Positions 1 through 46,554 of a DNA stretch of 46,554 nt are shown here, piece by piece. The DNA lies in the IMG/VR virus record IMGVR_UViG_3300031707_000031. The stretch is one strand, 5' to 3'. The DNA comes from a virus. The notes below the pieces were generated by a model. The model was not told the DNA's origin. It worked only from the letters and a program-made list of their open reading frames with translations, and ran no database searches. Positions within the stretch are counted from its first letter, which is position 1, and each line of letters starts with the position of its first letter. The position numbers were made by a program, and so were the translations under genes.

Positions 1-127
1 CATGAAATAACTTTAAATAGCAAGGCAATCAGCGCCTTGCAGGCTATTAATAAATAATAAATAAAACTATGAAACAAACAATCTTTAATTTACTACAAAC
101 AAGCACGGGGCAGGCTCTTTGTGATAG
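1..127. repeat. terminal direct repeat, identical to 46428-46554 (circular-assembly overlap or terminal redundancy)
   Basis: First 127 nt (catgaaataac...ctctttgtgatag) recur verbatim as the last 127 nt; unique length 46,427 bp. Confidence 0.95.
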
Positions 128-740
128 TGGCGGTGCTTATGGCCGAAATTGGGAGCGAAACAAAAAAAAGACGCTCAAGGACTTTGAAAACGAGCCGAGA
201 GTCGGCTTTGATATACCTGAAACCGACAACGGCCTTGTTTATAGCAAGGATGTTAGCTTTACAGTCTCGCTTTTTCATTATTTAAGCGATAGTTTAATGC
301 TTAATGAAACTTGCAACGACTTCAACGCCTTGCCTTGCGATAATTGGGATAGTGATGTTTACGGTATAAGTGAAAAACAAAAAACATGGCTAACAGACCA
401 CGGCGCGGAAATTGGCGATGCTTGGAATAGCTATAATGACGAATCCAGCTTGTCTCAAGTTATACAAGGCGCAAATGTAAAAATTAATGATGATAATTAT
501 ATCCTTCTGCAAATACACCAAGGACGTGATGTTAGAGGCGGTTATACTGATGCTAAATTGTTTAAGCTTAATACAGAGTATTTTGATACCAATCCAACGA
601 TTTACGCCAACGCCAAAGACAAAGACGGCAATGATGTGCAACTGGACACGGGATATAATGGCTATTCTTTGACCGATGAGCAAGGAAACAATGTTTTAAT
701 CAAGGCCGATAGCCTTGAAGGTGAATGTATAATTAATTAA
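69..740 (+). CDS. hypothetical early protein (223 aa)
   Basis: ATG preceded by the conserved early junction TAAATAAAACT. The motif LLQIHQGRDVRGGYT is not one I can assign to a family. Confidence 0.6.
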   Translation: MKQTIFNLLQTSTGQALCDSGGAYGRNWERNKKKTLKDFENEPRVGFDIPETDNGLVYSKDVSFTVSLFHYLSDSLMLNETCNDFNALPCDNWDSDVYGISEKQKTWLTDHGAEIGDAWNSYNDESSLSQVIQGANVKINDDNYILLQIHQGRDVRGGYTDAKLFKLNTEYFDTNPTIYANAKDKDGNDVQLDTGYNGYSLTDEQGNNVLIKADSLEGECIIN

Positions 741-753
741 TTAATAAAACTTT

Positions 754-1065
754 ATGAAAAAGACAATTGATTATTATGGCAATAAAGCCGACTATATACA
801 TTTAAAATTTGGCGACGCTAGAAAAATGTATAACTTTACGGCCGAGTTTATTGAAAAATACCCCCTCTTTGCGGAAGAGTATGCAAAGTATTGGAGCGGA
901 GACACCATGACACAATTTAAAAACCCCTTTCAAATTGTGCGGTATGTATTTAAAAACAAAATACCGGTACATTTTTACTATAACTTTATGGATATACCCG
1001 CCGAAAATGAAGCGGAAATAATGGATTATTTAGTCAGAGAAAAAGCGTATATAAATTTAGAATAA
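754..1065 (+). CDS. hypothetical early protein (103 aa)
   Basis: Preceded by TAATTAATTAATAAAACTTT-ATGAAA junction; co-oriented and non-overlapping. Confidence 0.6.
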   Translation: MKKTIDYYGNKADYIHLKFGDARKMYNFTAEFIEKYPLFAEEYAKYWSGDTMTQFKNPFQIVRYVFKNKIPVHFYYNFMDIPAENEAEIMDYLVREKAYINLE

Positions 1066-1085
1066 TTAATTAATAATAAAACTTT

Positions 1086-1262
1086 ATGAAAAAAGCAATC
1101 AAGCTTTACTATCATAAAACCGACGGCGGGGCGGAGTATTTAACCGACAAATATATTTTGTGCGGGAATAAGCACCGCGAAGGCATTTTTAACGGCGCGA
1201 AGTATATCGTCCGCATTGACGGCGATATAACCAAAGACGCGGAACTAGGGATAATTAATTAA
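1086..1262 (+). CDS. hypothetical small protein (58 aa, below ORF-track cut-off)
   Basis: Hand translation MKKAIKLYYHKTDGGAEYL...AELGIIN*. It has the same TAATAAAACTTTATGAAAAA start context and ends in TAATTAA. Confidence 0.45.
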   Translation: MKKAIKLYYHKTDGGAEYLTDKYILCGNKHREGIFNGAKYIVRIDGDITKDAELGIIN

Positions 1263-1399
1263 AACCCTCTTATTGGCTATTTTTCATTAAATAGCCAAAA
1301 AAGAAGGCTTTAAAATGCGCTAGGATGCATTTAAAACTTTAACTTGATATAACTATCAAGCGACAATCAATTTTATTTAAGGGGGTACGAACCTTGACA

Positions 1400-1687
1400 A
1401 TGAAATACTTTAAAAGCTTAAAGCATTTTGAAAAAAGATTAATGAAAGGTGTTTGCTGGCAAGACTGGATAACTGTTGCTGGCCGTCAATATAAGATGGT
1501 GGAGTACGGCGATTTAATGAACGGCAATTATATGCTTTTTCAGAACAAGCCGACAACCGACATTATAAGAATTGAATATCAAGTCCCTTGCTATGCAGAC
1601 AGAAACGGCGAGAGGGTGCAAACAAAAGAATATCAATTTTATTCTATTGAGCAATACACCGAAGGCGCATTATACCGCTATAATTAA
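1400..1687 (+). CDS. hypothetical protein (95 aa)
   Basis: ORF track begins at TTG 1394; the first ATG is at 1400 (MKYFKSLKHF...). Confidence 0.5.
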   Translation: MKYFKSLKHFEKRLMKGVCWQDWITVAGRQYKMVEYGDLMNGNYMLFQNKPTTDIIRIEYQVPCYADRNGERVQTKEYQFYSIEQYTEGALYRYN

Positions 1688-1703
1688 TTAATTTTTAAAC
1701 TTT

Positions 1704-1865
1704 ATGCTTGCTTATCAAAAAAATACCTTGCTTGCCATGCTATCAACCTTTAAGGCTAAACTATATGATTATGCTAATAATGATGTAAACTTTTTACACA
1801 ATATTGATATAAATATAATTGACCGAAACTTGACCAGCATTGAGAAGCAAATTAAAAAAAATTAA
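1704..1865 (+). CDS. hypothetical small protein (53 aa)
   Basis: Hand translation MLAYQKNTLLAMLSTFKAKLYDY...EKQIKKN*, preceded by TAATTAATTAATTTTTAAACTTT-ATG. Confidence 0.4.
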   Translation: MLAYQKNTLLAMLSTFKAKLYDYANNDVNFLHNIDINIIDRNLTSIEKQIKKN

Positions 1866-1870
1866 CACGT

Positions 1871-1901
1871 TTTAACCCTGGCAGGCCTTTAACCCTGGCA
1901 G
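1871..1901. repeat. tandem direct repeat, 2 x TTTAACCCTGGCAG (17-bp period)
   Basis: tttaaccctggcag at 1871-1884 and again at 1888-1901. Confidence 0.9.
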
Positions 1902-1909
1902 CATCTAAA

Positions 1910-1939
1910 CGACCAATAAACCTCCTTGGCCGTTTTTTT
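1910..1939 (+). terminator. putative rho-independent terminator ending the first early gene block
   Basis: CGACCAA-9 nt-TTGGCCG stem with one mismatch, followed by T7 (1933-1939). Confidence 0.5.
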
Positions 1940-2064
1940 GTTATTATACGGCTTTGTTTATAGAGAGACACGGCTGGAATCGCTAAAATTGAGCCTCTAC
2001 AATGAGCCACAATCAACGGCAAGCCCAGAATCCGACATAATGGCCGTCCATGATATACAGAGCA

Positions 2065-2091
2065 ACCATAACCGCAAAAGGCGGTTATGGT
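2065..2091. other. perfect 11-bp hairpin ACCATAACCGC-AAAAG-GCGGTTATGGT
   Basis: Inverted repeat read directly; lies in an ORF-free stretch that looks GC-richer. Confidence 0.9.
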
Positions 2092-2237
2092 AAAAGAGGG
2101 GAGACCACTTGATATTTACCCCAATAAACCATTTTCCAATCCGAAAAAAAATACCATGAAAGTTCCTATTACCTCGCGGGGGAGCGGGAATAAGCGGCGG
2201 GGAATCTTTCCGAACTTTTTCCCGCATATTTTTCAGA

Positions 2238-2266
2238 ACCACATCGGCTAAAAAAGCCGATGTGGT
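2238..2266. other. perfect 11-bp hairpin ACCACATCGGC-TAAAAAA-GCCGATGTGGT
   Basis: Inverted repeat read directly. Its arm resembles the 2065 hairpin (ACCA.A..CGC/GGC) and it also has an A-rich loop. Confidence 0.9.
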
Positions 2267-2282
2267 GTGGATAAACTTTTGA

Positions 2283-2308
2283 AGCCGTTTTGGGAAAGCC
2301 GTTTTGGG
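2283..2308. repeat. direct repeat, 2 x AGCCGTTTTGGG, just upstream of a promoter
   Basis: Copies at 2283-2294 and 2297-2308, about 20 bp upstream of the -35 at 2327. Confidence 0.9.
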
Positions 2309-2326
2309 GCAATGATTCTGCGGTGT

Positions 2327-2355
2327 TTGACAATATTTTTTAACGGCGGTAGAAT
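2327..2355 (+). promoter_or_regulatory. sigma70-type promoter TTGACA-17 nt-TAGAAT
   Basis: TTGACA at 2327-2332, a 17-nt spacer, TAGAAT at 2350-2355. Confidence 0.65.
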
Positions 2356-2416
2356 ATTATTAGGCTTAATAAATAATGACTAATAAATTGTTATGCGTAA
2401 TTTCATATTAAGAAAC

Positions 2417-2496
2417 GAGCAGAGGAATAAGCACGTCGCAAGGCAGTGCTTTTATTTTGGCAACAAGATAATAGTCGTTCCTCTGCTCATTTTTTT
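2417..2496 (+). terminator. terminator/attenuator-like structure directly abutting the ATG at 2499
   Basis: GAGCAGAGGAA (2417-2427) pairs with TTCCTCTGCTC (2478-2488). It encloses an inner stem AAGCAC...GTGCTT and is followed by T6 (2491-2496). Confidence 0.45.
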
Positions 2497-2498
2497 AT

Positions 2499-2684
2499 AT
2501 GAAATTATCTCTTGCCGAAGAAAAACAATATGAAGAAGCCAAGGCGAAAATCGTCGAGGCTTTAAAAATCCGCTCTCGGACATTTTTAGGGCTGTGCAAG
2601 AACGAAAACTGCTTTAATTTAAGGCGGGCTAATTCCGCTTATTGTCAATTTTGCTCTGATGTCGGAAGTAACAAAACAACTTGA
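2499..2684 (+). CDS. small Cys-containing protein (61 aa)
   Basis: CKNENC...CQFC spacing suggests a zinc ribbon; overlaps the primase start by 26 nt. Confidence 0.45.
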   Translation: MKLSLAEEKQYEEAKAKIVEALKIRSRTFLGLCKNENCFNLRRANSAYCQFCSDVGSNKTT

Positions 2685-4125
2685 AGAGGATGAACGTATC
2701 AAGGCGATTCAGACTAATGCCAAAGACCCCGTGATGACGGCTGGATTTCTGCTGCAAGAAAATCCGAACATTATCTGCTGTCAGGAAGCCCTGTATCAGT
2801 ATAACGGAAAATGCTATGACCTCCTGACCGACAAGCAACTGGACAGAATTTTTTTGGATTTTACGATTGCTTACGGCACGACCTTGCTTTTCAAAAACAT
2901 CAATATCACTTTGCGGGCGTTTGTGGCTCATCCAAACATTCAAAAGGTTAAGAAAATGAACGATTACGCCGACCTGATTTGCCTGAACAACGGGATTCTG
3001 AACATCCACACCAAGAAATTCATCCCGCACTCGCCGAAATGCTTTTTTGATTCAACCGTTAACGTCGATTACGACGTTCTCGCCGACAAGTGTCCCGTAT
3101 TTATCGAGTATCTGAACAATACTTTCAACGGCGACAAGGAAACAATCGTTAATATTATCCGCCTGGGCGGTTATTTGATTGACACATCCTGTGCGGCGGA
3201 GAAAATGTTTATCTTTGACGGCGAGGGAGCGAATGGCAAGAGTGTTTTAATAAACACCTTTGCTTTATTCTTTTCGGAAGACCAAATATCGCCGCTATCC
3301 TTGGACGCTCTCTCGTCGGATAGTTTTAGCAAGGAGCTTTTGATTAAGAGCAGAATCAACCTGGCAGCCGAACAGAAAAAATCTTATCTGGAATCGGAAG
3401 AGATAAAAAAGATTATCACTGGCGACCGCATGGAAGTCAACCGCAAATATCAGGTTTCGCTGTCGTTTACGCCGAAAACTAAAATCATCGTCGCTTGCAA
3501 CGGCTTGCCCAAATTCAACGACACAACCCATGCCATCTATCGCCGTATGACGCTGATAAAATTCCCGAATCAGTATCTGACAGAGCAGGAATACAAGGTT
3601 GCGATGGAACGCAAACGGAAGAATGTATTTCTTAAAGATAAAAGTTTATTTGAAAAAATCAAGGCGGAGAAATCGGCGATTTTGAATTTATTTATTGCGG
3701 GGCTGGTTGACTTGAGGAAAAGTAATTATGAGTTCACGGGCAGCACGTTGTCGGAAACGTTTATGAATGAATTTAAACGGGACTCCGATTCCGTACGAGA
3801 ATTCTTGGAAGACAACTATGGAGTGTTTGAATCAACTGGCTTGGACGGAACACCGCTTCGTCAAATTTTTGGACATTATCGGGAATGGTATCACGACAAC
3901 GTTCAGGATTCTGGCGTCATAAAATTCCGCATTAACGAGATGGGGCGGCGTATTAAGCAAATTCTTGGCGTCGAACCAATTGGACAAAAGTATGTTTGGA
4001 ATTCAAATACGCAACGGAACGAGAGAGAAACGCTTTACCCGATTCGGGAAATTCAACCGCCGTTACTGGCACAAGAAGTGCCAGCAAAAGACGCCGAGCA
4101 ACTTGGAATTAATTTTGATAAATAA
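2659..4125 (+). CDS. primase-helicase, phage/plasmid P4 / poxvirus D5 family (SF3 NTPase)
   Basis: 488 aa with Walker A FDGEGANGKS and the downstream layout typical of the P4/D5 C-terminal NTPase domain. Recognised from motifs only. Confidence 0.8.
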   Translation: MSEVTKQLEEDERIKAIQTNAKDPVMTAGFLLQENPNIICCQEALYQYNGKCYDLLTDKQLDRIFLDFTIAYGTTLLFKNINITLRAFVAHPNIQKVKKMNDYADLICLNNGILNIHTKKFIPHSPKCFFDSTVNVDYDVLADKCPVFIEYLNNTFNGDKETIVNIIRLGGYLIDTSCAAEKMFIFDGEGANGKSVLINTFALFFSEDQISPLSLDALSSDSFSKELLIKSRINLAAEQKKSYLESEEIKKIITGDRMEVNRKYQVSLSFTPKTKIIVACNGLPKFNDTTHAIYRRMTLIKFPNQYLTEQEYKVAMERKRKNVFLKDKSLFEKIKAEKSAILNLFIAGLVDLRKSNYEFTGSTLSETFMNEFKRDSDSVREFLEDNYGVFESTGLDGTPLRQIFGHYREWYHDNVQDSGVIKFRINEMGRRIKQILGVEPIGQKYVWNSNTQRNERETLYPIREIQPPLLAQEVPAKDAEQLGINFDK

Positions 4126-4126
4126 T

Positions 4127-4672
4127 ATGCCTATTTACGAAACAACTGAAGACCGCACGCTCGGCGTCAAACAGCCGATTGTTCAACATGCCAATCCCGC
4201 CGACTATGGATTAACCAGAGAAGCCGTGGTGATGATGCGGATTGTTTATCTTCAAAAACTTTTGGCATTGGCTGAAGACGAATTCACTTATTACAAATCC
4301 AAGGTCATTGCTGGGAATATTTTCTTTAATTACGGCGAGCTGAATAAAATATCAGCCAAGGTCAGAAAAATCCAAAAGAATATTCACTTTCAGAAAAAGA
4401 GTTTGAACGACGATAACGAGATAGAAACATTTGACCTCGTTCGCCTGAAGGCGATACCGATGGACACGCTCACTGAAATTCTGCCGTCTGGATTCTTTGT
4501 CCGCAATCCATTTCGGAACGAAGGCAGCCCTTCAAACAGTTTGCACTGGTACAAAGCTAAAAATATTTGGACGGATTTTGCGACTGCCGAATCTGGGGAT
4601 AACATCGACTTGATGATGAAGATACACAACTGCGGATTTCGGGATGCCTGTAAAATGCTTAATATTAGCTAA
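4127..4672 (+). CDS. protein with a Cys-less CHC2 (DnaG zinc-finger)-like C-terminal segment
   Basis: ATG 4127; the ORF-track start at 3965 overlaps the primase gene. NPFRNEGSPSNSLHWYKAKNIWTDFATAESGDNIDLMMKIHNCGFRDA follows CPFHxEKTPSF..CFGCG..GDxIxF spacing with the ligands replaced. Confidence 0.5.
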   Translation: MPIYETTEDRTLGVKQPIVQHANPADYGLTREAVVMMRIVYLQKLLALAEDEFTYYKSKVIAGNIFFNYGELNKISAKVRKIQKNIHFQKKSLNDDNEIETFDLVRLKAIPMDTLTEILPSGFFVRNPFRNEGSPSNSLHWYKAKNIWTDFATAESGDNIDLMMKIHNCGFRDACKMLNIS

Positions 4673-4706
4673 GTCCCAACTGCTTTTCGGCAGTTAGGAT
4701 ACCCTA

Positions 4707-4735
4707 TTGACAATAGATAATATGTATGTTAGTAT
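4707..4735 (+). promoter_or_regulatory. sigma70-type promoter TTGACA-17 nt-TAGTAT
   Basis: TTGACA at 4707-4712 and TAGTAT at 4730-4735, 34 nt upstream of the HTH gene ATG. Confidence 0.6.
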
Positions 4736-4768
4736 TCCTAATAGATATTAAAAAATAACAATAAAAAA

Positions 4769-4993
4769 ATGACAATCGCAGATTATTTAAAAGAAAAAAA
4801 AATCACCCGCCAGGAATTTTGCAACATTACTGGGATTTGTTATTCCCGCATCGGGCAGATTATGAATGAGCCAAGCCCGAAGATGGACATGCCGACGATG
4901 ATTAAGATTTGGGAAGGAACAAAAAAGAGATTTGGGACAGGACTCACGCCTTGGGAATTTATTAAGGGCTTGCCAGAGTTTTATAAAGAATAA
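4769..4993 (+). CDS. Cro/CI (XRE)-like helix-turn-helix regulator (74 aa)
   Basis: ITRQEFCNITGICYSRIGQIMN matches the HTH pattern; small size and its own promoter. Confidence 0.6.
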   Translation: MTIADYLKEKKITRQEFCNITGICYSRIGQIMNEPSPKMDMPTMIKIWEGTKKRFGTGLTPWEFIKGLPEFYKE

Positions 4994-5009
4994 TTAATAA
5001 AAACTAATT

Positions 5010-5234
5010 ATGAAAAACAACAAAACATTTAGCGTTACGGTTCGTCTTTTTACTAACGACCTGCCTGACAAAATTAATAAAAGAAACCCAGCCTGGTCTT
5101 GCGGGAAAGTAGAAATGCAGGCGAATAAAGAAAAAGGAATCCCGTCCGTTGCCAAACATTTTAAAAATCGGGCAGAGAGGGAAAAAGCAATTGACGCCGT
5201 TTTTAAAGAGGCTGGAATAATAATTTTAGAATAA
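5010..5234 (+). CDS. hypothetical protein (74 aa)
   Basis: Co-oriented, with AT-rich junction TAATTAATAAAAACTAATT-ATGAAA. Confidence 0.5.
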   Translation: MKNNKTFSVTVRLFTNDLPDKINKRNPAWSCGKVEMQANKEKGIPSVAKHFKNRAEREKAIDAVFKEAGIIILE

Positions 5235-5238
5235 TTAT

Positions 5239-5445
5239 ATGGACGAATCAAAAAGAATGTGTTTGCCTCTTTATAAACAACTTATACGCTCTGCTGAGCG
5301 AGATGACTTTTCAATGGCTAGCATCTCGGCGAGGAAAGCCCTGGACTTGTTTTGCGATGAGACGGAAAGACGCTTGGCTCAAGAGATTGAAGACGCCGAC
5401 CAAGAATATAAAAATAACGAAATTAATATTTTAAAAAGTAAATAA
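5239..5445 (+). CDS. hypothetical protein (68 aa)
   Basis: Tightly packed co-oriented ORF. Confidence 0.5.
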   Translation: MDESKRMCLPLYKQLIRSAERDDFSMASISARKALDLFCDETERRLAQEIEDADQEYKNNEINILKSK

Positions 5446-5446
5446 T

Positions 5447-5605
5447 ATGAAAGACCAATTTCCAAAAACACTTTACATTGGACAGGACAGAACTGTCGGC
5501 ATTTATTATGCACAAGAGGACATTAGGTGCATTTCCGATGGTATCGTTGGGATTTATGAGCTAAAGGAGATGAAACACAAAGTTACAAAGCACGAGCTTA
5601 ATTAA
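5447..5605 (+). CDS. hypothetical small protein (52 aa, below ORF-track cut-off)
   Basis: Hand translation MKDQFPKTLYIGQDRTVGIYYAQED...TKHELN*; starts 2 nt after the previous stop. Confidence 0.4.
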   Translation: MKDQFPKTLYIGQDRTVGIYYAQEDIRCISDGIVGIYELKEMKHKVTKHELN

Positions 5606-5642
5606 TTAAATCCCGTTTGCCAAACAAACAGGATAAAACAAC

Positions 5643-6131
5643 ATGCCAAAAGAAAACGAACAGTTTAGCGAGAACAACATCCCTAAAAGCAATTGGATGA
5701 AATTCGATGTCGTGGGAAATTCCATTATTGGAACTTTCCTTTCCAAAGCCATTAAACCAGCCAACGGCGACTATCCCGCTCAAATGGTTTATACGGTTTT
5801 CAACGCCATCATCAATGATAAGCAACAGGAGTCAGGCGATGAGTGGAATTTTGGAGCAGCCATTCGGGAAGGCAACGCTAATTTCATCAATAACAAATTC
5901 GCCAAGGTTAAGCCTGGCACACGCATCGGCTTAAAGTTTATGAAAGAAATCCCACCGAAGAAAAAAGGCTTTCACCCTGCCAAGTCTTACATGCCGAATG
6001 TCTTTTTAGAAGATGGACAGCCGAAAATCGACCCGCTATTTAATCAACTCTATGGCGAGAACTTTAATACCGATGATGCCGTAAAAGCGGAAGACGGTGA
6101 ATTGTCCGTAGAAAGCGTTCCCTTCAATTAA
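5643..6131 (+). CDS. hypothetical protein, possibly ssDNA-binding (162 aa)
   Basis: The acidic C-terminal tail ...AEDGELSVESVPFN resembles SSB-type tails. This is weak positional and compositional inference only. Confidence 0.3.
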   Translation: MPKENEQFSENNIPKSNWMKFDVVGNSIIGTFLSKAIKPANGDYPAQMVYTVFNAIINDKQQESGDEWNFGAAIREGNANFINNKFAKVKPGTRIGLKFMKEIPPKKKGFHPAKSYMPNVFLEDGQPKIDPLFNQLYGENFNTDDAVKAEDGELSVESVPFN

Positions 6132-6240
6132 ATTAAGACAGCAAGGATTAATTCCTTGCTCGGCGGAAGCGGTAAGCTGCGGCTTACTCCGAATGTTTAC
6201 TTCATAGTTTTATTCGGCCGTCGATTAAGGAATTAATAAT

Positions 6241-6573
6241 ATGAAAAAGAAAAATAAACTAGCCTATGTTCGGGTAATTGATAAGGTCAGATTGCCAGAA
6301 AAATATCATAAAGGAAAAAAGCTGATGAATGCGGAACGTCAAGAAGTCTGCAAACTTTATGCGACTGGTGATTATACTTACAGAGCCTTAGCGGAATACT
6401 TCGGCGTTTCTTATGGCGTCATTCAGGTTATAATTAATCCGAATGCCAAGAAGTGCCAGGCTGCGGCTGGAAAACGCTGGCGATTGAAAACTGGCTATAA
6501 ACCAGACACCGATTGTATGGAGTTAAGAAGACGCAAAAAAGCAATGATAATGCATGGATTAATAACGATATGA
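6241..6573 (+). CDS. HTH DNA-binding protein (110 aa)
   Basis: ERQEVCKLYATGDYTYRALAEYFGVSYGVIQVI matches the helix-turn-helix pattern. Confidence 0.5.
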   Translation: MKKKNKLAYVRVIDKVRLPEKYHKGKKLMNAERQEVCKLYATGDYTYRALAEYFGVSYGVIQVIINPNAKKCQAAAGKRWRLKTGYKPDTDCMELRRRKKAMIMHGLITI

Positions 6574-6797
6574 AAATAACTAAAATCTTTATACAAAAAA
6601 GTAAGACGGTGGAAACTTCTGGCTTGCTCGGAAAGGACGCTTACCGCAAAATAACTATCGGCAGCGAGTGCGAAGTGAACGACGGAGAAGATGCCGTGGC
6701 CGCCAAAGACGAGTTGATTGCGTTTGTAGATTTGGCACTTTTAATTGAGGTGGATAAATTTAATAAAGAGGTCAAAGAAAGACATAAAGGGATTTAA
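6570..6797 (+). CDS. hypothetical protein (75 aa)
   Basis: ATG at 6570 overlaps the previous stop (ATGA); the ORF-track start at 6513 lies inside the upstream gene. Confidence 0.45.
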   Translation: MKITKIFIQKSKTVETSGLLGKDAYRKITIGSECEVNDGEDAVAAKDELIAFVDLALLIEVDKFNKEVKERHKGI

Positions 6798-6801
6798 CGC
6801 T

Positions 6802-7575
6802 ATGAATAAAGCTAATTATTTTTCCGCAAAAAACAAGTATTTGTCCTCATCCAAAATAAAGGACTGGCTGAAAGGCAAGGAGTATTTTAAAAAGCTGCAC
6901 ATCACGCATTCTATTAAGCGTGAAGTGACGGATGCACTTATTATCGGTAGCGCGTGCGATTGCTGGCTTACCCGAAGCGAGCGGACATTCCGCAAGAAAT
7001 ACGAAGTTGTCAGTCGCAGGGCAACTGACAATCCGAATTACGAGCTTCAGCTAAACGACACTATGCTCAAAAAGGTTGAAGCTATCTGCCGTTCGGTGGT
7101 CAAAACCCAGGCGTATAAAGACATCCGCAAGCAGAAATACAAGAGCCAGAAAATACTTATTAAGCCTATGAAGGGATTGGGACGTTGGAAAGGTGCGTGT
7201 GGGATTCCTGATTGGTTTAAAATTAAGGAAGACGGAACGTGCGTCATTATAGATTTAAAAACGACTCAGGACGCCTCGCCGAAGAAATACTTTTTCTTTG
7301 CGATGGAGTACGGCTACTTCTTGCAAGCCGCTATGTATCGCATCCTCTTGCAATATAAATATCCGCAGATAAAATCTTTTCTGAACTTACATTTGGTGGT
7401 CGAAAAAGACACCGACGGCATCAATGACGTTTATACTTACGAACTGGCGAATCAGCTTGTCGAAGAGAATATTGCGCTAATCAATGATTTGATTTGCGCA
7501 ATAGTCTCGGAACGAGACTATTTACCGAAGCCTGCGACGTGGGAAGACAGACTAGTAATCGGAGAAATGCTATGA
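6802..7575 (+). CDS. PD-(D/E)XK nuclease (RecB / lambda-Exo / Cas4-like recombination exonuclease)
   Basis: Start at ATG 6802. GIPDWF ... IIDLKT ... QAAMY gives the D...(D/E)xK plus QxxxY signature. Confidence 0.65.
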   Translation: MNKANYFSAKNKYLSSSKIKDWLKGKEYFKKLHITHSIKREVTDALIIGSACDCWLTRSERTFRKKYEVVSRRATDNPNYELQLNDTMLKKVEAICRSVVKTQAYKDIRKQKYKSQKILIKPMKGLGRWKGACGIPDWFKIKEDGTCVIIDLKTTQDASPKKYFFFAMEYGYFLQAAMYRILLQYKYPQIKSFLNLHLVVEKDTDGINDVYTYELANQLVEENIALINDLICAIVSERDYLPKPATWEDRLVIGEML

Positions 7576-7700
7576 AAGAAGCCATAATCATCTTACTTAC
7601 AATCTTTATTCTATTCTTGTTTCCAGCACTTTTCTGGCTGGCGATTAAGATTTTTGCTGTTCTGGTTGTGGTTTCGTTGCTATGTGATTTAATAAATTAA
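7572..7700 (+). CDS. small membrane protein (42 aa)
   Basis: ATGA overlap with the upstream stop; MKEAIIILLTIFILFLFPALFWLAIKIFAVLVVVSLL is hydrophobic throughout. Confidence 0.4.
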   Translation: MKEAIIILLTIFILFLFPALFWLAIKIFAVLVVVSLLCDLIN

Positions 7701-7710
7701 ATAAAAATAT

Positions 7711-8214
7711 ATGAGAGAAATTAAATTCAGGGCTTGGGACAACAAGAAAAAAGAATGGCTATTAGGATATAATTATAAAAGCCTTGGCGGTTTTAGTTTA
7801 TTTGGAGAGTGTATATTGCTTGGAGAGTGGGGACACATTCTTGATGAATTTATTTTAAGAAGAAGCTCTGATGATTTAAAGGTAATGCAATATACAGGGC
7901 TAAAAGACAAGAACGGTAAGGAAGTTTATGAAGGAGATATTATCAAAAAACAATACAAAGATAAGCCTTATTCGGAGAAAGCAAAAACAAAAGAAATATT
8001 ATCAGAAGTTGTTTGGCGAGAAGGATGCAATGTTCAAAATAACGACTTCAATAATAAAACATTGAAAAAAGACCCATCTGCATTTAACGAAGAGCCTTGT
8101 TTCGGTGTTAAAAGAATAACGAAAGAAAATAATTTTTATTGTTGCAATTGGTCTGGTTTTTCAGGGTGCGAAGTAATCGGCAATATTTATGAAAATACTG
8201 AACTACTTAAATAG
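7711..8214 (+). CDS. YopX-family protein
   Basis: N-terminus MREIKFRAWD and C-terminus VIGNIYENTELLK are the hallmarks of the YopX family. Confidence 0.7.
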   Translation: MREIKFRAWDNKKKEWLLGYNYKSLGGFSLFGECILLGEWGHILDEFILRRSSDDLKVMQYTGLKDKNGKEVYEGDIIKKQYKDKPYSEKAKTKEILSEVVWREGCNVQNNDFNNKTLKKDPSAFNEEPCFGVKRITKENNFYCCNWSGFSGCEVIGNIYENTELLK

Positions 8215-8260
8215 TTTCCTTTAACCTTGGAAGTAAATTATTAACTAATAAAAATGTTTT

Positions 8261-8416
8261 ATGAAACCAAACAAATATGGATGTAAGGTCTCAGATGATG
8301 TATGCGTAATGCACGATGAACCATTGGTTTGCAAGCACGGATGCACTCACTCTAAATGCAACTGCAAGGAATATGTTGAAAATATGGTTAGCTTAAATAA
8401 TGAAAAGGACAAATAG
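8261..8416 (+). CDS. small Cys-rich protein (51 aa)
   Basis: Hand translation MKPNKYGCKVSDDVCVMHDEPLVCKHGCTHSKCNCKEY...; preceded by the repeated cassette ACTAATAAAAATGTTTT-ATGAAA. Confidence 0.4.
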   Translation: MKPNKYGCKVSDDVCVMHDEPLVCKHGCTHSKCNCKEYVENMVSLNNEKDK

Positions 8417-8467
8417 TTCCCAGCATCCTCAAGGTTTAAGTAAATTATTAACTAATAAAAATGTTTT

Positions 8468-8830
8468 ATGAAAAAAGTAGATGAAGTAGTGATTAACGGG
8501 GTGGCTTATACCCCAAAGACCAATCAAAAAGCCGAAGAATTAGATGGACTAAAGTATGTCATCGTCCGCACTTATTCGGCTGGCGTGTTCGCAGGTTATT
8601 TAGAAAGCAAAAACGGTCAAGAAGTAGTAATGAGAAAAGCACGCCGACTTTATTATTGGGATGGTGCTTTTACTCTTTCTCAAATCGCCAATGACGGTGT
8701 TTCTAAGCCTGAAAATTGCAAGTTCCCTGCCGAAGTAGACAGGATTGAACTTTTACAGGCGATAGAAATAATTGATGCCACAGAGAAGTGTAAAGAATCA
8801 ATAACTAATGTAAAAGTTTATGAATTCTAA
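8468..8830 (+). CDS. hypothetical protein (120 aa)
   Basis: Same repeated upstream cassette; no family assigned. Confidence 0.55.
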   Translation: MKKVDEVVINGVAYTPKTNQKAEELDGLKYVIVRTYSAGVFAGYLESKNGQEVVMRKARRLYYWDGAFTLSQIANDGVSKPENCKFPAEVDRIELLQAIEIIDATEKCKESITNVKVYEF

Positions 8831-9000
8831 TATTATTACTGAAGAAGAAATGAGAGGCGATGGCTCTGGCTCTGGCTATGGCTATGGCGATGGCTCTGGC
8901 TAAAATGTAAAAGTTTATGAATTCTAATATTATTACTGAGGAAGAAATGAGAGGCGATGGCTCTGGCTCTGGCTATGGCTATGGCGATGGCTCTGGCTAT
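8807..9000. repeat. 97-bp tandem duplication (2 copies, 1 mismatch)
   Basis: 8807-8903 and 8904-9000 are identical except a/g (actgaAgaag vs actgaGgaag). Each copy spans the 3' end of the upstream gene plus the 5' end of the Gly-rich gene. Confidence 0.9.
8820..8902 (+). CDS. truncated 27-aa copy of the Gly-Ser-Tyr-Asp repeat protein, created by the duplication
   Basis: MNSNIITEEEMRGDGSGSGYGYGDGSG*; the stop codon is created at the duplication junction. Confidence 0.3.
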
Positions 9001-9138
9001 GGCGATGGCGATGGCTCTGGCTATGGCTATGGCGATGGCTCTGGCTATGGCGATGGCTCTGGCTCTGGCGATGGCGATGGCTCTGGCTATGGCTCTGGCT
9101 ATGGCTATGGCTCTGGCTATGGCTATGGCTTTGGCTAA
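8917..9138 (+). CDS. low-complexity Gly-Ser-Tyr-Asp repeat protein (73 aa)
   Basis: MNSNIITEEEMRG followed by (G-[SYD])n; encoded by the hexanucleotide-periodic tract GGCNNN at 8953-9135. Confidence 0.5.
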   Translation: MNSNIITEEEMRGDGSGSGYGYGDGSGYGDGDGSGYGYGDGSGYGDGSGSGDGDGSGYGSGYGYGSGYGYGFG

Positions 9139-9303
9139 ATAGTTCCCAGTCTTACTAACTAATAAAAATGTTTTATGAAAGTAAGAGCTTATTTAAGAAT
9201 TTCAAATGCAAGAAGCAGAGTATGAGGAAGCAGAGTATTTGGCGAAGATGCTCAGAACGGCTTTTAGAAATTATAAAAAAGAGATACTTAAAAAATAAAC
9301 TCT

Positions 9304-9543
9304 ATGCAAGACTGGAAGAAACGATTAGAAAAAGTCTTAGTGAATGATGTTTGGCTATGGAAAAATAATGATGAAGTTCTTAACATCACACCTGTTATCG
9401 CCTTTATCGAAGAATTATTGGAAGAAAAAGACTTTATTATTTCAGCATTAGAAAGTTCTGAAGAAACACTGGAAGATGCCAATGAAAAACTTGCCAAAGA
9501 ACTGAATGCAAAGATAAAACTGCCGTGGAGTATTAGAAAATAA
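9304..9543 (+). CDS. hypothetical acidic protein (79 aa)
   Basis: Co-oriented ORF. The antisense ORF at 9288-9497 is rejected as a shadow. Confidence 0.5.
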   Translation: MQDWKKRLEKVLVNDVWLWKNNDEVLNITPVIAFIEELLEEKDFIISALESSEETLEDANEKLAKELNAKIKLPWSIRK

Positions 9544-9622
9544 TAATAAATAAATATGAAGAATAAAAACTTAAGCGATGACTATTGTAAATTAGCGAGG
9601 GAGAGGTTAAAAAAATTTTAAT

Positions 9623-10753
9623 ATGGAAAACAAACAAGAAGTTTTAGGTCAATATTTTACAAAAATTGAAATTGTAAAAAATTTGGTAAATTTAGTTTTA
9701 TCGTACACGCACTACAAAAATAACATAAAAATACTTGAACCATCTTTTGGGACTGGAAATTTTATCAAAGTACTCAAAGAAAATGGATTTTTAAATATCG
9801 ATGGGTGTGAAATAGACGAGGAGTTAACCACAGAACCGTCGGATTTTTTCAATATGCCTTTTGGCAAAAAATACGACCTAATTATTGGCAACCCGCCGTT
9901 TAGCAAATACAATTTAAAAGAAAGCTATTTTGACATAAAAAAATATCTCCTGTCGAACGCCTTATCTCCTATTTTCCTAACAAAAAAAGAATTAACGAAG
10001 GAGAAGGAAAAAATTGAGAATATTTTTATACTCAAAAGTTTAAAACATTTAGCGGACAAAGAATCTTCACTTGGTTTTGTTTTGCCAATTTCATTTTTTA
10101 TAAAAAATCGAAATAAATCTGTAAAGGATGAGTTATTGAAATATTTTTCAACAATTATTATTTATCAAAATGATAAAGTTTGGTTTGATAAGAATATCCC
10201 CTGTTGTTTTACTGTCTTTACCAATTCAGGAGAGCTAAAAAACAAAATTATTTTGCTATACGAAAATGGTAAGAAAAACGAAGAAGTATTTGATATAAAA
10301 AATATTCATGAAGAATTAATTCCGCAGGTAGTTTTTCATAAGAATAACGGATATATAAAAAACGACAAGGGAACGCCTTTACTGGAATTTTTTGAAGCAA
10401 AGAAGGTTAACGTCCAAAAATCATACAAAGAAAACAATATCTCGGCAAAAAATATTCTTGAAAAAAATGAAATACCAAAAAATAAACCGATTGAAAATTA
10501 TAAAATTGCCGTAGTGAGGGTTGGCAATTCTAGCGTCGGGAAGTGCGGTCTAATAAACGAGAGGGAAGATATTTTAAATGATATGTTTTACATCTTTGAT
10601 GTAAAACATCAATACGCTAAAGACAAACAATTTAAAGAAAATATTTGTCGCCAAATAAATAAAAATATTGATTATTTTAGAAATATAACTTGCCGGGTTG
10701 GAAGCAAATCAATTAAGAGAGAAGATGTATACAACTTTAAAGTTAGCATTTAG
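9623..10753 (+). CDS. N6-adenine DNA methyltransferase (TaqI/Eco57I-like, motif I before motif IV), orphan
   Basis: GQYFT, EPSFGTGNF (FxGxG, AdoMet binding) and IIGNPPF (NPPF catalytic) motifs. No restriction partner is adjacent, and the gene looks more AT-rich than its neighbours. Confidence 0.8.
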   Translation: MENKQEVLGQYFTKIEIVKNLVNLVLSYTHYKNNIKILEPSFGTGNFIKVLKENGFLNIDGCEIDEELTTEPSDFFNMPFGKKYDLIIGNPPFSKYNLKESYFDIKKYLLSNALSPIFLTKKELTKEKEKIENIFILKSLKHLADKESSLGFVLPISFFIKNRNKSVKDELLKYFSTIIIYQNDKVWFDKNIPCCFTVFTNSGELKNKIILLYENGKKNEEVFDIKNIHEELIPQVVFHKNNGYIKNDKGTPLLEFFEAKKVNVQKSYKENNISAKNILEKNEIPKNKPIENYKIAVVRVGNSSVGKCGLINEREDILNDMFYIFDVKHQYAKDKQFKENICRQINKNIDYFRNITCRVGSKSIKREDVYNFKVSI

Positions 10754-10833
10754 GAGCTTATTTCATTAAAGACTCGTGCCTTGAGGCGGTAAGGCGTTTA
10801 AATAACATCGTTTAATTAATTTAAATATCAACG

Positions 10834-10855
10834 CTGTCTGCCAAAAAGCAGATAG
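10834..10855 (+). promoter_or_regulatory. conserved RNA hairpin CUGUCUGC-CAAAAA-GCAGAUAG, copy 1
   Basis: 8-bp stem with one G.U, 15 nt upstream of ATG 10871. The same stem occurs in gene-sense orientation on the other strand at 31884-31901. Confidence 0.5.
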
Positions 10856-10870
10856 TGTAAAAATGCTAAC

Positions 10871-11212
10871 ATGAAAATCACAATGAAAAACGGCACTGTC
10901 ATTGACTGCGACAGTTCTGAAATCAAAAACTTAGTCCCTTTCTTGAAAGGTAAAATCAAGGAGACAGCTTCGTCCACCGAACTGCCGCCGAAAAAGCACA
11001 AGAAACATCAGATTTGGAGACCGTGGACAGGCGAAGAGCTGAATATTATCGCCAATAATTTGGCTCTAAAGCAGCGCGAAGTCAGCTCCAAACTCCCGCT
11101 CCGCACCACTGGCGCAGTCGGGAACATTATGTGGGCGATGAGGAATGGTCGCTTGGACAAGGGAAAGCAAAGAACTCTCGACAACTATAAATTAACAGAG
11201 CCACAATTCTAA
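10871..11212 (+). CDS. hypothetical protein (113 aa)
   Basis: ORF abutting the helicase gene (TAATG overlap). Confidence 0.55.
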   Translation: MKITMKNGTVIDCDSSEIKNLVPFLKGKIKETASSTELPPKKHKKHQIWRPWTGEELNIIANNLALKQREVSSKLPLRTTGAVGNIMWAMRNGRLDKGKQRTLDNYKLTEPQF

Positions 11213-12396
11213 TGCCATTATACGCACACCAGCAAAAATTGATTGACCTTAACCCAAGTAAGTATTTACTTTCTTGGGGAACAGGAACTGGCAAAACGCT
11301 GGCGGCTATTACTTTGGCTAAGCAAAATAATCAGCGAGCGTTGGTTATCTGCCCTAAGTCTTTAATCGACCAATGGCGCGAACAAGTTCCGGCCGATTGG
11401 CTGGTGCTAAGTAAAGAGCAGTTTAAGAAAAACTATAAAACAATCGGCAGTTACGCCTGCATTATCGCCGATGAATTTCACTATTTCGGCAACTATAAGT
11501 CGCAACTTACTAAGGCGTTATTAGCCTATATAAAAACTTACCGCCCTGAATTTATATATGGACTCACGGCGACTCCGTATATGTCAACTTCCTACAATCT
11601 GTACACTTACGGCTTAATATTCGGCAAGGCTTGGGATTGGTATAAGTGGACAATGCGTTATTTTAGCCGTGTTAAAATGGGTAGCCGAGCAATTTTTGTG
11701 CAAAAGAAAGAAGTTGACGGCGTGCCGATAGCGAAAGAAATGGCTAGGCTGGTAAATGTTTTAGGCAATACTGTTGCTTTGGAAGACTGCTTTGATGTCC
11801 CTGAGCAAATATTTGAAGTCGAGTCTTTTGACCTGACCGCTGAACAGAAAAAAGCGATTAAAGACAGTTTTGACCCGCTGCCGATTGTCCGCTTTTCTAA
11901 GGAATCGCAAATTTGCGGGGGAAGTTTACTCGGCGATGCTTATACCGAAAGTCAGTATTTTAAATCAGAGAAATTAAATCGGGTCGTTGACCTGATTGCC
12001 GAACATAAAAAGATTATTGTCGTTTGCCATTATAACAATGAGATTGACGTGATTGCCAGCAAGGTTAAGGATAAAAAAGTTTATATTATAAGAGGCGACG
12101 TCAAGAACCGCTCGGAAGTAGTCAAAGAAGCGGAGGCGGATGATAATTGCGTGGTCTTAGTAAATGCTGCCTGCTCGGAAGGATATGAGCTTCCCAGTTT
12201 CCCGATTATGGTCTTTTACTCGTATGGCTGGAGCTTAAAAAATTATATTCAGATGATGGGTCGTATTCAGCGGGCGGGACATATTAAAAAGAACGTTTAT
12301 CTTTCCTTGGTAGTGAAAGGAACTGTCGATGAAGATATTTATAAAACAGTTGCTATAAAAAAAGCCGATTTCCAAATCGAGCTTTATAAAAAATAA
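11212..12396 (+). CDS. superfamily 2 (DEAD/SNF2-like) helicase
   Basis: Walker A GTGTGKT, motif II DEFH, motif III TATP, motif VI QMMGRIQRAG. Confidence 0.8.
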   Translation: MPLYAHQQKLIDLNPSKYLLSWGTGTGKTLAAITLAKQNNQRALVICPKSLIDQWREQVPADWLVLSKEQFKKNYKTIGSYACIIADEFHYFGNYKSQLTKALLAYIKTYRPEFIYGLTATPYMSTSYNLYTYGLIFGKAWDWYKWTMRYFSRVKMGSRAIFVQKKEVDGVPIAKEMARLVNVLGNTVALEDCFDVPEQIFEVESFDLTAEQKKAIKDSFDPLPIVRFSKESQICGGSLLGDAYTESQYFKSEKLNRVVDLIAEHKKIIVVCHYNNEIDVIASKVKDKKVYIIRGDVKNRSEVVKEAEADDNCVVLVNAACSEGYELPSFPIMVFYSYGWSLKNYIQMMGRIQRAGHIKKNVYLSLVVKGTVDEDIYKTVAIKKADFQIELYKK

Positions 12397-12397
12397 T

Positions 12398-12706
12398 ATG
12401 TTTAATAAAAAATTAAAAGACAAGGTTTACGACGTGGAAATCGCTAATCAGTATATTTTTAGCGAATTAATAAAGCTGAGGTTTCTGGTAGCAGCCAATA
12501 AAAAGGAACTTGAATTTGAAGGAACATTGCTGAATCCAGTCAACACCCTTGAAAGAACTATTTTAATCACTCAGTTATTGGTTGAGTATTTAGGGCTTGA
12601 CCTGAAGGCGGAGTGGGTTGATGACCCCTGCTATCCGAAGGTTGAACAGCCGAAAAAAAGAAACTTTTATTTGGCTAAAAGAAAAAAATATGAAAAGAAA
12701 GGCTAA
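12398..12706 (+). CDS. hypothetical protein (102 aa)
   Basis: Co-oriented ORF starting 2 nt after the helicase stop. Confidence 0.5.
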   Translation: MFNKKLKDKVYDVEIANQYIFSELIKLRFLVAANKKELEFEGTLLNPVNTLERTILITQLLVEYLGLDLKAEWVDDPCYPKVEQPKKRNFYLAKRKKYEKKG

Positions 12707-12908
12707 AAATCTCCTCCAAAAAGAAATATCCGACCTGGCATCCCGTTGGCGGCCAGTGTTAGGCAACGCCGACGATATTGAGATTATGCGCCTAGCGGCT
12801 AATCACGATGCCGACAGTTTAGCGCGGCAGTTAGCTTTATTAATTAAACGGGTGACGGTGGATAAAGCGACTAGGTTGTCCACCGAAAACACAGGTTATC
12901 CACAATAA
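12690..12908 (+). CDS. hypothetical protein (72 aa)
   Basis: First ATG of the frame that does not lie deep inside the upstream gene (MKRKAKNLLQ...). Confidence 0.4.
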   Translation: MKRKAKNLLQKEISDLASRWRPVLGNADDIEIMRLAANHDADSLARQLALLIKRVTVDKATRLSTENTGYPQ

Positions 12909-12909
12909 T

Positions 12910-13302
12910 ATGAAGGAGAAAGACATGCAAACTCTCTTCGGTCACTGGCTTAAAGCTAACTGGTTTGAGACGTCGGCTTTTGAATTAAAAATCTGTAAAG
13001 AAAAACTGTTCAACTTAAAGAAGATTGAACAGCATCAGCTTGAAAATTTGAATTTAGTCAGGAACGGACTATTTTATTATAAGATTGCCGACGAAGGATT
13101 CGCTCAGAAGCCTTTCGACTGTATTACTCTTTACCAGAGACAGGCTTACGTCGTGGTTTTATTCTATGAACCACGCAAGCCGAAGAGATTTTATATGATA
13201 CCAATTAAGGTGATAAAAGACCTGATTTCGCAAAACATTAAGAGTATTGACGAAAAACGAGCCTTCACAATCGCCGTAGAGAGTGAAATTCTGAAGAATT
13301 GA
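12910..13302 (+). CDS. putative RecU-like / PD-(D/E)XK Holliday-junction-type nuclease
   Basis: AFELKICKEKLFNLKKIEQHQLENL resembles the RecU F(D/E)xK....HQ...L core, but the upstream acidic residue is not evident. Confidence 0.4.
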   Translation: MKEKDMQTLFGHWLKANWFETSAFELKICKEKLFNLKKIEQHQLENLNLVRNGLFYYKIADEGFAQKPFDCITLYQRQAYVVVLFYEPRKPKRFYMIPIKVIKDLISQNIKSIDEKRAFTIAVESEILKN

Positions 13303-13316
13303 TATAATACTCATCT

Positions 13317-13355
13317 AAAAAACAGAGGCTTTCGCCCCTGCTTTTTATTATTTTT
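13317..13355. terminator. bidirectional rho-independent terminator between the convergent arms
   Basis: A6-CAGAGGC-TTTC-GCCCCTG-CTTTTTATTATTTTT: 7-bp stem with one mismatch, an A-run on one side and a T-run on the other. Confidence 0.7.
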
Positions 13356-13373
13356 CGTACTTGCTAAGGTCAA

Positions 13374-14930
13374 TTACTCCGTTGGTGGCTTAACGCCAGC
13401 CTTCAGATTCAATGCTTTCAATTTTGCCGAAGAACCTGGAATCATTGCTCCACCCAACTTTTCACCAATCATAGCACCGACAACGCCAGCCCCAGGTATC
13501 GGGACGGCACTACCAATAACCGCACCAGCGACAGCCCCAGTCGCTCTTTTCATCATTCCACGAAGAGCCGAGCCTTTCGGAATAATTCTTCCTTCGCTGC
13601 GTTCCAGCCAGTGAATCATCTCGGAGTATTTAGCAACAGCCGCATTTAATTCTTTTATTTTTGCTTCCCCTTTATAGGCGGTCTCAATCATATCCTTTAC
13701 TGTTGCACCCATCGTAGTCGCTATTCTATTTTTCGGAGTCTTAACAGCGAGCGGGTGGTCGAGCTTCCCCATCGCCCAGAATCCAGCCTTATTATTATTA
13801 AAAGTAACAGCATCAATCACTTCTGCTTTTTTAAGTTCAGCGGGGTTATTCTCTCTGGCAAATTTAATCTTTTTCTCTGGCGTTGAGCCTTCCCACGTAA
13901 AGCCTAGATTCTCTTCGGCGTTTCGCACAATCGAGGCGTTAGTCTGTTTTTTTATTTGAGCGACAGCCTCGATAATGGTATCGTCATCTAACTTCGCTTT
14001 ATTTCTTTCTTTAAAATTTTCTATCGCCTTCTTCTGAAAATCAGAATAGTCAAATGTTTTTGGATTTTTAGTCAGGGCTTCTTGCATCGTAGCAAAGGCG
14101 GCATCACGCTTTGGGACAAGAGCATCAATCGCCTCGCCGTTAGCTAACCGCTCTGTGCCAGAAGCATCTTTGATTGTTTTTGGAACAACGCCAGAATCCC
14201 TCAAATCGGCGATTACAGCTTTTCCGCTTTTCAGCTCATCCCGCATTTCACCCTGTGTCAATTTATAAAATTCGTCGTAAGCCTTTGTTCTGGCGATATT
14301 CAGTTTTATGTCCGCCTTAGTTTTTTGAGCTGCCTTGAATTTACCAGCCTGTTCAACGACTGCTGGTATTAATCCTTTTCCAGCATTAGCCGCCTTTGCC
14401 GCTTCTTCCGCTGCTTTAGCCGACGCTTTCGCCGCTTCCGACATAAACTTAGGAGCGGGAAGGACGGACGCAATATCAAGAACGTCTTGTCCTGCTTGAG
14501 CCAAGTCTGGATGCTGTTTCGCCCAAGCAGAAACTGGTTCTATTATTTTTCCTTGTATTTCGGGATTAGCCACGACAGAAGCACCAAACGCCTTAAAGTC
14601 GGATTTCATTTCGTCTGGCATCACCTGTTTTACTCCCTCGACGATAGCCGAACCGAACGCTCTGGGAGCAATAGCGGCGGCACTAAGAGCCAACTTGCCT
14701 AATGCCCCCTTATCACCCCTGGCAGTTGCCTCGTCGTATCGTTGTGCAGCACCAGTAAAGCCTTCGTTAATTCCGCTGCCAACTCTCATTGCCCTGTCTT
14801 TTGCTTCCTGCCAGAATCCCTGTTTCGGCTTCGGCTGTTCGGGAACTTTCCCGCCCTCAAAGTCAGCAATCTGCTGAGCGGAAAGATTTTTGCTTCTCAA
14901 GTATTTGAACTGCTCAAATGATAACGCCAT
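13374..14930 (-). CDS. large virion protein, ejection/internal-protein-like (518 aa)
   Basis: Ala/Lys-rich helical sequence with a Gly-rich hydrophobic C-terminal segment, GAVAGAVIGSAVPIPGAGVVGAMIG. It is the last gene of the structural arm. Confidence 0.45.
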   Translation of the reverse strand: MALSFEQFKYLRSKNLSAQQIADFEGGKVPEQPKPKQGFWQEAKDRAMRVGSGINEGFTGAAQRYDEATARGDKGALGKLALSAAAIAPRAFGSAIVEGVKQVMPDEMKSDFKAFGASVVANPEIQGKIIEPVSAWAKQHPDLAQAGQDVLDIASVLPAPKFMSEAAKASAKAAEEAAKAANAGKGLIPAVVEQAGKFKAAQKTKADIKLNIARTKAYDEFYKLTQGEMRDELKSGKAVIADLRDSGVVPKTIKDASGTERLANGEAIDALVPKRDAAFATMQEALTKNPKTFDYSDFQKKAIENFKERNKAKLDDDTIIEAVAQIKKQTNASIVRNAEENLGFTWEGSTPEKKIKFARENNPAELKKAEVIDAVTFNNNKAGFWAMGKLDHPLAVKTPKNRIATTMGATVKDMIETAYKGEAKIKELNAAVAKYSEMIHWLERSEGRIIPKGSALRGMMKRATGAVAGAVIGSAVPIPGAGVVGAMIGEKLGGAMIPGSSAKLKALNLKAGVKPPTE

Positions 14931-14934
14931 AAAG

Positions 14935-17043
14935 TTATTTTTTATTAGTAATCTTTAAATATTCATCATACGCCTGCTCGTCAGTCAGTCCGTCCTGTGG
15001 TGTTTCAGTTTTTGTTTCAGTTCCGCCATCGTATAGTGAAACCTTTTCATCAAAGTTCTGCAAAGACTTCTCGTCAATCGGCGGTAAGCCGTATGACTCA
15101 CGAATAGCGTTCAACTGTTTAAGCGGAGAATCCTTTAGCTCGGCAGTTTTGACAGCGAAGTTTTCAGCCGAATCGCCAAGTATCGGGATTATTGGGACTA
15201 GGAATTGCATTTCGGAAGGCGTTACAGCACTGCCAGATAAGTCTTTTCTCATGTTGGCGACAAGCGTTGTAATTTTAGCCTTGACCTGAGCTGCCTCCTT
15301 GCCCTTAAATCTTCCCAGCCAATCAGTAATTGTTCCCTGAAAGTTTCCGATTGGATTCTTACCATCTTTGTCTAACTCTTGCAGCAAGGCGTTTAATTCG
15401 TTCGCCTTTGATACCGTGGCACGAACGGATGCTTCGGAAATATAATTATCTCCTTCTTGCTTCTTCGCCTTTTCGTAAACAAACGATTCAACTTTTCTTA
15501 TTGCCTCTGCTTTTTTGTCGCTGTTAATTAAATTTGCCAAATCACGAGAACCAAATTCTTTAAACGTTTTCCCAGTCTCAAGATTTTGAGAAACAACATT
15601 GCGTAAATTAGTTCCGAATTCCTCGGACTCTTTGTTTATCTTATAATCAATAAACTCGTTTAAGATGGCGTTGTCGTCGGTTATCCCTTGAGCAACCCTT
15701 CTCTTATAAAAATCAATAACCGCTGCCCGCTCGCCTTCAGAAGGATTACCGCCAAAGATTACTTTAACGTTTTTCAGGGCAAAATCCTGAGCCTTGTCGC
15801 TGACATTCCCGCCAACAGCAGTTTCAGAGCGGACTTCTCTGCCTTTAAACTGGTCAGCTACCGCCTCTAAGCCAGCCTGAACAGATGGGAATTTAACATA
15901 ATTTCCGCCCTCAGCTGCTGGTCTTGGCGTTCCCTTCTTAACGTTTGGATGATTTGCTTGATATGAAGGACTCCAGGTTATCCCGCCGAAGTTATTATTT
16001 TGGATGGCGACATTTGATGCTCCGCCATTTGCTTCTTTTTTAACAAGACCAAGAATTTCTTCGTAACCAACACCGATTTTACCAGCAGCGTTTTTAATGT
16101 CCTGGACGGTTATTTTGCTTCCTGCCATGTTTGTATCGATATATTTTTGCAGTTCCTCGTCATTCTTTATTTTACCGACATTGCTAATGGCACTTTGCAC
16201 CGAACGGATATAAGCCGTCTGCTCCTCTGGTGTTCCGACAGCATTATAGGTTGACCAGTCGTAAGCATGTCCAGACGGAGATGTAACGACATTTCTGTCC
16301 TTCGGCAACCACGCTCCGCCGACATTTTCCATTCCAGCAGCTTCGGCGTCTTTAATATCGCCAATGCCAGGGTGAGCATTTTTATAAGCTTCGAGTGCGA
16401 TATTGTTTTTATATTGCTGATTTGCCAAATCAATGGCGTTCTTGTGGTCGTTTAAATCATCCTGAATCTTTTGCAGTCTGTCCGTCTCGTCCTTAAAAGC
16501 GGTGTAAGCATTGTTGTAACTTTGTAACGCCGTGTCAGCCATGTCCTTATATGTTCCGCTCATCGCCTTAACGTAGTTCACTGAATCAGCATAATCATTT
16601 TTATACTTTTCTGTTTGTGAGGCAATAGAAGCGTTTAACGCCCCCATACCAGTCAGCCCTGCCGCTTCAAAAACAGGCGATGTTCCCAAAGGCTGTTCCA
16701 TTACGCCAGATTTAGTTCTGATAGCGTCCTGAAGAACTCGCAGAGCTTCGTTTGGCTGCGATAGTCCTTCTAATTTAGTTCCAGCCGCCGTAACGCCTTG
16801 TTGCAAGGCGGGCAAATTAGAAGTTGCTGTTGTTTGCGGCAACGGTGCAGCCGTCGGATTGTTTAGCCCCGCACTTCCCATCGAAGCGTCGGCTGCTTTT
16901 TTAAATTCATCTGGCAACCCAGTCGGATATGCCAACGAATGCAAAGCATCCCAATCGGTTGAGCTGGTCGGATTCTTTTTATAAATACCCTGATAAGTTT
17001 TTAAGGCTCTTTGTTCAGCCGCAATGTCTCTTGAAATTGGCAT
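14935..17043 (-). CDS. large virion protein with a possible peptidoglycan-hydrolase-like segment (702 aa)
   Basis: NNNFGGITWSPSYQ...NYVKFPSVQAGLEAVADQF resembles NNxxG(I/N)...F.s...G motifs of phage and flagellar muramidase-type domains. This is a weak match recalled from memory. Confidence 0.4.
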   Translation of the reverse strand: MPISRDIAAEQRALKTYQGIYKKNPTSSTDWDALHSLAYPTGLPDEFKKAADASMGSAGLNNPTAAPLPQTTATSNLPALQQGVTAAGTKLEGLSQPNEALRVLQDAIRTKSGVMEQPLGTSPVFEAAGLTGMGALNASIASQTEKYKNDYADSVNYVKAMSGTYKDMADTALQSYNNAYTAFKDETDRLQKIQDDLNDHKNAIDLANQQYKNNIALEAYKNAHPGIGDIKDAEAAGMENVGGAWLPKDRNVVTSPSGHAYDWSTYNAVGTPEEQTAYIRSVQSAISNVGKIKNDEELQKYIDTNMAGSKITVQDIKNAAGKIGVGYEEILGLVKKEANGGASNVAIQNNNFGGITWSPSYQANHPNVKKGTPRPAAEGGNYVKFPSVQAGLEAVADQFKGREVRSETAVGGNVSDKAQDFALKNVKVIFGGNPSEGERAAVIDFYKRRVAQGITDDNAILNEFIDYKINKESEEFGTNLRNVVSQNLETGKTFKEFGSRDLANLINSDKKAEAIRKVESFVYEKAKKQEGDNYISEASVRATVSKANELNALLQELDKDGKNPIGNFQGTITDWLGRFKGKEAAQVKAKITTLVANMRKDLSGSAVTPSEMQFLVPIIPILGDSAENFAVKTAELKDSPLKQLNAIRESYGLPPIDEKSLQNFDEKVSLYDGGTETKTETPQDGLTDEQAYDEYLKITNKK

Positions 17044-17129
17044 ATTGTTTATATTAAATTGTTAAAATAATTTGTCCAAAAATCTTTATGCGTTGCAGAT
17101 TGTTTTACACCCTTTGTCGCCATATTTTA

Positions 17130-18296
17130 CTATAAATTTTTACCAGATTCTTGTTTTTGCCGCCATTGGGAAATTATGTCAGAAAGTGTAGTTGCAGCTT
17201 TTTGTTCCTTAGCGACTGGTGTTGTAGCGGTTAAATTAACTCCCGCAGGATTATATTGTAAACCAGAGATTCCTCTAAGTGCGTTTGTCCCCAACGCCGT
17301 TTCAGCTGTTCTTCCCAAGCTCTGTTGCTCTTTAGCGTATTTAGCGGCGGTAGAGGTGGAAATTAATCTGTTGGCTTGTCCGACAGAACCTTGCATCTGT
17401 TCGGGCGTAATCCCCGCAAAAGGGGTAGCAACTGGCGAAACGCCAGTTGCTCCATAAGCACTGCCTAATCCCAATTGTTTGACTCCTTCACCAGAAAATG
17501 TCATACCAGCAGCTTCTAATTTGCCCTGGGACGTTTTTACGGCATTGGCGGCATTGACTCCCTGTGCTTCCAGTTCTGCTTGTCTCGCCGCATTGGATTG
17601 GTCAACTGATGTCTGCAAATCTTTAAGGGCAACGTCTGTCAATTCTTTATAATACGGGTCAATCGTGCCTGTCTTAACTTTGTTAAAAGTATCTATAATT
17701 TCTTTAGTATTAAAATCGGTTGAGTTCGGGTACATCCCGACAACCTGTCTCCAGAGAGCTTTAATGTCAGCTGGCAAATCACTGGCGTCAATCATCGACA
17801 TCGCATCGTCATATCGTTTTTTATTGTCCGCACCAGCCGCTTTGGAAACATAGCCGTAAGTCTTTTGTTCTTTCTGCAAAAATTGCTCTAAAGCCGCAGG
17901 CGTTGTCGTCGCCCAGTTTGCCAATTCTGCTGAGGTTGCCGTGCGGTCAAAATATTTATTATATAAATCATTTACCCACTTCTTTTCCGCATCTAAAATA
18001 GGCGAGGCTTCAGTCGCCGCAGGCTTGGTTGTTGTCCAGCCTTGATTTTGCCAATACGATAAGTCGCCAGTCGGGACAGAGTTGCTCGAACCGTCTGTAA
18101 AATAAATAATTGTTCTTCCACCAGACGATTCTGGCGGAGTAACAGGCGGAGTAACAGGCGGAGTAACAGGCGGAGTAACAGGCGGAGTAACAGGTGCTTG
18201 AGGAAAGTAATCACCAACGCTTCCTCCGTTAAAAGGTTTAGAGCCAGTAACTTGGGTGGCAGTGATTTGACCGTTTGGACTTATGTATAAAGCCAT
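17130..18296 (-). CDS. virion protein with a (PVTP)5 linker (388 aa)
   Basis: The N-terminal region carries PVTPPVTPPVTPPVTPPVTP; the rest is Ala/Gln/Thr-rich. Confidence 0.5.
   Translation of the reverse strand: MALYISPNGQITATQVTGSKPFNGGSVGDYFPQAPVTPPVTPPVTPPVTPPVTPPESSGGRTIIYFTDGSSNSVPTGDLSYWQNQGWTTTKPAATEASPILDAEKKWVNDLYNKYFDRTATSAELANWATTTPAALEQFLQKEQKTYGYVSKAAGADNKKRYDDAMSMIDASDLPADIKALWRQVVGMYPNSTDFNTKEIIDTFNKVKTGTIDPYYKELTDVALKDLQTSVDQSNAARQAELEAQGVNAANAVKTSQGKLEAAGMTFSGEGVKQLGLGSAYGATGVSPVATPFAGITPEQMQGSVGQANRLISTSTAAKYAKEQQSLGRTAETALGTNALRGISGLQYNPAGVNLTATTPVAKEQKAATTLSDIISQWRQKQESGKNL
18133..18192. repeat. 12-bp x 5 perfect tandem repeat (ggcggagtaaca) encoding (PVTP)5
   Basis: Read directly; five exact units. 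Confidence 0.95.
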
Positions 18297-18316
18297 AGTA
18301 TTTTATATTAAATTAA

Positions 18317-20149
18317 TTATTCAACTTCTAGAACAAAATTGATTGTCGCTCCATTCGGCGTTCCCGTTCTTACCCAGCCAATTGTCACATTAGTTCCATC
18401 AACCGCAGTTACCGTTCCGACAACAGTTCCGTTACTGTCCACGTAATATATCAAGCTGGCATTCGTTCCAACGCCAGTACCGTTGAAATTCGCCCAAGCA
18501 CAGTTGTTCGTTCCGCCGAAGTAATATCCCGTGCTTGTTTTGGAGTCTCCCGAATAATCACAGTAAGCAGTGGCATATACCTTGGTCGGAGTCTTCGATA
18601 ATCCGTGAGCATAGGTCACACTGGAAGAAGCAGTATCGGTAACTCTCGTTCCTGTAATCGACGCAACCTTGTCAGTTGAAGCACCCGCTGGGATATTATT
18701 GTCGTTTATAGAATTAGCCCCCTGAATAGAAATCTGTGCAGTCTGAGCGTTGGTGACAATGTTGTTGGCAAAAATATTGTAATCTACAGCCGATGATTCC
18801 TCCCTGATTCCGTATTTCGGGTCGGTTGCTGTTGTGTTATTCACCCGATTATCGCTGACGTTGTTATAAGTCGTCACATAGGTCGTGCCGCCATCAACGA
18901 ATTGCTCAAGCTGAATTTCCGAATAAGTATTGTCTGTTTTCTGCCCGTTATTAATTACTTCGTTCCCGCCAATGCAGTTGTCGTAAGAGCCTTTCAAATA
19001 AATGCCGTGTTGTTGATTCATGGAGACGAAGTTGCCGTTTATTATATTATTATTTGATTTTCTTATTAAAATTCCGTTAATCGAATTCGAACTGCAATTA
19101 CAATTTTGTATCTTATTTCCAGTCGAAAGAGCATCAATAAGAATCCCCGCATCTCCGTTGTTTGAACAGTTGCTGTTTATAAAATTGTTGTAATTAGCGT
19201 AACTATGTTCAATCCCCGAATACAGATTATAAGCAAAGTTACAGTTTATGAATAAATTATAATCCGAGCTGGTAACGCCCGAGCCTTGCATATATAAACC
19301 AGAGCGATTATTAGAAATACAATTTACGTTGGAAAAAGTGTTGTTATTAGAAGATATTACTCCTTTTATTACAACGTGAAAATCAGTTCCGCTATCAGCC
19401 AGCAGGAATGTGTGCAGGGTATCTGTTCCGTCAGTTGTCTTTGTGCCGCCAGTGCAAACGCCGAAGTCTGTCGTCAGATAGCGGATGATTACGATTCCCG
19501 AACCACCAGCTCCGCAGATTCTTGTTCCACCGCCAGCACCACCACCGCCTAAATCATTAGTGCCATTTACGGTTGCGTCTAGTCCACCACCACCGCCACC
19601 AGTGCCACCAGTTCCTCTTGTCCCAACGGTTGAACTGCCACCGCCAGCACCGCCGCCTGCATAAGTAACTGCTGCCCCAGAAATTGAGTTAGCCGTTCCA
19701 TTACCGCCATTTCCGCCAGTGGTTGACGCAACGCCAACTTGTCCAGCTTGACCAGCCCCGCCGCCGCCAGTTGTAACTCCAGTTAAAACAGATATTCCGC
19801 CATTCCCGCCCTGAGAACCTATGCCTGGATTTAATGTAAAAAGGACACCGCTTTGACCGACTCCGCCACCGCAACCGCCATTCCCGCCATGTGTGGTTTC
19901 GTTTCCACCACCGCCCCCGCCATAGGCTGTTATCGTATTAAAAATAGAGTCACCACCTGGGTTTCCTCTTCCTACCGCTACCTTCGCTGCTCCGCCAGCT
20001 CCAACTGTAACTAAATAATTACCAGCAGAAACATTGTGTGCGGCATCATAAACAAAACCGCCGCCGCCTCCGCCGCCGTCACCCCAAGCACCAGTGGAAT
20101 TTCCACCGCCGCCGCCTCCCCCAATTGCTAAAACTTTTATTGCTGGCAT
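18317..20149 (-). CDS. tail spike/fibre protein: poly-Gly N-terminal domain plus beta-helix (610 aa)
   Basis: About 230 aa of Gly blocks (GGGGGGGN, GGGGAGQAG, GGGAGGGS ... GSGIVIIRY), followed by Asn-ladder repeats (NCNFAYN, NSNCSNN, NCNCSSN). Confidence 0.6.
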   Translation of the reverse strand: MPAIKVLAIGGGGGGGNSTGAWGDGGGGGGGFVYDAAHNVSAGNYLVTVGAGGAAKVAVGRGNPGGDSIFNTITAYGGGGGGNETTHGGNGGCGGGVGQSGVLFTLNPGIGSQGGNGGISVLTGVTTGGGGAGQAGQVGVASTTGGNGGNGTANSISGAAVTYAGGGAGGGSSTVGTRGTGGTGGGGGGLDATVNGTNDLGGGGAGGGTRICGAGGSGIVIIRYLTTDFGVCTGGTKTTDGTDTLHTFLLADSGTDFHVVIKGVISSNNNTFSNVNCISNNRSGLYMQGSGVTSSDYNLFINCNFAYNLYSGIEHSYANYNNFINSNCSNNGDAGILIDALSTGNKIQNCNCSSNSINGILIRKSNNNIINGNFVSMNQQHGIYLKGSYDNCIGGNEVINNGQKTDNTYSEIQLEQFVDGGTTYVTTYNNVSDNRVNNTTATDPKYGIREESSAVDYNIFANNIVTNAQTAQISIQGANSINDNNIPAGASTDKVASITGTRVTDTASSSVTYAHGLSKTPTKVYATAYCDYSGDSKTSTGYYFGGTNNCAWANFNGTGVGTNASLIYYVDSNGTVVGTVTAVDGTNVTIGWVRTGTPNGATINFVLEVE

Positions 20150-20152
20150 ATA

Positions 20153-21163
20153 TTAAGTGTAGTCAAGAATCGAAATTCCTGTGTAATTATTATCATTTGA
20201 ATTTATATTATTAAACACGTTGTGGTTCGCTCCGTATAGAAGAATCCCGTTCTGATTATTCCCGTTAGTGTTGATATTACTGAACTGGTTGTAGTCGGAA
20301 GCAACGATGTCTATTCCGTCCAAGCCAGAATTAATTATATCTAAATCGGAAAAGACGGAATTAAACACGTAAGTAAGGCTCAGGCTGGTCGTATAGGTTG
20401 CGTCGTTTTCGTTCATTATAATATTCTTTACTACTATCCCCAGGCATCCCTGCAAATAAATTGCCTGACTTGCCACCGCCACATCCTGACCCTTAACCGT
20501 AAAATTTTCCATTATAACGTTAGTTTTAAATGTTCCTGCATAGTATGTTAAACCGCTGGCAGCACTCCCCAAATAGGTGCTAACCAGTTCAAGATGCGTA
20601 TCATCCGTGACCGTTAAAACTTCATAATAGTTTCCGCTGAAAACGATATAATCTCCCGCCGCCAGGTTTGACGCCCAAAGCGTTCCCGTTCCCGTGACTG
20701 TCGCATCGGCAGTTACGGCAATCGTTCCCGCCCGATAACTCGTATCACCCAAAACCTTAATGGCATTATCGCCGTTAAGATTTATAATAGTGTTTCGTTT
20801 ATCTTCACCAATTAAATAAATATTAGACTCAAGCACCAAATCGTCGGGTAAAATATACTCACCGTTCTTCAGATAAATTGACCCGCCGCCTGCACGCTTC
20901 GCTTCGTTCAGAGCATCAAAGACGTTCGTGTGCGTGCCGTCCCCCTTCAAGTCAACGATATAGTCAAAGTCCCTAAAGCTTACTTTGTTTATGCAGATTG
21001 AGCGTTCTGGTATTTCCTGATTTACTTGGCTAAAATTAATGTTCGCTAAAACGCTGGCAGGAATAGGAGTGCGGTTATTATTGACATCAAAGCCCGCCTC
21101 AGCCAAGGCTGGGTTTCTGTTGGTGTTGTTTACAGTATTATTCAATCCTGCTATTCCGCTCAT
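20153..21163 (-). CDS. right-handed beta-helix (pectate-lyase-like) tail protein (336 aa)
   Basis: Repeats NIINSGLDGIDIV / NINTNGNNQNGILLYG / NINSNDNNYTGISI. Confidence 0.55.
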   Translation of the reverse strand: MSGIAGLNNTVNNTNRNPALAEAGFDVNNNRTPIPASVLANINFSQVNQEIPERSICINKVSFRDFDYIVDLKGDGTHTNVFDALNEAKRAGGGSIYLKNGEYILPDDLVLESNIYLIGEDKRNTIINLNGDNAIKVLGDTSYRAGTIAVTADATVTGTGTLWASNLAAGDYIVFSGNYYEVLTVTDDTHLELVSTYLGSAASGLTYYAGTFKTNVIMENFTVKGQDVAVASQAIYLQGCLGIVVKNIIMNENDATYTTSLSLTYVFNSVFSDLDIINSGLDGIDIVASDYNQFSNINTNGNNQNGILLYGANHNVFNNINSNDNNYTGISILDYT

Positions 21164-22620
21164 AAAGTTGAGTCTTGTCCCAGTTGAAGCGAGAGACCTA
21201 GAATCTCAAACGCTTGATTGGGGCTATATTCTTTAAATTCAAATTCAATTAAGTGTCCTGTTAACCTTTTATCAAAACTATTAATTACGCCCGTGAGCTG
21301 CCCGATGTCGGTAAACGGCATTATTATTTCCTGATTGCGGTCATAAACTCTAAACCTGATTGTCACGCCCTGGGCGTATTGAGCGTAAACCATTATTTTA
21401 TTGACTGTTTTTTGCACAGCAGGGTCGCCAAAGTCGAACGCCTTTGTCCGCACGTGAGCAATAATTGGCTTGCCATCATCGGCATAAATAGGCGTAGTAT
21501 CGGTATATTTAGATTTAACATGCACCATGCCGTCAGACGCTCCAAGATAAAGAAAATCATCAACGCCGTCGGTATAGCGGGCGAGAACGCCAACACCATC
21601 GTAAAGCTCCCGCCATCGCCACATGCCAGTCGCAAAGGTATAAGTTGCCATACAGTTGGCGTAAGATAAGCCGTTGGCTTCTGTCGCTCCCAAGTAAATT
21701 ATGTATTCTCCATCCACGACTTCGGACGTCCAATTTGTTGCTGTTGAATTCATCAGCAATTCTTTTATGTCGTTGCCAATCGGCGTCGGCTGACCGCCCG
21801 TGCTTGTCCAAATATTGTCTTTATTCGCCCAAATAAGATAAGAGGAAAAAGTATTGATTGTCCGATTATTGATACAGCCAATGTCAAACATGTTCTTGCG
21901 ACTAGACTGGTCATAAACATAGGCAGAGAACTCGGTAAAAACAATTAATCTGTCCCAATTAGAACCCATGCCCGTAATACTTTCAGAATAGTCCACGTCA
22001 AAGAAGTCGGAAGCGGGCGTCCAAGTTATCGCTCCTGCGACAGGAACAGAAGAATAGTAAACCCGATAAGGATAAAGTGTTGAGCCAGAATAGCAATTGG
22101 CGACATACAGGCGGTCACGATAGCGGGTGATATATTTGCCCTGTGCCATGTTGGTTACATTGGTTGCGGTTGAAAACGTCGTGCCTGTTAGCGATGCAAC
22201 AGGGAGAAAGACAGAATCGGTTGAGTCGTAGCCGACCATAAAGCAATAGCCGATAAAAGTTTCAAAATCAACCCGTGAATCTTCAAAACCGTCCCAAGTC
22301 GCCCCGACATTAATATCCGTCCATGTGCCTGCGTTGTTATATTTCAGAGTTAAGTTAGTCCCTGCGGCGTTATTAATCGTCGCCAAGACTTTATTGACAG
22401 AAGATGATTGGCGAAAATGATAAAGCCCTGTCAGTGATTTGCCAGCTTCCAGCGTTGTCCCGACCTTGCTGTAACCCAAGTCTTTGATTATTTTGCCAAG
22501 CTTATAAGAAAGATTGACACCGTTGCAGATACTAAGCTGATTGTCCGCCATTAAAAGCGGAGACAATTCGGTTGACGGCGGAGTGAGAAAGTTATTTAGA
22601 TGTCGTTCGTTCATCAACAT
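21160..22620 (-). CDS. hypothetical tail/baseplate-region protein (486 aa)
   Basis: Large co-oriented ORF with an ATGA overlap to the next gene; no motif recognised. Confidence 0.5.
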   Translation of the reverse strand: MLMNERHLNNFLTPPSTELSPLLMADNQLSICNGVNLSYKLGKIIKDLGYSKVGTTLEAGKSLTGLYHFRQSSSVNKVLATINNAAGTNLTLKYNNAGTWTDINVGATWDGFEDSRVDFETFIGYCFMVGYDSTDSVFLPVASLTGTTFSTATNVTNMAQGKYITRYRDRLYVANCYSGSTLYPYRVYYSSVPVAGAITWTPASDFFDVDYSESITGMGSNWDRLIVFTEFSAYVYDQSSRKNMFDIGCINNRTINTFSSYLIWANKDNIWTSTGGQPTPIGNDIKELLMNSTATNWTSEVVDGEYIIYLGATEANGLSYANCMATYTFATGMWRWRELYDGVGVLARYTDGVDDFLYLGASDGMVHVKSKYTDTTPIYADDGKPIIAHVRTKAFDFGDPAVQKTVNKIMVYAQYAQGVTIRFRVYDRNQEIIMPFTDIGQLTGVINSFDKRLTGHLIEFEFKEYSPNQAFEILGLSLQLGQDSTL

Positions 22621-22625
22621 ATTAT

Positions 22626-23984
22626 CTAAAAGTTATAATAAATCGTATCTTCCAAAATAGGCAGTTTATAAGAGTTGAGATTCCCCTGAATCGAATCATT
22701 GAATTCTTTCATAAAGATTCCGAAGTTCTCGAAATTCCGCTTTCGCTTCTCAATTTTAGCGGCAATGAAAGTTTGCATGTCGTCAGTAAACGGAACTTCA
22801 GTGACGGAAGCAAACTCAGTAAAGCGGGTCAGAGCTTTAAGGTATTCCATTCTAAAGCTATAACCGTCGTATTGCGGGTCAACTGGACAATTAAGAACGA
22901 TTTTATTATCAATTGTGATTGTATATTTCTCTGGCAATCCTTCGGTAATGTTCTGCCAAACTATGCTGCCAACAGCGATTATGGCTGTTATGTCGGCGGC
23001 AGGTATTCCGCTTAAAGTATTGGTTGATGTGTCATTAGCGGTATAAACAATGTCCATTCCGTTAATAAAGACCGTGCCAGCTGAAGCGAATTCTGCCGTA
23101 TTAGTTAAAACAATCGAAGTCGCTGCTACTCCCGCTTGCGTGGCAACTGTCGTTCTTGAAACGTCGGCATAGATAACGTCCATTTCGTCATTATCAATAA
23201 ACTTTAATCTGGCGTTGCCGAATTTAACGCCCTTTAATCCTTGCACGTTGCCTGGATATTTTAATTCATACGTCAATCCAGTCAAAGCATAAGTGTTTTC
23301 GTATTGTGTGGCAGTAATTGACGAATCGTCTGGCACTAATTCAAATTTCCAATCGTATTTAGTAATCGCATCTTGACAGTCATTAGCGTCTTGAACGAGT
23401 TGCTTCTCGCCGCTATATTGCCCGCCAATCTCAACTGAGGCGTCGGCACAGGCTTTTTCCACTATATCCCTAACCGTTGTGCTTCCCAAGCCAGAATAAG
23501 ACACTCCAGTCGAATAAGAGCTATAAGTCGTCAGAATAAGATTGTAAAAACGGACAAAGAAATAACCAGTCGTGTTTGTCAAGTCCTGATAATAGCTTTC
23601 CTTTCTGTCAACGTTTATCGCTTGAACTGAACCGAGGACTACTTTTGCCCCAGTTAAGGTTGTGGCACGGGAGAATTCCACCTGATTATAATTAATAAGG
23701 GTAACTGGCGTATCGGCGTAATGGTCTCTGGTCGTATTAGTGGCAAGAGTAATTGTTGTGCCAGTCGGTGCGGTAGCGGCATGAAGCTTCACTATTTCCG
23801 CCGTTGGGTCGCCAAAGTTGCCGATTAAAATGTAATTATTAATGGCAAAACCAGAAATACCAGAAACCGAAATCGTTCCCGACGCACTTGGCGAATCGGT
23901 AATCAGCCTGGTTGTTTTCATGCTGTCAGTCAGCGTCAGATTGCTGACCAATAAGTTTGCGTTTTCTATGCGGGTGTTTATCAT
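22626..23984 (-). CDS. hypothetical tail-region protein (452 aa)
   Basis: Large co-oriented ORF; no motif recognised. Confidence 0.5.
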   Translation of the reverse strand: MINTRIENANLLVSNLTLTDSMKTTRLITDSPSASGTISVSGISGFAINNYILIGNFGDPTAEIVKLHAATAPTGTTITLATNTTRDHYADTPVTLINYNQVEFSRATTLTGAKVVLGSVQAINVDRKESYYQDLTNTTGYFFVRFYNLILTTYSSYSTGVSYSGLGSTTVRDIVEKACADASVEIGGQYSGEKQLVQDANDCQDAITKYDWKFELVPDDSSITATQYENTYALTGLTYELKYPGNVQGLKGVKFGNARLKFIDNDEMDVIYADVSRTTVATQAGVAATSIVLTNTAEFASAGTVFINGMDIVYTANDTSTNTLSGIPAADITAIIAVGSIVWQNITEGLPEKYTITIDNKIVLNCPVDPQYDGYSFRMEYLKALTRFTEFASVTEVPFTDDMQTFIAAKIEKRKRNFENFGIFMKEFNDSIQGNLNSYKLPILEDTIYYNF

Positions 23985-23993
23985 ATATTTATA

Positions 23994-24836
23994 TTAAAAA
24001 TTATCTCCACGAGGGATTGAATCAAACAGAACAGAATCAATCGTCGCATTTTTCAAATAATACAAGCATGCTTGACCTGAACGCTCTGGCGAGATTTCTC
24101 TCATCTTACCACCGATAATAATTCCGAATCTCCCTTTGCCAACGCCTTCAAAGACTATTTTGCCTTCATTGTTCTTGATAAATTGTTCATCTGTCATAGA
24201 TTTTTCCGTTATTTTAAAACTTCTTTTATAAAAAACTTTATCTAAAGCATACTTCTTTTCTTCCTGCCAGTAAGAATCACTAACCGCCAAGTAATCAACG
24301 CCCTCGCCTTCAATCATTACATAGTGATTAGTTGCTCCAACTGGACTAAGTATTCCATCGCCATCAGCAAATCTGACATTCCCAACCGCAGGTGATATGG
24401 CTATATCCATAGCCATATCCTCAATATCAAACCTTTTAAGAAACTCCGCTCCCAAGTCTTTCATCTCCTGCGTGATTGCGTCTTTGCTCATATACTCATT
24501 CCAACTATTCGCCTTATTCGGATAAAGGCTTTCAGGAATCAGTCCATAGGCCTTGATGCAATTCATTACATTCCAAAAGGTGTTGCCGTAAATCGTGGTA
24601 TTGCTCATTGATGCGGTGTAGCGAACAGAGAAGTCAAGATTAGTGTCTTTGTTAAAATATCCATTATCTCTTAACCACTCAAAATTGTTTTTTACAAAGA
24701 GTTTAGTATTCATCAAAGTCTGTATCGCTTTTAGCGTTGCGAAGGTGACGCACGCTTCCGTATCAAACGCATTATTAAAACCTGCGTTAATAAACTGGAT
24801 TTTATTGGGACGAGTAAGATAGGTTTTCCAATCCAT
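23994..24836 (-). CDS. papain-fold cysteine peptidase (putative endolysin or virion lysin)
   Basis: Cys context DTEACVTFATLKAIQ and His context GATNHYVMIEGEG resemble the C1/CHAP-type catalytic dyad. Confidence 0.5.
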   Translation of the reverse strand: MDWKTYLTRPNKIQFINAGFNNAFDTEACVTFATLKAIQTLMNTKLFVKNNFEWLRDNGYFNKDTNLDFSVRYTASMSNTTIYGNTFWNVMNCIKAYGLIPESLYPNKANSWNEYMSKDAITQEMKDLGAEFLKRFDIEDMAMDIAISPAVGNVRFADGDGILSPVGATNHYVMIEGEGVDYLAVSDSYWQEEKKYALDKVFYKRSFKITEKSMTDEQFIKNNEGKIVFEGVGKGRFGIIIGGKMREISPERSGQACLYYLKNATIDSVLFDSIPRGDNF

Positions 24837-24838
24837 TT

Positions 24839-25276
24839 TTATAATTTATACAGCTTATTTAAACTATTTCTTAATTGTAGGAAAACATTTTCAATGAAAT
24901 ACGCTTCAAACTCAATCTCTTCTGCTCCTATTGTCTTCGCTTCCCATTGAAACTGCTTGTAGTGAATCACCTCGTGAAGAAGAACATCATAAGAACTCAT
25001 CTCGAATCCCCACGTTCTTAACAAAAGAAGAAAATAACATATACCTTCTTTGTTTTTCAAGCAAATCATACACCCAAGACTTGTTTCCTTCAAGATTTTA
25101 AATCCTTTCTCTATTTGAGGTTTAATATCTTTATAATCTTTCTTAAACGACTTGGAAAGTTTAGTCTTATTTATCCACTCCTCAAAGTTCTTAAAAGTAG
25201 CACCGACACAGACAATTATTTCCGAGTTAAATATTGCTATTGGTTCAAGAAATATCTTTTTAGTAGCTCCTGACAT
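24839..25276 (-). CDS. putative HExxH zinc metallopeptidase (145 aa)
   Basis: A single HExxH motif (LLHEVIHY); no other motif recognised. Confidence 0.35.
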   Translation of the reverse strand: MSGATKKIFLEPIAIFNSEIIVCVGATFKNFEEWINKTKLSKSFKKDYKDIKPQIEKGFKILKETSLGCMICLKNKEGICYFLLLLRTWGFEMSSYDVLLHEVIHYKQFQWEAKTIGAEEIEFEAYFIENVFLQLRNSLNKLYKL

Positions 25277-25345
25277 TTAAGCAAAAAGTTATAGTAAATA
25301 AAACTAAGAACATTGTCATCACTAAGATTGCTTTCCAATAAATAC

Positions 25346-25567
25346 TCATAGCTTATGAGAAGTTAAAATATAAGTAAGAAGCGTTCCGCAAGCAGTTGCC
25401 AGTGTTGAAACGAGCAACATTATGTTCCAAGACGGTCTGCCTAAAAGTTTATCTTTAATCTGCACAATATCTTCGGCTAATTTAACCAACAGCGAGTCGT
25501 GCGACTTTAGCATCTGCGTATTGCAGGCTAAGTCAACCTTCATATTCTCTAAATCTTTTTCATCCAT
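25346..25567 (-). CDS. small protein with a C-terminal transmembrane segment (holin/spanin-like candidate)
   Basis: N-terminal helical part followed by SWNIMLLVSTLATACGTLLTYILT. Confidence 0.4.
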   Translation of the reverse strand: MDEKDLENMKVDLACNTQMLKSHDSLLVKLAEDIVQIKDKLLGRPSWNIMLLVSTLATACGTLLTYILTSHKL

Positions 25568-25769
25568 ACAGATTGATTATGTAAATAAAAATAAATGATA
25601 CGGCGATTGAACTAAAGTAAAGAAAGACGGTAAGGATTACGGCTAATGCCAAGCAAATAGCCAATTTAATCAACCATTCAACGCTATCAAAGAAAAGACG
25701 GTAAAAGTATTCTAAGAACTTTCTGTTCGTATTATTTAGGAGCTTTAACCAAAGCAGACTTAATACCAA
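25560..25769 (-). CDS. small hydrophobic protein (start uncertain; TTG in ORF track)
   Basis: Contains no internal ATG; the C-terminal half is strongly hydrophobic (LAICLALAVILTVFLYFSSIAVSFIFIYII). Confidence 0.3.
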   Translation of the reverse strand: MVLSLLWLKLLNNTNRKFLEYFYRLFFDSVEWLIKLAICLALAVILTVFLYFSSIAVSFIFIYIINLYG

Positions 25770-25911
25770 CTAAGGCAAGTCCTTCCATTATTTGCTCGGC
25801 GTTAAAGTCGTTTATACAACCAATGATAATCCAGCATACGCCAGAAATATACAGCTTCTTTCCGTCTAGAAACTTCCAGATTACTAAAGCTAAATTGTAG
25901 ATTGTCTTCAT
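25735..25911 (-). CDS. small membrane protein (58 aa, below ORF-track cut-off)
   Basis: Hand translation MKTIYNLALVIWKFLDGKKLYISGVCWIIIGCINDF... Confidence 0.35.
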
Positions 25912-26101
25912 AATATTTAGGTTAGTTTATTAGAATTGAGAGGGGGTTAGCCTCTCTTAGACTAGACCACCCCCTTCCTGTGTTTACACTTTTCTCTTAA
26001 AGAACAAATCCCTTGGCAGAAGACACTCCGCAATCTTTGGCTATGTCGCCTGATAAAATCGCTGGCGTGTCTTTTAAGTTATGACAACACATTGAATCTC
26101 C

Positions 26102-27313
26102 TTAGGTAATTGTGTTTACTGTCTTCACGTTCGCTATTAGATTAGTATTTATGCTTTTTATATTCGCCCTAACATTAGTGTTATATGTTTTAATATTGGA
26201 TGTAGCTGGGACATAAGCAACCATTCCGACAACTGAACAACCCCTGACTGCGACGGCATTGTTTTCCACGTTACCCATTTCCATCGCATCAATTCCTCCA
26301 GTTGTCCACGCAGTTGCAGTCGCTGGGTCAACAAGCGTCAATAATCCTCTTGAACTTGCTGTCGTTGTCCCATTAAAAGTTGCTGTATCAGTCGCTGATG
26401 CTCCTGACTTTATTCTTAAAAAAGTCGCTGAAGTGACAGATGTGTTTTCTCTCGTCAGCGTAACAACTTCTAAGGCTTTAATCGTTCCTGTAATCGATTT
26501 AGTCGCACAGGACTGCATATCGAAAAGAGCGATATTTGGATTTCCAGTAGTCGGCGATTGAACATACTCGGCAACGGCCGGAGGAAGTTCATTGACTTGA
26601 GTATAATCACTTGCCCCAGTTCCATTAGCCCACGACATTGTTGAGCCATTAGTAATCGGAAGAATTGATTTGACTTCAACATCTCCTGTCTGATAAGCGG
26701 CATCGTCTATGACAATATCATCATAAAAAAAGTCTACATTTTCCGCTGGGTTTGAACCAATAACATCACCAAAAAATATGCTTCCACAATTTACATTAGT
26801 CAAATCAGCATTACCTGAAAGCTCTGATGTTCCGTTTATCTTTAACTCATAAGCCGATGTCGGAGTTCCAGTCGTTACTTTGGTATCTATCCGATACCAA
26901 GTATTTACTGATAAAACTGTTGCTCCGGGAGAACCGATAATTGTTCCATTTTTATCAAAAACTGATAACTTTCCATTCTTATCCAACTTTACTTTAAACT
27001 TTAAATCGGAAGAAGTGTTATAAACACTATGAATACAAACAGGATTCGTAGTCGGTTTTACCGCATATCTGAAATAAAACTGACTATAAATAGTTGCGTG
27101 ATTAAACCCTGTTCCATTTCCAAGACCAGCAAAAGCATATAAATAAGATTGAAAATAACACGCTTCTGTCGTAACAGGGGTTATTCTTCCTGCATAAGTT
27201 CCTGTTCTGACTGTAGTAGTTGAAATAGTCGCTCCTGCTCCTGCTGAAAGAGCATCACCGATATTAAAAGTGGCGCTTCCAAATTCAAAACCTGTAAAAC
27301 AAATTAAAGCCAT
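26102..27313 (-). CDS. fibre/receptor-binding-type structural protein (403 aa)
   Basis: Beta-rich, LamG/jelly-roll-like composition (NTWYRIDTKV) with C-terminal repeats NIKTYNTNVRANIKSINTNLIANVKTVN. The call is inferred from position next to the long fibre gene. Confidence 0.45.
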   Translation of the reverse strand: MALICFTGFEFGSATFNIGDALSAGAGATISTTTVRTGTYAGRITPVTTEACYFQSYLYAFAGLGNGTGFNHATIYSQFYFRYAVKPTTNPVCIHSVYNTSSDLKFKVKLDKNGKLSVFDKNGTIIGSPGATVLSVNTWYRIDTKVTTGTPTSAYELKINGTSELSGNADLTNVNCGSIFFGDVIGSNPAENVDFFYDDIVIDDAAYQTGDVEVKSILPITNGSTMSWANGTGASDYTQVNELPPAVAEYVQSPTTGNPNIALFDMQSCATKSITGTIKALEVVTLTRENTSVTSATFLRIKSGASATDTATFNGTTTASSRGLLTLVDPATATAWTTGGIDAMEMGNVENNAVAVRGCSVVGMVAYVPATSNIKTYNTNVRANIKSINTNLIANVKTVNTIT

Positions 27314-27323
27314 AAAATTTTTA

Positions 27324-30300
27324 TCAAGCTACGGTTGTTTGTGAATCACTTGACGGGAAGAACGCCAGAGTATCAGCATCTAAACCGAAGCCGACAACTC
27401 TAATTACAGCGTCCGCACCAGTCGGGATTGCTTCCTGAATTGCACCTAGAGTCTCGCCTGCGTATTGAACCGCTCCAACGGTCATATTCCAAGCGTCTAT
27501 ATGAACAAACGAGCCAGGTAAAGCAACCTTCATCGCCTCACCGTCATTCTTCGCCTCTAATGCTATTCCCATTAAACCAACGCAAGTTGCTATCGCATCA
27601 GCATCAACCTCTAACCACTTACCGCCTGTGCCGAAGAAAACTAAATCACCGACTGCTGAAGAATATCCTGCATTAAACGAATCAGTATAATTCCCTGTGC
27701 ATTGAGCATTTGTTGTTGGTAAGGTTAGCTTAACTCCACCTCCTGCTGGTAGTATTATTCCAGCCCCAGTCGCTGCCGTTATTGTATTGTCCGCAACGAT
27801 AGTATGACTTCCTGTATGTTCGCCGATATGGTCAGCTAAGGTAGTTGTTGAGTGTATTGTAGTTAAATCACTTTGTCCTGCATTTGTAATTGTGTTATCA
27901 AAAACTATTGTATGAGCTCCAGTCGTTTCTCCAATATGGTCTGCCTTCGCTGTCGTAAATGTTCCTGCTGCTGCCGTTGCTCCACCAATCGTTACCGCAT
28001 CTGCCGTGCCACCGTTTATATCCGCTATCGTTAAAACTGCCGAAGCCGAGGTTAAGACTCCAGTTGAAGCGTTGAAGGTTAAGTTGGTATTTGTCTTTAA
28101 AGGAAGAGAACCTGAAACATCAGTAACGAAAGCTATTGAACAAGAAGTATCGGCGGTTTCCGCTGCTGTTGTAACTGTTCCTGCGTTGCCCGATACAGAA
28201 GTTGGGGCTGCCATCATAGCGTGCTTATGGTCTTGTCTGGTCGCAAACGCCGAAGTTCCTAGTGCCGCCGCATCTCCAAACGCTTGCGTAGAAGGAACTG
28301 TGGCATCAAATAATGCCTTATTCGTGTAAGCCGTTTCTCCGTTGGTAATCCCAACATAATTATAAAGTCCAGAAGCAGGTGCTGTCGCTATTGGAGCTAA
28401 ACCTGCTACTGAAGTTGAAGCGGCAGGATAACCAGAACAAGACGAAAGAACTCCCGCTGTTGGAGTGCCAAGAGCAGGCGTAGTAAACGAAGGAGATATA
28501 AGAGGTGCTTTTAAAGCAAGAGCATCAAAGACTGCGTTACCAGAGGGAGCGATTGTTGTGTGTCCGTCAACAATCGAATCTTCAACCTGCGATACTATGT
28601 CAGTAGTCATCGCAACTGTTCCGTCTTTAGCTGGAAGAATATTTGTATAATCTGTCGCACTCGTATTCGCCACACTGATAATATTTCTTCCAGTAGAAGT
28701 GCCAATCATTGATATTTTATCCTTATCAAATTTCTTCTCTGCCGTGACAGTCTGCACTGTACCTAACAACATATCTCCACCACCAGCAGAAATATCAGAA
28801 GTTAAAGCTAGAGTTCCGTCTTTAGCTTGTAATATTGCAGTATAATTACTGGAAGAAGTATTAGCATTTGAGAGTGTCGTTGTCCCAGTCGAAGTGCCTT
28901 TAGTAATAATCGTGTCTTTGTCAAAAGTCTTAGCACCAGTTATTGTCTCTGCTCCTGCCGTATGAACTAATCCTATATTTGAGTTTGCCGAATTATCTCC
29001 CGTATTCGTTCCAGTTACTGAAGCTGTATCAGCCACAGTTAAAACTTTAGGTGTCGTTCCTGCTGTAATAGTAAAGCCAGTTGTTTGCGGTGCTACTGGA
29101 TTAGCTACAACAAGCGGACTAGCCCCTGTTCCTGTTCCAGTGAGAGTAGCGTCAGTCGCGACTGTTGATAAATAGTTCCCTGAAGGACTGCCAATCTGGC
29201 TAAATTTATTTCCAGTTAATAAAGTAACAGCTCTTAGTGTCCAGTTGGTAGTAAAATCAATAATAATCTTTCCAATACAAATAAGTTCTGGTGCTTGCGT
29301 TGTGAGTGTTCCTAGATTAAGCTCGCTTGGAAGTCTTAAAGCTTCTGTGTTTACAGCAGTAGTTATAGCACCAGCACTTGCGTTTGTAGCTTGAGTAATC
29401 CATTGAGGTTGAATAAATAAATATCTGTATGCTTGCGAGTTAGCCGAAGTTGTAACTGGCAAAGCATAAATCCAAACAGTCGCTGCACTATTGGCTGGCA
29501 TCAATGTCTGTCCCCAGTTCGGAGTTGAAAAAGTATTGTAGTAAGGATTGTTGGTGCTTAAAGGAATAATATCAGTTGCATCTAGAGTATAAGCACCGAC
29601 AGAAGTTCCAGTAAGATTATAGATTGTATATGTTTCAGAAGTTAAGGCAGGCAAAGTCGTTGCTAAATCTTCATCTTGAATAATAGTCTGGTCAATGTTT
29701 GGTCTTCTATCTGCCGCAGTAGTAGAACTTAAAGCATAGCTTGCTGCTGGAATCGTTCCACCAGAGCTTTTGTAAGTTCCGATAGTTTCGTGAAATTCTT
29801 GGTGGTCTTGCCAAGGCATAAAGCCGTGGCTTTCTCTTAAAGCATATTTATTCGCAGTTCCATAATAAACTGAAGCAATTAAAACTTGGTCGAATCCAGA
29901 GAAAGCGTCAGTAGTCCAGACAAAGTTAGCTCCATCATAAGAAAGAAAATAATTATGGTCGGCAGTGTTAGTGTGTGCTGTCGAAACCCAGCCATTTACA
30001 AATGTCGGATTAGCCACTGAAACATCAACTCCTTGATAATAAGCTACGAAAGCTCCAATAAGAGTTATCTTTTGAGTAGTCGGGTCATAATTTATTGTAG
30101 GCTGAACAGAAAAGCCTGTCGGCTCTTTAGTTAAAGCGTTTTGTGTTGTATTTATGTAAGCAGAATTATCAAAGCTAACGACTGTTCCGTTACCCTTTAA
30201 AAAGCCAGTTCCGTTTGTTGTTGTCGAAGTCGTTATATTATCAAAAGTAATAGAGCGATTAGGAAAGGTGTAAGACTTATTGGCACTTGCCAGTGAAGCC

Positions 30301-30824
30301 GTATTAAAACTAGCCTGAAGATTTGATGTCGGGTCTTGAATATAAACAACGCCGTTAGCTCCTGCACCTGTCTTAGTGCCTGGCACTAACTCAACGTTAC
30401 CGCCATCATTAGCACCACTACCTTTAGCATCACCGCCTTGTATTAAAATGCCAGCACCAGCACCACCAGTCGTAGTCGAACCGCCATCTCCACCAATAAT
30501 AGCGATTGTTCCGCCAGGTGCTACACCGAGTCCATCACCAGCGGAAATTACAAGATTATCTCCTCCAGTAGCCGCTGTCGTAGCGTCTTTAGTTCCAAAA
30601 GTATAAGTTGCTCCGTTGCCAACGCCGAACTTTAAGTCGGTATTAACCGCCGTTGAAACTAGGTTGGAAAGTGCGGTATTAGCACCTGTACTCGTGTCCG
30701 CTTTGTTTACGAAAGCCCCGCCTACTTTGGCGATATATTCGTTAGCGGCACTGTCAGCCAAAAGATTGAGTTCCTGTACATCCAGTACCTCGCCGTTTGT
30801 TAATTGGTCTGCTGTTCGTGCCAT
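27324..30824 (-). CDS. long tail fibre protein (1166 aa)
   Basis: Thr/Gly/Ala/Ser-rich, with internal shaft repeats GTSTGTTTLSNANTSSSNYTAILQAKDGTLALTSDI and GTSTGRNIISVANTSATDYTNILPAKDGTVAMTTDI. Confidence 0.7.
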   Translation of the reverse strand: MARTADQLTNGEVLDVQELNLLADSAANEYIAKVGGAFVNKADTSTGANTALSNLVSTAVNTDLKFGVGNGATYTFGTKDATTAATGGDNLVISAGDGLGVAPGGTIAIIGGDGGSTTTGGAGAGILIQGGDAKGSGANDGGNVELVPGTKTGAGANGVVYIQDPTSNLQASFNTASLASANKSYTFPNRSITFDNITTSTTTNGTGFLKGNGTVVSFDNSAYINTTQNALTKEPTGFSVQPTINYDPTTQKITLIGAFVAYYQGVDVSVANPTFVNGWVSTAHTNTADHNYFLSYDGANFVWTTDAFSGFDQVLIASVYYGTANKYALRESHGFMPWQDHQEFHETIGTYKSSGGTIPAASYALSSTTAADRRPNIDQTIIQDEDLATTLPALTSETYTIYNLTGTSVGAYTLDATDIIPLSTNNPYYNTFSTPNWGQTLMPANSAATVWIYALPVTTSANSQAYRYLFIQPQWITQATNASAGAITTAVNTEALRLPSELNLGTLTTQAPELICIGKIIIDFTTNWTLRAVTLLTGNKFSQIGSPSGNYLSTVATDATLTGTGTGASPLVVANPVAPQTTGFTITAGTTPKVLTVADTASVTGTNTGDNSANSNIGLVHTAGAETITGAKTFDKDTIITKGTSTGTTTLSNANTSSSNYTAILQAKDGTLALTSDISAGGGDMLLGTVQTVTAEKKFDKDKISMIGTSTGRNIISVANTSATDYTNILPAKDGTVAMTTDIVSQVEDSIVDGHTTIAPSGNAVFDALALKAPLISPSFTTPALGTPTAGVLSSCSGYPAASTSVAGLAPIATAPASGLYNYVGITNGETAYTNKALFDATVPSTQAFGDAAALGTSAFATRQDHKHAMMAAPTSVSGNAGTVTTAAETADTSCSIAFVTDVSGSLPLKTNTNLTFNASTGVLTSASAVLTIADINGGTADAVTIGGATAAAGTFTTAKADHIGETTGAHTIVFDNTITNAGQSDLTTIHSTTTLADHIGEHTGSHTIVADNTITAATGAGIILPAGGGVKLTLPTTNAQCTGNYTDSFNAGYSSAVGDLVFFGTGGKWLEVDADAIATCVGLMGIALEAKNDGEAMKVALPGSFVHIDAWNMTVGAVQYAGETLGAIQEAIPTGADAVIRVVGFGLDADTLAFFPSSDSQTTVA

Positions 30825-30826
30825 AT

Positions 30827-31468
30827 TTAAAGCTTAATATTTAAACCAAGATTCCGATAATGTATGTTGAGACGTTCCCTGTAAATTCCTAAGCGAACAT
30901 CCTCTTGCCGATTGTTTAGTGCCTTTTCGTTTAAAAAAATTTCCTTGTTACGTAATTCTTCCTTTTTAGTTCTGTCTTTCTCGTCTTCTGTTTTTAAAAA
31001 TTTTTCCTGCTCAGAAATTTTGACAAGATTCTCGTTCATCTTTTCCTGAAGTTTATCAAAAAAGATTTTACCTTCTTTAATATTGTTTTTAACCAGTTCA
31101 AGCTTTTTAGTTTCTTCATCATATTTTTTTCTTATTTCTAATAATAAAATATTAATGTCTGAAATGTTTTTTTCTATTTTATTTTTTGTGTCTATCAGCT
31201 TCGTCTCTTCGTTTTTATAATCATTAAATTCTTGTTTATTCCGAGAAATAGTTTCACTCTGTGCCAGTATTTCCATTGCTAAAAAATTATTGTTAGTAAC
31301 CAGTTCGTTATTTTTTTCCCGCAAATAAATATTTTTGTCTTCCAGTTTGTTTATCTCTTGCTTAAAATCCGACAGATTGCTTCCAATGCTTTCGCAATTT
31401 TCTCGAAGTTCTTTTGTCTTAGCCTGATATTCCCGCTGTAAGAGAATGTCGTGCAATCTGTTAAACAT
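30827..31468 (-). CDS. coiled-coil protein (213 aa), visibly AT-rich gene
   Basis: Lys/Glu/Asn-rich heptad-like sequence throughout; its composition contrasts with the flanking structural genes. Confidence 0.5.
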   Translation of the reverse strand: MFNRLHDILLQREYQAKTKELRENCESIGSNLSDFKQEINKLEDKNIYLREKNNELVTNNNFLAMEILAQSETISRNKQEFNDYKNEETKLIDTKNKIEKNISDINILLLEIRKKYDEETKKLELVKNNIKEGKIFFDKLQEKMNENLVKISEQEKFLKTEDEKDRTKKEELRNKEIFLNEKALNNRQEDVRLGIYRERLNIHYRNLGLNIKL

Positions 31469-31470
31469 AT

Positions 31471-31866
31471 TTAAGCGTTATCAACGGCTGTAATTGTTAT
31501 TGTCACTTTACCAGCAGAGTATGCCGTAATATTAAAAGTCAACCAGTCAATACCATTGATGTTCGCCTCATACAGCCTGCAAACATCCGTTCCAGTCGTG
31601 ACGACTCCAGTCGCTCCACGCACGGGAGCGGAGCTATCAGCAAGATTCGCTAATTCTATGTAATCCCAGGCGTTAGTCGGCGATTGAGCCGATGCAAATG
31701 CCGCCGCATCGTCACCGATTGAGCCGACGCATTTTACGGTAGAATTAGAACTATCGCTTGTGGCGATACAGATAACACAATTTCTAAAATCCTTAACGTC
31801 AATAAAGTTGCCTATACCAGTCGCCGCTTTTGCACTCATTATTGTATAAATTTTTCGATTACGCAT
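31471..31866 (-). CDS. structural protein, paralogue B (131 aa)
   Basis: Clearly homologous along its whole length to 31910-32302 (MRNRKIYTI..., SPTNAWDY, VDWLTFN, VTIT..VDNA). Confidence 0.6.
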   Translation of the reverse strand: MRNRKIYTIMSAKAATGIGNFIDVKDFRNCVICIATSDSSNSTVKCVGSIGDDAAAFASAQSPTNAWDYIELANLADSSAPVRGATGVVTTGTDVCRLYEANINGIDWLTFNITAYSAGKVTITITAVDNA

Positions 31867-31883
31867 AGTTATTTATTTTATTT

Positions 31884-31901
31884 TATCTGCTAAGGCAGAC
31901 A
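31884..31901 (-). promoter_or_regulatory. conserved RNA hairpin UGUCUGC-CUUA-GCAGAUA, copy 2
   Basis: On the minus strand, 7-bp stem with the same G.U as copy 1 at 10834-10855; 17 nt upstream of ATG 31866. Confidence 0.5.
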
Positions 31902-31909
31902 AAATTTAA

Positions 31910-32302
31910 TTAAGCATTATCGACTAAGGTTGCCGTGATAGTCACCGCACCCGCAGTCCAGTCTAAATTAAACGTTAACCAATCAACGCCATTGACGTTG
32001 ACTTCATAAGAGTTACAAACATCCGCTCCGGTTGAAGAAACGCCAGTCACTCCGCGCACGGGAGACGAACTATTTGATAAATCTGCCAGCTCTAAATAGT
32101 CCCAAGCATTAGTTGGTGATTGAGTCGCCGCAAAATCTGGGGCGGTGTCGCCGATTGCTCCGACACAATAAGCAGTAAATGTTGATGTGCCGCTGCTAGA
32201 GATGGTAACAACGCAATTTCTGAAATCCCTGACGTCAAGAATATTGCCGATTCCATCCGCTACCGCTGCACTGAAGATTGTATAAATTTTTCGATTACGC
32301 AT
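31910..32302 (-). CDS. structural protein, paralogue A (130 aa)
   Basis: Tandem paralogue of 31471-31866; the first 26 nt of the two genes are identical. Confidence 0.6.
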   Translation of the reverse strand: MRNRKIYTIFSAAVADGIGNILDVRDFRNCVVTISSSGTSTFTAYCVGAIGDTAPDFAATQSPTNAWDYLELADLSNSSSPVRGVTGVSSTGADVCNSYEVNVNGVDWLTFNLDWTAGAVTITATLVDNA

Positions 32303-32331
32303 ATTAAGTTGTTAGATTAATAATCACTACA

Positions 32332-32356
32332 AGAGCGGCAATTTTTTTGCCGCTCT
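32332..32356 (-). terminator. 9-bp hairpin AGAGCGGCA-7 nt-TGCCGCTCT
   Basis: Perfect stem read directly. It lacks a flanking U-tract (the T/A run is in the loop), so its function as a terminator is uncertain. Confidence 0.3.
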
Positions 32357-32481
32357 AAAGTAGTTATTAAGTTCTTCCTTGGTCAACTATCGGTGTTTCT
32401 TCGACCGCTGGAGTCTCGACAGCTGGTGTCTCAACTTCAGGGTCTAAAATTGTCTCTTCCATTTTAGTCAGGATTAATTAA

Positions 32482-32652
32482 TTAGACAAATATTTTCTTT
32501 ATAAACTTTATTTTCTTAAAGTTTATAGAAAAAAGAAACAAACGTCCGTTTTTGCCAGTGTCGTAATTTCTCGCCTTTAAACAACCAAAGCCAAAAACCG
32601 CTCCCTCTAATTCCTGTTTATTATATGCCTTCAATTTTTTAAATATCGGCAT
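32482..32652 (-). CDS. hypothetical small protein (56 aa, below ORF-track cut-off)
   Basis: Hand translation MPIFKKLKAYNKQELEGAVFGFGCLKARNYDTGKNG... Confidence 0.3.
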   Translation of the reverse strand: MPIFKKLKAYNKQELEGAVFGFGCLKARNYDTGKNGRLFLFSINFKKIKFIKKIFV

Positions 32653-32658
32653 AAAAGA

Positions 32659-32886
32659 TTATTTATTTTTTACTTTTTCCCAAATAGCCGTAACCTTGCC
32701 ATGAACATAATCCAATTCTTCCATGATGGCAGTAATGTCGATGTTCCCAGCTTCAGTAAAACCAACCCCGCCGCAACTCGAACATGGATTCTCTTCTATC
32801 TCCTCTTCAGTAACTGGTGCTACTCCATGAAAAACTCCTGTCGTAAGGCATCGTGGACAATTAATGTAATACTTTGTTTCGCTCAT
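32659..32886 (-). CDS. small zinc-finger protein (75 aa)
   Basis: CPRC ... CSSCGGVG (a CxxC pair plus the DnaJ-type CxxCxGxG pattern). Confidence 0.5.
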   Translation of the reverse strand: MSETKYYINCPRCLTTGVFHGVAPVTEEEIEENPCSSCGGVGFTEAGNIDITAIMEELDYVHGKVTAIWEKVKNK

Positions 32887-32914
32887 AAATTTTGCATTAG
32901 TAAATAATTTGTTC

Positions 32915-32937
32915 CAGGGGAGATAAAATCTCCCCTG
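32915..32937 (-). other. perfect 10-bp hairpin CAGGGGAGAT-AAA-ATCTCCCCTG
   Basis: Read directly; lies just downstream of the stop of 32951-33943 and has no U-tract. Confidence 0.85.
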
Positions 32938-32950
32938 AGCAAAGTATCTA

Positions 32951-33943
32951 TTAAGAAGTAGTAGCTAATGTTCCGCCGTTAAAACCATTGTAGTTGTTGA
33001 TAAAGCTGTAAGAACCGCCACCGCTTAAATCGGTAGTAGTCGTATTAACAACAGCCATATTGTTTCTTGTCGCACTTCCGCCGCCAATCGTAATGCAGTT
33101 CGTAATAGTGCTTGTCGCACCACCGCCGCCGTTAGCAGCCATGATGTCGTTATCATTAACCTGTCCTTTGTAGGAAATGTTATAGATAACGCTGGTAATG
33201 GTGTTGCCATCGCCAATCATGAAATTATTGTGCAGCACTTTCGCCCAAGTATTGCTTGAGCCGATATTAATGACCGAAGAAAATGTCAGGTCAGAAACAG
33301 CAGACGCAAAGGTGTTTCTCTCAAAGCAGAGGAATGAGCTTGAAGACGCTGAAGCATCAATAGAAGGAACGCCACTGGTAGTTGTCGCATACAAGCCAAA
33401 GTGATTGTGATGAATGTGTGTGCAGTCGGCAACGCCACCGCTCATCATAACAAAGCTTTGGTTGTTGTAGTTCTTGCAATAGAAGCCAGCAACTTCGCAG
33501 TTTCCGCCAGAAAGGAAAATCGCATCGTCATCAGCAACCATGTGCAATTTTACGGCACTGTTGCTGCCAACTTCCTGTTTGTTCGATAAATAATCGAAAC
33601 CAAGCAGGTGGACGCTTCTTTTGCTCATCGTCAGTTTTACCGCCAAGTCGTAGTCGTTGTTTGACGGCATGACTAAGACATAATCATTTCTGCCAGCAAG
33701 ACAAGCATCTAATGCGGCTTGAATCGCTAAATTATCAGTGTCGGCACTTTTCGTTGTGACATAAACTCGTGGCACTCCATCGCTATCCACTGGAAACTCG
33801 TTCATTATATCGGATGTCCACGCATCTTCAGCGTGACAAACGAAAAATATTTTTCCCAAAGTAGCAGGAAGCATTCTCGAAATAGCACCATAGCGGCTAT
33901 TTTGAAATCCGTTTAACATAATTGTAAATTCTTCGATAGCCAC
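32951..33943 (-). CDS. beta-helix repeat protein next to the capsid gene (322-330 aa)
   Basis: The ORF-track start at 33943 is GTG; the first ATG is at 33919 (MLNGFQNSRYG). Contains Asn/Gly-rich repeats (HNHFGLY, ERNTFAS, LHNNFMIGDGN, IGGGSATRNN). Confidence 0.55.
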   Translation of the reverse strand: MAIEEFTIMLNGFQNSRYGAISRMLPATLGKIFFVCHAEDAWTSDIMNEFPVDSDGVPRVYVTTKSADTDNLAIQAALDACLAGRNDYVLVMPSNNDYDLAVKLTMSKRSVHLLGFDYLSNKQEVGSNSAVKLHMVADDDAIFLSGGNCEVAGFYCKNYNNQSFVMMSGGVADCTHIHHNHFGLYATTTSGVPSIDASASSSSFLCFERNTFASAVSDLTFSSVINIGSSNTWAKVLHNNFMIGDGNTITSVIYNISYKGQVNDNDIMAANGGGGATSTITNCITIGGGSATRNNMAVVNTTTTDLSGGGSYSFINNYNGFNGGTLATTS

Positions 33944-34052
33944 CGACCAGCCAGTATCACCTCAAGCGAGGGATTTACCCTATCGTTAAATTATTAAGAT
34001 TTTTTAAAATTATTTTACCTAATTAGTAATCTTAATTATTTAAAGTTTTGGC

Positions 34053-34079
34053 TAGAGGGGAGAGATTACCTCCCCTCTA
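34053..34079 (-). other. perfect 10-bp hairpin TAGAGGGGAG-7 nt-CTCCCCTCTA downstream of the capsid gene
   Basis: Read directly; 46 nt past the capsid stop. It has no U-tract, so it may be a transcript-stabilising or termination element. Confidence 0.85.
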
Positions 34080-34105
34080 CTTGCGTCTGCCGAACCAAAT
34101 TTATA

Positions 34106-34117
34106 TCTAATATTAGC
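34106..34117. promoter_or_regulatory. operator-like site TCTAATATTAGC (isolated copy outside the control region)
   Basis: TATCTAATATTAGC here is identical to the copy at 44084-44097. Confidence 0.45.
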
Positions 34118-34124
34118 CTAAAAA

Positions 34125-34900
34125 TCAGGCACTTCCGTCACCCTTCGAAAGTTTCAGCCAAACGCCAGATACTGTGCAGATTCCGTAACCACATCTGACC
34201 CCAAATTGCCAATCGTCGGTGCTAAATTCATCTCCGTTATTTCCTTCAGACGGACTTTTCAATCTCGGCTCTTCAGCGACGCCAAGATAAAGAGAAGAAT
34301 TAGCCGAAGACGCTAAACCCCAATAATATCTCTTTGTCGAATCTACCGCTCCTGCCGCAGTTGTGGCGACACGAGGAAGAATGACGTGGCGATATTTGGA
34401 TTTATAAACGTTGACAACATTTGAATTCATACCAGTAAGGTCGGCAGTGGATTGCAGATACTCTTTGGCAGTGTTGACGGTGTTCGGGTCGTCAGTTGTC
34501 CAGAGAATATCGAATTCCATTACCATCTTTTCACCAAATTGGTTCAAAGTCTCTTCAGCAACGAGTCTCTCCATTCCCTCTAACGCACCCTTAGATAACT
34601 TCGGGTTATTAGCAAGAATGTTGCGATAAGTTGCGGTTGTTCCTCTCAAATAGTGACCAGTGGAGGCCAAGCAAAGAGTATCGCCAGTTGCAATATCAAT
34701 TGTGTTGGAATCCATATCGGTATAAGTAGTTGCTGTTGCGAAGGTTAAGCGATGAGACAAATCTAAATCCATTCTGCGTGCAGCTTGAGCGGCATTGCCA
34801 GTCAAGCGAGCAACAACTTCAGGATATTTATTCTGTGTTCTCATTTCATAGGTGATTCCGATGTCCATAGCAACACGTTTTATTGTCATGGTCTTGCTAT
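34125..34900 (-). CDS. major capsid protein, exon 3 (C-terminal 258 codons plus 2 nt)
   Basis: The frame stays open upstream of M34889 (..SKTMTIKRVAMDIGITYEM...). Position after scaffold and decoration genes. It possibly resembles the Mu gpT head-subunit family, from memory and unverified. Confidence 0.7.
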
Positions 34901-34927
34901 CAAATTTGTTACTATTTCTTACTGAAT

Positions 34928-34956
34928 TTGACTATTTTATGTCATAGTGTTAGAAT
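34928..34956 (+). promoter_or_regulatory. early-type promoter TTGACT-17 nt-TAGAAT driving the antisense HNH gene
   Basis: TTGACT at 34928-34933 and TAGAAT at 34951-34956. The ATG at 34964 lies 8 nt after the -10, so the mRNA is leaderless or nearly so. Confidence 0.55.
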
Positions 34957-34963
34957 TAACACT

Positions 34964-35425
34964 ATGAAATTATATAAAAATCGTGATTGGCTCTATACGA
35001 TGTATGTTGATAAAGATTTAAGTCAGCGAGAAATTGCTAAATTATGTGACATAAATCAATCAATAATACATCGTGCTTTGGTTAGGTTCAGCATCCCAAG
35101 AAGGAAGTTCTGCGGTCGTTCAGGAATCCATTGTCATCTTTATAAAGGGGGAAAGTCCAGAACTACCCAAGGATATATACACATCCTTTTAAAGGGTCAC
35201 CCTCGGACTAATTGCAAAAACTATGTTCCTGAGCAAGTCCTTGTCGTAGAAAAGCATCTTGGTCGTTATCTTTCTAAAGAAAATGCAATCCACCATATCA
35301 ACGAAATTAAGGACGACAATCGGATAGAAAATCTTTATTTATTTCCGTCCGAGTCAGAACATCAGCGTTATCATCAGAAATTTAGAAAGGGAACGATGCC
35401 GTTAATCACTAAGTCAAATTTGTAA
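34964..35425 (+). CDS. HNH homing endonuclease (HNH_3-like, 153 aa) with an N-terminal HTH
   Basis: AIHHINEIKDDNRIENLYLFPSESEHQRYH is the HNH motif, and LSQREIAKLCDINQSIIHRAL is an HTH. The ORF-track start at 34883 overlaps capsid exon 3 and is rejected. Confidence 0.8.
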   Translation: MKLYKNRDWLYTMYVDKDLSQREIAKLCDINQSIIHRALVRFSIPRRKFCGRSGIHCHLYKGGKSRTTQGYIHILLKGHPRTNCKNYVPEQVLVVEKHLGRYLSKENAIHHINEIKDDNRIENLYLFPSESEHQRYHQKFRKGTMPLITKSNL

Positions 35426-35431
35426 GGAACG

Positions 35432-35453
35432 ATGAGACTACTTCGAGTCTCAT
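35432..35453 (+). terminator. hairpin ATGAGACT-6 nt-AGTCTCAT just after the HNH stop
   Basis: 8-bp perfect stem 7 nt after TAA (35423-35425), followed by tcaccagTTTCTTCTT. It could equally be an intron stem on the minus strand. Confidence 0.4.
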
Positions 35454-35627
35454 TCACCAGTTTCTTCTTGTTATGGCTGGTGTTCAGACTATTACATCCG
35501 CCGACTTTCGGCGGTCTTTTCGGTTAGTCGTTGTTGCTGCACGCTTACGCTGCTTGCAAGGCGTTGTCCACTGCTGGGTTTTCGCCGTAGATTAGAAAAG
35601 ATTTTATAAGGACTATAGCACTTGTCA

Positions 35628-35843
35628 ATCCTTGCTGAACTTTTGCTCTTTCGGCTTGAGAGCCTTCGCCCTTAGCCTTAGCATACTCTTCGGAATCTAT
35701 TTCGCTAAATTCACGAGTGTTGCCGCTGTTTTGAGGTATCGGATATTCCTTTACCAAGCCAGAACCACGCATAACCTGTGCGACACTGGCATAAGCTTTT
35801 AGCCAAATGACGGACGCAAGTTTTACGAAGTCATTCAGACTAA
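35628..35843 (-). CDS. major capsid protein, exon 2
   Basis: Encodes (F)SLNDFVKLASVIWLKAYASVAQVMRGSGLVKEYPIPQNSGNTREFSEIDSEEYAKAKGEGSQAERAKVQQG. The 3' end is well supported, but the 5' end depends on the intron-1 model. Confidence 0.55.
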
Positions 35844-36539
35844 CTGTATTAAGTTCGATATAATTAGTAATTACTTAATAATACTAATGGTATGTTAACT
35901 GGTATGATTTTACTATGCTTTTTCAGATTACATCGCAGACATAATGGTTGAATGTTCCCGATATTATTGTCCCCACCTTTACTCAGAGGAATAATATGGT
36001 CTTCGGTTAGATAAGGAGTTCTTTGTCCAATAAATGGTTCGGACTTCCCACACATCAAACATCGATAATTATTAATGCGTTTCAATTCGTTCCACTGCGT
36101 GACGGTATGAGAACTTGTCAATGATACTGCCCTAAGCCGATGATTACGCTGCTTCTTCTGCCAAGAAATATATCCGTTCTCTAAACATCGGCCATCTTTA
36201 AAGAAATGACTCTTTTCTCCAGTATGTGCATCAATAATTGATTGGCGATGTTCTTTGGAAAGAGTATGCCCAAGAGCAAGAGAGTTGCCAGTCATCAATA
36301 TTTTTAGTTCCCTCTTTCGTTCTTCTGTGTGTATTGGTACACCGATTTTTTTTGCTCTTATCTTGTTTACGGTTGCTGCCGAATATCTTCTACAAGCCCC
36401 AGAACAAAAAGTCCTTCCATTACGTATTTCGTACGCCCACGCAACGAATTCTTTTCCACATGTTCTACATTTCAAAGTACTCTTCCCCGTTCCTCTTTTT
36501 GCATAAATCATAACTATTAATATACCATTAGTTATTATT
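35844..36539 (-). mobile_element. candidate group I intron or HEG insertion (696 nt) at the extreme 5' end of the capsid gene
   Basis: UAUGU (36544-36540) pairs with GUAUA (36525-36521), and ACUAA (36532-36528) pairs with UUAGU (35843-35839); G at 35844. This is the same 14-nt-loop architecture as the other intron, but P1 is weak and the ORF fills about 93% of the insert. Confidence 0.35.
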
Positions 36540-36568
36540 ACATAATTGTAAATTATGTTTACTGCCAT
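35864..36568 (-). CDS. HNH homing endonuclease with zinc-ribbon and NUMOD3-like motifs (215-234 aa)
   Basis: TEDHIIPLSKGGDNNIGNIQPLCLRCNLKKH is a classic HNH motif. CRTCGKEF...CSGAC and GHTLSKEHRQSIIDAHTG are the other two motifs. An alternative start is ATG 36511. Confidence 0.8.
   Translation of the reverse strand: MAVNIIYNYVIITNGILIVMIYAKRGTGKSTLKCRTCGKEFVAWAYEIRNGRTFCSGACRRYSAATVNKIRAKKIGVPIHTEERKRELKILMTGNSLALGHTLSKEHRQSIIDAHTGEKSHFFKDGRCLENGYISWQKKQRNHRLRAVSLTSSHTVTQWNELKRINNYRCLMCGKSEPFIGQRTPYLTEDHIIPLSKGGDNNIGNIQPLCLRCNLKKHSKIIPVNIPLVLLSNY
36540..36543 (-). CDS. major capsid protein, proposed exon 1 coding part (AUG plus U)
   Basis: Joining 36540 to 35843 gives AUG UUU AGU CUG AAU GAC, i.e. 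MFSLNDF, in frame. The AT-rich context (cataatttacaattATG) resembles other late starts. Confidence 0.3.
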
Positions 36569-36625
36569 GACACTGATTGTTTAGGCCATACGCTGTTCCT
36601 AGTAAACTTAAATTAATTATTATTT

Positions 36626-37072
36626 TTAAGAATTTGCTTTTAATCTGGCATCAGTACCAACGTTCAAGATGAAAAGACCCTTGGTTGTGCTAATAAATTT
36701 AACGCATTGCACAATGTGGTAAGTGGAAGCACTCTGGTCAACGCCAGTACCATCGTCAGCAGTGGTCAAGTTAAAATATAAGCCGACAGAAGTTGTTGCC
36801 AGTGTGCCAACAGCGACTGGGGCTTCCCAAATAACATTCTTTTCCACAGGTACTTCAATCGGAACTAAGCGAGCAACTGCATAATCGGAATCAGCCGTTG
36901 TGATTGCCTTTCTGATTACACCAACCATATCGTAGTTATTGGCAGTATTTGTAGCAGGAATCAAAACTCCGCTAGAATAAGCCATTAATGCACCGTTTGT
37001 TACCGCTCCAGCAGAGGCAGCAACAGGAAGATACATTATTTTTGTCTTTCCTTCTTTGCGAATAAACGCCAT
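36626..37072 (-). CDS. putative head decoration / capsid accessory protein (148 aa)
   Basis: Small beta-rich protein directly upstream of the capsid gene, starting MAFIRKEGK. An alternative start is MYLPVAAS at 37036. The call is positional inference. Confidence 0.35.
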   Translation of the reverse strand: MAFIRKEGKTKIMYLPVAASAGAVTNGALMAYSSGVLIPATNTANNYDMVGVIRKAITTADSDYAVARLVPIEVPVEKNVIWEAPVAVGTLATTSVGLYFNLTTADDGTGVDQSASTYHIVQCVKFISTTKGLFILNVGTDARLKANS

Positions 37073-37111
37073 ATAAGTAAGTTTTAAAACTAATAAATAA
37101 GCCCTATTACA

Positions 37112-37144
37112 CAAAAAAACACGATATTTGTGTAATATTCGTGT
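37112..37144 (-). terminator. rho-independent terminator upstream of the decoration and capsid genes
   Basis: Minus strand: ACACGAATATT-ACACA-AATATCGTGT (10 bp with one bulge) followed by U7. Confidence 0.55.
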
Positions 37145-37287
37145 TGTTAACGCAGTTTCTCTGCGAAGAAAATATGGCTTTTTTTAACGCTGGTATTGCT
37201 CCATCGGATAAGTTGTCGATTCCGACCAACCTGTTGCCAGATTAGCCGAATATTGAAAACCTATGTCTAAAAAAGGCACTATAATCA

Positions 37288-37671
37288 TTATACCACCTTA
37301 TCTTCAATTGGGGAAGATGATGTTTTGATTTTTGTCAAGAGTCTAAGGTTAATGTCATCCCCGCCAGAGCAGTTAAATGTGCTTCTTAATAACTCTTCCC
37401 GCAAATTATGAGCTAAGACCTCTATCGAATTGGCAATGTTACGACAAAAATAGAAACCCAGGTCATAATAAGCCAACTCTGCCAAGAATTTACGAGCGAA
37501 CAGGTCGTTGATATTGTCGGTAACATTACCAGTACCCTTTGTTTCCGACTTGATTAAGTCAAACAACTCTTTATTAATTACAACTGAATTATTGTCATCG
37601 ACGAACTCGACAGAAAGATTTTTTTCATCCTTGTCAAGCGTAATCTTAATCTCTTTTGTTCCGATAAACAT
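37288..37671 (-). CDS. hypothetical head-module protein (127 aa)
   Basis: Co-oriented ORF between the scaffold region and the capsid region. Confidence 0.5.
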   Translation of the reverse strand: MFIGTKEIKITLDKDEKNLSVEFVDDNNSVVINKELFDLIKSETKGTGNVTDNINDLFARKFLAELAYYDLGFYFCRNIANSIEVLAHNLREELLRSTFNCSGGDDINLRLLTKIKTSSSPIEDKVV

Positions 37672-37680
37672 ATTGAAATA

Positions 37681-38118
37681 TTAATTAATAAATTGAGAAT
37701 TTATTTCGTATTCCCTTCCGTCTTCCGTTCTCACCTTATAGACAATGGCGTCGGACATTGTTGTTTCCGAAATAACATCTGCTTTGATGTGCGTAAATCG
37801 GCGATTAAAAATTACCAAGTCCATTTCCTCAGACGTTTTGTCTTCGTAATAAATTTTAATGGTTTGTTTTTCTGACCATACTCCAGCAGGATTTTTTTCA
37901 ACTAAATTCTCAATCATATTGTCCCAAGACAAAACAACCTTGCCGTTAATCATTCTTAACCTAATTGATTTACCGTGTTGCCCCTTGTTTTTTTCGTCAA
38001 AATGGGCGAGATGAGCTTTGTCCGCAGCAAATTCCAATCTCTTCACTCTCTCCATTATCGCTGCTAACTCATCTTTTTTAATTGAAACTACTTCGTCGGA
38101 TTTAATTTCTTTAACCAT
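37681..38118 (-). CDS. hypothetical head-module protein (145 aa)
   Basis: Co-oriented ORF; no motif recognised. Confidence 0.5.
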   Translation of the reverse strand: MVKEIKSDEVVSIKKDELAAIMERVKRLEFAADKAHLAHFDEKNKGQHGKSIRLRMINGKVVLSWDNMIENLVEKNPAGVWSEKQTIKIYYEDKTSEEMDLVIFNRRFTHIKADVISETTMSDAIVYKVRTEDGREYEINSQFIN

Positions 38119-38143
38119 ATTTTTAATTATTAATTAATTATTA

Positions 38144-38701
38144 TTAAACCTTTTTTAAGTCTTCTTCGCTCAAGCCGAATTTTTTTCCGAGTTCCAGCAG
38201 GTCATCACTTGGTTTTACAGTCTTGGCTGATTGAGAACCAGAAGTATTGTTGGCGTTAAAAATAGGGTTACGATGCTTTATCCCAACCGACATGGCGTAA
38301 GCATCGTTAATTAAAGTTTTTATTTCCGCACGGCTTTTTGCTTTATCCGAATCTTTAATTCTCGAATAATTTAGTTCAACCTTTTTCCGAAGCTCTTCGT
38401 CGTCGCCGACAAGTGACGCCAACAAGTCTCCCTTGACATCGGAAACAAACGCTCCTTCAAAAGACTTTTGCTTTTCTTCCAACTCTTCCTGTTGCCTCTT
38501 CAACGAAAGCTCGGTGTCCGTAAGCTTTGCTCTTTGCTCCTCCGTCATGTTTTCGAGTTTCCGAAAATTAAATTCCTTGTTCTCCAGCTTGGAAAGTTTT
38601 TTGTTTGTCTCCTCAAGCGTCGCCTGAAGATTTTTAATTTCTTCTGGCGGAAGAATTCCTGAGATTGGTTCTCCGTCAGCGTTGAAAGCTTCAAAAGCCA
38701 T
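38144..38701 (-). CDS. putative scaffolding protein (185 aa)
   Basis: Charged coiled-coil sequence (LEETNKKLSKLENKEF...LKRQQEELEEKQKSF) between the portal and capsid genes. Confidence 0.5.
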   Translation of the reverse strand: MAFEAFNADGEPISGILPPEEIKNLQATLEETNKKLSKLENKEFNFRKLENMTEEQRAKLTDTELSLKRQQEELEEKQKSFEGAFVSDVKGDLLASLVGDDEELRKKVELNYSRIKDSDKAKSRAEIKTLINDAYAMSVGIKHRNPIFNANNTSGSQSAKTVKPSDDLLELGKKFGLSEEDLKKV

Positions 38702-38722
38702 AATTTTTTTTATTAAAATTAA

Positions 38723-39052
38723 TTAAATGACGTCAGACTTATCGAAGTTTTCCTCCTTCTTAATGTTTTGCAAGTGCATGGCGTTGTAAGCTGCGAACGT
38801 TTCGTAAAGCATCGCCACGCCATGAATTTGCCCCCTGCCATACGCCAAATCTTCCGCCGTTATCGCTTCCTTCGCCGTATATAAAATCTGCAAAGTCCCG
38901 ACATCATCGCAAACCTTCTTAAAAATTTTGTTATTAAAGATAACGCTGCATCCAGCCAAAAAATCTTTCTTTTCGTTTTCAGAAAGCTTGCTAAAAAATT
39001 CTTCTGGCTGGAACTCCAGAGCTTCCAAATCTTTTTTAATTTGTTTTCTCAT
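38723..39052 (-). CDS. hypothetical protein (109 aa)
   Basis: Co-oriented ORF directly after the portal gene. Confidence 0.5.
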   Translation of the reverse strand: MRKQIKKDLEALEFQPEEFFSKLSENEKKDFLAGCSVIFNNKIFKKVCDDVGTLQILYTAKEAITAEDLAYGRGQIHGVAMLYETFAAYNAMHLQNIKKEENFDKSDVI

Positions 39053-39055
39053 ATT

Positions 39056-40996
39056 TTATCCTCCCATCGGCGATGTGCCGATTCCTCTGTTTAATTGCGC
39101 CCCCAATCCGTTATTATCACCACCCTTCATCGCTTGTTCAGATGGAGTAACAGGGGCGTTAGGAATAAAGAATTTTTCAGGATTCTGTCTAGACAAGACC
39201 GCATATCGCTTCATCAGGTACGGAAAATTAAGTGATTGCGCACCAAATAAATTCATTGCGTCTTGAACGTCAGTCTTAAACATGATTTTTTGTAAATCAG
39301 ATGTTTCCTTTTCGACGGGTGTAATATTAATATAATAAAAGTTTTTCATCTTCGCAATTTCTGGGCTGATATATGTCTTCCGCACTGGCATCCGCTTCTG
39401 CTCAGACAACATGCTCTCTTCCTGCATTATTTGTTCAGGCGTATATTCTCCAGCTTCGGGAGAAAACTGAATAATCTTTTTTCCTTTCTGCCCTTCTTCA
39501 AAATTAGACTCGACTTCAATCGTCTTAAAGACCTCTTCTAGCTGACCAGTAAACTCATTAACACGGGTGTCCTGCTTCTTCGTCCAATTAGTTAAAATGT
39601 TGTAAGTCCGCAACCAGGACAACTGCTTCTCCAAAGAAATGATTCCATAAATAACCAAACCCAACTTCATCATTTGCTGTTTTTTGAGTTCCAATATCTC
39701 TGTCGCCGTCTGCGTGCCAGATGTTTGGTCGCCAGCAAAAGCGGGGGACACGGATTTTTGGTCAACGATACTTTTTATAAACTCAAACGCATTGAATTCC
39801 GACGCAGTTACGCCAGTAGCGTCTCCTATCGGTTGCAGTTTGGCAGGGTCAATCTGATTCGTAATTTCACCCGCATTAAATATTTTTCTCGATAGAACAC
39901 GTCCTGTATTGTTCGCCATCGGCGGCATATAAGATTTCCGTGTCTTCAAAACAATCAACTTCATCATTTCATCTAAAACAGCCTGGTCAACTTTAGTCTT
40001 AGCAGGAATGGATTTGGAATAAGCGAAGAATTGCGATATAGGATAAACGTCTCCTTTGGCAACAGTGTAGTCTCCCGACGGAGAAATCGCTTCCAGCGGA
40101 AATCCGCATGGTAGCATCATCACACCATTCAGCATTATCATAAACTCGTTCGTCCATTTGTTTTGAAACTTAATCACCTCGACAAAGTTTTCCTGCACTG
40201 CCTCCAGCGTCCAATCACGATAAGTGGAGTAATCGGTCGGTACAACTCTGACAATTTTTTTCGGAACGAACTCCCACCTGTCCCAATTTTTATAAATAGT
40301 TTCCGCCTCGGCATAACTCATTTTGTCGAGCGTAAAAATATATGGCTGTTTTGAAAGCTGAAACTCCCGCACGTCGCCCAAATAAACTTTATCGCCTCGG
40401 ATAAGCCGTGTCTGACAGCCGCAAAATCCTTCCGCATCAGTCTCGTCCCATTTAATACTCTTTACTTTAACGCCGTCGCTCCAATTAACATCCTTTAATT
40501 TTTTTACAACCTTCGTTTCCTCAACCCACTGCTCCTCGACGAAGCAAGTTCCCTGGTCGAGCATCTCCTTGTATATTAAAACTCTTTTTTCTTCATAATT
40601 CTCTATCTCACGTGATTTTTTTACCAAGTCTTCAATATTTTTTCCCAGTTCGTCAATTTCCATCATCTCCTTGTCGAACGCCATGATGTTTGGCTCAAGA
40701 TTGTAGTTTAGAATCGCCGAAAGCAGCGTGCTGCCCTTTTCTTCCGTCGTTCCCGTCACAACACGTGTGTCCTCTGGATTACGTTTTGGCTCAATATACG
40801 AATTCGCAGCTCTAAGGTTGCTATCATAATACTGAGTATAATTAGTATCATTAAACTCCCGATAATTAGAATCTCTGGCAACCTGAGCGGTGGTCAGTTT
40901 TCTAATCAGCTCCGAGCGATATGCAGCCTCTTCTGGCGTATAATCTGGAAACGGATTTATCAGTATTTCCTCTTTCTTCGCTTTTTTTGTTGGCAT
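39056..40996 (-). CDS. portal protein (646 aa)
   Basis: Size and position immediately downstream of TerL; no motif independently recognised. Confidence 0.7.
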   Translation of the reverse strand: MPTKKAKKEEILINPFPDYTPEEAAYRSELIRKLTTAQVARDSNYREFNDTNYTQYYDSNLRAANSYIEPKRNPEDTRVVTGTTEEKGSTLLSAILNYNLEPNIMAFDKEMMEIDELGKNIEDLVKKSREIENYEEKRVLIYKEMLDQGTCFVEEQWVEETKVVKKLKDVNWSDGVKVKSIKWDETDAEGFCGCQTRLIRGDKVYLGDVREFQLSKQPYIFTLDKMSYAEAETIYKNWDRWEFVPKKIVRVVPTDYSTYRDWTLEAVQENFVEVIKFQNKWTNEFMIMLNGVMMLPCGFPLEAISPSGDYTVAKGDVYPISQFFAYSKSIPAKTKVDQAVLDEMMKLIVLKTRKSYMPPMANNTGRVLSRKIFNAGEITNQIDPAKLQPIGDATGVTASEFNAFEFIKSIVDQKSVSPAFAGDQTSGTQTATEILELKKQQMMKLGLVIYGIISLEKQLSWLRTYNILTNWTKKQDTRVNEFTGQLEEVFKTIEVESNFEEGQKGKKIIQFSPEAGEYTPEQIMQEESMLSEQKRMPVRKTYISPEIAKMKNFYYINITPVEKETSDLQKIMFKTDVQDAMNLFGAQSLNFPYLMKRYAVLSRQNPEKFFIPNAPVTPSEQAMKGGDNNGLGAQLNRGIGTSPMGG

Positions 40997-41001
40997 ATAT
41001 T

Positions 41002-42339
41002 TTAAATTATTGCAGACCTGTCAAAATTTTTATTATTTTCCTGGTCAGCGTAGTAATCGTCTTTGTAATTGTTATTAATCGGACTGTCCACGCCGTGAAC
41101 CGCCAGGGCTAACGCCATAACTCGGTCATCGTGCAGCCCTTTCCGTGACTTCACTTCAATTTTTCCTTTTTCCGTCATCGTAAACTGAAACGCTTCCAAC
41201 TCCGCAACTAATTCTGGGTCGTTCGGTATCTTAATCTTACTCTGTTGCAGCAAAATCGACAAATTGTCGAGTAAATCCCGCCGAGAGCGTGCCGAAAAAA
41301 CAATTGCACCGTCTTCGCCGATATTTAACCCCCGTTTTTCCAAGTCTTCCACCACCGCATCGCCGACTCCCGTTCTGTCAATCTTAATTTTTGCATTATT
41401 GTACTTTCTCGCTGTCGCCTCAATCAAATATTTCTGAAAATTCCAATCTACTTGGTTAAATCTTTCCAGTTGCTTGACCCTAAACGTCGCCAAATCAAAC
41501 GGAGCAAGCACGGTAAAGTCAGAATACTTAGCAAGGTCGATTCCCAGCTGATAAAAGTGCATCGGGTCAACGTAATCGTCAGCCTCGTACAAATTTTCTT
41601 TTATTTTTCTGAAGAACGCCCCAGCGTTTTCTCTAAATGAGCAATAATACTCCTGTAAAAACAAAGATTCTGGGGTGGCTCGCTTCGCTTCTTCAATTTC
41701 TCCTTCCGTAAAACCGCCCGTGTCCTCCACTGTCTTAACGCTCGTAAACCACTGGTCAGGATTTTGTTTACCATACTCAAGAATCTCCCACGAATGGTTG
41801 CGTCCTTTCGGCGTAAAAATAAAACTGGCTGTTCCATGATTTTCACGTAGCACAGGCTGGATTATTCCTGTCCAAATTTCGGGGTCTTCTTCCGAGAATT
41901 CGTCGAACACCACGTCAATCGGGTTTATTCCTCTGTGCTTATTAATGTCTTCGCATCCCGCAAATCGCTGGACGCTGCCGTTCTTATAATAAATCGCCAG
42001 TTCCGACTCGTTCATTTTATCCACCAGCTCCATCGGGACGTGCTCGTCAATCAACTGAGCGAAAATTGTCTCCTTCGCCTGTTTGTACGTCGGTAAAAAA
42101 GTATAGTAAACATTTTTTCTATTCCGCTCTTCTTCCGTCAGCCGAGTGTCGGCTGGCGACATCCACTGTTCAAGACTCTTCGAATATTTTAATTGCGTTC
42201 TCGCTATCTGCTGGTTTAGTGCCGTCTTCGTCTTACCGCCTCGACGATGAAACACCGCCACCTTGAACCGCCGCTTGTCTTCCAAAAACTCTTTCTGGTA
42301 CGGACGAGGCGTAAAATTTTTCGGCAAATTAACTTCCAT
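41002..42339 (-). CDS. terL: terminase large subunit
   Basis: 445 aa with Walker A-like FHRRGGKTKTA and Walker B VVFDEF, followed by a C-terminal nuclease-sized domain. It sits upstream of the portal gene. Confidence 0.8.
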   Translation of the reverse strand: MEVNLPKNFTPRPYQKEFLEDKRRFKVAVFHRRGGKTKTALNQQIARTQLKYSKSLEQWMSPADTRLTEEERNRKNVYYTFLPTYKQAKETIFAQLIDEHVPMELVDKMNESELAIYYKNGSVQRFAGCEDINKHRGINPIDVVFDEFSEEDPEIWTGIIQPVLRENHGTASFIFTPKGRNHSWEILEYGKQNPDQWFTSVKTVEDTGGFTEGEIEEAKRATPESLFLQEYYCSFRENAGAFFRKIKENLYEADDYVDPMHFYQLGIDLAKYSDFTVLAPFDLATFRVKQLERFNQVDWNFQKYLIEATARKYNNAKIKIDRTGVGDAVVEDLEKRGLNIGEDGAIVFSARSRRDLLDNLSILLQQSKIKIPNDPELVAELEAFQFTMTEKGKIEVKSRKGLHDDRVMALALAVHGVDSPINNNYKDDYYADQENNKNFDRSAII

Positions 42340-42355
42340 GTATTTTTTTTGTAAA

Positions 42356-42757
42356 TTATTCTATTATTTCTCCCTCGATTGCCTTCTGCTGTTCGGGGTT
42401 CTCCGCCGCATCAATTCCCATCCCCAGAATGTTCACCATAATCTGATTCCCTGCCGTTCCCTCCAGCTGCGTCGGCAGCACCCTGCCCTGCAACTTATTG
42501 AATTCAATTATCGCCGTCTTCTTCATGTCCTTCTCGTCCGACCGCAGCATCAGCAGCCATTCCGCCCACCATTCTTTCCGATACTTAAAAACGTTGTCCT
42601 TGATGTATGAGGCAACTTTGTTATTGGCAAGGAGCATTTCCGATTTCTTTTCCTGCAAGAGTGCGAGGTCGGCTTTCGTTTTTTCAATTACTTCCGCCGC
42701 ACTTTTCAGCTCCTCCTCTTTCGCCCGCTCCTGGATTGTCTGATTCTTCTTCGGCAT
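42356..42757 (-). CDS. putative terminase small subunit (133 aa)
   Basis: Small helical, charged protein directly upstream of terL. The call is positional inference. Confidence 0.45.
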   Translation of the reverse strand: MPKKNQTIQERAKEEELKSAAEVIEKTKADLALLQEKKSEMLLANNKVASYIKDNVFKYRKEWWAEWLLMLRSDEKDMKKTAIIEFNKLQGRVLPTQLEGTAGNQIMVNILGMGIDAAENPEQQKAIEGEIIE

Positions 42758-42826
42758 TATTAAAAAAAATATTTACTGATTAAAAAAATGAGGATAGTGG
42801 CGAGCGGCAGGGCGTAAGCGACGCAT

Positions 42827-43015
42827 TTAACAATTTCCATAGGGGTCGCAAGTAATACATGGGTATGGTTGCAAGGGAAGCTGTATTGGGCTTGTGTATG
42901 TGAAAAAATTGATACTCCACTCCTTCTGGCATTTTTCGCAATAAACAACGTCGCACTTTTTACAGTACTTCAGTTCGTGCTGACAAATTTGCGGTTCGGT
43001 GTGATTGTGATTCAT
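42827..43015 (-). CDS. small Cys-rich protein (62 aa)
   Basis: From ATG 43015: MNHNHTEPQICQHELKYCKKCDVVYCEKCQKEW...CITCDPYGNC. Confidence 0.4.
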   Translation of the reverse strand: MNHNHTEPQICQHELKYCKKCDVVYCEKCQKEWSINFFTYTSPIQLPLQPYPCITCDPYGNC

Positions 43016-43028
43016 TGTTTTTTTTCTT

Positions 43029-43190
43029 TTATTTACTAAAAAGCTTGTCTTCAATGACAAGCTCAACTTCCTTCGGAAGCGTGGAATAAGTTTTTGATTG
43101 CACCCGCCCGCAAGAACGACAAAGCATAAAAGCCTTATCGTTGGGAATTGCTTCTAATTTACTTTTACACTTGAGACACTTTTTTTGCAT
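43029..43190 (-). CDS. small zinc-ribbon protein (53 aa, below ORF-track cut-off)
   Basis: Hand translation MQKKCLKCKSKLEAIPNDKAFMLCRSCGRVQSKTY... (CxxC...CxxC). Confidence 0.4.
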   Translation of the reverse strand: MQKKCLKCKSKLEAIPNDKAFMLCRSCGRVQSKTYSTLPKEVELVIEDKLFSK

Positions 43191-43682
43191 GGCGTAAAAG
43201 CGATTAGCCTGCGAGAGAACGAGGAGAGAACGAGCGTTCTCTCATAGGCAAAAACTAATATGAAAACTACGATGCCGTCTCACCGCAGCGAGACAGTATA
43301 TCGCAGGCTAATAGCTCTACACTTAAAATGTTATAAAAACACTTCCAGCTCCACCGAAAAGCATCAACCACCACCCAGCGGCTTTTAACGGCAGCTTGAA
43401 CAGTAATAAACGCTACTTCGGAAGATGTGGCAGGGTTATTATTCTTTTCTAAAATGTCGGGGTGATGTTATTCGCCTGATGGCGAACAACATTTTAGAAA
43501 AGAAGCTAATGCGGTATAGCATACGATGTTTTACCCTATTCGCTTTAGCTCTTTTGTTGGTATCGTCAATCTGTTAGATTGGCGATTTCTCTATTCCGCT
43601 GCAATATCCTATGCGGGGACTCCTCATGAGACGAGCTGTCTGAGCCGCCGACAAGGGGAATTGAAGGAGAACTGTCCTGTTA
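43191..43682 (-). ncRNA. candidate structured leader / non-coding RNA upstream of the terminase block
   Basis: No ORF longer than about 18 codons on the minus strand. Contains a 12-bp long-range pairing (43203-43214 with 43301-43312) enclosing two hairpins, plus a 62-nt nested hairpin at 43443-43504. A promoter-like element lies at 43689-43718. Confidence 0.3.
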
Positions 43683-43688
43683 ATAAGT

Positions 43689-43718
43689 ATTATACCATGC
43701 CCCGAACCTTCGATGCAA
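43689..43718 (-). promoter_or_regulatory. candidate promoter TTGCAT-18 nt-TATAAT (minus strand)
   Basis: The -35 is at 43718-43713 and the -10 TATAAT at 43694-43689, just downstream of the HNH-like gene stop. Confidence 0.4.
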
Positions 43719-43725
43719 CAGCTTT

Positions 43726-43938
43726 TTATTTTTTGTCAAGAGTGCCTGAACAAGCCGAGCAAACGGTAATAAGGTTGTTGGGGTCATTGGCGGATAAATG
43801 AGCGTCTTTGCGCTGGACAATAAGAGATGCCTCATCGCCCACCTTACCGCAAAAATAACACTTAAAATTATCAGCACTTAAAATGGCGAGTTTTTGAGAC
43901 ATGCTAAGGCGTGTGTCTTCGTTGGTAGTTTTTTTCAT
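43726..43938 (-). CDS. small HNH-like (beta-beta-alpha-Me, Cys4) protein (70 aa)
   Basis: CYFCGK...LIVQRKDAHLSANDPNNLITVCSACS: a CxxC pair, His, Asn and a second CxxC with HNH-like spacing, but a degenerate match. Confidence 0.4.
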   Translation of the reverse strand: MKKTTNEDTRLSMSQKLAILSADNFKCYFCGKVGDEASLIVQRKDAHLSANDPNNLITVCSACSGTLDKK

Positions 43939-43971
43939 AATTTTTTATTTAATTAAATTAATTATATTGTT

Positions 43972-44000
43972 ATTATACATTAAACAACTCAATATGTCAA
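43972..44000 (-). promoter_or_regulatory. perfect-consensus sigma70 promoter TTGACA-17 nt-TATAAT heading the minus-strand arm
   Basis: Minus strand: TTGACA at 44000-43995, spacer tattgagttgtttaatg, TATAAT at 43977-43972. The ATG at 43938 lies 33 nt downstream of the -10. Confidence 0.7.
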
Positions 44001-44194
44001 GGGAGACCTTTTTTTAGAATTCTGCGGGGAAGAGAGATAAGGATATTCTCCGTTGGTATTCAGCCCCCACCCCCCCCTATTTTTATCTAATATTAGCTAA
44101 TTAATACACATACTAAAAACATCAAAGGCTAACATTAAATAAAAATAAATACATAAAAATATGTGATTGGCTAATGTTAGCATAGCACATTAAT

Positions 44195-44228
44195 AATACT
44201 TCGCTTAATATAGATTAAGCGAAGTATT
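44195..44228. other. perfect 15-bp hairpin AATACTTCGCTTAAT-ATAG-ATTAAGCGAAGTATT
   Basis: Read directly. Confidence 0.9.
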
Positions 44229-44355
44229 GAATGGCTAATATAAGTACACAATAACAGCATGCGAATCAGGCACGGCACAATCACGCCGACATTTATTTAT
44301 ATTTTTGTCAATTATTTTTCTTTTTCAGGCGTACGCCTAAGCGATAACCCCGCTT

Positions 44356-44445
44356 ATTGGTAGTACTCTGTTATCAAGCCAGCCAATTGGTAGTACTCTG
44401 TTATCAAGCCAGCCAATTGGTAGTACTCTGTTATCAAGCCAGCCA
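44356..44445. repeat. three exact tandem 30-bp iterons (ATTGGTAGTACTCTGTTATCAAGCCAGCCA)
   Basis: Read directly; followed by a partial unit (ATCGCCAGCCA) and by ACAATC-containing repeats up to about 44510. Confidence 0.95.
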
Positions 44446-44576
44446 ATCGCCAGCCATCCTGACTGCCTTACAATCGGAATCCCGACACAATCACCAGCCG
44501 ACAATCCCGAACGCAAGGTAGCCGAATTTTTACCCCGCTTTTTATCCCCGAGTTCGTAAAAGCCGAAAACTCATGA

Positions 44577-44703
44577 CTTAACAACTTAACAAATAGCCTT
44601 GAACTATATATATATATTACAGTTTATTAACCCTTGATTCTATTGGGTTATATTTTCCTTATATATATATACTTTAAAATTGTTAAGTTGTTAAGTTGTT
44701 AAG
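44577..44703. repeat. inverted arrays CTTAACAA(C) x2 and TTGTTAAG x3 flanking two (TA)n tracts
   Basis: CTTAACAACTTAACAA at 44577-44592, (TA)6T at 44605-44617, (AT)5A at 44661-44671 and TTGTTAAG x3 at 44680-44703. Confidence 0.9.
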
Positions 44704-44738
44704 CCAAAAGGCTTCGCCTACCGCTAATATTAGCCAAA

Positions 44739-44832
44739 CTTAACAACAGCTTAACAACAGCTTAACAATCTCATAAAAGAGCTTAAACGTCAACTAGATA
44801 ACCAATTGTCTAGTTGTTAAGCTGTTGTTAAG
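44739..44832. repeat. 19-bp perfect inverted repeat built from the same TTAACAAC units, with an inner 8-bp palindrome
   Basis: CTTAACAACAGCTTAACAA, first copy at 44739-44757 with an overlapping second copy at 44750-44768, faces TTGTTAAGCTGTTGTTAAG at 44814-44832. The inner palindrome is CAACTAGA (44791-44798) with TCTAGTTG (44809-44816). Confidence 0.9.
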
Positions 44833-44917
44833 CCAAAACGCCTTGCCTGGTGCTAATATTCGCAAAAAGGGTGTTTTTTTATTGCTAATGTTAGCGAAGA
44901 AAAAAAAACATTTTTTA

Positions 44918-44946
44918 TTGACAACTTGTCAAGTTTATTATATTTA
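44918..44946 (+). promoter_or_regulatory. early promoter candidate TTGACA-(15-17 nt)-TATATT/TATTTA
   Basis: TTGACA at 44918-44923. It shares the block AAGTTTATT with the next promoter-like unit. Confidence 0.45.
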
Positions 44947-44952
44947 ATTTTA

Positions 44953-44981
44953 TTGACAATCTATTAAGTTTATTGTATCCA
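44953..44981 (+). promoter_or_regulatory. early promoter candidate TTGACA-17 nt-TATCCA (weak -10)
   Basis: TTGACA at 44953-44958; paralogous to the 44918 unit (TTATTGACAA...AAGTTTATT.TAT). Confidence 0.35.
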
Positions 44982-45048
44982 ATTTTTTAGTTATCCACAT
45001 TTTAATATTGATATTAAAATAGCAATATAGCCTAATAAACACGCCCTC

Positions 45049-45077
45049 TTGACACCCTTAATTATCTATGCTAGTAT
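45049..45077 (+). promoter_or_regulatory. early promoter TTGACA-17 nt-TAGTAT
   Basis: TTGACA at 45049-45054 and TAGTAT at 45072-45077. Confidence 0.6.
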
Positions 45078-45111
45078 TAATACTATGATAGATAAATAAC
45101 CGCAAAACAAG

Positions 45112-45140
45112 TTTGCTATGGCAAACAGGCTTGCTAGTAT
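45112..45140 (+). promoter_or_regulatory. early promoter candidate TTTGCT-17 nt-TAGTAT
   Basis: The -10 block GCTAGTATTAATA is repeated from the 45049 promoter; ATG 45162 lies 21 nt downstream. Confidence 0.45.
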
Positions 45141-45161
45141 TAATAACTAACATTAAACACT

Positions 45162-45311
45162 ATGGACACATTATTAAAAACAATAGCAATTATACTAATA
45201 GCAATCGGCTTAATTGCCCTGGCTATCCTTTGGCATCCCTTCATTATCCTTTACCTTCTTGTCGGCGGGGTTATGCTTTATAGATACGCCAATGGCGATG
45301 ATTTATTTTAA
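45162..45311 (+). CDS. small membrane protein (49 aa, below ORF-track cut-off)
   Basis: Hand translation MDTLLKTIAIILIAIGLIALAILWHPFIILYLLVGGVMLYRYANGDDLF*. Confidence 0.4.
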   Translation: MDTLLKTIAIILIAIGLIALAILWHPFIILYLLVGGVMLYRYANGDDLF

Positions 45312-45368
45312 TTAATAACAATAAAACACTAGGAGACCATTTTTACAAATTAATTAATTAATAAATTT

Positions 45369-45602
45369 ATGAAAAGAAAAGTCTATTATATTACTTATTG
45401 CAACGGCGATGACTTTCAAAAAGGTATTATTCATTATTCAGAGCCTTTTAAAAACAAGGCTGATGCTATTGCCTTTGAAGACAAAATAAACAAATACGAA
45501 GCGATGAACTCGCGCCTTGAATTGCACAATGAAATTTTTGAATGCAACGAATGGCGGCCAGATTTTGACCTGGGCGATACTTGGCTTAAAATAATTAATT
45601 AA
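45369..45602 (+). CDS. hypothetical early protein (77 aa)
   Basis: TAATTAATTAATAAATTT-ATGAAA junction. Confidence 0.55.
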   Translation: MKRKVYYITYCNGDDFQKGIIHYSEPFKNKADAIAFEDKINKYEAMNSRLELHNEIFECNEWRPDFDLGDTWLKIIN

Positions 45603-45612
45603 TAATAAATTT

Positions 45613-45831
45613 ATGAAAAAACTTAATAAAATTTTGGCAAGGGAAATTAAAGAAAACACTATGTTAACGCTTAATCAAATTTTTACCGACTTAATCAGGG
45701 AAAAGATGACTGATAAACAGTTCTGGACTTATGTTGCAAGCTGGAAGGATGCAAGCGACGTTTGTGATGAAATGGAAGGCTGGGATGATGAAGAGAAAAA
45801 GGAAGCAATAAAAGACATTAATAAATTATAA
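45613..45831 (+). CDS. hypothetical early protein (72 aa)
   Basis: TAATTAATTAATAATAAATTT-ATGAAA junction. Confidence 0.55.
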   Translation: MKKLNKILAREIKENTMLTLNQIFTDLIREKMTDKQFWTYVASWKDASDVCDEMEGWDDEEKKEAIKDINKL

Positions 45832-45849
45832 TAAACTAACCATAAAACT

Positions 45850-46200
45850 ATGAAAAGCACAAAAACAAAGCTAATCAATTTTTTAAACGCCGAAGATTTT
45901 GGCGAAGAAGTATTTAATGATTATTATGGTGAAGGCAATCGCGCCGGATATATGATTGACTTAAAAAAGTTTAATGAAACAAAAACAGACGCGGCCAATC
46001 TCTTGTCAGAATTAGGCAAGATAAGCGATGAAGAGATAAAAGAGGCTTGCGAGCGTGCTTTTTGTGGCCGTTTAGAATTTGATGGTAATAACTTCCATTA
46101 TACTGCTGGCCAATTCTATAATATTGAAATACCGCAAGCCGTCTTAGCTGTTGCCTGGTTTATTCAAAGCGCAAGAGACCAAGAGAATAGCCTTAATTAA
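45850..46200 (+). CDS. hypothetical early protein (116 aa)
   Basis: Co-oriented ORF with an A-rich, SD-less start context. Confidence 0.55.
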   Translation: MKSTKTKLINFLNAEDFGEEVFNDYYGEGNRAGYMIDLKKFNETKTDAANLLSELGKISDEEIKEACERAFCGRLEFDGNNFHYTAGQFYNIEIPQAVLAVAWFIQSARDQENSLN

Positions 46201-46214
46201 CTAACTAAAAAACT

Positions 46215-46484
46215 ATGAACTATCAAATCACGTGGAGCGATTTACAAACAGAGAAGCGCGAGAAAAGACGCGAAGCGATAATTGAAATGGTGTCAAGCGC
46301 CATCCTGATAATCTTAATTGCTTTATTCTTGATTGCCTTGATAGGCGGATACTTTAGCCCGGGCTTAGTCAATGCTCAAGACTTAAACGCGCGCGCCGTC
46401 AATTATCTTTATGAAATGGACATGCGCCATGAAATAACTTTAAATAGCAAGGCAATCAGCGCCTTGCAGGCTATTAATAAATAA
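46215..46484 (+). CDS. hypothetical early protein with one transmembrane segment (89 aa)
   Basis: Hydrophobic segment VSSAILIILIALFLIALIGGYF. The 3' end lies in the terminal repeat, so the gene is continuous with the window start. Confidence 0.55.
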   Translation: MNYQITWSDLQTEKREKRREAIIEMVSSAILIILIALFLIALIGGYFSPGLVNAQDLNARAVNYLYEMDMRHEITLNSKAISALQAINK

Positions 46485-46554
46485 TAAATAAAACTATGAA
46501 ACAAACAATCTTTAATTTACTACAAACAAGCACGGGGCAGGCTCTTTGTGATAG
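46428..46554. repeat. terminal direct repeat, identical to 1-127
   Basis: See feature 1-127. The partial ORF starting at 46496 is the same gene as 69-740. Confidence 0.95.

Follow-up and report, generated by a model that had tools for sequence, protein, structure and literature searches.

A candidate mobile group I intron in the major capsid gene of an uncultivated phage

The major capsid gene of the phage in IMG/VR record IMGVR_UViG_3300031707_000031 is divided by an insert of 727 nt that we interpret as a mobile group I intron in a capsid gene of the PF25209 type. The 46,554-nt stretch analysed is referred to here as the window. For this explanation as a whole we estimate a probability of roughly 0.88. 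A group I intron had been proposed in an initial annotation made from the sequence alone, and this interpretation is now supported by an exact junction, a full core, covariation of the helices and a link, through the covariance model R1, to the intron of phage LittleE. Group I introns in phage capsid genes are already known from LittleE and Tuc2009, of which LittleE is the closest to the window. What is new here, as judged by sequence comparison, is the intron lineage, which escapes detection by current libraries.

The split capsid gene and its junction

As the initial annotation had described, the capsid gene lies in two pieces that are 727 nt apart. The pieces and the insert are arranged on the minus strand as follows.

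34125 to 34900, minus strand: downstream capsid exon, from the AU of Tyr78 through SKTMTIKR... to the stop codon
34901 to 35627, minus strand: predicted group I intron, 727 nt, starting UGACAAG and ending ...AGUAACAAAUUUG with a terminal G
35628 to 35859, minus strand: upstream capsid coding segment, from codon 1 (ATC; ATG in homologues) to the first base of Tyr78, 3' end ...CAGCAAGGAU; based on translation and alignment with 335-aa homologues

On the minus strand the 5' exon ends at position 35628 with ...GUUCAGCAAGGAU. The capsid frame reads ...FSEIDSEEYAKAKGEGSQAERAKVQQG up to this position and restarts at 34900 as (Y)SKTMTIKRVAMDIG..., and the predicted joined exon ends are ...GTTCAGCAAGGAT ^ ATAGCAAGACCATG. 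Ligation of 35628 to 34900 yields GGA-UAU-AGC and is the sole join that restores the conserved QQG-Y-SKT. For the conceptually joined protein 1758 homologues were found, and the best 120 of these are almost all 334-337 aa long, with full coverage and 65-83% identity. In an alignment of 16 homologues drawn from the best ~120 of the 1758, there is neither a gap nor an extra residue across ...RAKVQQG|YSKTM..., and the conserved stretch ...RA.VQQG|YSKTM..KRVA.DIG runs unbroken across the join. Because the uninterrupted homologues are collinear across VQQG|YSKTM, the junction is fixed at 35628|34900, exactly where in-frame ligation had been proposed. The comparison with capsid families suggested earlier agrees with this placement: the joined protein matches PF25209 (Phage_capsid_4) at 28.4 bits, above the Pfam gathering cut-off of 27 bits, in one stretch (residues 35-318) that extends across the junction, whereas the 254-aa 3' fragment alone scores 22.2 bits and stays below the cut-off.

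This 254-aa fragment, starting from an internal ATG, is all that the gene caller annotated of the capsid (P0008). The unspliced capsid frame meets a stop after 27 unrelated codons within the insert, and the window contains no second capsid gene. When metagenome contigs were scanned for the spliced-junction sequence, the only match was the uninterrupted DNA allele of contig L102, and no transcript was found. Since gene callers return only the 254-aa fragment and Rfam returns nothing, capsid genes of metagenomic phages can be mis-annotated as truncated.

Two details of the initial annotation had to be revised. The capsid protein is 335 aa long by homology instead of 331 aa, and the separate first exon proposed for it gained no support: the homologues begin with MELN and no such exon was found. 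The window codon at the place of this initial methionine is ATC (35859-35857), and no ATG, GTG or TTG occurs in frame before Met30 of the window capsid frame. In two relatives, L089 and L090, the same codon is ATC and ATA, respectively, and the downstream residues are conserved. According to these alignments, AUC or AUA instead of AUG opens the capsid reading frame in the window phage and the two relatives. A phage tRNA able to read AUC as a start was sought in the window, which holds zero tRNA genes, and a pattern scan of viral contigs for the start-region motif gave chance matches only.

Directly upstream of the capsid gene, at 35864-36568, lies another HNH gene, which is flanked by a 52-nt inverted repeat and is partly deleted in L001 and L053. 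No relatives of this gene were found in viral contigs, and the arm of its inverted repeat, considered as a repeated element, has a single occurrence in the window. The gene was rejected as the cause of the ATC codon because L089 and L090 carry ATC and ATA without any HNH gene there. A second group I intron around it was likewise discarded, as R1 has no match at 35864-36568 and ATC is also found in the relatives that lack this HNH gene; moreover, there is no space for a ribozyme core because the HNH ORF fills the insertion.

Intron anatomy and covariation

The pairings that had been proposed at the splice sites are present in full. In P1, GUCCUU (35613-35608) pairs with the 5' exon sequence AAGGAU and places the wobble U35628.G35613 at the splice site. 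Directly 5' of this strand, GCUAU (35619-35615) pairs with AUAGC of the 3' exon (34900-34896) to form a P10 of 5 bp. When the first 40 bases of the intron were shuffled 2,000,000 times, a 6-bp P1 with terminal U.G arose in 0.6% of cases, and P1 together with an adjacent 5-bp P10 in a fraction of 1.7e-5. The insert ends in G at 34901, in accordance with the omega-G assigned to it before, and its tail matches the 3' end common to the members of the intron family, ..AGUAACA(A/G)A..UG. The elements of the intron RNA are listed below.

35608 to 35619, minus strand: internal guide sequence, GUCCUU plus GCUAU
35450 to 35607, minus strand: ribozyme core P3 to P9, by R1 match and covariation
35601-35595/35521-35515, minus strand: P3, UCUUUUC/GAAAAGA
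35586-35583/35563-35560, minus strand: P4, GGCG/CGCC
within 35578-35568, minus strand: P5
35559-35556/35537-35534, minus strand: P6, with an extension and GUAA loop
35529-35525/35491-35487, minus strand: P7, GACUA/UAGUC, pseudoknotted with P3; the span 35487 to 35529 also encloses P3', P8 and J8/7
35514-35498, minus strand: P8
35482-35477/35460-35455, minus strand: P9
35432 to 35453, minus strand: P9.1 hairpin, AUGAGACU-CGAAGU-AGUCUCAU
35412 to 35426, minus strand: 5' arm of P9.2, CUUAC-A-AAUUUGACU, in overlap with the 3' end of the antisense endonuclease gene (final codons and stop)
34918 to 34933, minus strand: 3' arm of P9.2, AGUCAAAUU-CA-GUAAG, closing a loop of 478 nt in which the antisense endonuclease gene is located
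34943 to 34966: perfect 10-bp hairpin, whose plus-strand 3' arm contains the endonuclease start codon
34901 to 34917, minus strand: 3' tail AAAUAGUAACAAAUUUG, 17 nt, with terminal G

The strand of J8/7, within 35487 to 35529, reads AUGUAA. P7 carries a bulge (A-C(bulge)-GACUA / UAGUC-U) and thereby displays the guanosine-binding feature at sequence level. The minimum-energy fold of an ORF-less construct contains P1, P3-P6, P8, P9, P9.1 and P9.2, that is, all helices except the pseudoknotted P7. The window intron is without P2, P5abc and P7.1/P7.2, and its core is very compact. P2 and the P7.1/P7.2 elements, which occur in td of group IA2, are missing from the family as a whole. The approximately 265 nt described as lying outside the endonuclease ORF correspond to 202 + 63 nt, and the stems noted there (GACUA/UAGUC, CCGCCGA-AAG-UCGGCGG, CACCAG/CUGGUG and the 10-bp hairpin at 34943-34966) all exist.

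A pattern derived from the two P7 strands matched 55 viral contigs, about 25 of which share the whole core. R1 was built from 10 other relatives in viral contigs, with the window and its near-identical copies left out. It aligned with the window end to end at 35450-35607 on the minus strand with 137.2 bits (E=3e-24) and without flagging any non-canonical pair. This was the one strong match in the window, the next being noise, and the score is comparable to those of bona fide family members. In an alignment of 19 members, 93.6% of the cells pair, compared with 37-43% if the partners are slid by 1-3 columns. Compensatory double changes occur in 32 of the 38 pairs, and covariation as high as observed was reached in none of 500 shuffles. 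The double changes extend to all pairs of P3, P4, P6/P6a and P8, to 3/4 in P5 and to 5/6 in P9, and P7 is invariant across the 19 members save for one compensatory change from A-U to G-C. This alignment is model-fitted and thus leans toward the structure; RNAalifold on a plain MAFFT alignment recovered P3, P5, P6 and P8 with compensatory changes, providing independent, partial support. The group I core that the initial annotation had expected from a covariance model or manual folding is complete from P3 to P9, including P7.

The search with Rfam family RF00028 that had been suggested for the insert gave no match. At the gathering threshold, Rfam contained no group I match for the whole window and no match for 18 related loci, and at E<=10 there was no match to any Rfam family, group I included, on 34000-37400 or on 35400-35650 (251 bases). 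The same Rfam search was also negative for the T4 td intron used as a control. Because td was missed too, the negative Rfam result is uninformative and does not refute the group I reading. RF00028 scores 30.7 bits on the LittleE intron, over the same stretch as R1, and 43.2 bits on the Tuc2009 intron, both under the cut-off of 50, and nothing on the window. BLAST against GenBank phages returned no match for the 3.3-kb region, the capsid fragment (by tblastn), the intron core or the core of a relative.

Related introns and signs of mobility

In mycobacteriophage LittleE (JF937101), as in the window, the major capsid gene contains an intron of group I type, in which the core at the 5' side is followed by an HNH gene on the opposite strand. 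As in the window, U is the last base of the 5' exon and G that of the intron. Splicing of this intron from the capsid gene gp13 has been established by protein N-terminal sequencing and RT-PCR; it is efficient in infected cells, and transcription of the internal HNH gene gp14 runs opposite to that of gp13 (PMC3706429). R1 aligned with the LittleE core end to end at 32.3 bits (E=1.7e-4), compared with 137 bits for the window, which is a weak RNA similarity. Because R1 aligns over this core, the window family is linked to a group I intron of equal layout for which splicing is established. The host capsid of LittleE differs, being a 478-aa HK97-like protein with a delta domain, and the insertion site is another one. 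No similarity was detectable between the HNH proteins of LittleE and the window (BLASTP E=2.6).

Other known introns share single traits with the window. In the Lactococcus phage Tuc2009, the annotation of the capsid gene mp4 (AF109874) shows two parts, orf37 and orf39, between which an ORF-holding group I intron is excised before they are joined. This ORF, orf38, has sense orientation, unlike the antisense ORF of the window, and R1 has no match in Tuc2009. The T4 td intron (group IA2), home of I-TevI, has P7 strands that are identical to those of the window together with their neighbours, AACGACUA ... AUAGUCUG. It also resides in a protein-coding phage gene, carries an endonuclease gene in a peripheral loop and, as mentioned, is invisible to the Rfam search. 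However, in td P3' and P8 are separated by P7.1/P7.2 and P6 holds a GIY-YIG ORF in sense orientation, whereas the window intron is without P2 and P7.1/7.2 and holds an antisense HNH gene in P9.2. R1 does not match td.

Closer relatives were found among viral contigs. A capsid homologue in L066/L067, 65% identical to that of the window, is split at the same codon (QQG|YSK) by an intron of 1.17 kb. L066 and L067 encode a relative of the window endonuclease with 58% identity in the same antisense position. In the L066 intron, P1 is CAAGGGU/GCUCUUG, keeping the U.G with changed neighbours, and P7 is GACUG/CAGUC. P8, P9 and P9.2 (here CCUUGACAAUAG/CUAUUGUCAAAG) differ in sequence, and the changes in all five helices are compensatory. 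Its 3' end is GGUAACAGAUUG|AUAGC, P10 comprises only 3 bp, and a sense LAGLIDADG ORF is additionally present in P6. In L068, where the host gene is a different one, an endonuclease relative with 49% identity lies antisense beside a core of the family (96 bits), with a P1 of AAGGCU/GGUCUU that likewise retains the U.G and a stem equivalent to P9.2 of different sequence. Two further members, L047 (CAGUCU/GGACUG) and L037 (GAUCGGU/GCCGAUC), have their own P1 with U.G. The exons adjoining other family introns match major head proteins of three further PHROG families (267/283, 9953 and 1357) and a portal protein (PHROG 156), and several contigs contain 2 to 4 family introns in tandem. A bias of the family to phage head genes is suggestive only because the sample was chosen by pattern.

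Uninterrupted capsid alleles are present in the close relatives L002 and L059-L064 and in L102. The intron-bearing sister phage L001, which was independently assembled, is identical to the window throughout the intron, with 0/727 differences against 22/1005 in the flanking exons; the same holds for L053. Going outward from the splice sites, the first exon differences are met after 106 nt on the upstream side and after 181 nt on the downstream side. Because differences are absent from the intron and number 22 in the flanking exons, recent homing with co-conversion is suggested by the sequences. The 22 exon differences are mostly placed at third-codon spacing, and no more than 2 residues change in exon 3.

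The six intron-less alleles first compared have the site codons GG[C/T] TAT TC[N], compared with GG[A/G] T|AT AGC in the intron-bearing alleles of the window and L066. The intron-less site sequence is CAGCAAGGCTATTCCAAGACC in L002 and CAACAAGGATATAGCAAAACA in L102. The latter allele, uninterrupted, also has GGA TAT AGC; for this reason the flanking codons are not diagnostic, and the idea that GGA and AGC are an adaptation to the intron is weakened. L102 could represent a case of precise intron loss.

The endonuclease gene, the proposed pathway and its alternatives

An intact HNH ORF sits inside the P9.2 loop on the antisense strand; its position on the plus strand was missing from the initial annotation. 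The gene and the signal-like site upstream of it are located as follows.

34964 to 35425, plus strand: predicted homing endonuclease gene, 153 aa (ATG 34964 to TAA 35425), antisense to the intron and the capsid gene
34928 to 34956, plus strand: promoter-like site of putative function, TTGACT-17 nt (TG)-TAGAAT, separated by 7 nt from the endonuclease ATG that follows it

In the protein, a helix-turn-helix-like region at the N-terminus is accompanied by an HNH_3 domain, with matches to PF13392 (35 bits, cut-off 24.8, E about 1e-8) and PHROG 7545 (E=1e-25), and relatives occur in 24 viral contigs. HNH enzymes of the I-HmuI type from the DNA polymerase introns of the Bacillus phages SPO1 and SP82 are intron-encoded phage enzymes whose nicking mechanism serves as a model for the window endonuclease. 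In general terms, the window protein differs from this type by its helix-turn-helix-like region, and the HNH ORFs of SPO1 and SP82 lie on the sense strand whereas that of the window is antisense. From the sequence features described we infer guanosine-dependent catalysis by the intron as well as expression and activity of the endonuclease, and we propose the following pathway. In the late transcript, the guide would form P1 with the six final bases of the exon, with U.G at 35628, and P10 with the five initial bases of the exon that follows. Folding of the compact core would proceed through P3-P8 with the P3/P7 pseudoknot, and P9, P9.1 and P9.2 would come next. Attack on the 5' splice site would be made by a guanosine that P7 binds, the terminal G (34901) would dock, and the exons would be ligated at 35628|34900 to give an mRNA for the capsid protein, continuous over 335 aa. 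The gene for the 153-aa HNH_3 homing endonuclease would reside on the opposite DNA strand in the 478-nt P9.2 loop. This enzyme could nick intron-less capsid alleles of co-infecting relatives, and repair could copy the intron along with about 100-180 bp of flanking exon.

Alternatively, the insert could be a splicing-dead remnant or a mere endonuclease cassette, in which case the capsid would be made as two polypeptides, one of residues 1-77 extended by a tail and the other a fragment from MTIKR, or its gene would be a pseudogene. The 254-aa fragment of the gene callers, the negative Rfam result and the junction scan that returned an uninterrupted DNA allele only would fit such a scenario. Nevertheless, we regard it as very improbable: the complete, covarying core scores like those of bona fide family members, both exons are in frame and appear to be under purifying selection (third-codon spacing of differences, no more than 2 residue changes in exon 3), and the same split recurs in the 65%-identical L066 capsid with compensatory helix changes. 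In addition, the unspliced frame stops after 27 unrelated codons in a window that holds no other capsid gene. Even further from the observations are an intein, a group II intron or translational bypassing, which together have a negligible probability. Each of them would account for the precise restoration of the capsid frame across the insert. Yet an intein requires a translated in-frame insertion, and it is excluded because the insert has stops in all frames of the capsid strand, including that 27 codons in, and its only long ORF lies on the other strand. A group II intron was ruled out by structure, as the 727 nt contain no 5' GUGYG motif, no domain V and no Rfam group II match. For bypassing, 727 nt would be far beyond known lengths, and a full group I core is present.

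Another alternative accepts a genuine group I intron but assumes that it is not autonomous: to fold productively in vivo it would require a protein cofactor, supplied by host or phage, or a time lag separating endonuclease from late transcription. Many group I introns depend on protein cofactors, and the very compact core without P2, P5abc and P7.1/P7.2 and a 478-nt P9.2 loop complementary to an mRNA from the other strand point in this direction. On the other hand, no sequence feature demands a cofactor, and the LittleE intron with the same layout is efficient in infected cells (PMC3706429). We consider such a dependence unlikely, while giving it clearly more weight than a dead remnant. The preferred reading remains a mobile group I intron in the capsid gene.

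Taken jointly, the window and its relatives might belong to an uncatalogued, Rfam-invisible lineage of compact group I introns, without P2 and P7.1/7.2 and with a td-like P7, that preferentially enters genes of the phage head (a portal gene and, from at least four protein families, major head genes) and has one branch using both DNA strands. We advance this broader view tentatively. Such introns appear to be common in head genes of uncultivated phages. If the window intron splices as predicted, it would be a further example of a phage that relies on RNA splicing for its most abundantly produced protein. R1 and the approximately 25 related loci offer a handle on the intron lineage.

The expression signals of the endonuclease gene may overlap with the ribozyme. 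A sequence TTGAC[A/T]-17 nt-TAnnnT precedes the endonuclease ATG in all three introns compared (window, L066 and L068), and the -35 hexamer in the window is the antisense of the 3' arm of P9.2. Likewise, beyond the endonuclease stop in 3/3 of these introns, the antisense of P8 plus P3' reads as a GC hairpin with a T-run behind it. Since promoter-like and terminator-like sites in the window alone occur at the numbers expected by chance, the assignment of these antisense signals rests on conservation, from which we infer it. The gene probably has its own promoter. The P9.2 arm may act as the -35 element of this antisense promoter, giving rise to a near-leaderless mRNA, and the P8 plus P3' segment may act as the intrinsic terminator. 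If true, the ribozyme and the expression signals of the endonuclease would be physically interlocked. The position of the antisense endonuclease is kept in three diverged introns and also in LittleE, which raises the question of how a ribozyme and an mRNA complementary to part of it avoid interference. In principle, the antisense endonuclease transcript could pair with the intron RNA and disturb its folding.

Detection of phage group I introns by Rfam

Phage group I introns are under-called by routine Rfam scans. The T4 td intron was not reported by RF00028 even at E<=10, and the published capsid introns of LittleE and Tuc2009 scored 30.7 and 43.2 bits, both below the gathering cut-off of 50 bits for this model.

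Among the relatives of the window intron, one carries two endonuclease genes and others occur in series. A phage with a 65%-identical capsid protein (IMGVR_UViG_2626541819_000003, L066/L067) has a capsid intron at the same site (1445-2610) that contains two endonuclease genes:

P6, sense strand: LAGLIDADG ORF
P9.2, antisense strand: HNH ORF

Five further loci (L011, L016, L026, L038 and L050) each hold a tandem cluster of two to four introns of the same family, confined to a few hundred bases and located either in head or portal genes or beside very large ORFs. These loci resemble Twort orf142, which is likewise a multi-intron gene.

Start codon of the capsid gene

In the capsid reading frame of the window, codon 1 is ATC (35857-35859, minus strand) where homologues have ATG, and no canonical in-frame start is present upstream of Met30 (35772). 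The same codon is ATC or ATA in two relatives (L089, 759-761; L090, about 1560-1562) that have no endonuclease nearby; in both, ACTAACAATCAT precedes the codon and the residues following it are conserved. Comparison of these sequences suggests that the major capsid gene has a non-AUG start.

Elements upstream of the capsid gene

Between the capsid start and the preceding upstream gene lies a second HNH endonuclease gene, surrounded by an imperfect inverted repeat. The features of this region are:

35864-36568, minus strand: second HNH endonuclease gene (PF01844 and NUMOD3)
36556-36505 and 35910-35860, minus strand: arms of the imperfect 52-nt inverted repeat
36571-36600, minus strand: conserved intergenic hairpin with GCCTAAACAATCAGTG in its loop

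We rejected a group I intron as the nature of the HNH insertion because R1, a covariance model of the intron core built from ten relatives with the window left out, found no match and the space would not accommodate a core. A search among viral contigs yielded no relatives of this gene. The sister-phage loci L001 and L053 lack about 530 nt of the gene and retain both repeat arms. Some relatives, but not all, share the hairpin ahead of their capsid gene (present in L002, L064, L089 and L090); it might act in late regulation or in translation.

A direct repeat at the 3' splice site and P9.2

Two copies of the 10-nt direct repeat ACAAAUUUGA (intron strand), which includes the palindrome CAAAUUUG, are located 514 nt apart:

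34900-34909: copy at the 3' splice site
35414-35423: copy at the 5' arm of P9.2

The repeat may be an insertion scar of the endonuclease cassette; alternatively, it may permit a different pairing that masks the terminal G.

Follow-up and report, generated by a model that had tools for sequence, protein, structure and literature searches.

Endonucleases encoded in introns need to be expressed without disturbing the splicing or the translation of the gene that the intron occupies. To our knowledge, studies in phages have dealt only with the solution adopted by T4, in which sense-oriented genes are combined with start-site hairpins and late promoters. The T4 intron endonucleases have private promoters and a hairpin at the start codon, and are made from a transcript of their own that lacks the 5′ arm of this hairpin; an operator similar in sequence to the homing site overlaps the promoter (PMC2988022). 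A first-pass annotation of the locus described here considered antisense endonuclease genes inside group I introns to be uncommon, and we agree, though published precedents exist. In mycobacteriophage LittleE, according to the passages dealing with this phage in Pope et al. 2013 (PMC3706429), a group I intron whose splicing was detected by RT-PCR interrupts the major capsid gene; these same passages say nothing about how the endonuclease gp14 is expressed, nor about a promoter, a start site or the place of its gene in the intron structure. The GenBank record of LittleE (JF937101) gives gene 13 as a joined feature on the plus strand and gene 14 on the minus strand at 9064-9597. The second precedent, I-DirII, is encoded antisense in the group I intron Dir.S956-2 of Didymium iridis and transcribed from a dedicated Pol II promoter (Johansen et al. 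2006, as cited in PMC3073962 and PMC3679873). None of the words antisense, opposite, promoter and orientation occurs in PMC3984707, a review devoted to the group I introns of bacteria.

The locus that we analysed is, in the reading that we favour and consider likely, a mobile group I intron carrying a reversed, self-contained expression cassette for its endonuclease in the loop of helix P9.2. It lies in IMG/VR virus record IMGVR_UViG_3300031707_000031 (the window; 46,554 nt, GC 40%), which appears to be a whole phage genome of ~46.5 kb. Plus-strand genes, coding among others for a primase, a helicase, an exonuclease and a methyltransferase, are found at 1-13300 and 43500-46554, and a minus-strand block at 13374-43066 includes the genes for the large terminase and for a protein of the portal region that weakly matches head-tail adaptors. 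The phage has been encountered in metagenomes only; the window had no match in the phage collection searched, either by DNA or by capsid protein, and its terminase matched members of that collection only at ~25% identity. None of the genes of this phage is preceded by a Shine-Dalgarno sequence and their leaders are AT-rich, suggesting that Shine-Dalgarno-independent initiation is the norm here. TAnnTTTG, a -7 motif of the Bacteroidota type, shows no enrichment (43 matches compared to 53 expected), so that guessing a Bacteroidota host leaves the absence of Shine-Dalgarno sequences unexplained.

Another IMG/VR record, G001, is 97% identical to the window and carries an uninterrupted 335-aa capsid gene that lacks exactly the intron under study. 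Relative to G001, the window contains two inserts, insert A at 34901-35627 (727 nt) and insert B at about 35860-36569; the latter resembles a free-standing endonuclease cassette. Joining the two exons flanking insert A (Table 1) yields a protein of 335 aa, the same length as the product of the intact gene, of which 330/335 residues are identical to the G001 capsid protein. Insert A interrupts the major capsid gene within a Tyr codon, after Gln-Gln-Gly, and the predicted ligated junction is AAGGAU/AUAGCAAG (exon 1/exon 2).

Both splice-site helices expected of a group I intron can be drawn from the internal guide sequence. In P1, GUCCUU (35613-35608) pairs with AAGGAU of exon 1 (35633-35628), placing a U.G pair at the splice site, while in P10 GCUAU pairs with AUAGC, the first 5 nt of exon 2 (34900-34896). 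P1 is rebuilt with different letters in the related introns L047 and L040. For the ribozyme core, we imposed a P1-P9.1 model with a P3/P7 pseudoknot on an alignment of six uninterrupted related cores (alignment A1). With this model 87.4% of cells were paired, compared to 36-43% when the partners were slid, and 0/500 shuffles matched the observed value. Double-sided, compensatory changes occurred at 27 pairs, including six of the seven pairs of P3, and P7 and P9 were 100% paired. The Rfam model Intron_gpI (RF00028) gave no match in the window at its gathering score, nor at E≤10 on 34700-36700, and there was no group I match either in three relatives with uninterrupted cores. Since Rfam misses even the uninterrupted cores of this intron family, its silence says little about the present case and it is unusable for the family, hence our reliance on comparative structure. 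The capsid gene had previously been annotated as interrupted by an intron, and by sequence comparison this is confirmed: the major capsid gene does harbour a group I intron, insert 35627-34901, as judged from its exact absence in G001, from P1, P10 and the terminal G, and from the covariation of the core. Its guanosine-dependent self-splicing is predicted from sequence and structure. We also considered a minus-strand TTGACA-16-TAAAAT (35628-35601) as a promoter and rejected it as a coincidence: the TTGACA straddles the splice site in this intron only, and TAAAAUC is a conserved intron element.

The intron is present in the window and absent from G001, a presence/absence polymorphism at a fixed site that is flanked by a divergent tract. 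DNA identity with G001 is 75-90% over exon 1 and the ~15 nt at the start of exon 2; past these ~15 nt, exon 2 is 97-100% identical. Two of the ~77 codons of exon 1 differ from G001, one of which is the start-codon position, and the Tyr codon at the junction is the same. The dense tract of synonymous differences beside the insertion site suggests a co-conversion footprint left by homing from a diverged donor, to which insert B may also have contributed.

Related introns without an ORF at this position end with P9.1, a short P9.2 hairpin, UAACAA..UUG and the 3′ splice site. In the window's intron, the arms of P9.2 (35429-35412 and 34933-34915) instead close a loop of ~480 nt that holds the ORF 34964-35425. 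As the first-pass annotation had pointed out, this HNH_3-type gene is opposite in strand to the capsid gene, the ORF being on the plus strand and the capsid gene on the minus strand. No stop-free frame mirrors the gene on the intron strand, where each frame of the window's intron contains 10-13 stops. Minimum-energy folds of the 3′ domain contained 23 long-range pairs in the window's intron, 34 in L005 and 19 in L007, two related introns that also bear a backwards gene in P9.2. Some P9.2 pairs of both these relatives are G.U when read in the intron sense; in RNA of the opposite polarity they would become C.A mismatches, which argues that the helix serves the intron RNA.

The product of the ORF matches Pfam HNH_3 (E 1.1e-8, 35 bits compared to a cut-off of 24.8) and, over its full length, phrog_7545 (residues 1-142, E 6e-26). 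Its HNH motif, HHINEIKDDN..ENLYLFP..H, is invariant in three homologs; its N-terminus, MK..(D/N)WL, aligns with those of the homologs, and its residues S151 and N152 do not vary. No entry of the PDB matched the endonuclease sequence at E≤1. Comparison with the homolog encoded by L050 gave a pN of 0.14 and a pS of 0.77, the latter being saturated, indicating that the gene is under strong purifying selection. We consider its product to be a putative homing endonuclease, which would cut the intron-less capsid allele. The HTH + HNH_3 clade appears in reverse orientation within TerL inteins as well as in the loops of group I introns.

Table 1. Features of the intron-bearing capsid locus, in window coordinates.
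Feature	Position	Strand	Remarks
Group I intron, 727 nt	34901..35627	minus	Exactly absent in G001; U (35628) before 5′ splice site; terminal G at 34901
Internal guide sequence GCUAU-A-GUCCUU	35608..35619	minus	Intron bases 9-20; read from sequence
Ribozyme core P3-P4-P5-P6/6a-P7-P8-P9-P9.1 with P3/P7 pseudoknot	35433..35601	minus	Covariation, alignment A1
Capsid exon 1	35628..35859	minus	Between two endonuclease-bearing inserts; ends ...AAGGAU (35628)
Capsid exon 2	34125..34900	minus	Begins AUAGCAAG...; stop codon included; from comparison with G001
P9.2 5′ arm UUCCUUAC-A-AAUUUGACU	35412..35429	minus	Plus-strand face encodes endonuclease C-terminus KSNL and stop codon
P9.2 3′ arm AGUCAAAUU-CA-GUAAGAAA	34915..34933	minus	-35 hexamer on plus-strand face
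HTH + HNH_3 putative homing endonuclease gene, 153 codons	34964..35425	plus	Antisense to intron; Pfam and PHROG matches
Predicted promoter	34928..34956	plus	-35 TTGACT 34928-34933; 17-nt spacer; -10 TAGAAT 34951-34956
11-bp inverted repeat, loop GAAT	34942..34967		34942-34952 with 34957-34967; covers -10 and ATG
8-bp hairpin after stop codon	35432..35453	plus	Antisense face of P9.1; no T-run
Terminator-like CCGCCGA-CTT-TCGGCGG then TCTTTTCGGT	35498..35524	plus	Antisense face of P8 and P3′

The motif TTGACT-17 nt-TAGAAT previously noticed upstream of the endonuclease gene is present as described; its hexamers match at 10/12 positions, and we found in addition an extended -10 element (TGn at 34948-34950, with the TG at 34948-34949). 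The same annotation held that the motif shares its design with three presumed early promoters at 2327, 4707 and 45049, and these prove to be the other three sites of a TAGWAT class confined to the plus strand. Whereas TTGACW-N17-TANNNT occurs five times in the window with 1.22 expected, TTGACW-N17-TAGWAT occurs four times with 0.04 expected; as the latter pattern was defined only after the sites had been seen, we give this count less weight than the comparative test. In that test, a promoter motif was found just inside the 3′ end of related introns whose gene also lies backwards in P9.2 and whose spacers are unrelated: TTGACA-17-TACAGT upstream of the gene in L005/L006 (58% aa identity), and TTGACT-17-TATAAT both in L007 (49%) and in L051 (46%), the latter occupying a different insertion site in the capsid gene. 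The gene of L050 (79%) is also backwards, on a contig that lacks the upstream region. Among 21 full-length members of the family, 10 have TTGACN-16..18-TANNNT within 110 nt upstream, for which a rough hand estimate puts the chance rate at ~0.01 per locus. Taken together, these observations support the prediction that a sigma-70-type promoter built like the sites at 2327, 4707 and 45049 serves this gene alone; we infer its activity and start site from the motif. Early expression is suggested by the promoter class and by the presence of replication genes on the plus strand. A perfect sigma-70 consensus at 44000-43972 on the minus strand may drive the minus-strand operon, and for this reason early and late cannot be read from the type of promoter.

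The promoter motif could be a mere by-product of P9.2 pairing and of chance in AT-rich DNA, the gene living on weak read-through or being silent and not yet decayed. Indeed, the 3′ arm of P9.2 includes the -35 hexamer, whose reverse complement is found in the C-terminal codons of the gene. Since this arm pairs with the codons of the invariant Ser-Asn (S151 and N152), conservation of the -35 is partly over-determined; moreover, segD of T4, which lies backwards between capsid genes, does without a promoter of its own (PMC2988022). Nevertheless, we regard this explanation as unlikely. The -10, which unlike the -35 is outside the pairing and coding constraint, is exactly 17 nt away in all four lineages, with a perfect TATAAT in two of them and unrelated spacers. 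L007 keeps TTGACT even though its P9.2 partner is UUGAAA and the helix is imperfect there, and the free-standing relatives L008 and L060 carry TTGACA/T...TATAAT as well. The strong purifying selection speaks against a silent gene.

The ATG had been placed 8 nt after the -10, in keeping with the 7 nt that we count between the end of TAGAAT (34956) and 34964; in L005 there are 8 nt. Such spacing would place the transcription start at or beside the A of the AUG, and the endonuclease mRNA of the window's intron may therefore be leaderless or nearly so. In L007 and L051, 27-30 nt separate the -10 from the ATG, and these are AU-rich and devoid of a Shine-Dalgarno sequence, so that leaderlessness would be a trait of certain lineages rather than a property of the design. 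An inverted repeat covering the -10 and the ATG had been reported as 10 bp (34943-34966), about 40 nt before the 3′ splice site; we found it to extend to 11 bp and to end 41 nt before that site. The resulting hairpin has a folding energy of -12.8 kcal/mol (z = -7.3). Its counterpart in L005 has a different sequence (z = -3.95) and that of L007 is not significant, the combination of near-leaderless spacing and hairpin being found in only two of the four lineages. By analogy with T4, the hairpin may mask the start codon on read-through RNA, whereas RNA started from the promoter would be free of its 5′ arm. It may instead compact the intron loop, and could equally serve the intron RNA.

The 11-bp palindrome and the spacer might also act as an operator for autorepression, resembling the exon-2 portion of the homing site, in the manner of I-TevI, whose operator and homing site share 15/20 identity (PMC2988022). 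We compared two 18-nt stretches, one whose final base is the last T of the -10 and one in exon 2 that abuts the insertion site; they are identical at 12/18 positions in both the window's intron and L005, in each case the top or tied top score of ~766 windows, and the matching blocks covary (TGTCAT in the former, ATACAT in the latter). However, the anchoring register was picked after seeing the window's intron, which shares ancestry with L005, and the anchored match in L007 is only 4/18. A free local alignment gave a marginal p of about 0.03 in the window's intron and a p of 0.41 in L005, and the similarity is absent in L007. We thus view an operator as a doubtful proposition, and one that would add to the explanation by a reversed, self-contained cassette rather than replace it.

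Downstream of the gene, the 8-bp hairpin noted earlier after the stop codon is present, but it is the antisense face of the intron helix P9.1 and has no T-run. The sequence at 35498-35524, which was the top plus-strand match of a terminator scan, is a better terminator candidate. The same terminator-like feature is seen in L005, L007 and L029 because P3′ reads GAAAAG, and is thus inherent to the whole intron family.

If the intron does carry a reversed, self-contained cassette, as we favour, the cassette would comprise a host sigma-70-type promoter, an ATG 7 nt past its -10 and the 153-codon HTH + HNH_3 gene. Host RNA polymerase would transcribe it on the plus strand, independently of the minus-strand structural operon and probably before this operon is heavily transcribed, starting at the AUG or 1 nt earlier and thereby producing a leaderless or nearly leaderless mRNA. 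The transcript would run antisense through P9.1, P9 and P7′ and probably end at the GC hairpin and T-run antisense to P8/P3′ (about 35520). The enzyme would then cut the intron-less capsid alleles of co-infecting relatives, and repair would copy the intron together with flanking exon sequence into the cut alleles. Three elements of the capsid pre-mRNA would tuck the ~500-nt insert away and thereby keep the 3′ splice site near the core: the P9.2 arms, additional base pairs linking both ends of the ORF, and the 11-bp hairpin.

In a wider reading, the cassette is not only a passenger but also a two-way regulator: the antisense transcript delays splicing, the intron RNA later silences the endonuclease and the enzyme represses its own gene through the exon-2-like operator, the HTH + HNH_3 clade being specialised in antisense nesting. 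Since the predicted transcript has complementarity with P9.1, P9, P7′, J8/7 and P8 in the 3′ half of the core, the endonuclease mRNA, if early, could restrain capsid splicing; as a whole, we judge this reading improbable. Far less probable still is the absence of any intron, the capsid gene having been broken by a free-standing cassette into two parts that are each translated on their own, in the way that mobE breaks nrdA in phage Aeh1. An exon-2 ATG at 34889, in frame and near the junction, the lack of an Rfam group I match and the cassette-like neighbouring insert (35860-36569) would fit this view, but it conflicts with P1 and its U.G pair, P10 and the terminal G, with an in-frame junction that restores the length of the uninterrupted gene, and with the covariation-supported core including the pseudoknot. 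In the intact capsid protein of G001 the Met at this position is an internal residue, and Rfam also misses uninterrupted cores of this family.

The mobile intron with its reversed cassette belongs to a family of related capsid-gene introns, with two core subtypes, that we recovered by pattern scans of viral contigs. The introns L029, L030-32, L036 and L040-48 of uncultured phages share with it the ribozyme family and the 3′ end motif GUAACAA..UUG preceding the splice site, and L040/L041 have an ORF at the same P9.2 position together with a TTGACA-17-TATAAT of their own. Unlike the window's intron, this L029-L048 set bears sense-oriented endonuclease genes, coding for LAGLIDADG enzymes in P6 and for HNH or Endonuclease_7 enzymes near P1/P2. 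Among the related introns, only HNH_3 cassettes lie backwards (the window's intron, L005/6, L007, L050 and L051). With four diverged lineages that retain the design, and with sister introns whose genes are in the sense orientation, this system lends itself to asking whether antisense placement insulates endonuclease expression from capsid splicing or couples the two, whether convergent transcription and RNA duplexes time homing, and how endonuclease cassettes move between introns and inteins. As the family is invisible to Rfam, it also matters for the annotation of phage capsid genes in metagenomes.

Compared with the systems described so far, the window's intron and its relatives would represent a compact second solution to the expression of an intron endonuclease, in which the gene is reversed in the loop of the last hairpin and served by a host-type promoter, the -35 of which is at the same time part of a P9.2 arm, with translation perhaps proceeding without a leader. 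In T4, the intron endonuclease genes run in the same direction as the genes that contain them, rely on Shine-Dalgarno sequences and on middle or late promoters of the phage, and are expressed late from positions within early genes; the gene described here is antisense, has a predicted promoter of host type and no Shine-Dalgarno sequence, and sits in a structural gene. I-DirII, as presented in the articles citing it, belongs to a eukaryotic nuclear rDNA setting, with a Pol II promoter, a spliceosomal intron, poly(A) and a His-Cys box enzyme, in contrast to the protein-coding phage gene, the predicted bacterial sigma-70-type promoter, the HNH_3 enzyme and the possibly leaderless mRNA of the present case. 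LittleE gp14 resembles it in that the endonuclease gene is opposite in strand to the capsid gene that is interrupted, but the two differ in sequence (unrelated, BLASTP E 2.6) and come from unrelated hosts and phages. On the strength of its sequence, we thus regard the intron as a well-supported new example of a rare layout that had already been described.

The nearest relative of the HTH + HNH_3 endonuclease encoded backwards in the P9.2 loop of the window's group I intron is found on the metagenome contig Ga0180007_10157987 (L050), with which it shares 79% amino acid identity. There it sits in a capsid gene that closely resembles that of the window (MELNSISQSDFVKLASVIW...). Unlike the window's, however, the L050 ribozyme core is of the other subtype, found in the related capsid introns of L005 and L007. 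This combination points to exchange of the cassette, or of the 3′ domain, between intron cores.

Other endonuclease arrangements occur in related introns. L005 and L039 carry one and the same intron containing two endonuclease genes, a sense-oriented LAGLIDADG gene in P6 and a backwards HNH_3 gene in P9.2. The intron of L040 and L041, which belongs to the same ribozyme family as the window's, contains an ORF of 203 aa that has no Pfam match and is preceded by its own perfect TTGACA-17-TATAAT.

Positions of the second insert and of related intron features
Feature	Position	Strand or orientation	Remark
Second insert relative to G001	35860-36569		holds HNH/NUMOD3 gene
HNH/NUMOD3 gene	35864-36568	minus	inside second insert
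L005/L039 intron region	~3403-3837 of L039; 3001-3480 of L005	minus (L039); plus (L005)	
L040 ORF region	about 830-905 of L040	sense	also in L041; P9.2, as in window's intron

Comparison with G001, a 97%-identical relative whose capsid gene is uninterrupted, revealed that a second insert upstream of capsid exon 1 replaces the ribosome-binding region and capsid ATG of the relative; as a result, the capsid frame of the window (...UAU AUC GAA CUU...) lacks an ATG. A Shine-Dalgarno sequence is absent from all of the approximately 45 window genes; many gene starts are preceded by a TAATTAATTAATAAA-like tract. Despite this absence, the window promoters resemble those of the sigma-70 type, and the window shows no enrichment of the Bacteroidota -7 motif.

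A further promoter-like sequence, TTGACA-16-TAAAAT (11/12 match; 35628-35601, minus strand), coincides precisely with the 5′ splice site and P1. Because TAAAAUC is a conserved intron element, this match is probably coincidental; if active, the site would produce an intron RNA devoid of P1. Read-through translation from exon 1 would end 83 nt inside the intron (35545-35627, minus strand), at a UAA within the P6a GUAA tetraloop.

More distant members of the HTH + HNH_3 family (34-38% amino acid identity) were found in four contigs, L061 (1453-1968), L087, L089 and L092, where they lie backwards within an open minus-strand frame of 780-850 codons. Three of these contigs, L061, L089 and L092, have a TTGACA...TAnnnT motif that ends 6-8 nt upstream of the ATG. 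In L061, the minus-strand frame codes for a large terminase subunit that contains an intein splicing domain. The HTH + HNH_3 clade seems to nest antisense in inteins as well as in introns.

What the first reader, a model, noticed from the sequence alone, without database searches (positions are those of the whole stretch)
35844..36539. Second endonuclease-bearing insert would leave only AUG+U as the first coding exon of the capsid gene
Evidence for an upstream exon:
- The capsid frame is open upstream of M35772 back to 35874. It encodes plausible N-terminal capsid sequence (SLNDFVKLASVIWLKAYASVAQ).
- That stretch contains no ATG, GTG or TTG.
- Directly upstream lies a same-strand HNH/NUMOD3-like endonuclease ORF.

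A guide with the same architecture as the downstream intron exists:
- ...UUAUGU ends at 36540, followed by a 14-nt loop and then GUAUA (36525-36521). GUAUA pairs with UAUGU, with U.G at the junction.
- ACUAA (36532-36528) pairs with UUAGU (35843-35839), which follows a G at 35844.
- Joining 36540 to 35843 gives AUG-UUU-AGU-CUG-AAU-GAC, i.e. MFSLNDF, in frame.

Caveats:
- P1 is only 5 bp, two of them wobbles, in AT-rich sequence.
- The ORF occupies about 93% of the insert, so a ribozyme core would have to overlap coding sequence.

Alternatives are a free-standing endonuclease gene plus a non-canonical capsid start (AUU 35871 or AUC 35859). Another is the 2-codon ATGGCCTAA at 36589 acting as exon 1 (ATGGCC+T gives MAFSLNDF with the same 3' site).
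Basis: partly seen in the sequence, partly recalled or inferred. Interest (0 to 1): 0.7.

Follow-up and report, generated by a model that had tools for sequence, protein, structure and literature searches.

The report
Endonuclease cassette replaces capsid start codon
The insert is not an intron but a mobile HNH endonuclease gene cassette that landed exactly on the start codon of a phage's only major capsid gene, which now appears to begin at the weak codon AUC, a pattern that recurs in related phages.

Summary
The proposed splice (36540 joined to 35843, giving MFSLNDF) is wrong.

- **N-terminus.** Insert-free homologues (335 aa) all begin MELN(T/S)xSLxDF. The window encodes I-ELNTVSLNDF in frame, with ATC (35859-35857) exactly where relatives have ATG.
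- **Insert boundaries.** The nearly identical insert-free phage L003 reads 5'UTR-ATG-GAACTTAAT. The window reads 5'UTR-ATG(36543-41)-TAA...[684 nt, 36540-35857]...ATC-GAACTTAAT.
- **No ribozyme.** Natural derivatives lacking most of the HNH ORF keep only 146 nt, which fold into one hairpin. Rfam finds no group I core. The boundaries implied by homologues are G| and C|, not U| and G|.
- **Free-standing relatives.** The closest homologues of this HNH sit directly upstream of capsid genes that start with TTG at the same position.
- **Start triplets.** In seven alleles where the cassette abuts the start, the triplet is ATC (5) or TTG (2). Cassette-free alleles have ATG.

Best reading: a free-standing homing-endonuclease cassette, bracketed by a long-range inverted repeat, with the capsid initiating at AUC. 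The start-codon change probably protects against the endonuclease; this was not tested. It is puzzling because AUC is a poor initiator in E. coli.

The parts
36566..36590 (-). Conserved 5'-UTR hairpin of the capsid gene. Stem 36590-36585 pairs with 36571-36566; the invariant loop (C/G)TAAAYAATCA(G/C)T is 36584-36572. Both 'ATGG' motifs (36589, 36568) are simply stem strands.
   Evidence: Nine relatives were aligned (A3). All 6 pairs carry compensatory changes. 92.6% of cells are paired, against 54.5% in shuffles and 30-46% in slid controls. No Rfam match.
36538..36543 (-). Orphaned ancestral capsid start codon ATG (36543-36541), followed at once by TAA (then TAA TAA).
   Evidence: The 5'-UTR from the hairpin to this ATG is homologous and of like length to the UTRs of insert-free L003, L001, L006 and L008, which continue ATG-GAA. 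L050 has the same ATG|TAA arrangement.
35857..36540 (-). The 684-nt insert: a free-standing HNH homing-endonuclease cassette lying exactly between the ancestral ATG and codon 2 (GAA 35856).
   Evidence: Absent from the nearly identical phage L003. Reduced to 146 nt in L002/L007.
36505..36556 (-). 5' arm of the long-range inverted repeat. It covers the orphan ATG and the HNH start region.
   Evidence: the repeat finder reports I1 (28 nt, 86% complementary) and I2 (24 nt, 79%). The pairing appears in both the MFE and centroid folds of the full insert and of the deletion variant.
35860..35910 (-). 3' arm of the long-range inverted repeat. It ends at the base just before ATC 35859.
   Evidence: Analogous brackets of unrelated sequence occur in L040, L050, L088, L099, L107, L136 and L138.
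35864..36511 (-). HNH endonuclease ORF (215 aa plus stop) from ATG 36511. The mechanical ORF from 36568 adds 19 aa. Its frame differs from the capsid frame.
   Evidence: Pfam HNH PF01844 E=5.5e-14, HNH_5 E=4e-11, NUMOD3 below cut-off. PHROG HNH families match. Homologues align from about residue 8-15.
35917..36453 (-). Segment of the HNH ORF deleted in the natural variants L002 and L007. The rest of the insert is 100% identical.
35857..35859 (-). ATC at the exact position of the family's ATG: the proposed capsid initiation codon.
   Evidence: tblastn of P0001 aligns residues 1-82 to 35859-35614. ATC holds this position in L040, L050, L088, L099 and insert-free L104. TTG holds it in L136 and L138.
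35628..35859 (-). Capsid 5' exon: codons 1-77 plus the first base (U35628) of Tyr78.
   Evidence: Alignment to 335-aa homologues.
34901..35627 (-). Downstream group I-like intron (U|...G| boundaries; P1 AAGGAU/GUCCUU). It is not the subject of this finding.
   Evidence: Joining 35628 to 34900 restores QQG-Y-SKTMTIKRV as in homologues. Not detected by Rfam.
34964..35425 (+). Antisense HNH_3 endonuclease ORF inside the downstream intron.
   Evidence: PF13392 E=1.5e-8; phrog_7545 E=1e-25.
34125..34900 (-). Capsid 3' exon (to the stop codon). The two exons together give 335 aa.
   Evidence: Phage_capsid_4 PF25209 matches weakly (22.2 bits, below its 27-bit cut-off).

Best explanation
The insert 36540-35857 is a free-standing, mobile HNH homing-endonuclease cassette. 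It is not an intron and nothing is spliced.

- **Position.** It sits exactly between the ancestral capsid start codon and codon 2. The old ATG (36543) remains as an orphan 'start-stop' (AUG UAA).
- **Import.** The cassette arrived on a divergent gene-conversion tract, in an otherwise identical genome backbone.
- **New start.** The last three bases of the cassette, ATC (35859-35857), occupy the position of the lost ATG. Together with the AT-rich stretch before them, typical of this phage's SD-less initiation regions, they act as the capsid initiation site. After removal of the separate downstream group I-like intron, the product is (f)Met-ELNTVSLNDF..., 335 aa.
- **Inferred, not shown.** The endonuclease recognises the conserved ATG-GAA-YTN-AAY region. 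Splitting that site and changing the start triplet by one base (ATG to ATC here, TTG in relatives) protects the carrier genome while keeping a usable start codon.
- **Inferred, not shown.** The long-range inverted repeat encloses the endonuclease ORF and its start region. It most likely limits endonuclease translation on the abundant late capsid transcript. It also keeps the 5'-UTR close to the new start.
For: 1. Homologues begin MELNxxSLxDF with E2, L3 and N4 invariant. The window encodes I-ELNTVSLNDF in frame.
2. Insert-free L003 is 100% identical to the window for hundreds of nt on both sides. Identity falls to 62-88% over roughly 36660-34890, the tract that spans both endonuclease-bearing inserts. 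This is the signature of co-conversion.
3. Codons 2-29 differ from L003 at 17 nt, all synonymous (my count from the sequences). The 3 exon differences from L002 are also synonymous.
4. The deletion variants L002 and L007, from two independent datasets, retain 146 nt and the ATC.
5. L088 retains a 115-nt remnant; its only ATG lies inside the hairpin loop, with none between the upstream gene's stop and the hairpin. Insert-free L104 has ATC with no ATG anywhere in its UTR.
6. The nearest HNH homologues (45-50% identical) are free-standing, directly upstream of capsid genes that start with TTG at the same position: L138/L139 and L136/L137.
7. Start triplets: ATC x5 and TTG x2 where the cassette's 3' arm ends within 20 nt of the start. 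ATG is kept where the cassette lies farther away (L107, L052). In the roughly 60 cassette-free loci of the unbiased viral scan, the start is ATG, with one GTG. L104 and L105 come from a separate look-up.
8. Two unrelated HNH families (window type and L050 type) show the same architecture, including the bracketing inverted repeats.
9. The window holds only one capsid gene.
10. This phage's genes lack Shine-Dalgarno motifs and have AT-rich leaders like the one before the ATC.
Against: - AUC initiates at only about 1-2% (0.02-3%) of AUG in E. coli (bioRxiv 10.1101/063800). That seems too low for a major capsid protein, and the host is unknown.
- There is no protein or RNA evidence, because the phage is uncultured and has no relatives among isolated phages.
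- The 3' arm of the inverted repeat pairs right up to the base before the AUC. That pairing could hinder rather than help initiation.
- In insert-free L105 the triplet is ATA, the first 10 codons look relaxed and an ATG occurs at codon 11. This suggests ATH starts can fail.
- L107 carries an L050-type endonuclease yet keeps ATG, so the immunity argument is not universal.
- Endonuclease specificity was not tested.
Confidence: 0.68

Rival explanations
1. A group I intron with P1 UAUGU/GUAUA is spliced from U36540 to G35844, leaving AUG+U as exon 1 and giving MFSLNDF.
For: The short pairings exist as described and the join is in frame. Group I introns do occur in capsid genes of this family: RF00028 scores 50.2 bits in L070, and the window has a downstream intron.
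Against: - The join removes the invariant ELN(T)V encoded in frame at 35856-35842.
- The P1 5-mer is expected by chance in 42% of shuffles.
- Rfam gives no hit at E<=10.
- GUAUA and ACUAA belong to the long-range hairpin arm.
- Deletion variants keep only 146 nt.
- The boundaries implied by homologues end in G| and C|, not U| and G|.
- L088 and L104 have the ATC with no upstream ATG outside the hairpin loop.
Confidence: 0.02
2. The insert is removed or skipped at the RNA or ribosome level by a non-canonical route. One option is precise excision of 36540-35857 by an unknown activity. Another is that ribosomes loaded at the orphan AUG-UAA, or terminating just upstream, are handed across the base of the long hairpin to the AUC/GAA. 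That would be a shunt or long-range re-initiation, analogous in spirit to T4 gene 60 bypassing.
For: - AUG is followed immediately by a stop, at the foot of a roughly 50-bp long-range duplex whose other foot abuts the AUC. This holds in the window and in L050.
- In L088, L099 and L040 a stop codon of an upstream ORF lies 1-13 nt before the hairpin foot (my reading).
- The hairpin arms survive three independent deletions of the endonuclease ORF.
- T4 mobA plus the gene 60 gap is a precedent for an HNH cassette made harmless by a translational trick (bioRxiv 10.1101/2022.08.31.505936).
Against: - Take-off and landing codons do not match (AUG versus AUC).
- The gap is 146-684 nt, against about 50 nt in known bypassing, and no nascent peptide is available.
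- L104 has ATC with neither cassette nor hairpin.
- TTG alleles need no such mechanism.
- The brackets also occur in cassettes far from the start (L107, L052), and their 5' arms cover the endonuclease start. This points to endonuclease regulation.
- Stop codons are frequent in AT-rich sequence.
Confidence: 0.08
3. AUC is not used. The capsid is made from the first canonical codon, M35772, as a protein lacking its 29 N-terminal residues.
For: - M35772 is the first ATG in frame.
- AUC is weak in E. coli.
- L105 appears to have moved its start to a new ATG at codon 11.
Against: - Codons 2-29 show only synonymous differences from L003 (17/17) and from L002 (2/2).
- All six ATC alleles keep the family-invariant N-terminal residues, although their DNA diverges from codon 3 onward.
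- M30 is a conserved residue in ATG alleles too, so it is not a specially evolved start.
- Sister cassette alleles use TTG at position 1.
Confidence: 0.12
4. The capsid gene is simply broken. The contig would then represent a defective or helper-dependent genome.
For: There is no canonical start codon, and no experimental data exist.
Against: - The same arrangement occurs in several independent datasets and lineages with otherwise intact ORFs.
- The window is a full-length contig of about 46.5 kb, like its relatives.
- It has only one capsid gene.
- Variation within it is synonymous only.
Confidence: 0.05

Closest known systems
Free-standing homing endonuclease genes of phages ('intronless homing', e.g. 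T4 seg/mob genes)
   Same: - An intact HNH nuclease ORF sits between two conserved genes.
- Near-identical genomes differ by its presence or absence at a precise site.
- A divergent co-conversion tract surrounds it.
- Decayed copies exist in relatives. Background: PMC2988022 and PMC10448857 turned up; I did not read them, so this background is from my own knowledge.
   Different: - The cassette is not simply intergenic. It lies between the start codon and codon 2 of an essential, highly expressed gene and supplies a replacement near-cognate start codon (ATC; TTG in relatives).
- It is bracketed by a long-range inverted repeat.
T4 mobA / gene 60 bypass cassette (HNH endonuclease plus a 50-nt untranslated gap)
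   Same: An HNH endonuclease travels with a sequence change in a conserved coding region. That change protects the carrier from the enzyme and is made tolerable at the level of translation (bioRxiv 10.1101/2022.08.31.505936).
   Different: - No matched take-off and landing codons, no nascent-peptide signal, and a gap of 146-684 nt.
- The simplest reading here is a changed start codon, not ribosome hopping.
Group I introns with homing endonuclease ORFs in phage capsid genes (e.g. mycobacteriophage LittleE; the window's own downstream intron)
   Same: An endonuclease-bearing insertion in a capsid gene that is absent from close relatives (PMC3706429). The downstream insert of this window fits this class.
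   Different: The upstream insert lacks the U|/G| boundaries, a ribozyme core and any Rfam match. It also tolerates reduction to a 146-nt hairpin.
Genes with near-cognate AUH start codons (e.g. E. coli infC AUU; from my own knowledge)
   Same: An in-frame AUH occupies the position where orthologues have AUG, with no canonical start upstream.
   Different: The known cases are low-abundance regulatory genes. Here it is a major capsid protein, and the change is linked to a mobile element.

Membership tests
Group I intron | Excision restores the conserved, uninterrupted coding sequence. | tested here: not met
Group I intron | The 5' exon ends in U, paired with G in P1. The intron ends in G. | tested here: not met
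At the boundaries implied by homologues, the exon ends in G36541 and the insert ends in C35857.
Group I intron | A conserved catalytic core (P3-P9) recognisable by a covariance model. | tested here: not met
   No RF00028 match at E<=10 on 34000-37200. The same model finds an intron in relative L070. Caveat: it also misses the window's downstream intron, so its sensitivity is incomplete.
Group I intron | The ribozyme persists when the ORF is lost. | tested here: not met
   L002 and L007 keep 146 nt, folding as one long hairpin. The L088 remnant is 115 nt.
Free-standing homing endonuclease cassette | An intact nuclease domain in its own reading frame. | tested here: met
   PF01844 scores 52.5 bits against a cut-off of 21.4. 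Its frame differs from the capsid frame (coordinates).
Free-standing homing endonuclease cassette | Presence/absence polymorphism at a precise site, with a flanking co-conversion tract. | tested here: met
   L003 versus the window: 100% identity outside a tract of 62-88% identity that spans the inserts.
Free-standing homing endonuclease cassette | Homologous endonucleases occupy the same genomic position without interrupting the host gene. | tested here: met
   In L138/L139 and L136/L137 the HNH is followed by a capsid gene starting with TTG. In L107 the capsid gene starts with ATG.
Free-standing homing endonuclease cassette | The enzyme cleaves the cassette-free allele near the insertion site and spares its own allele. 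| not testable with these tools
   This needs an in vitro cleavage assay on ATG-GAA versus ATC/TTG-GAA targets.
Programmed translational bypassing (T4 gene 60 type) | Matched take-off and landing codons, a stop after the take-off codon, a short gap and a nascent-peptide signal. | tested here: not met
   AUG versus AUC; a gap of 146-684 nt; no peptide is possible. The stop after AUG is present in the window and L050 only.
Near-cognate (AUH) start-codon gene | AUH at the orthologous start position, no canonical start upstream in frame, recurrent in relatives. | tested here: met
Near-cognate (AUH) start-codon gene | The protein N-terminus maps to that codon. | not testable with these tools
   No proteomic data; the phage is uncultured.

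The most novel reading that the evidence does not exclude
The cassette behaves as an 'intron for the ribosome'. Ribosomes that load at the orphan AUG-UAA start-stop, or that terminate just upstream, would be passed across the foot of the roughly 50-bp long-range hairpin to the near-cognate AUC. This would be a bacterial counterpart of pararetrovirus ribosome shunting or long-range re-initiation, and it would make a 146-684-nt insertion at the start of a major capsid gene phenotypically silent without splicing.
Probability: 0.07. Interest if true: 0.9.

Novelty: new variant of a known kind. Interest (0 to 1): 0.55.

Why it matters
Homing endonuclease genes are thought to survive inside essential genes only by hiding in self-splicing introns or inteins, or else by sitting between genes. 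This looks like a third route. The cassette lands on the start codon itself and brings a replacement, one-base-variant start codon (ATC or TTG).

If confirmed, three things follow:
- The start codon of a conserved gene can be part of an endonuclease target and the site of an arms race.
- A major capsid protein can be expressed from AUC in a host that lacks Shine-Dalgarno initiation. That would make non-AUG initiation strength in such hosts directly testable.
- Gene callers truncate such genes. Here the capsid gene was called as 75-aa and 254-aa fragments.

Tried and rejected
- **Rfam.** Searched at gathering threshold on the whole window and at E<=10 on 34000-37200. No intron or other family.
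- **Isolated phages.** tblastn of both capsid exons against isolated phages found no relatives.
- **tRNAs.** ARAGORN found none, so there is no phage-encoded initiator variant.
- **HNH-capsid fusion by frameshift.** Rejected. It would need a +1 shift at UAC-UAA with no re-pairing possible, and the HNH ORF is truncated in L002/L007.
- **Intein.** Rejected, because the reading frames differ.
- **ATGGCCTAA (36589) or ATGG (36568) as exon 1 with omega-G 35856.** Rejected. Both lie in the covarying UTR stem, and the following motif CCTAAACAATCAGTG is present in insert-free UTRs.
- **Canonical U|...G| junction 36540/35873 (MLITNYIELN...).** Considered but unsupported, because nothing like it is conserved in L050, L088 or L099.
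- **Pattern scans.** The scan for ATH-GAAYTNAAY found only ATC among true capsid hits. The scan for L104-type UTRs in viral contigs gave only chance hits. The scan for window-type alleles with any base at the third start position found only L007.
- **Host.** The scan of genome contigs gave inconsistent MAG taxonomies, so no host could be called.
- **Literature.** Searches for AUC start codons in Bacteroidota or phages found nothing relevant.

Full report
**1. What is in the sequence**

On the minus strand the order is as follows:
- a 148-162-aa gene (37072/37114-36626);
- an intergenic leader;
- an HNH ORF (mechanically 36568-35864);
- 5 nt later, an open frame (35874-35545) whose first canonical start is M35772;
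- a further insert carrying an antisense HNH_3 ORF;
- the 254-aa C-terminal part of a capsid protein (34889-34125).

Pfam gives HNH (PF01844, E=5.5e-14) and a sub-threshold NUMOD3 for the upstream ORF. The C-terminal part matches Phage_capsid_4 weakly (22.2 bits, below the 27-bit cut-off), starting at profile position 74.

**2. The true N-terminus**

A search with the joined exons found about 1,700 homologues. The best uninterrupted ones are 335 aa.
- They begin MELN(T/S)xSLxDF, with E2, L3, N4, D10, F11 and A15 invariant.
- The window reads TAA(HNH stop)-TTAT-ATC-GAA-CTT-AAT-ACA-GTT-AGT-CTG-AAT-GAC, which is I-ELNTVSLND.
- tblastn places residue 1 of P0001 on 35859.

The conserved N-terminus is therefore complete except that ATG is ATC.

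The downstream interruption behaves as a canonical group I-type insertion:
- The exon ends at U35628 and the intron ends at G34901.
- P1 is AAGGAU/GUCCUU.
- The join restores QQG-Y-SKTMTIKRV.

**3. Empty site and boundaries**

L003 (IMG/VR 3300031772_000109) has a contiguous capsid gene 99% identical in protein.
- Its leader is CCTAAACAATCAGTG + 26 nt + ATG-GAACTTAATACAGTTAGT.
- The window has the same motif + 27 nt + ATG (36543-41) + TAATAATAAC...TTATATC + GAACTTAATACAGTTAGT.
- The leaders of insert-free L001, L006 and L008 are homologous up to their ATG-GAA.

So ATG 36543 is the ancestral start, and the insert is 36540-35857 (684 nt).

With both inserts removed in silico, the window is 100% identical to L003 for hundreds of nt on either side. 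Identity drops to 62-88% from about 36660 to about 34890. That is an imported tract covering both endonuclease elements, the classic footprint of homing with co-conversion. Within it, codons 2-29 differ from L003 at 17 positions, all synonymous.

**4. Not an intron**

- Rfam finds nothing, although RF00028 detects a group I intron in the capsid gene of relative L070. It also misses the window's downstream intron, so this negative carries limited weight.
- L002 and L007 come from different datasets and carry the same insert with 537 nt of the HNH ORF deleted (window 36453-35917). The remaining 146 nt are 100% identical to the window, and the ATC is retained. That remnant folds as a single long hairpin.
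- The boundaries that would restore AUG-GAA are G| and C|.
- Both alternative 'ATGG' exon-1 candidates are strands of a 5'-UTR hairpin. Its stem covaries in nine relatives: 6/6 pairs are compensatory, with 92.6% of cells paired against 54.5% in shuffles. Note that the label of the first row of A3 is off by two; its true coordinates are 36597-36562.

**5. The ATC recurs**

*Cassette-bearing alleles with ATC.* Among 69 viral loci, L040 and L050 also read ATC-GAA. Pattern scans added L088 and L099.
- L050 and L099 carry a different HNH family. The two are 63% identical to each other and unrelated to the window's HNH.
- L088 and L040 hold decayed remnants.
- L050 has the same layout as the window: UTR hairpin, about 29 nt, then ATG|TAA.
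- L088 has a 115-nt intergenic region; its only ATG lies inside the hairpin loop, with none between the upstream gene's stop and the hairpin.

*Insert-free alleles with a non-ATG triplet.*
- L104 has ATC and no ATG in its UTR.
- L105 has ATA, a relaxed-looking first ten codons and an ATG at codon 11.

*Nearest homologues of the window's HNH.* P0122 (50% identical) and P0124 (45%) are free-standing genes directly upstream of capsid genes that start with TTG-GAA-TTA-AAT: L138/L139 and L136/L137.

*Overall tally.*
- Where the cassette's 3' arm ends within 20 nt of the start, the triplet is ATC (5 alleles) or TTG (2).
- Cassettes farther upstream (L107, L052) keep ATG.
- The roughly 60 cassette-free loci of the unbiased viral scan have ATG, with one GTG.

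Every triplet is ATG or a one-base variant known to initiate. This is expected for a mutated start codon and not for an intron's 3' end.

**6. The bracket**

Every cassette is enclosed by a long-range inverted repeat of lineage-specific sequence.

| Locus | 5' arm | 3' arm |
|---|---|---|
| window | 36556-36505 | 35910-35860 |
| L050 | 2427-2452 | 2954-2979 |
| L040 | 2891-2917 | 2954-2980 |
| L088 | 8235-8274 | 8302-8341 |
| L138 | 2464-2501 | 3065-3102 |
| L136 | 2447-2482 | 3072-3107 |
| L107 | 1473-1497 | 1923-1947 |

L099 carries one as well (41 nt, 83% complementary).
- The pairing is predicted in the MFE and centroid folds of the full 771-nt region.
- The 5' arm usually covers or abuts the endonuclease start codon, and the 3' arm covers the end of the ORF.

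I infer that its main role is to restrain endonuclease translation on the late capsid transcript. In the window it also brings the 5'-UTR next to the AUC.

**7. Mechanism and open problem**

The best-supported reading is a free-standing homing-endonuclease cassette whose 3' end supplies the capsid's initiation region and an AUC start.
- The one-base change of the start triplet plausibly destroys the enzyme's target while keeping some start function. This step is an inference.
- The phage's genes lack Shine-Dalgarno motifs and have AT-rich leaders, so rules from E. coli may not apply.
- AUC gives only about 1-2% of AUG in E. coli. That is the main difficulty, and it is what makes the locus worth an experiment.

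Rival readings are an N-terminally truncated capsid from M35772, a shunt or re-initiation across the hairpin, and a defective gene. They are listed with their tests.

**8. Comparison with known systems**

The locus works like intronless homing of free-standing endonuclease genes. Conceptually it also resembles the T4 mobA/gene 60 cassette, in which an HNH gene travels with a protective change made tolerable by translation. It fails every tested criterion for group I intron membership. I rate it a new variant of a known kind.

Noticed in passing
window 36590-36566 (minus strand); also L001, L003, L006, L008, L050, L067, L104, L105: A conserved hairpin lies 19-29 nt (35 nt in L067) upstream of the capsid start codon, with an invariant loop (C/G)TAAAYAATCA(G/C)T. 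All six stem pairs covary. It has no Rfam match and its function is unknown; it may be a translational or regulatory element of the capsid mRNA.
   Followed up: partly
window 35627-34901 (minus strand), with an antisense ORF at 34964-35425 (+): A second insert in the capsid gene behaves as a group I-type intron: exon ending in U, intron ending in G, and a 6-bp P1 with a U.G wobble. It carries an HNH_3 endonuclease gene on the opposite strand, downstream of the apparent core. Rfam's RF00028 does not detect it. L099 is interrupted at the same QQG site; in L061/L062/L112 the capsid match starts only at residue 79, which suggests the same.
   Followed up: partly
window ~36660-34890 compared with L003: A divergent tract of about 350 nt of exon and leader (62-88% identity) sits in an otherwise 100% identical backbone and spans both endonuclease elements. 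This implies both were imported together by gene conversion.
   Followed up: yes
L070 3454-3646: A relative's capsid gene carries a different group I intron at another position, detected by RF00028 (50.2 bits, E=3e-10). The capsid gene of this phage family is a hotspot for mobile elements.
   Followed up: no
L052 2340-3000: A decayed L050-type HNH cassette with its own bracketing repeat is inserted inside a different conserved 5'-UTR element (CAGTGG..CCCGTA...CGGGTTGG), which also occurs in L040, L048, L049, L136 and L138. A NUMOD3-like small ORF overlaps the capsid ATG.
   Followed up: no
L105 1563-1600: This insert-free allele has ATA at the start position. Eight of its first 11 residues differ from its nearest relative, and ATG replaces the otherwise invariant F11 codon. 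The start codon may have relocated after loss of the ATG.
   Followed up: partly
whole window: There are no Shine-Dalgarno motifs before the genes; the leaders are AT-rich (e.g. ttaattaataattaaaaatATG). No tRNA genes were found. MAG bins that hold relatives have inconsistent taxonomy, so the host is unresolved.
   Followed up: partly
window 36543-36532: The orphan start codon is followed by three consecutive in-frame stop codons (ATG TAA TAA TAA).
   Followed up: no
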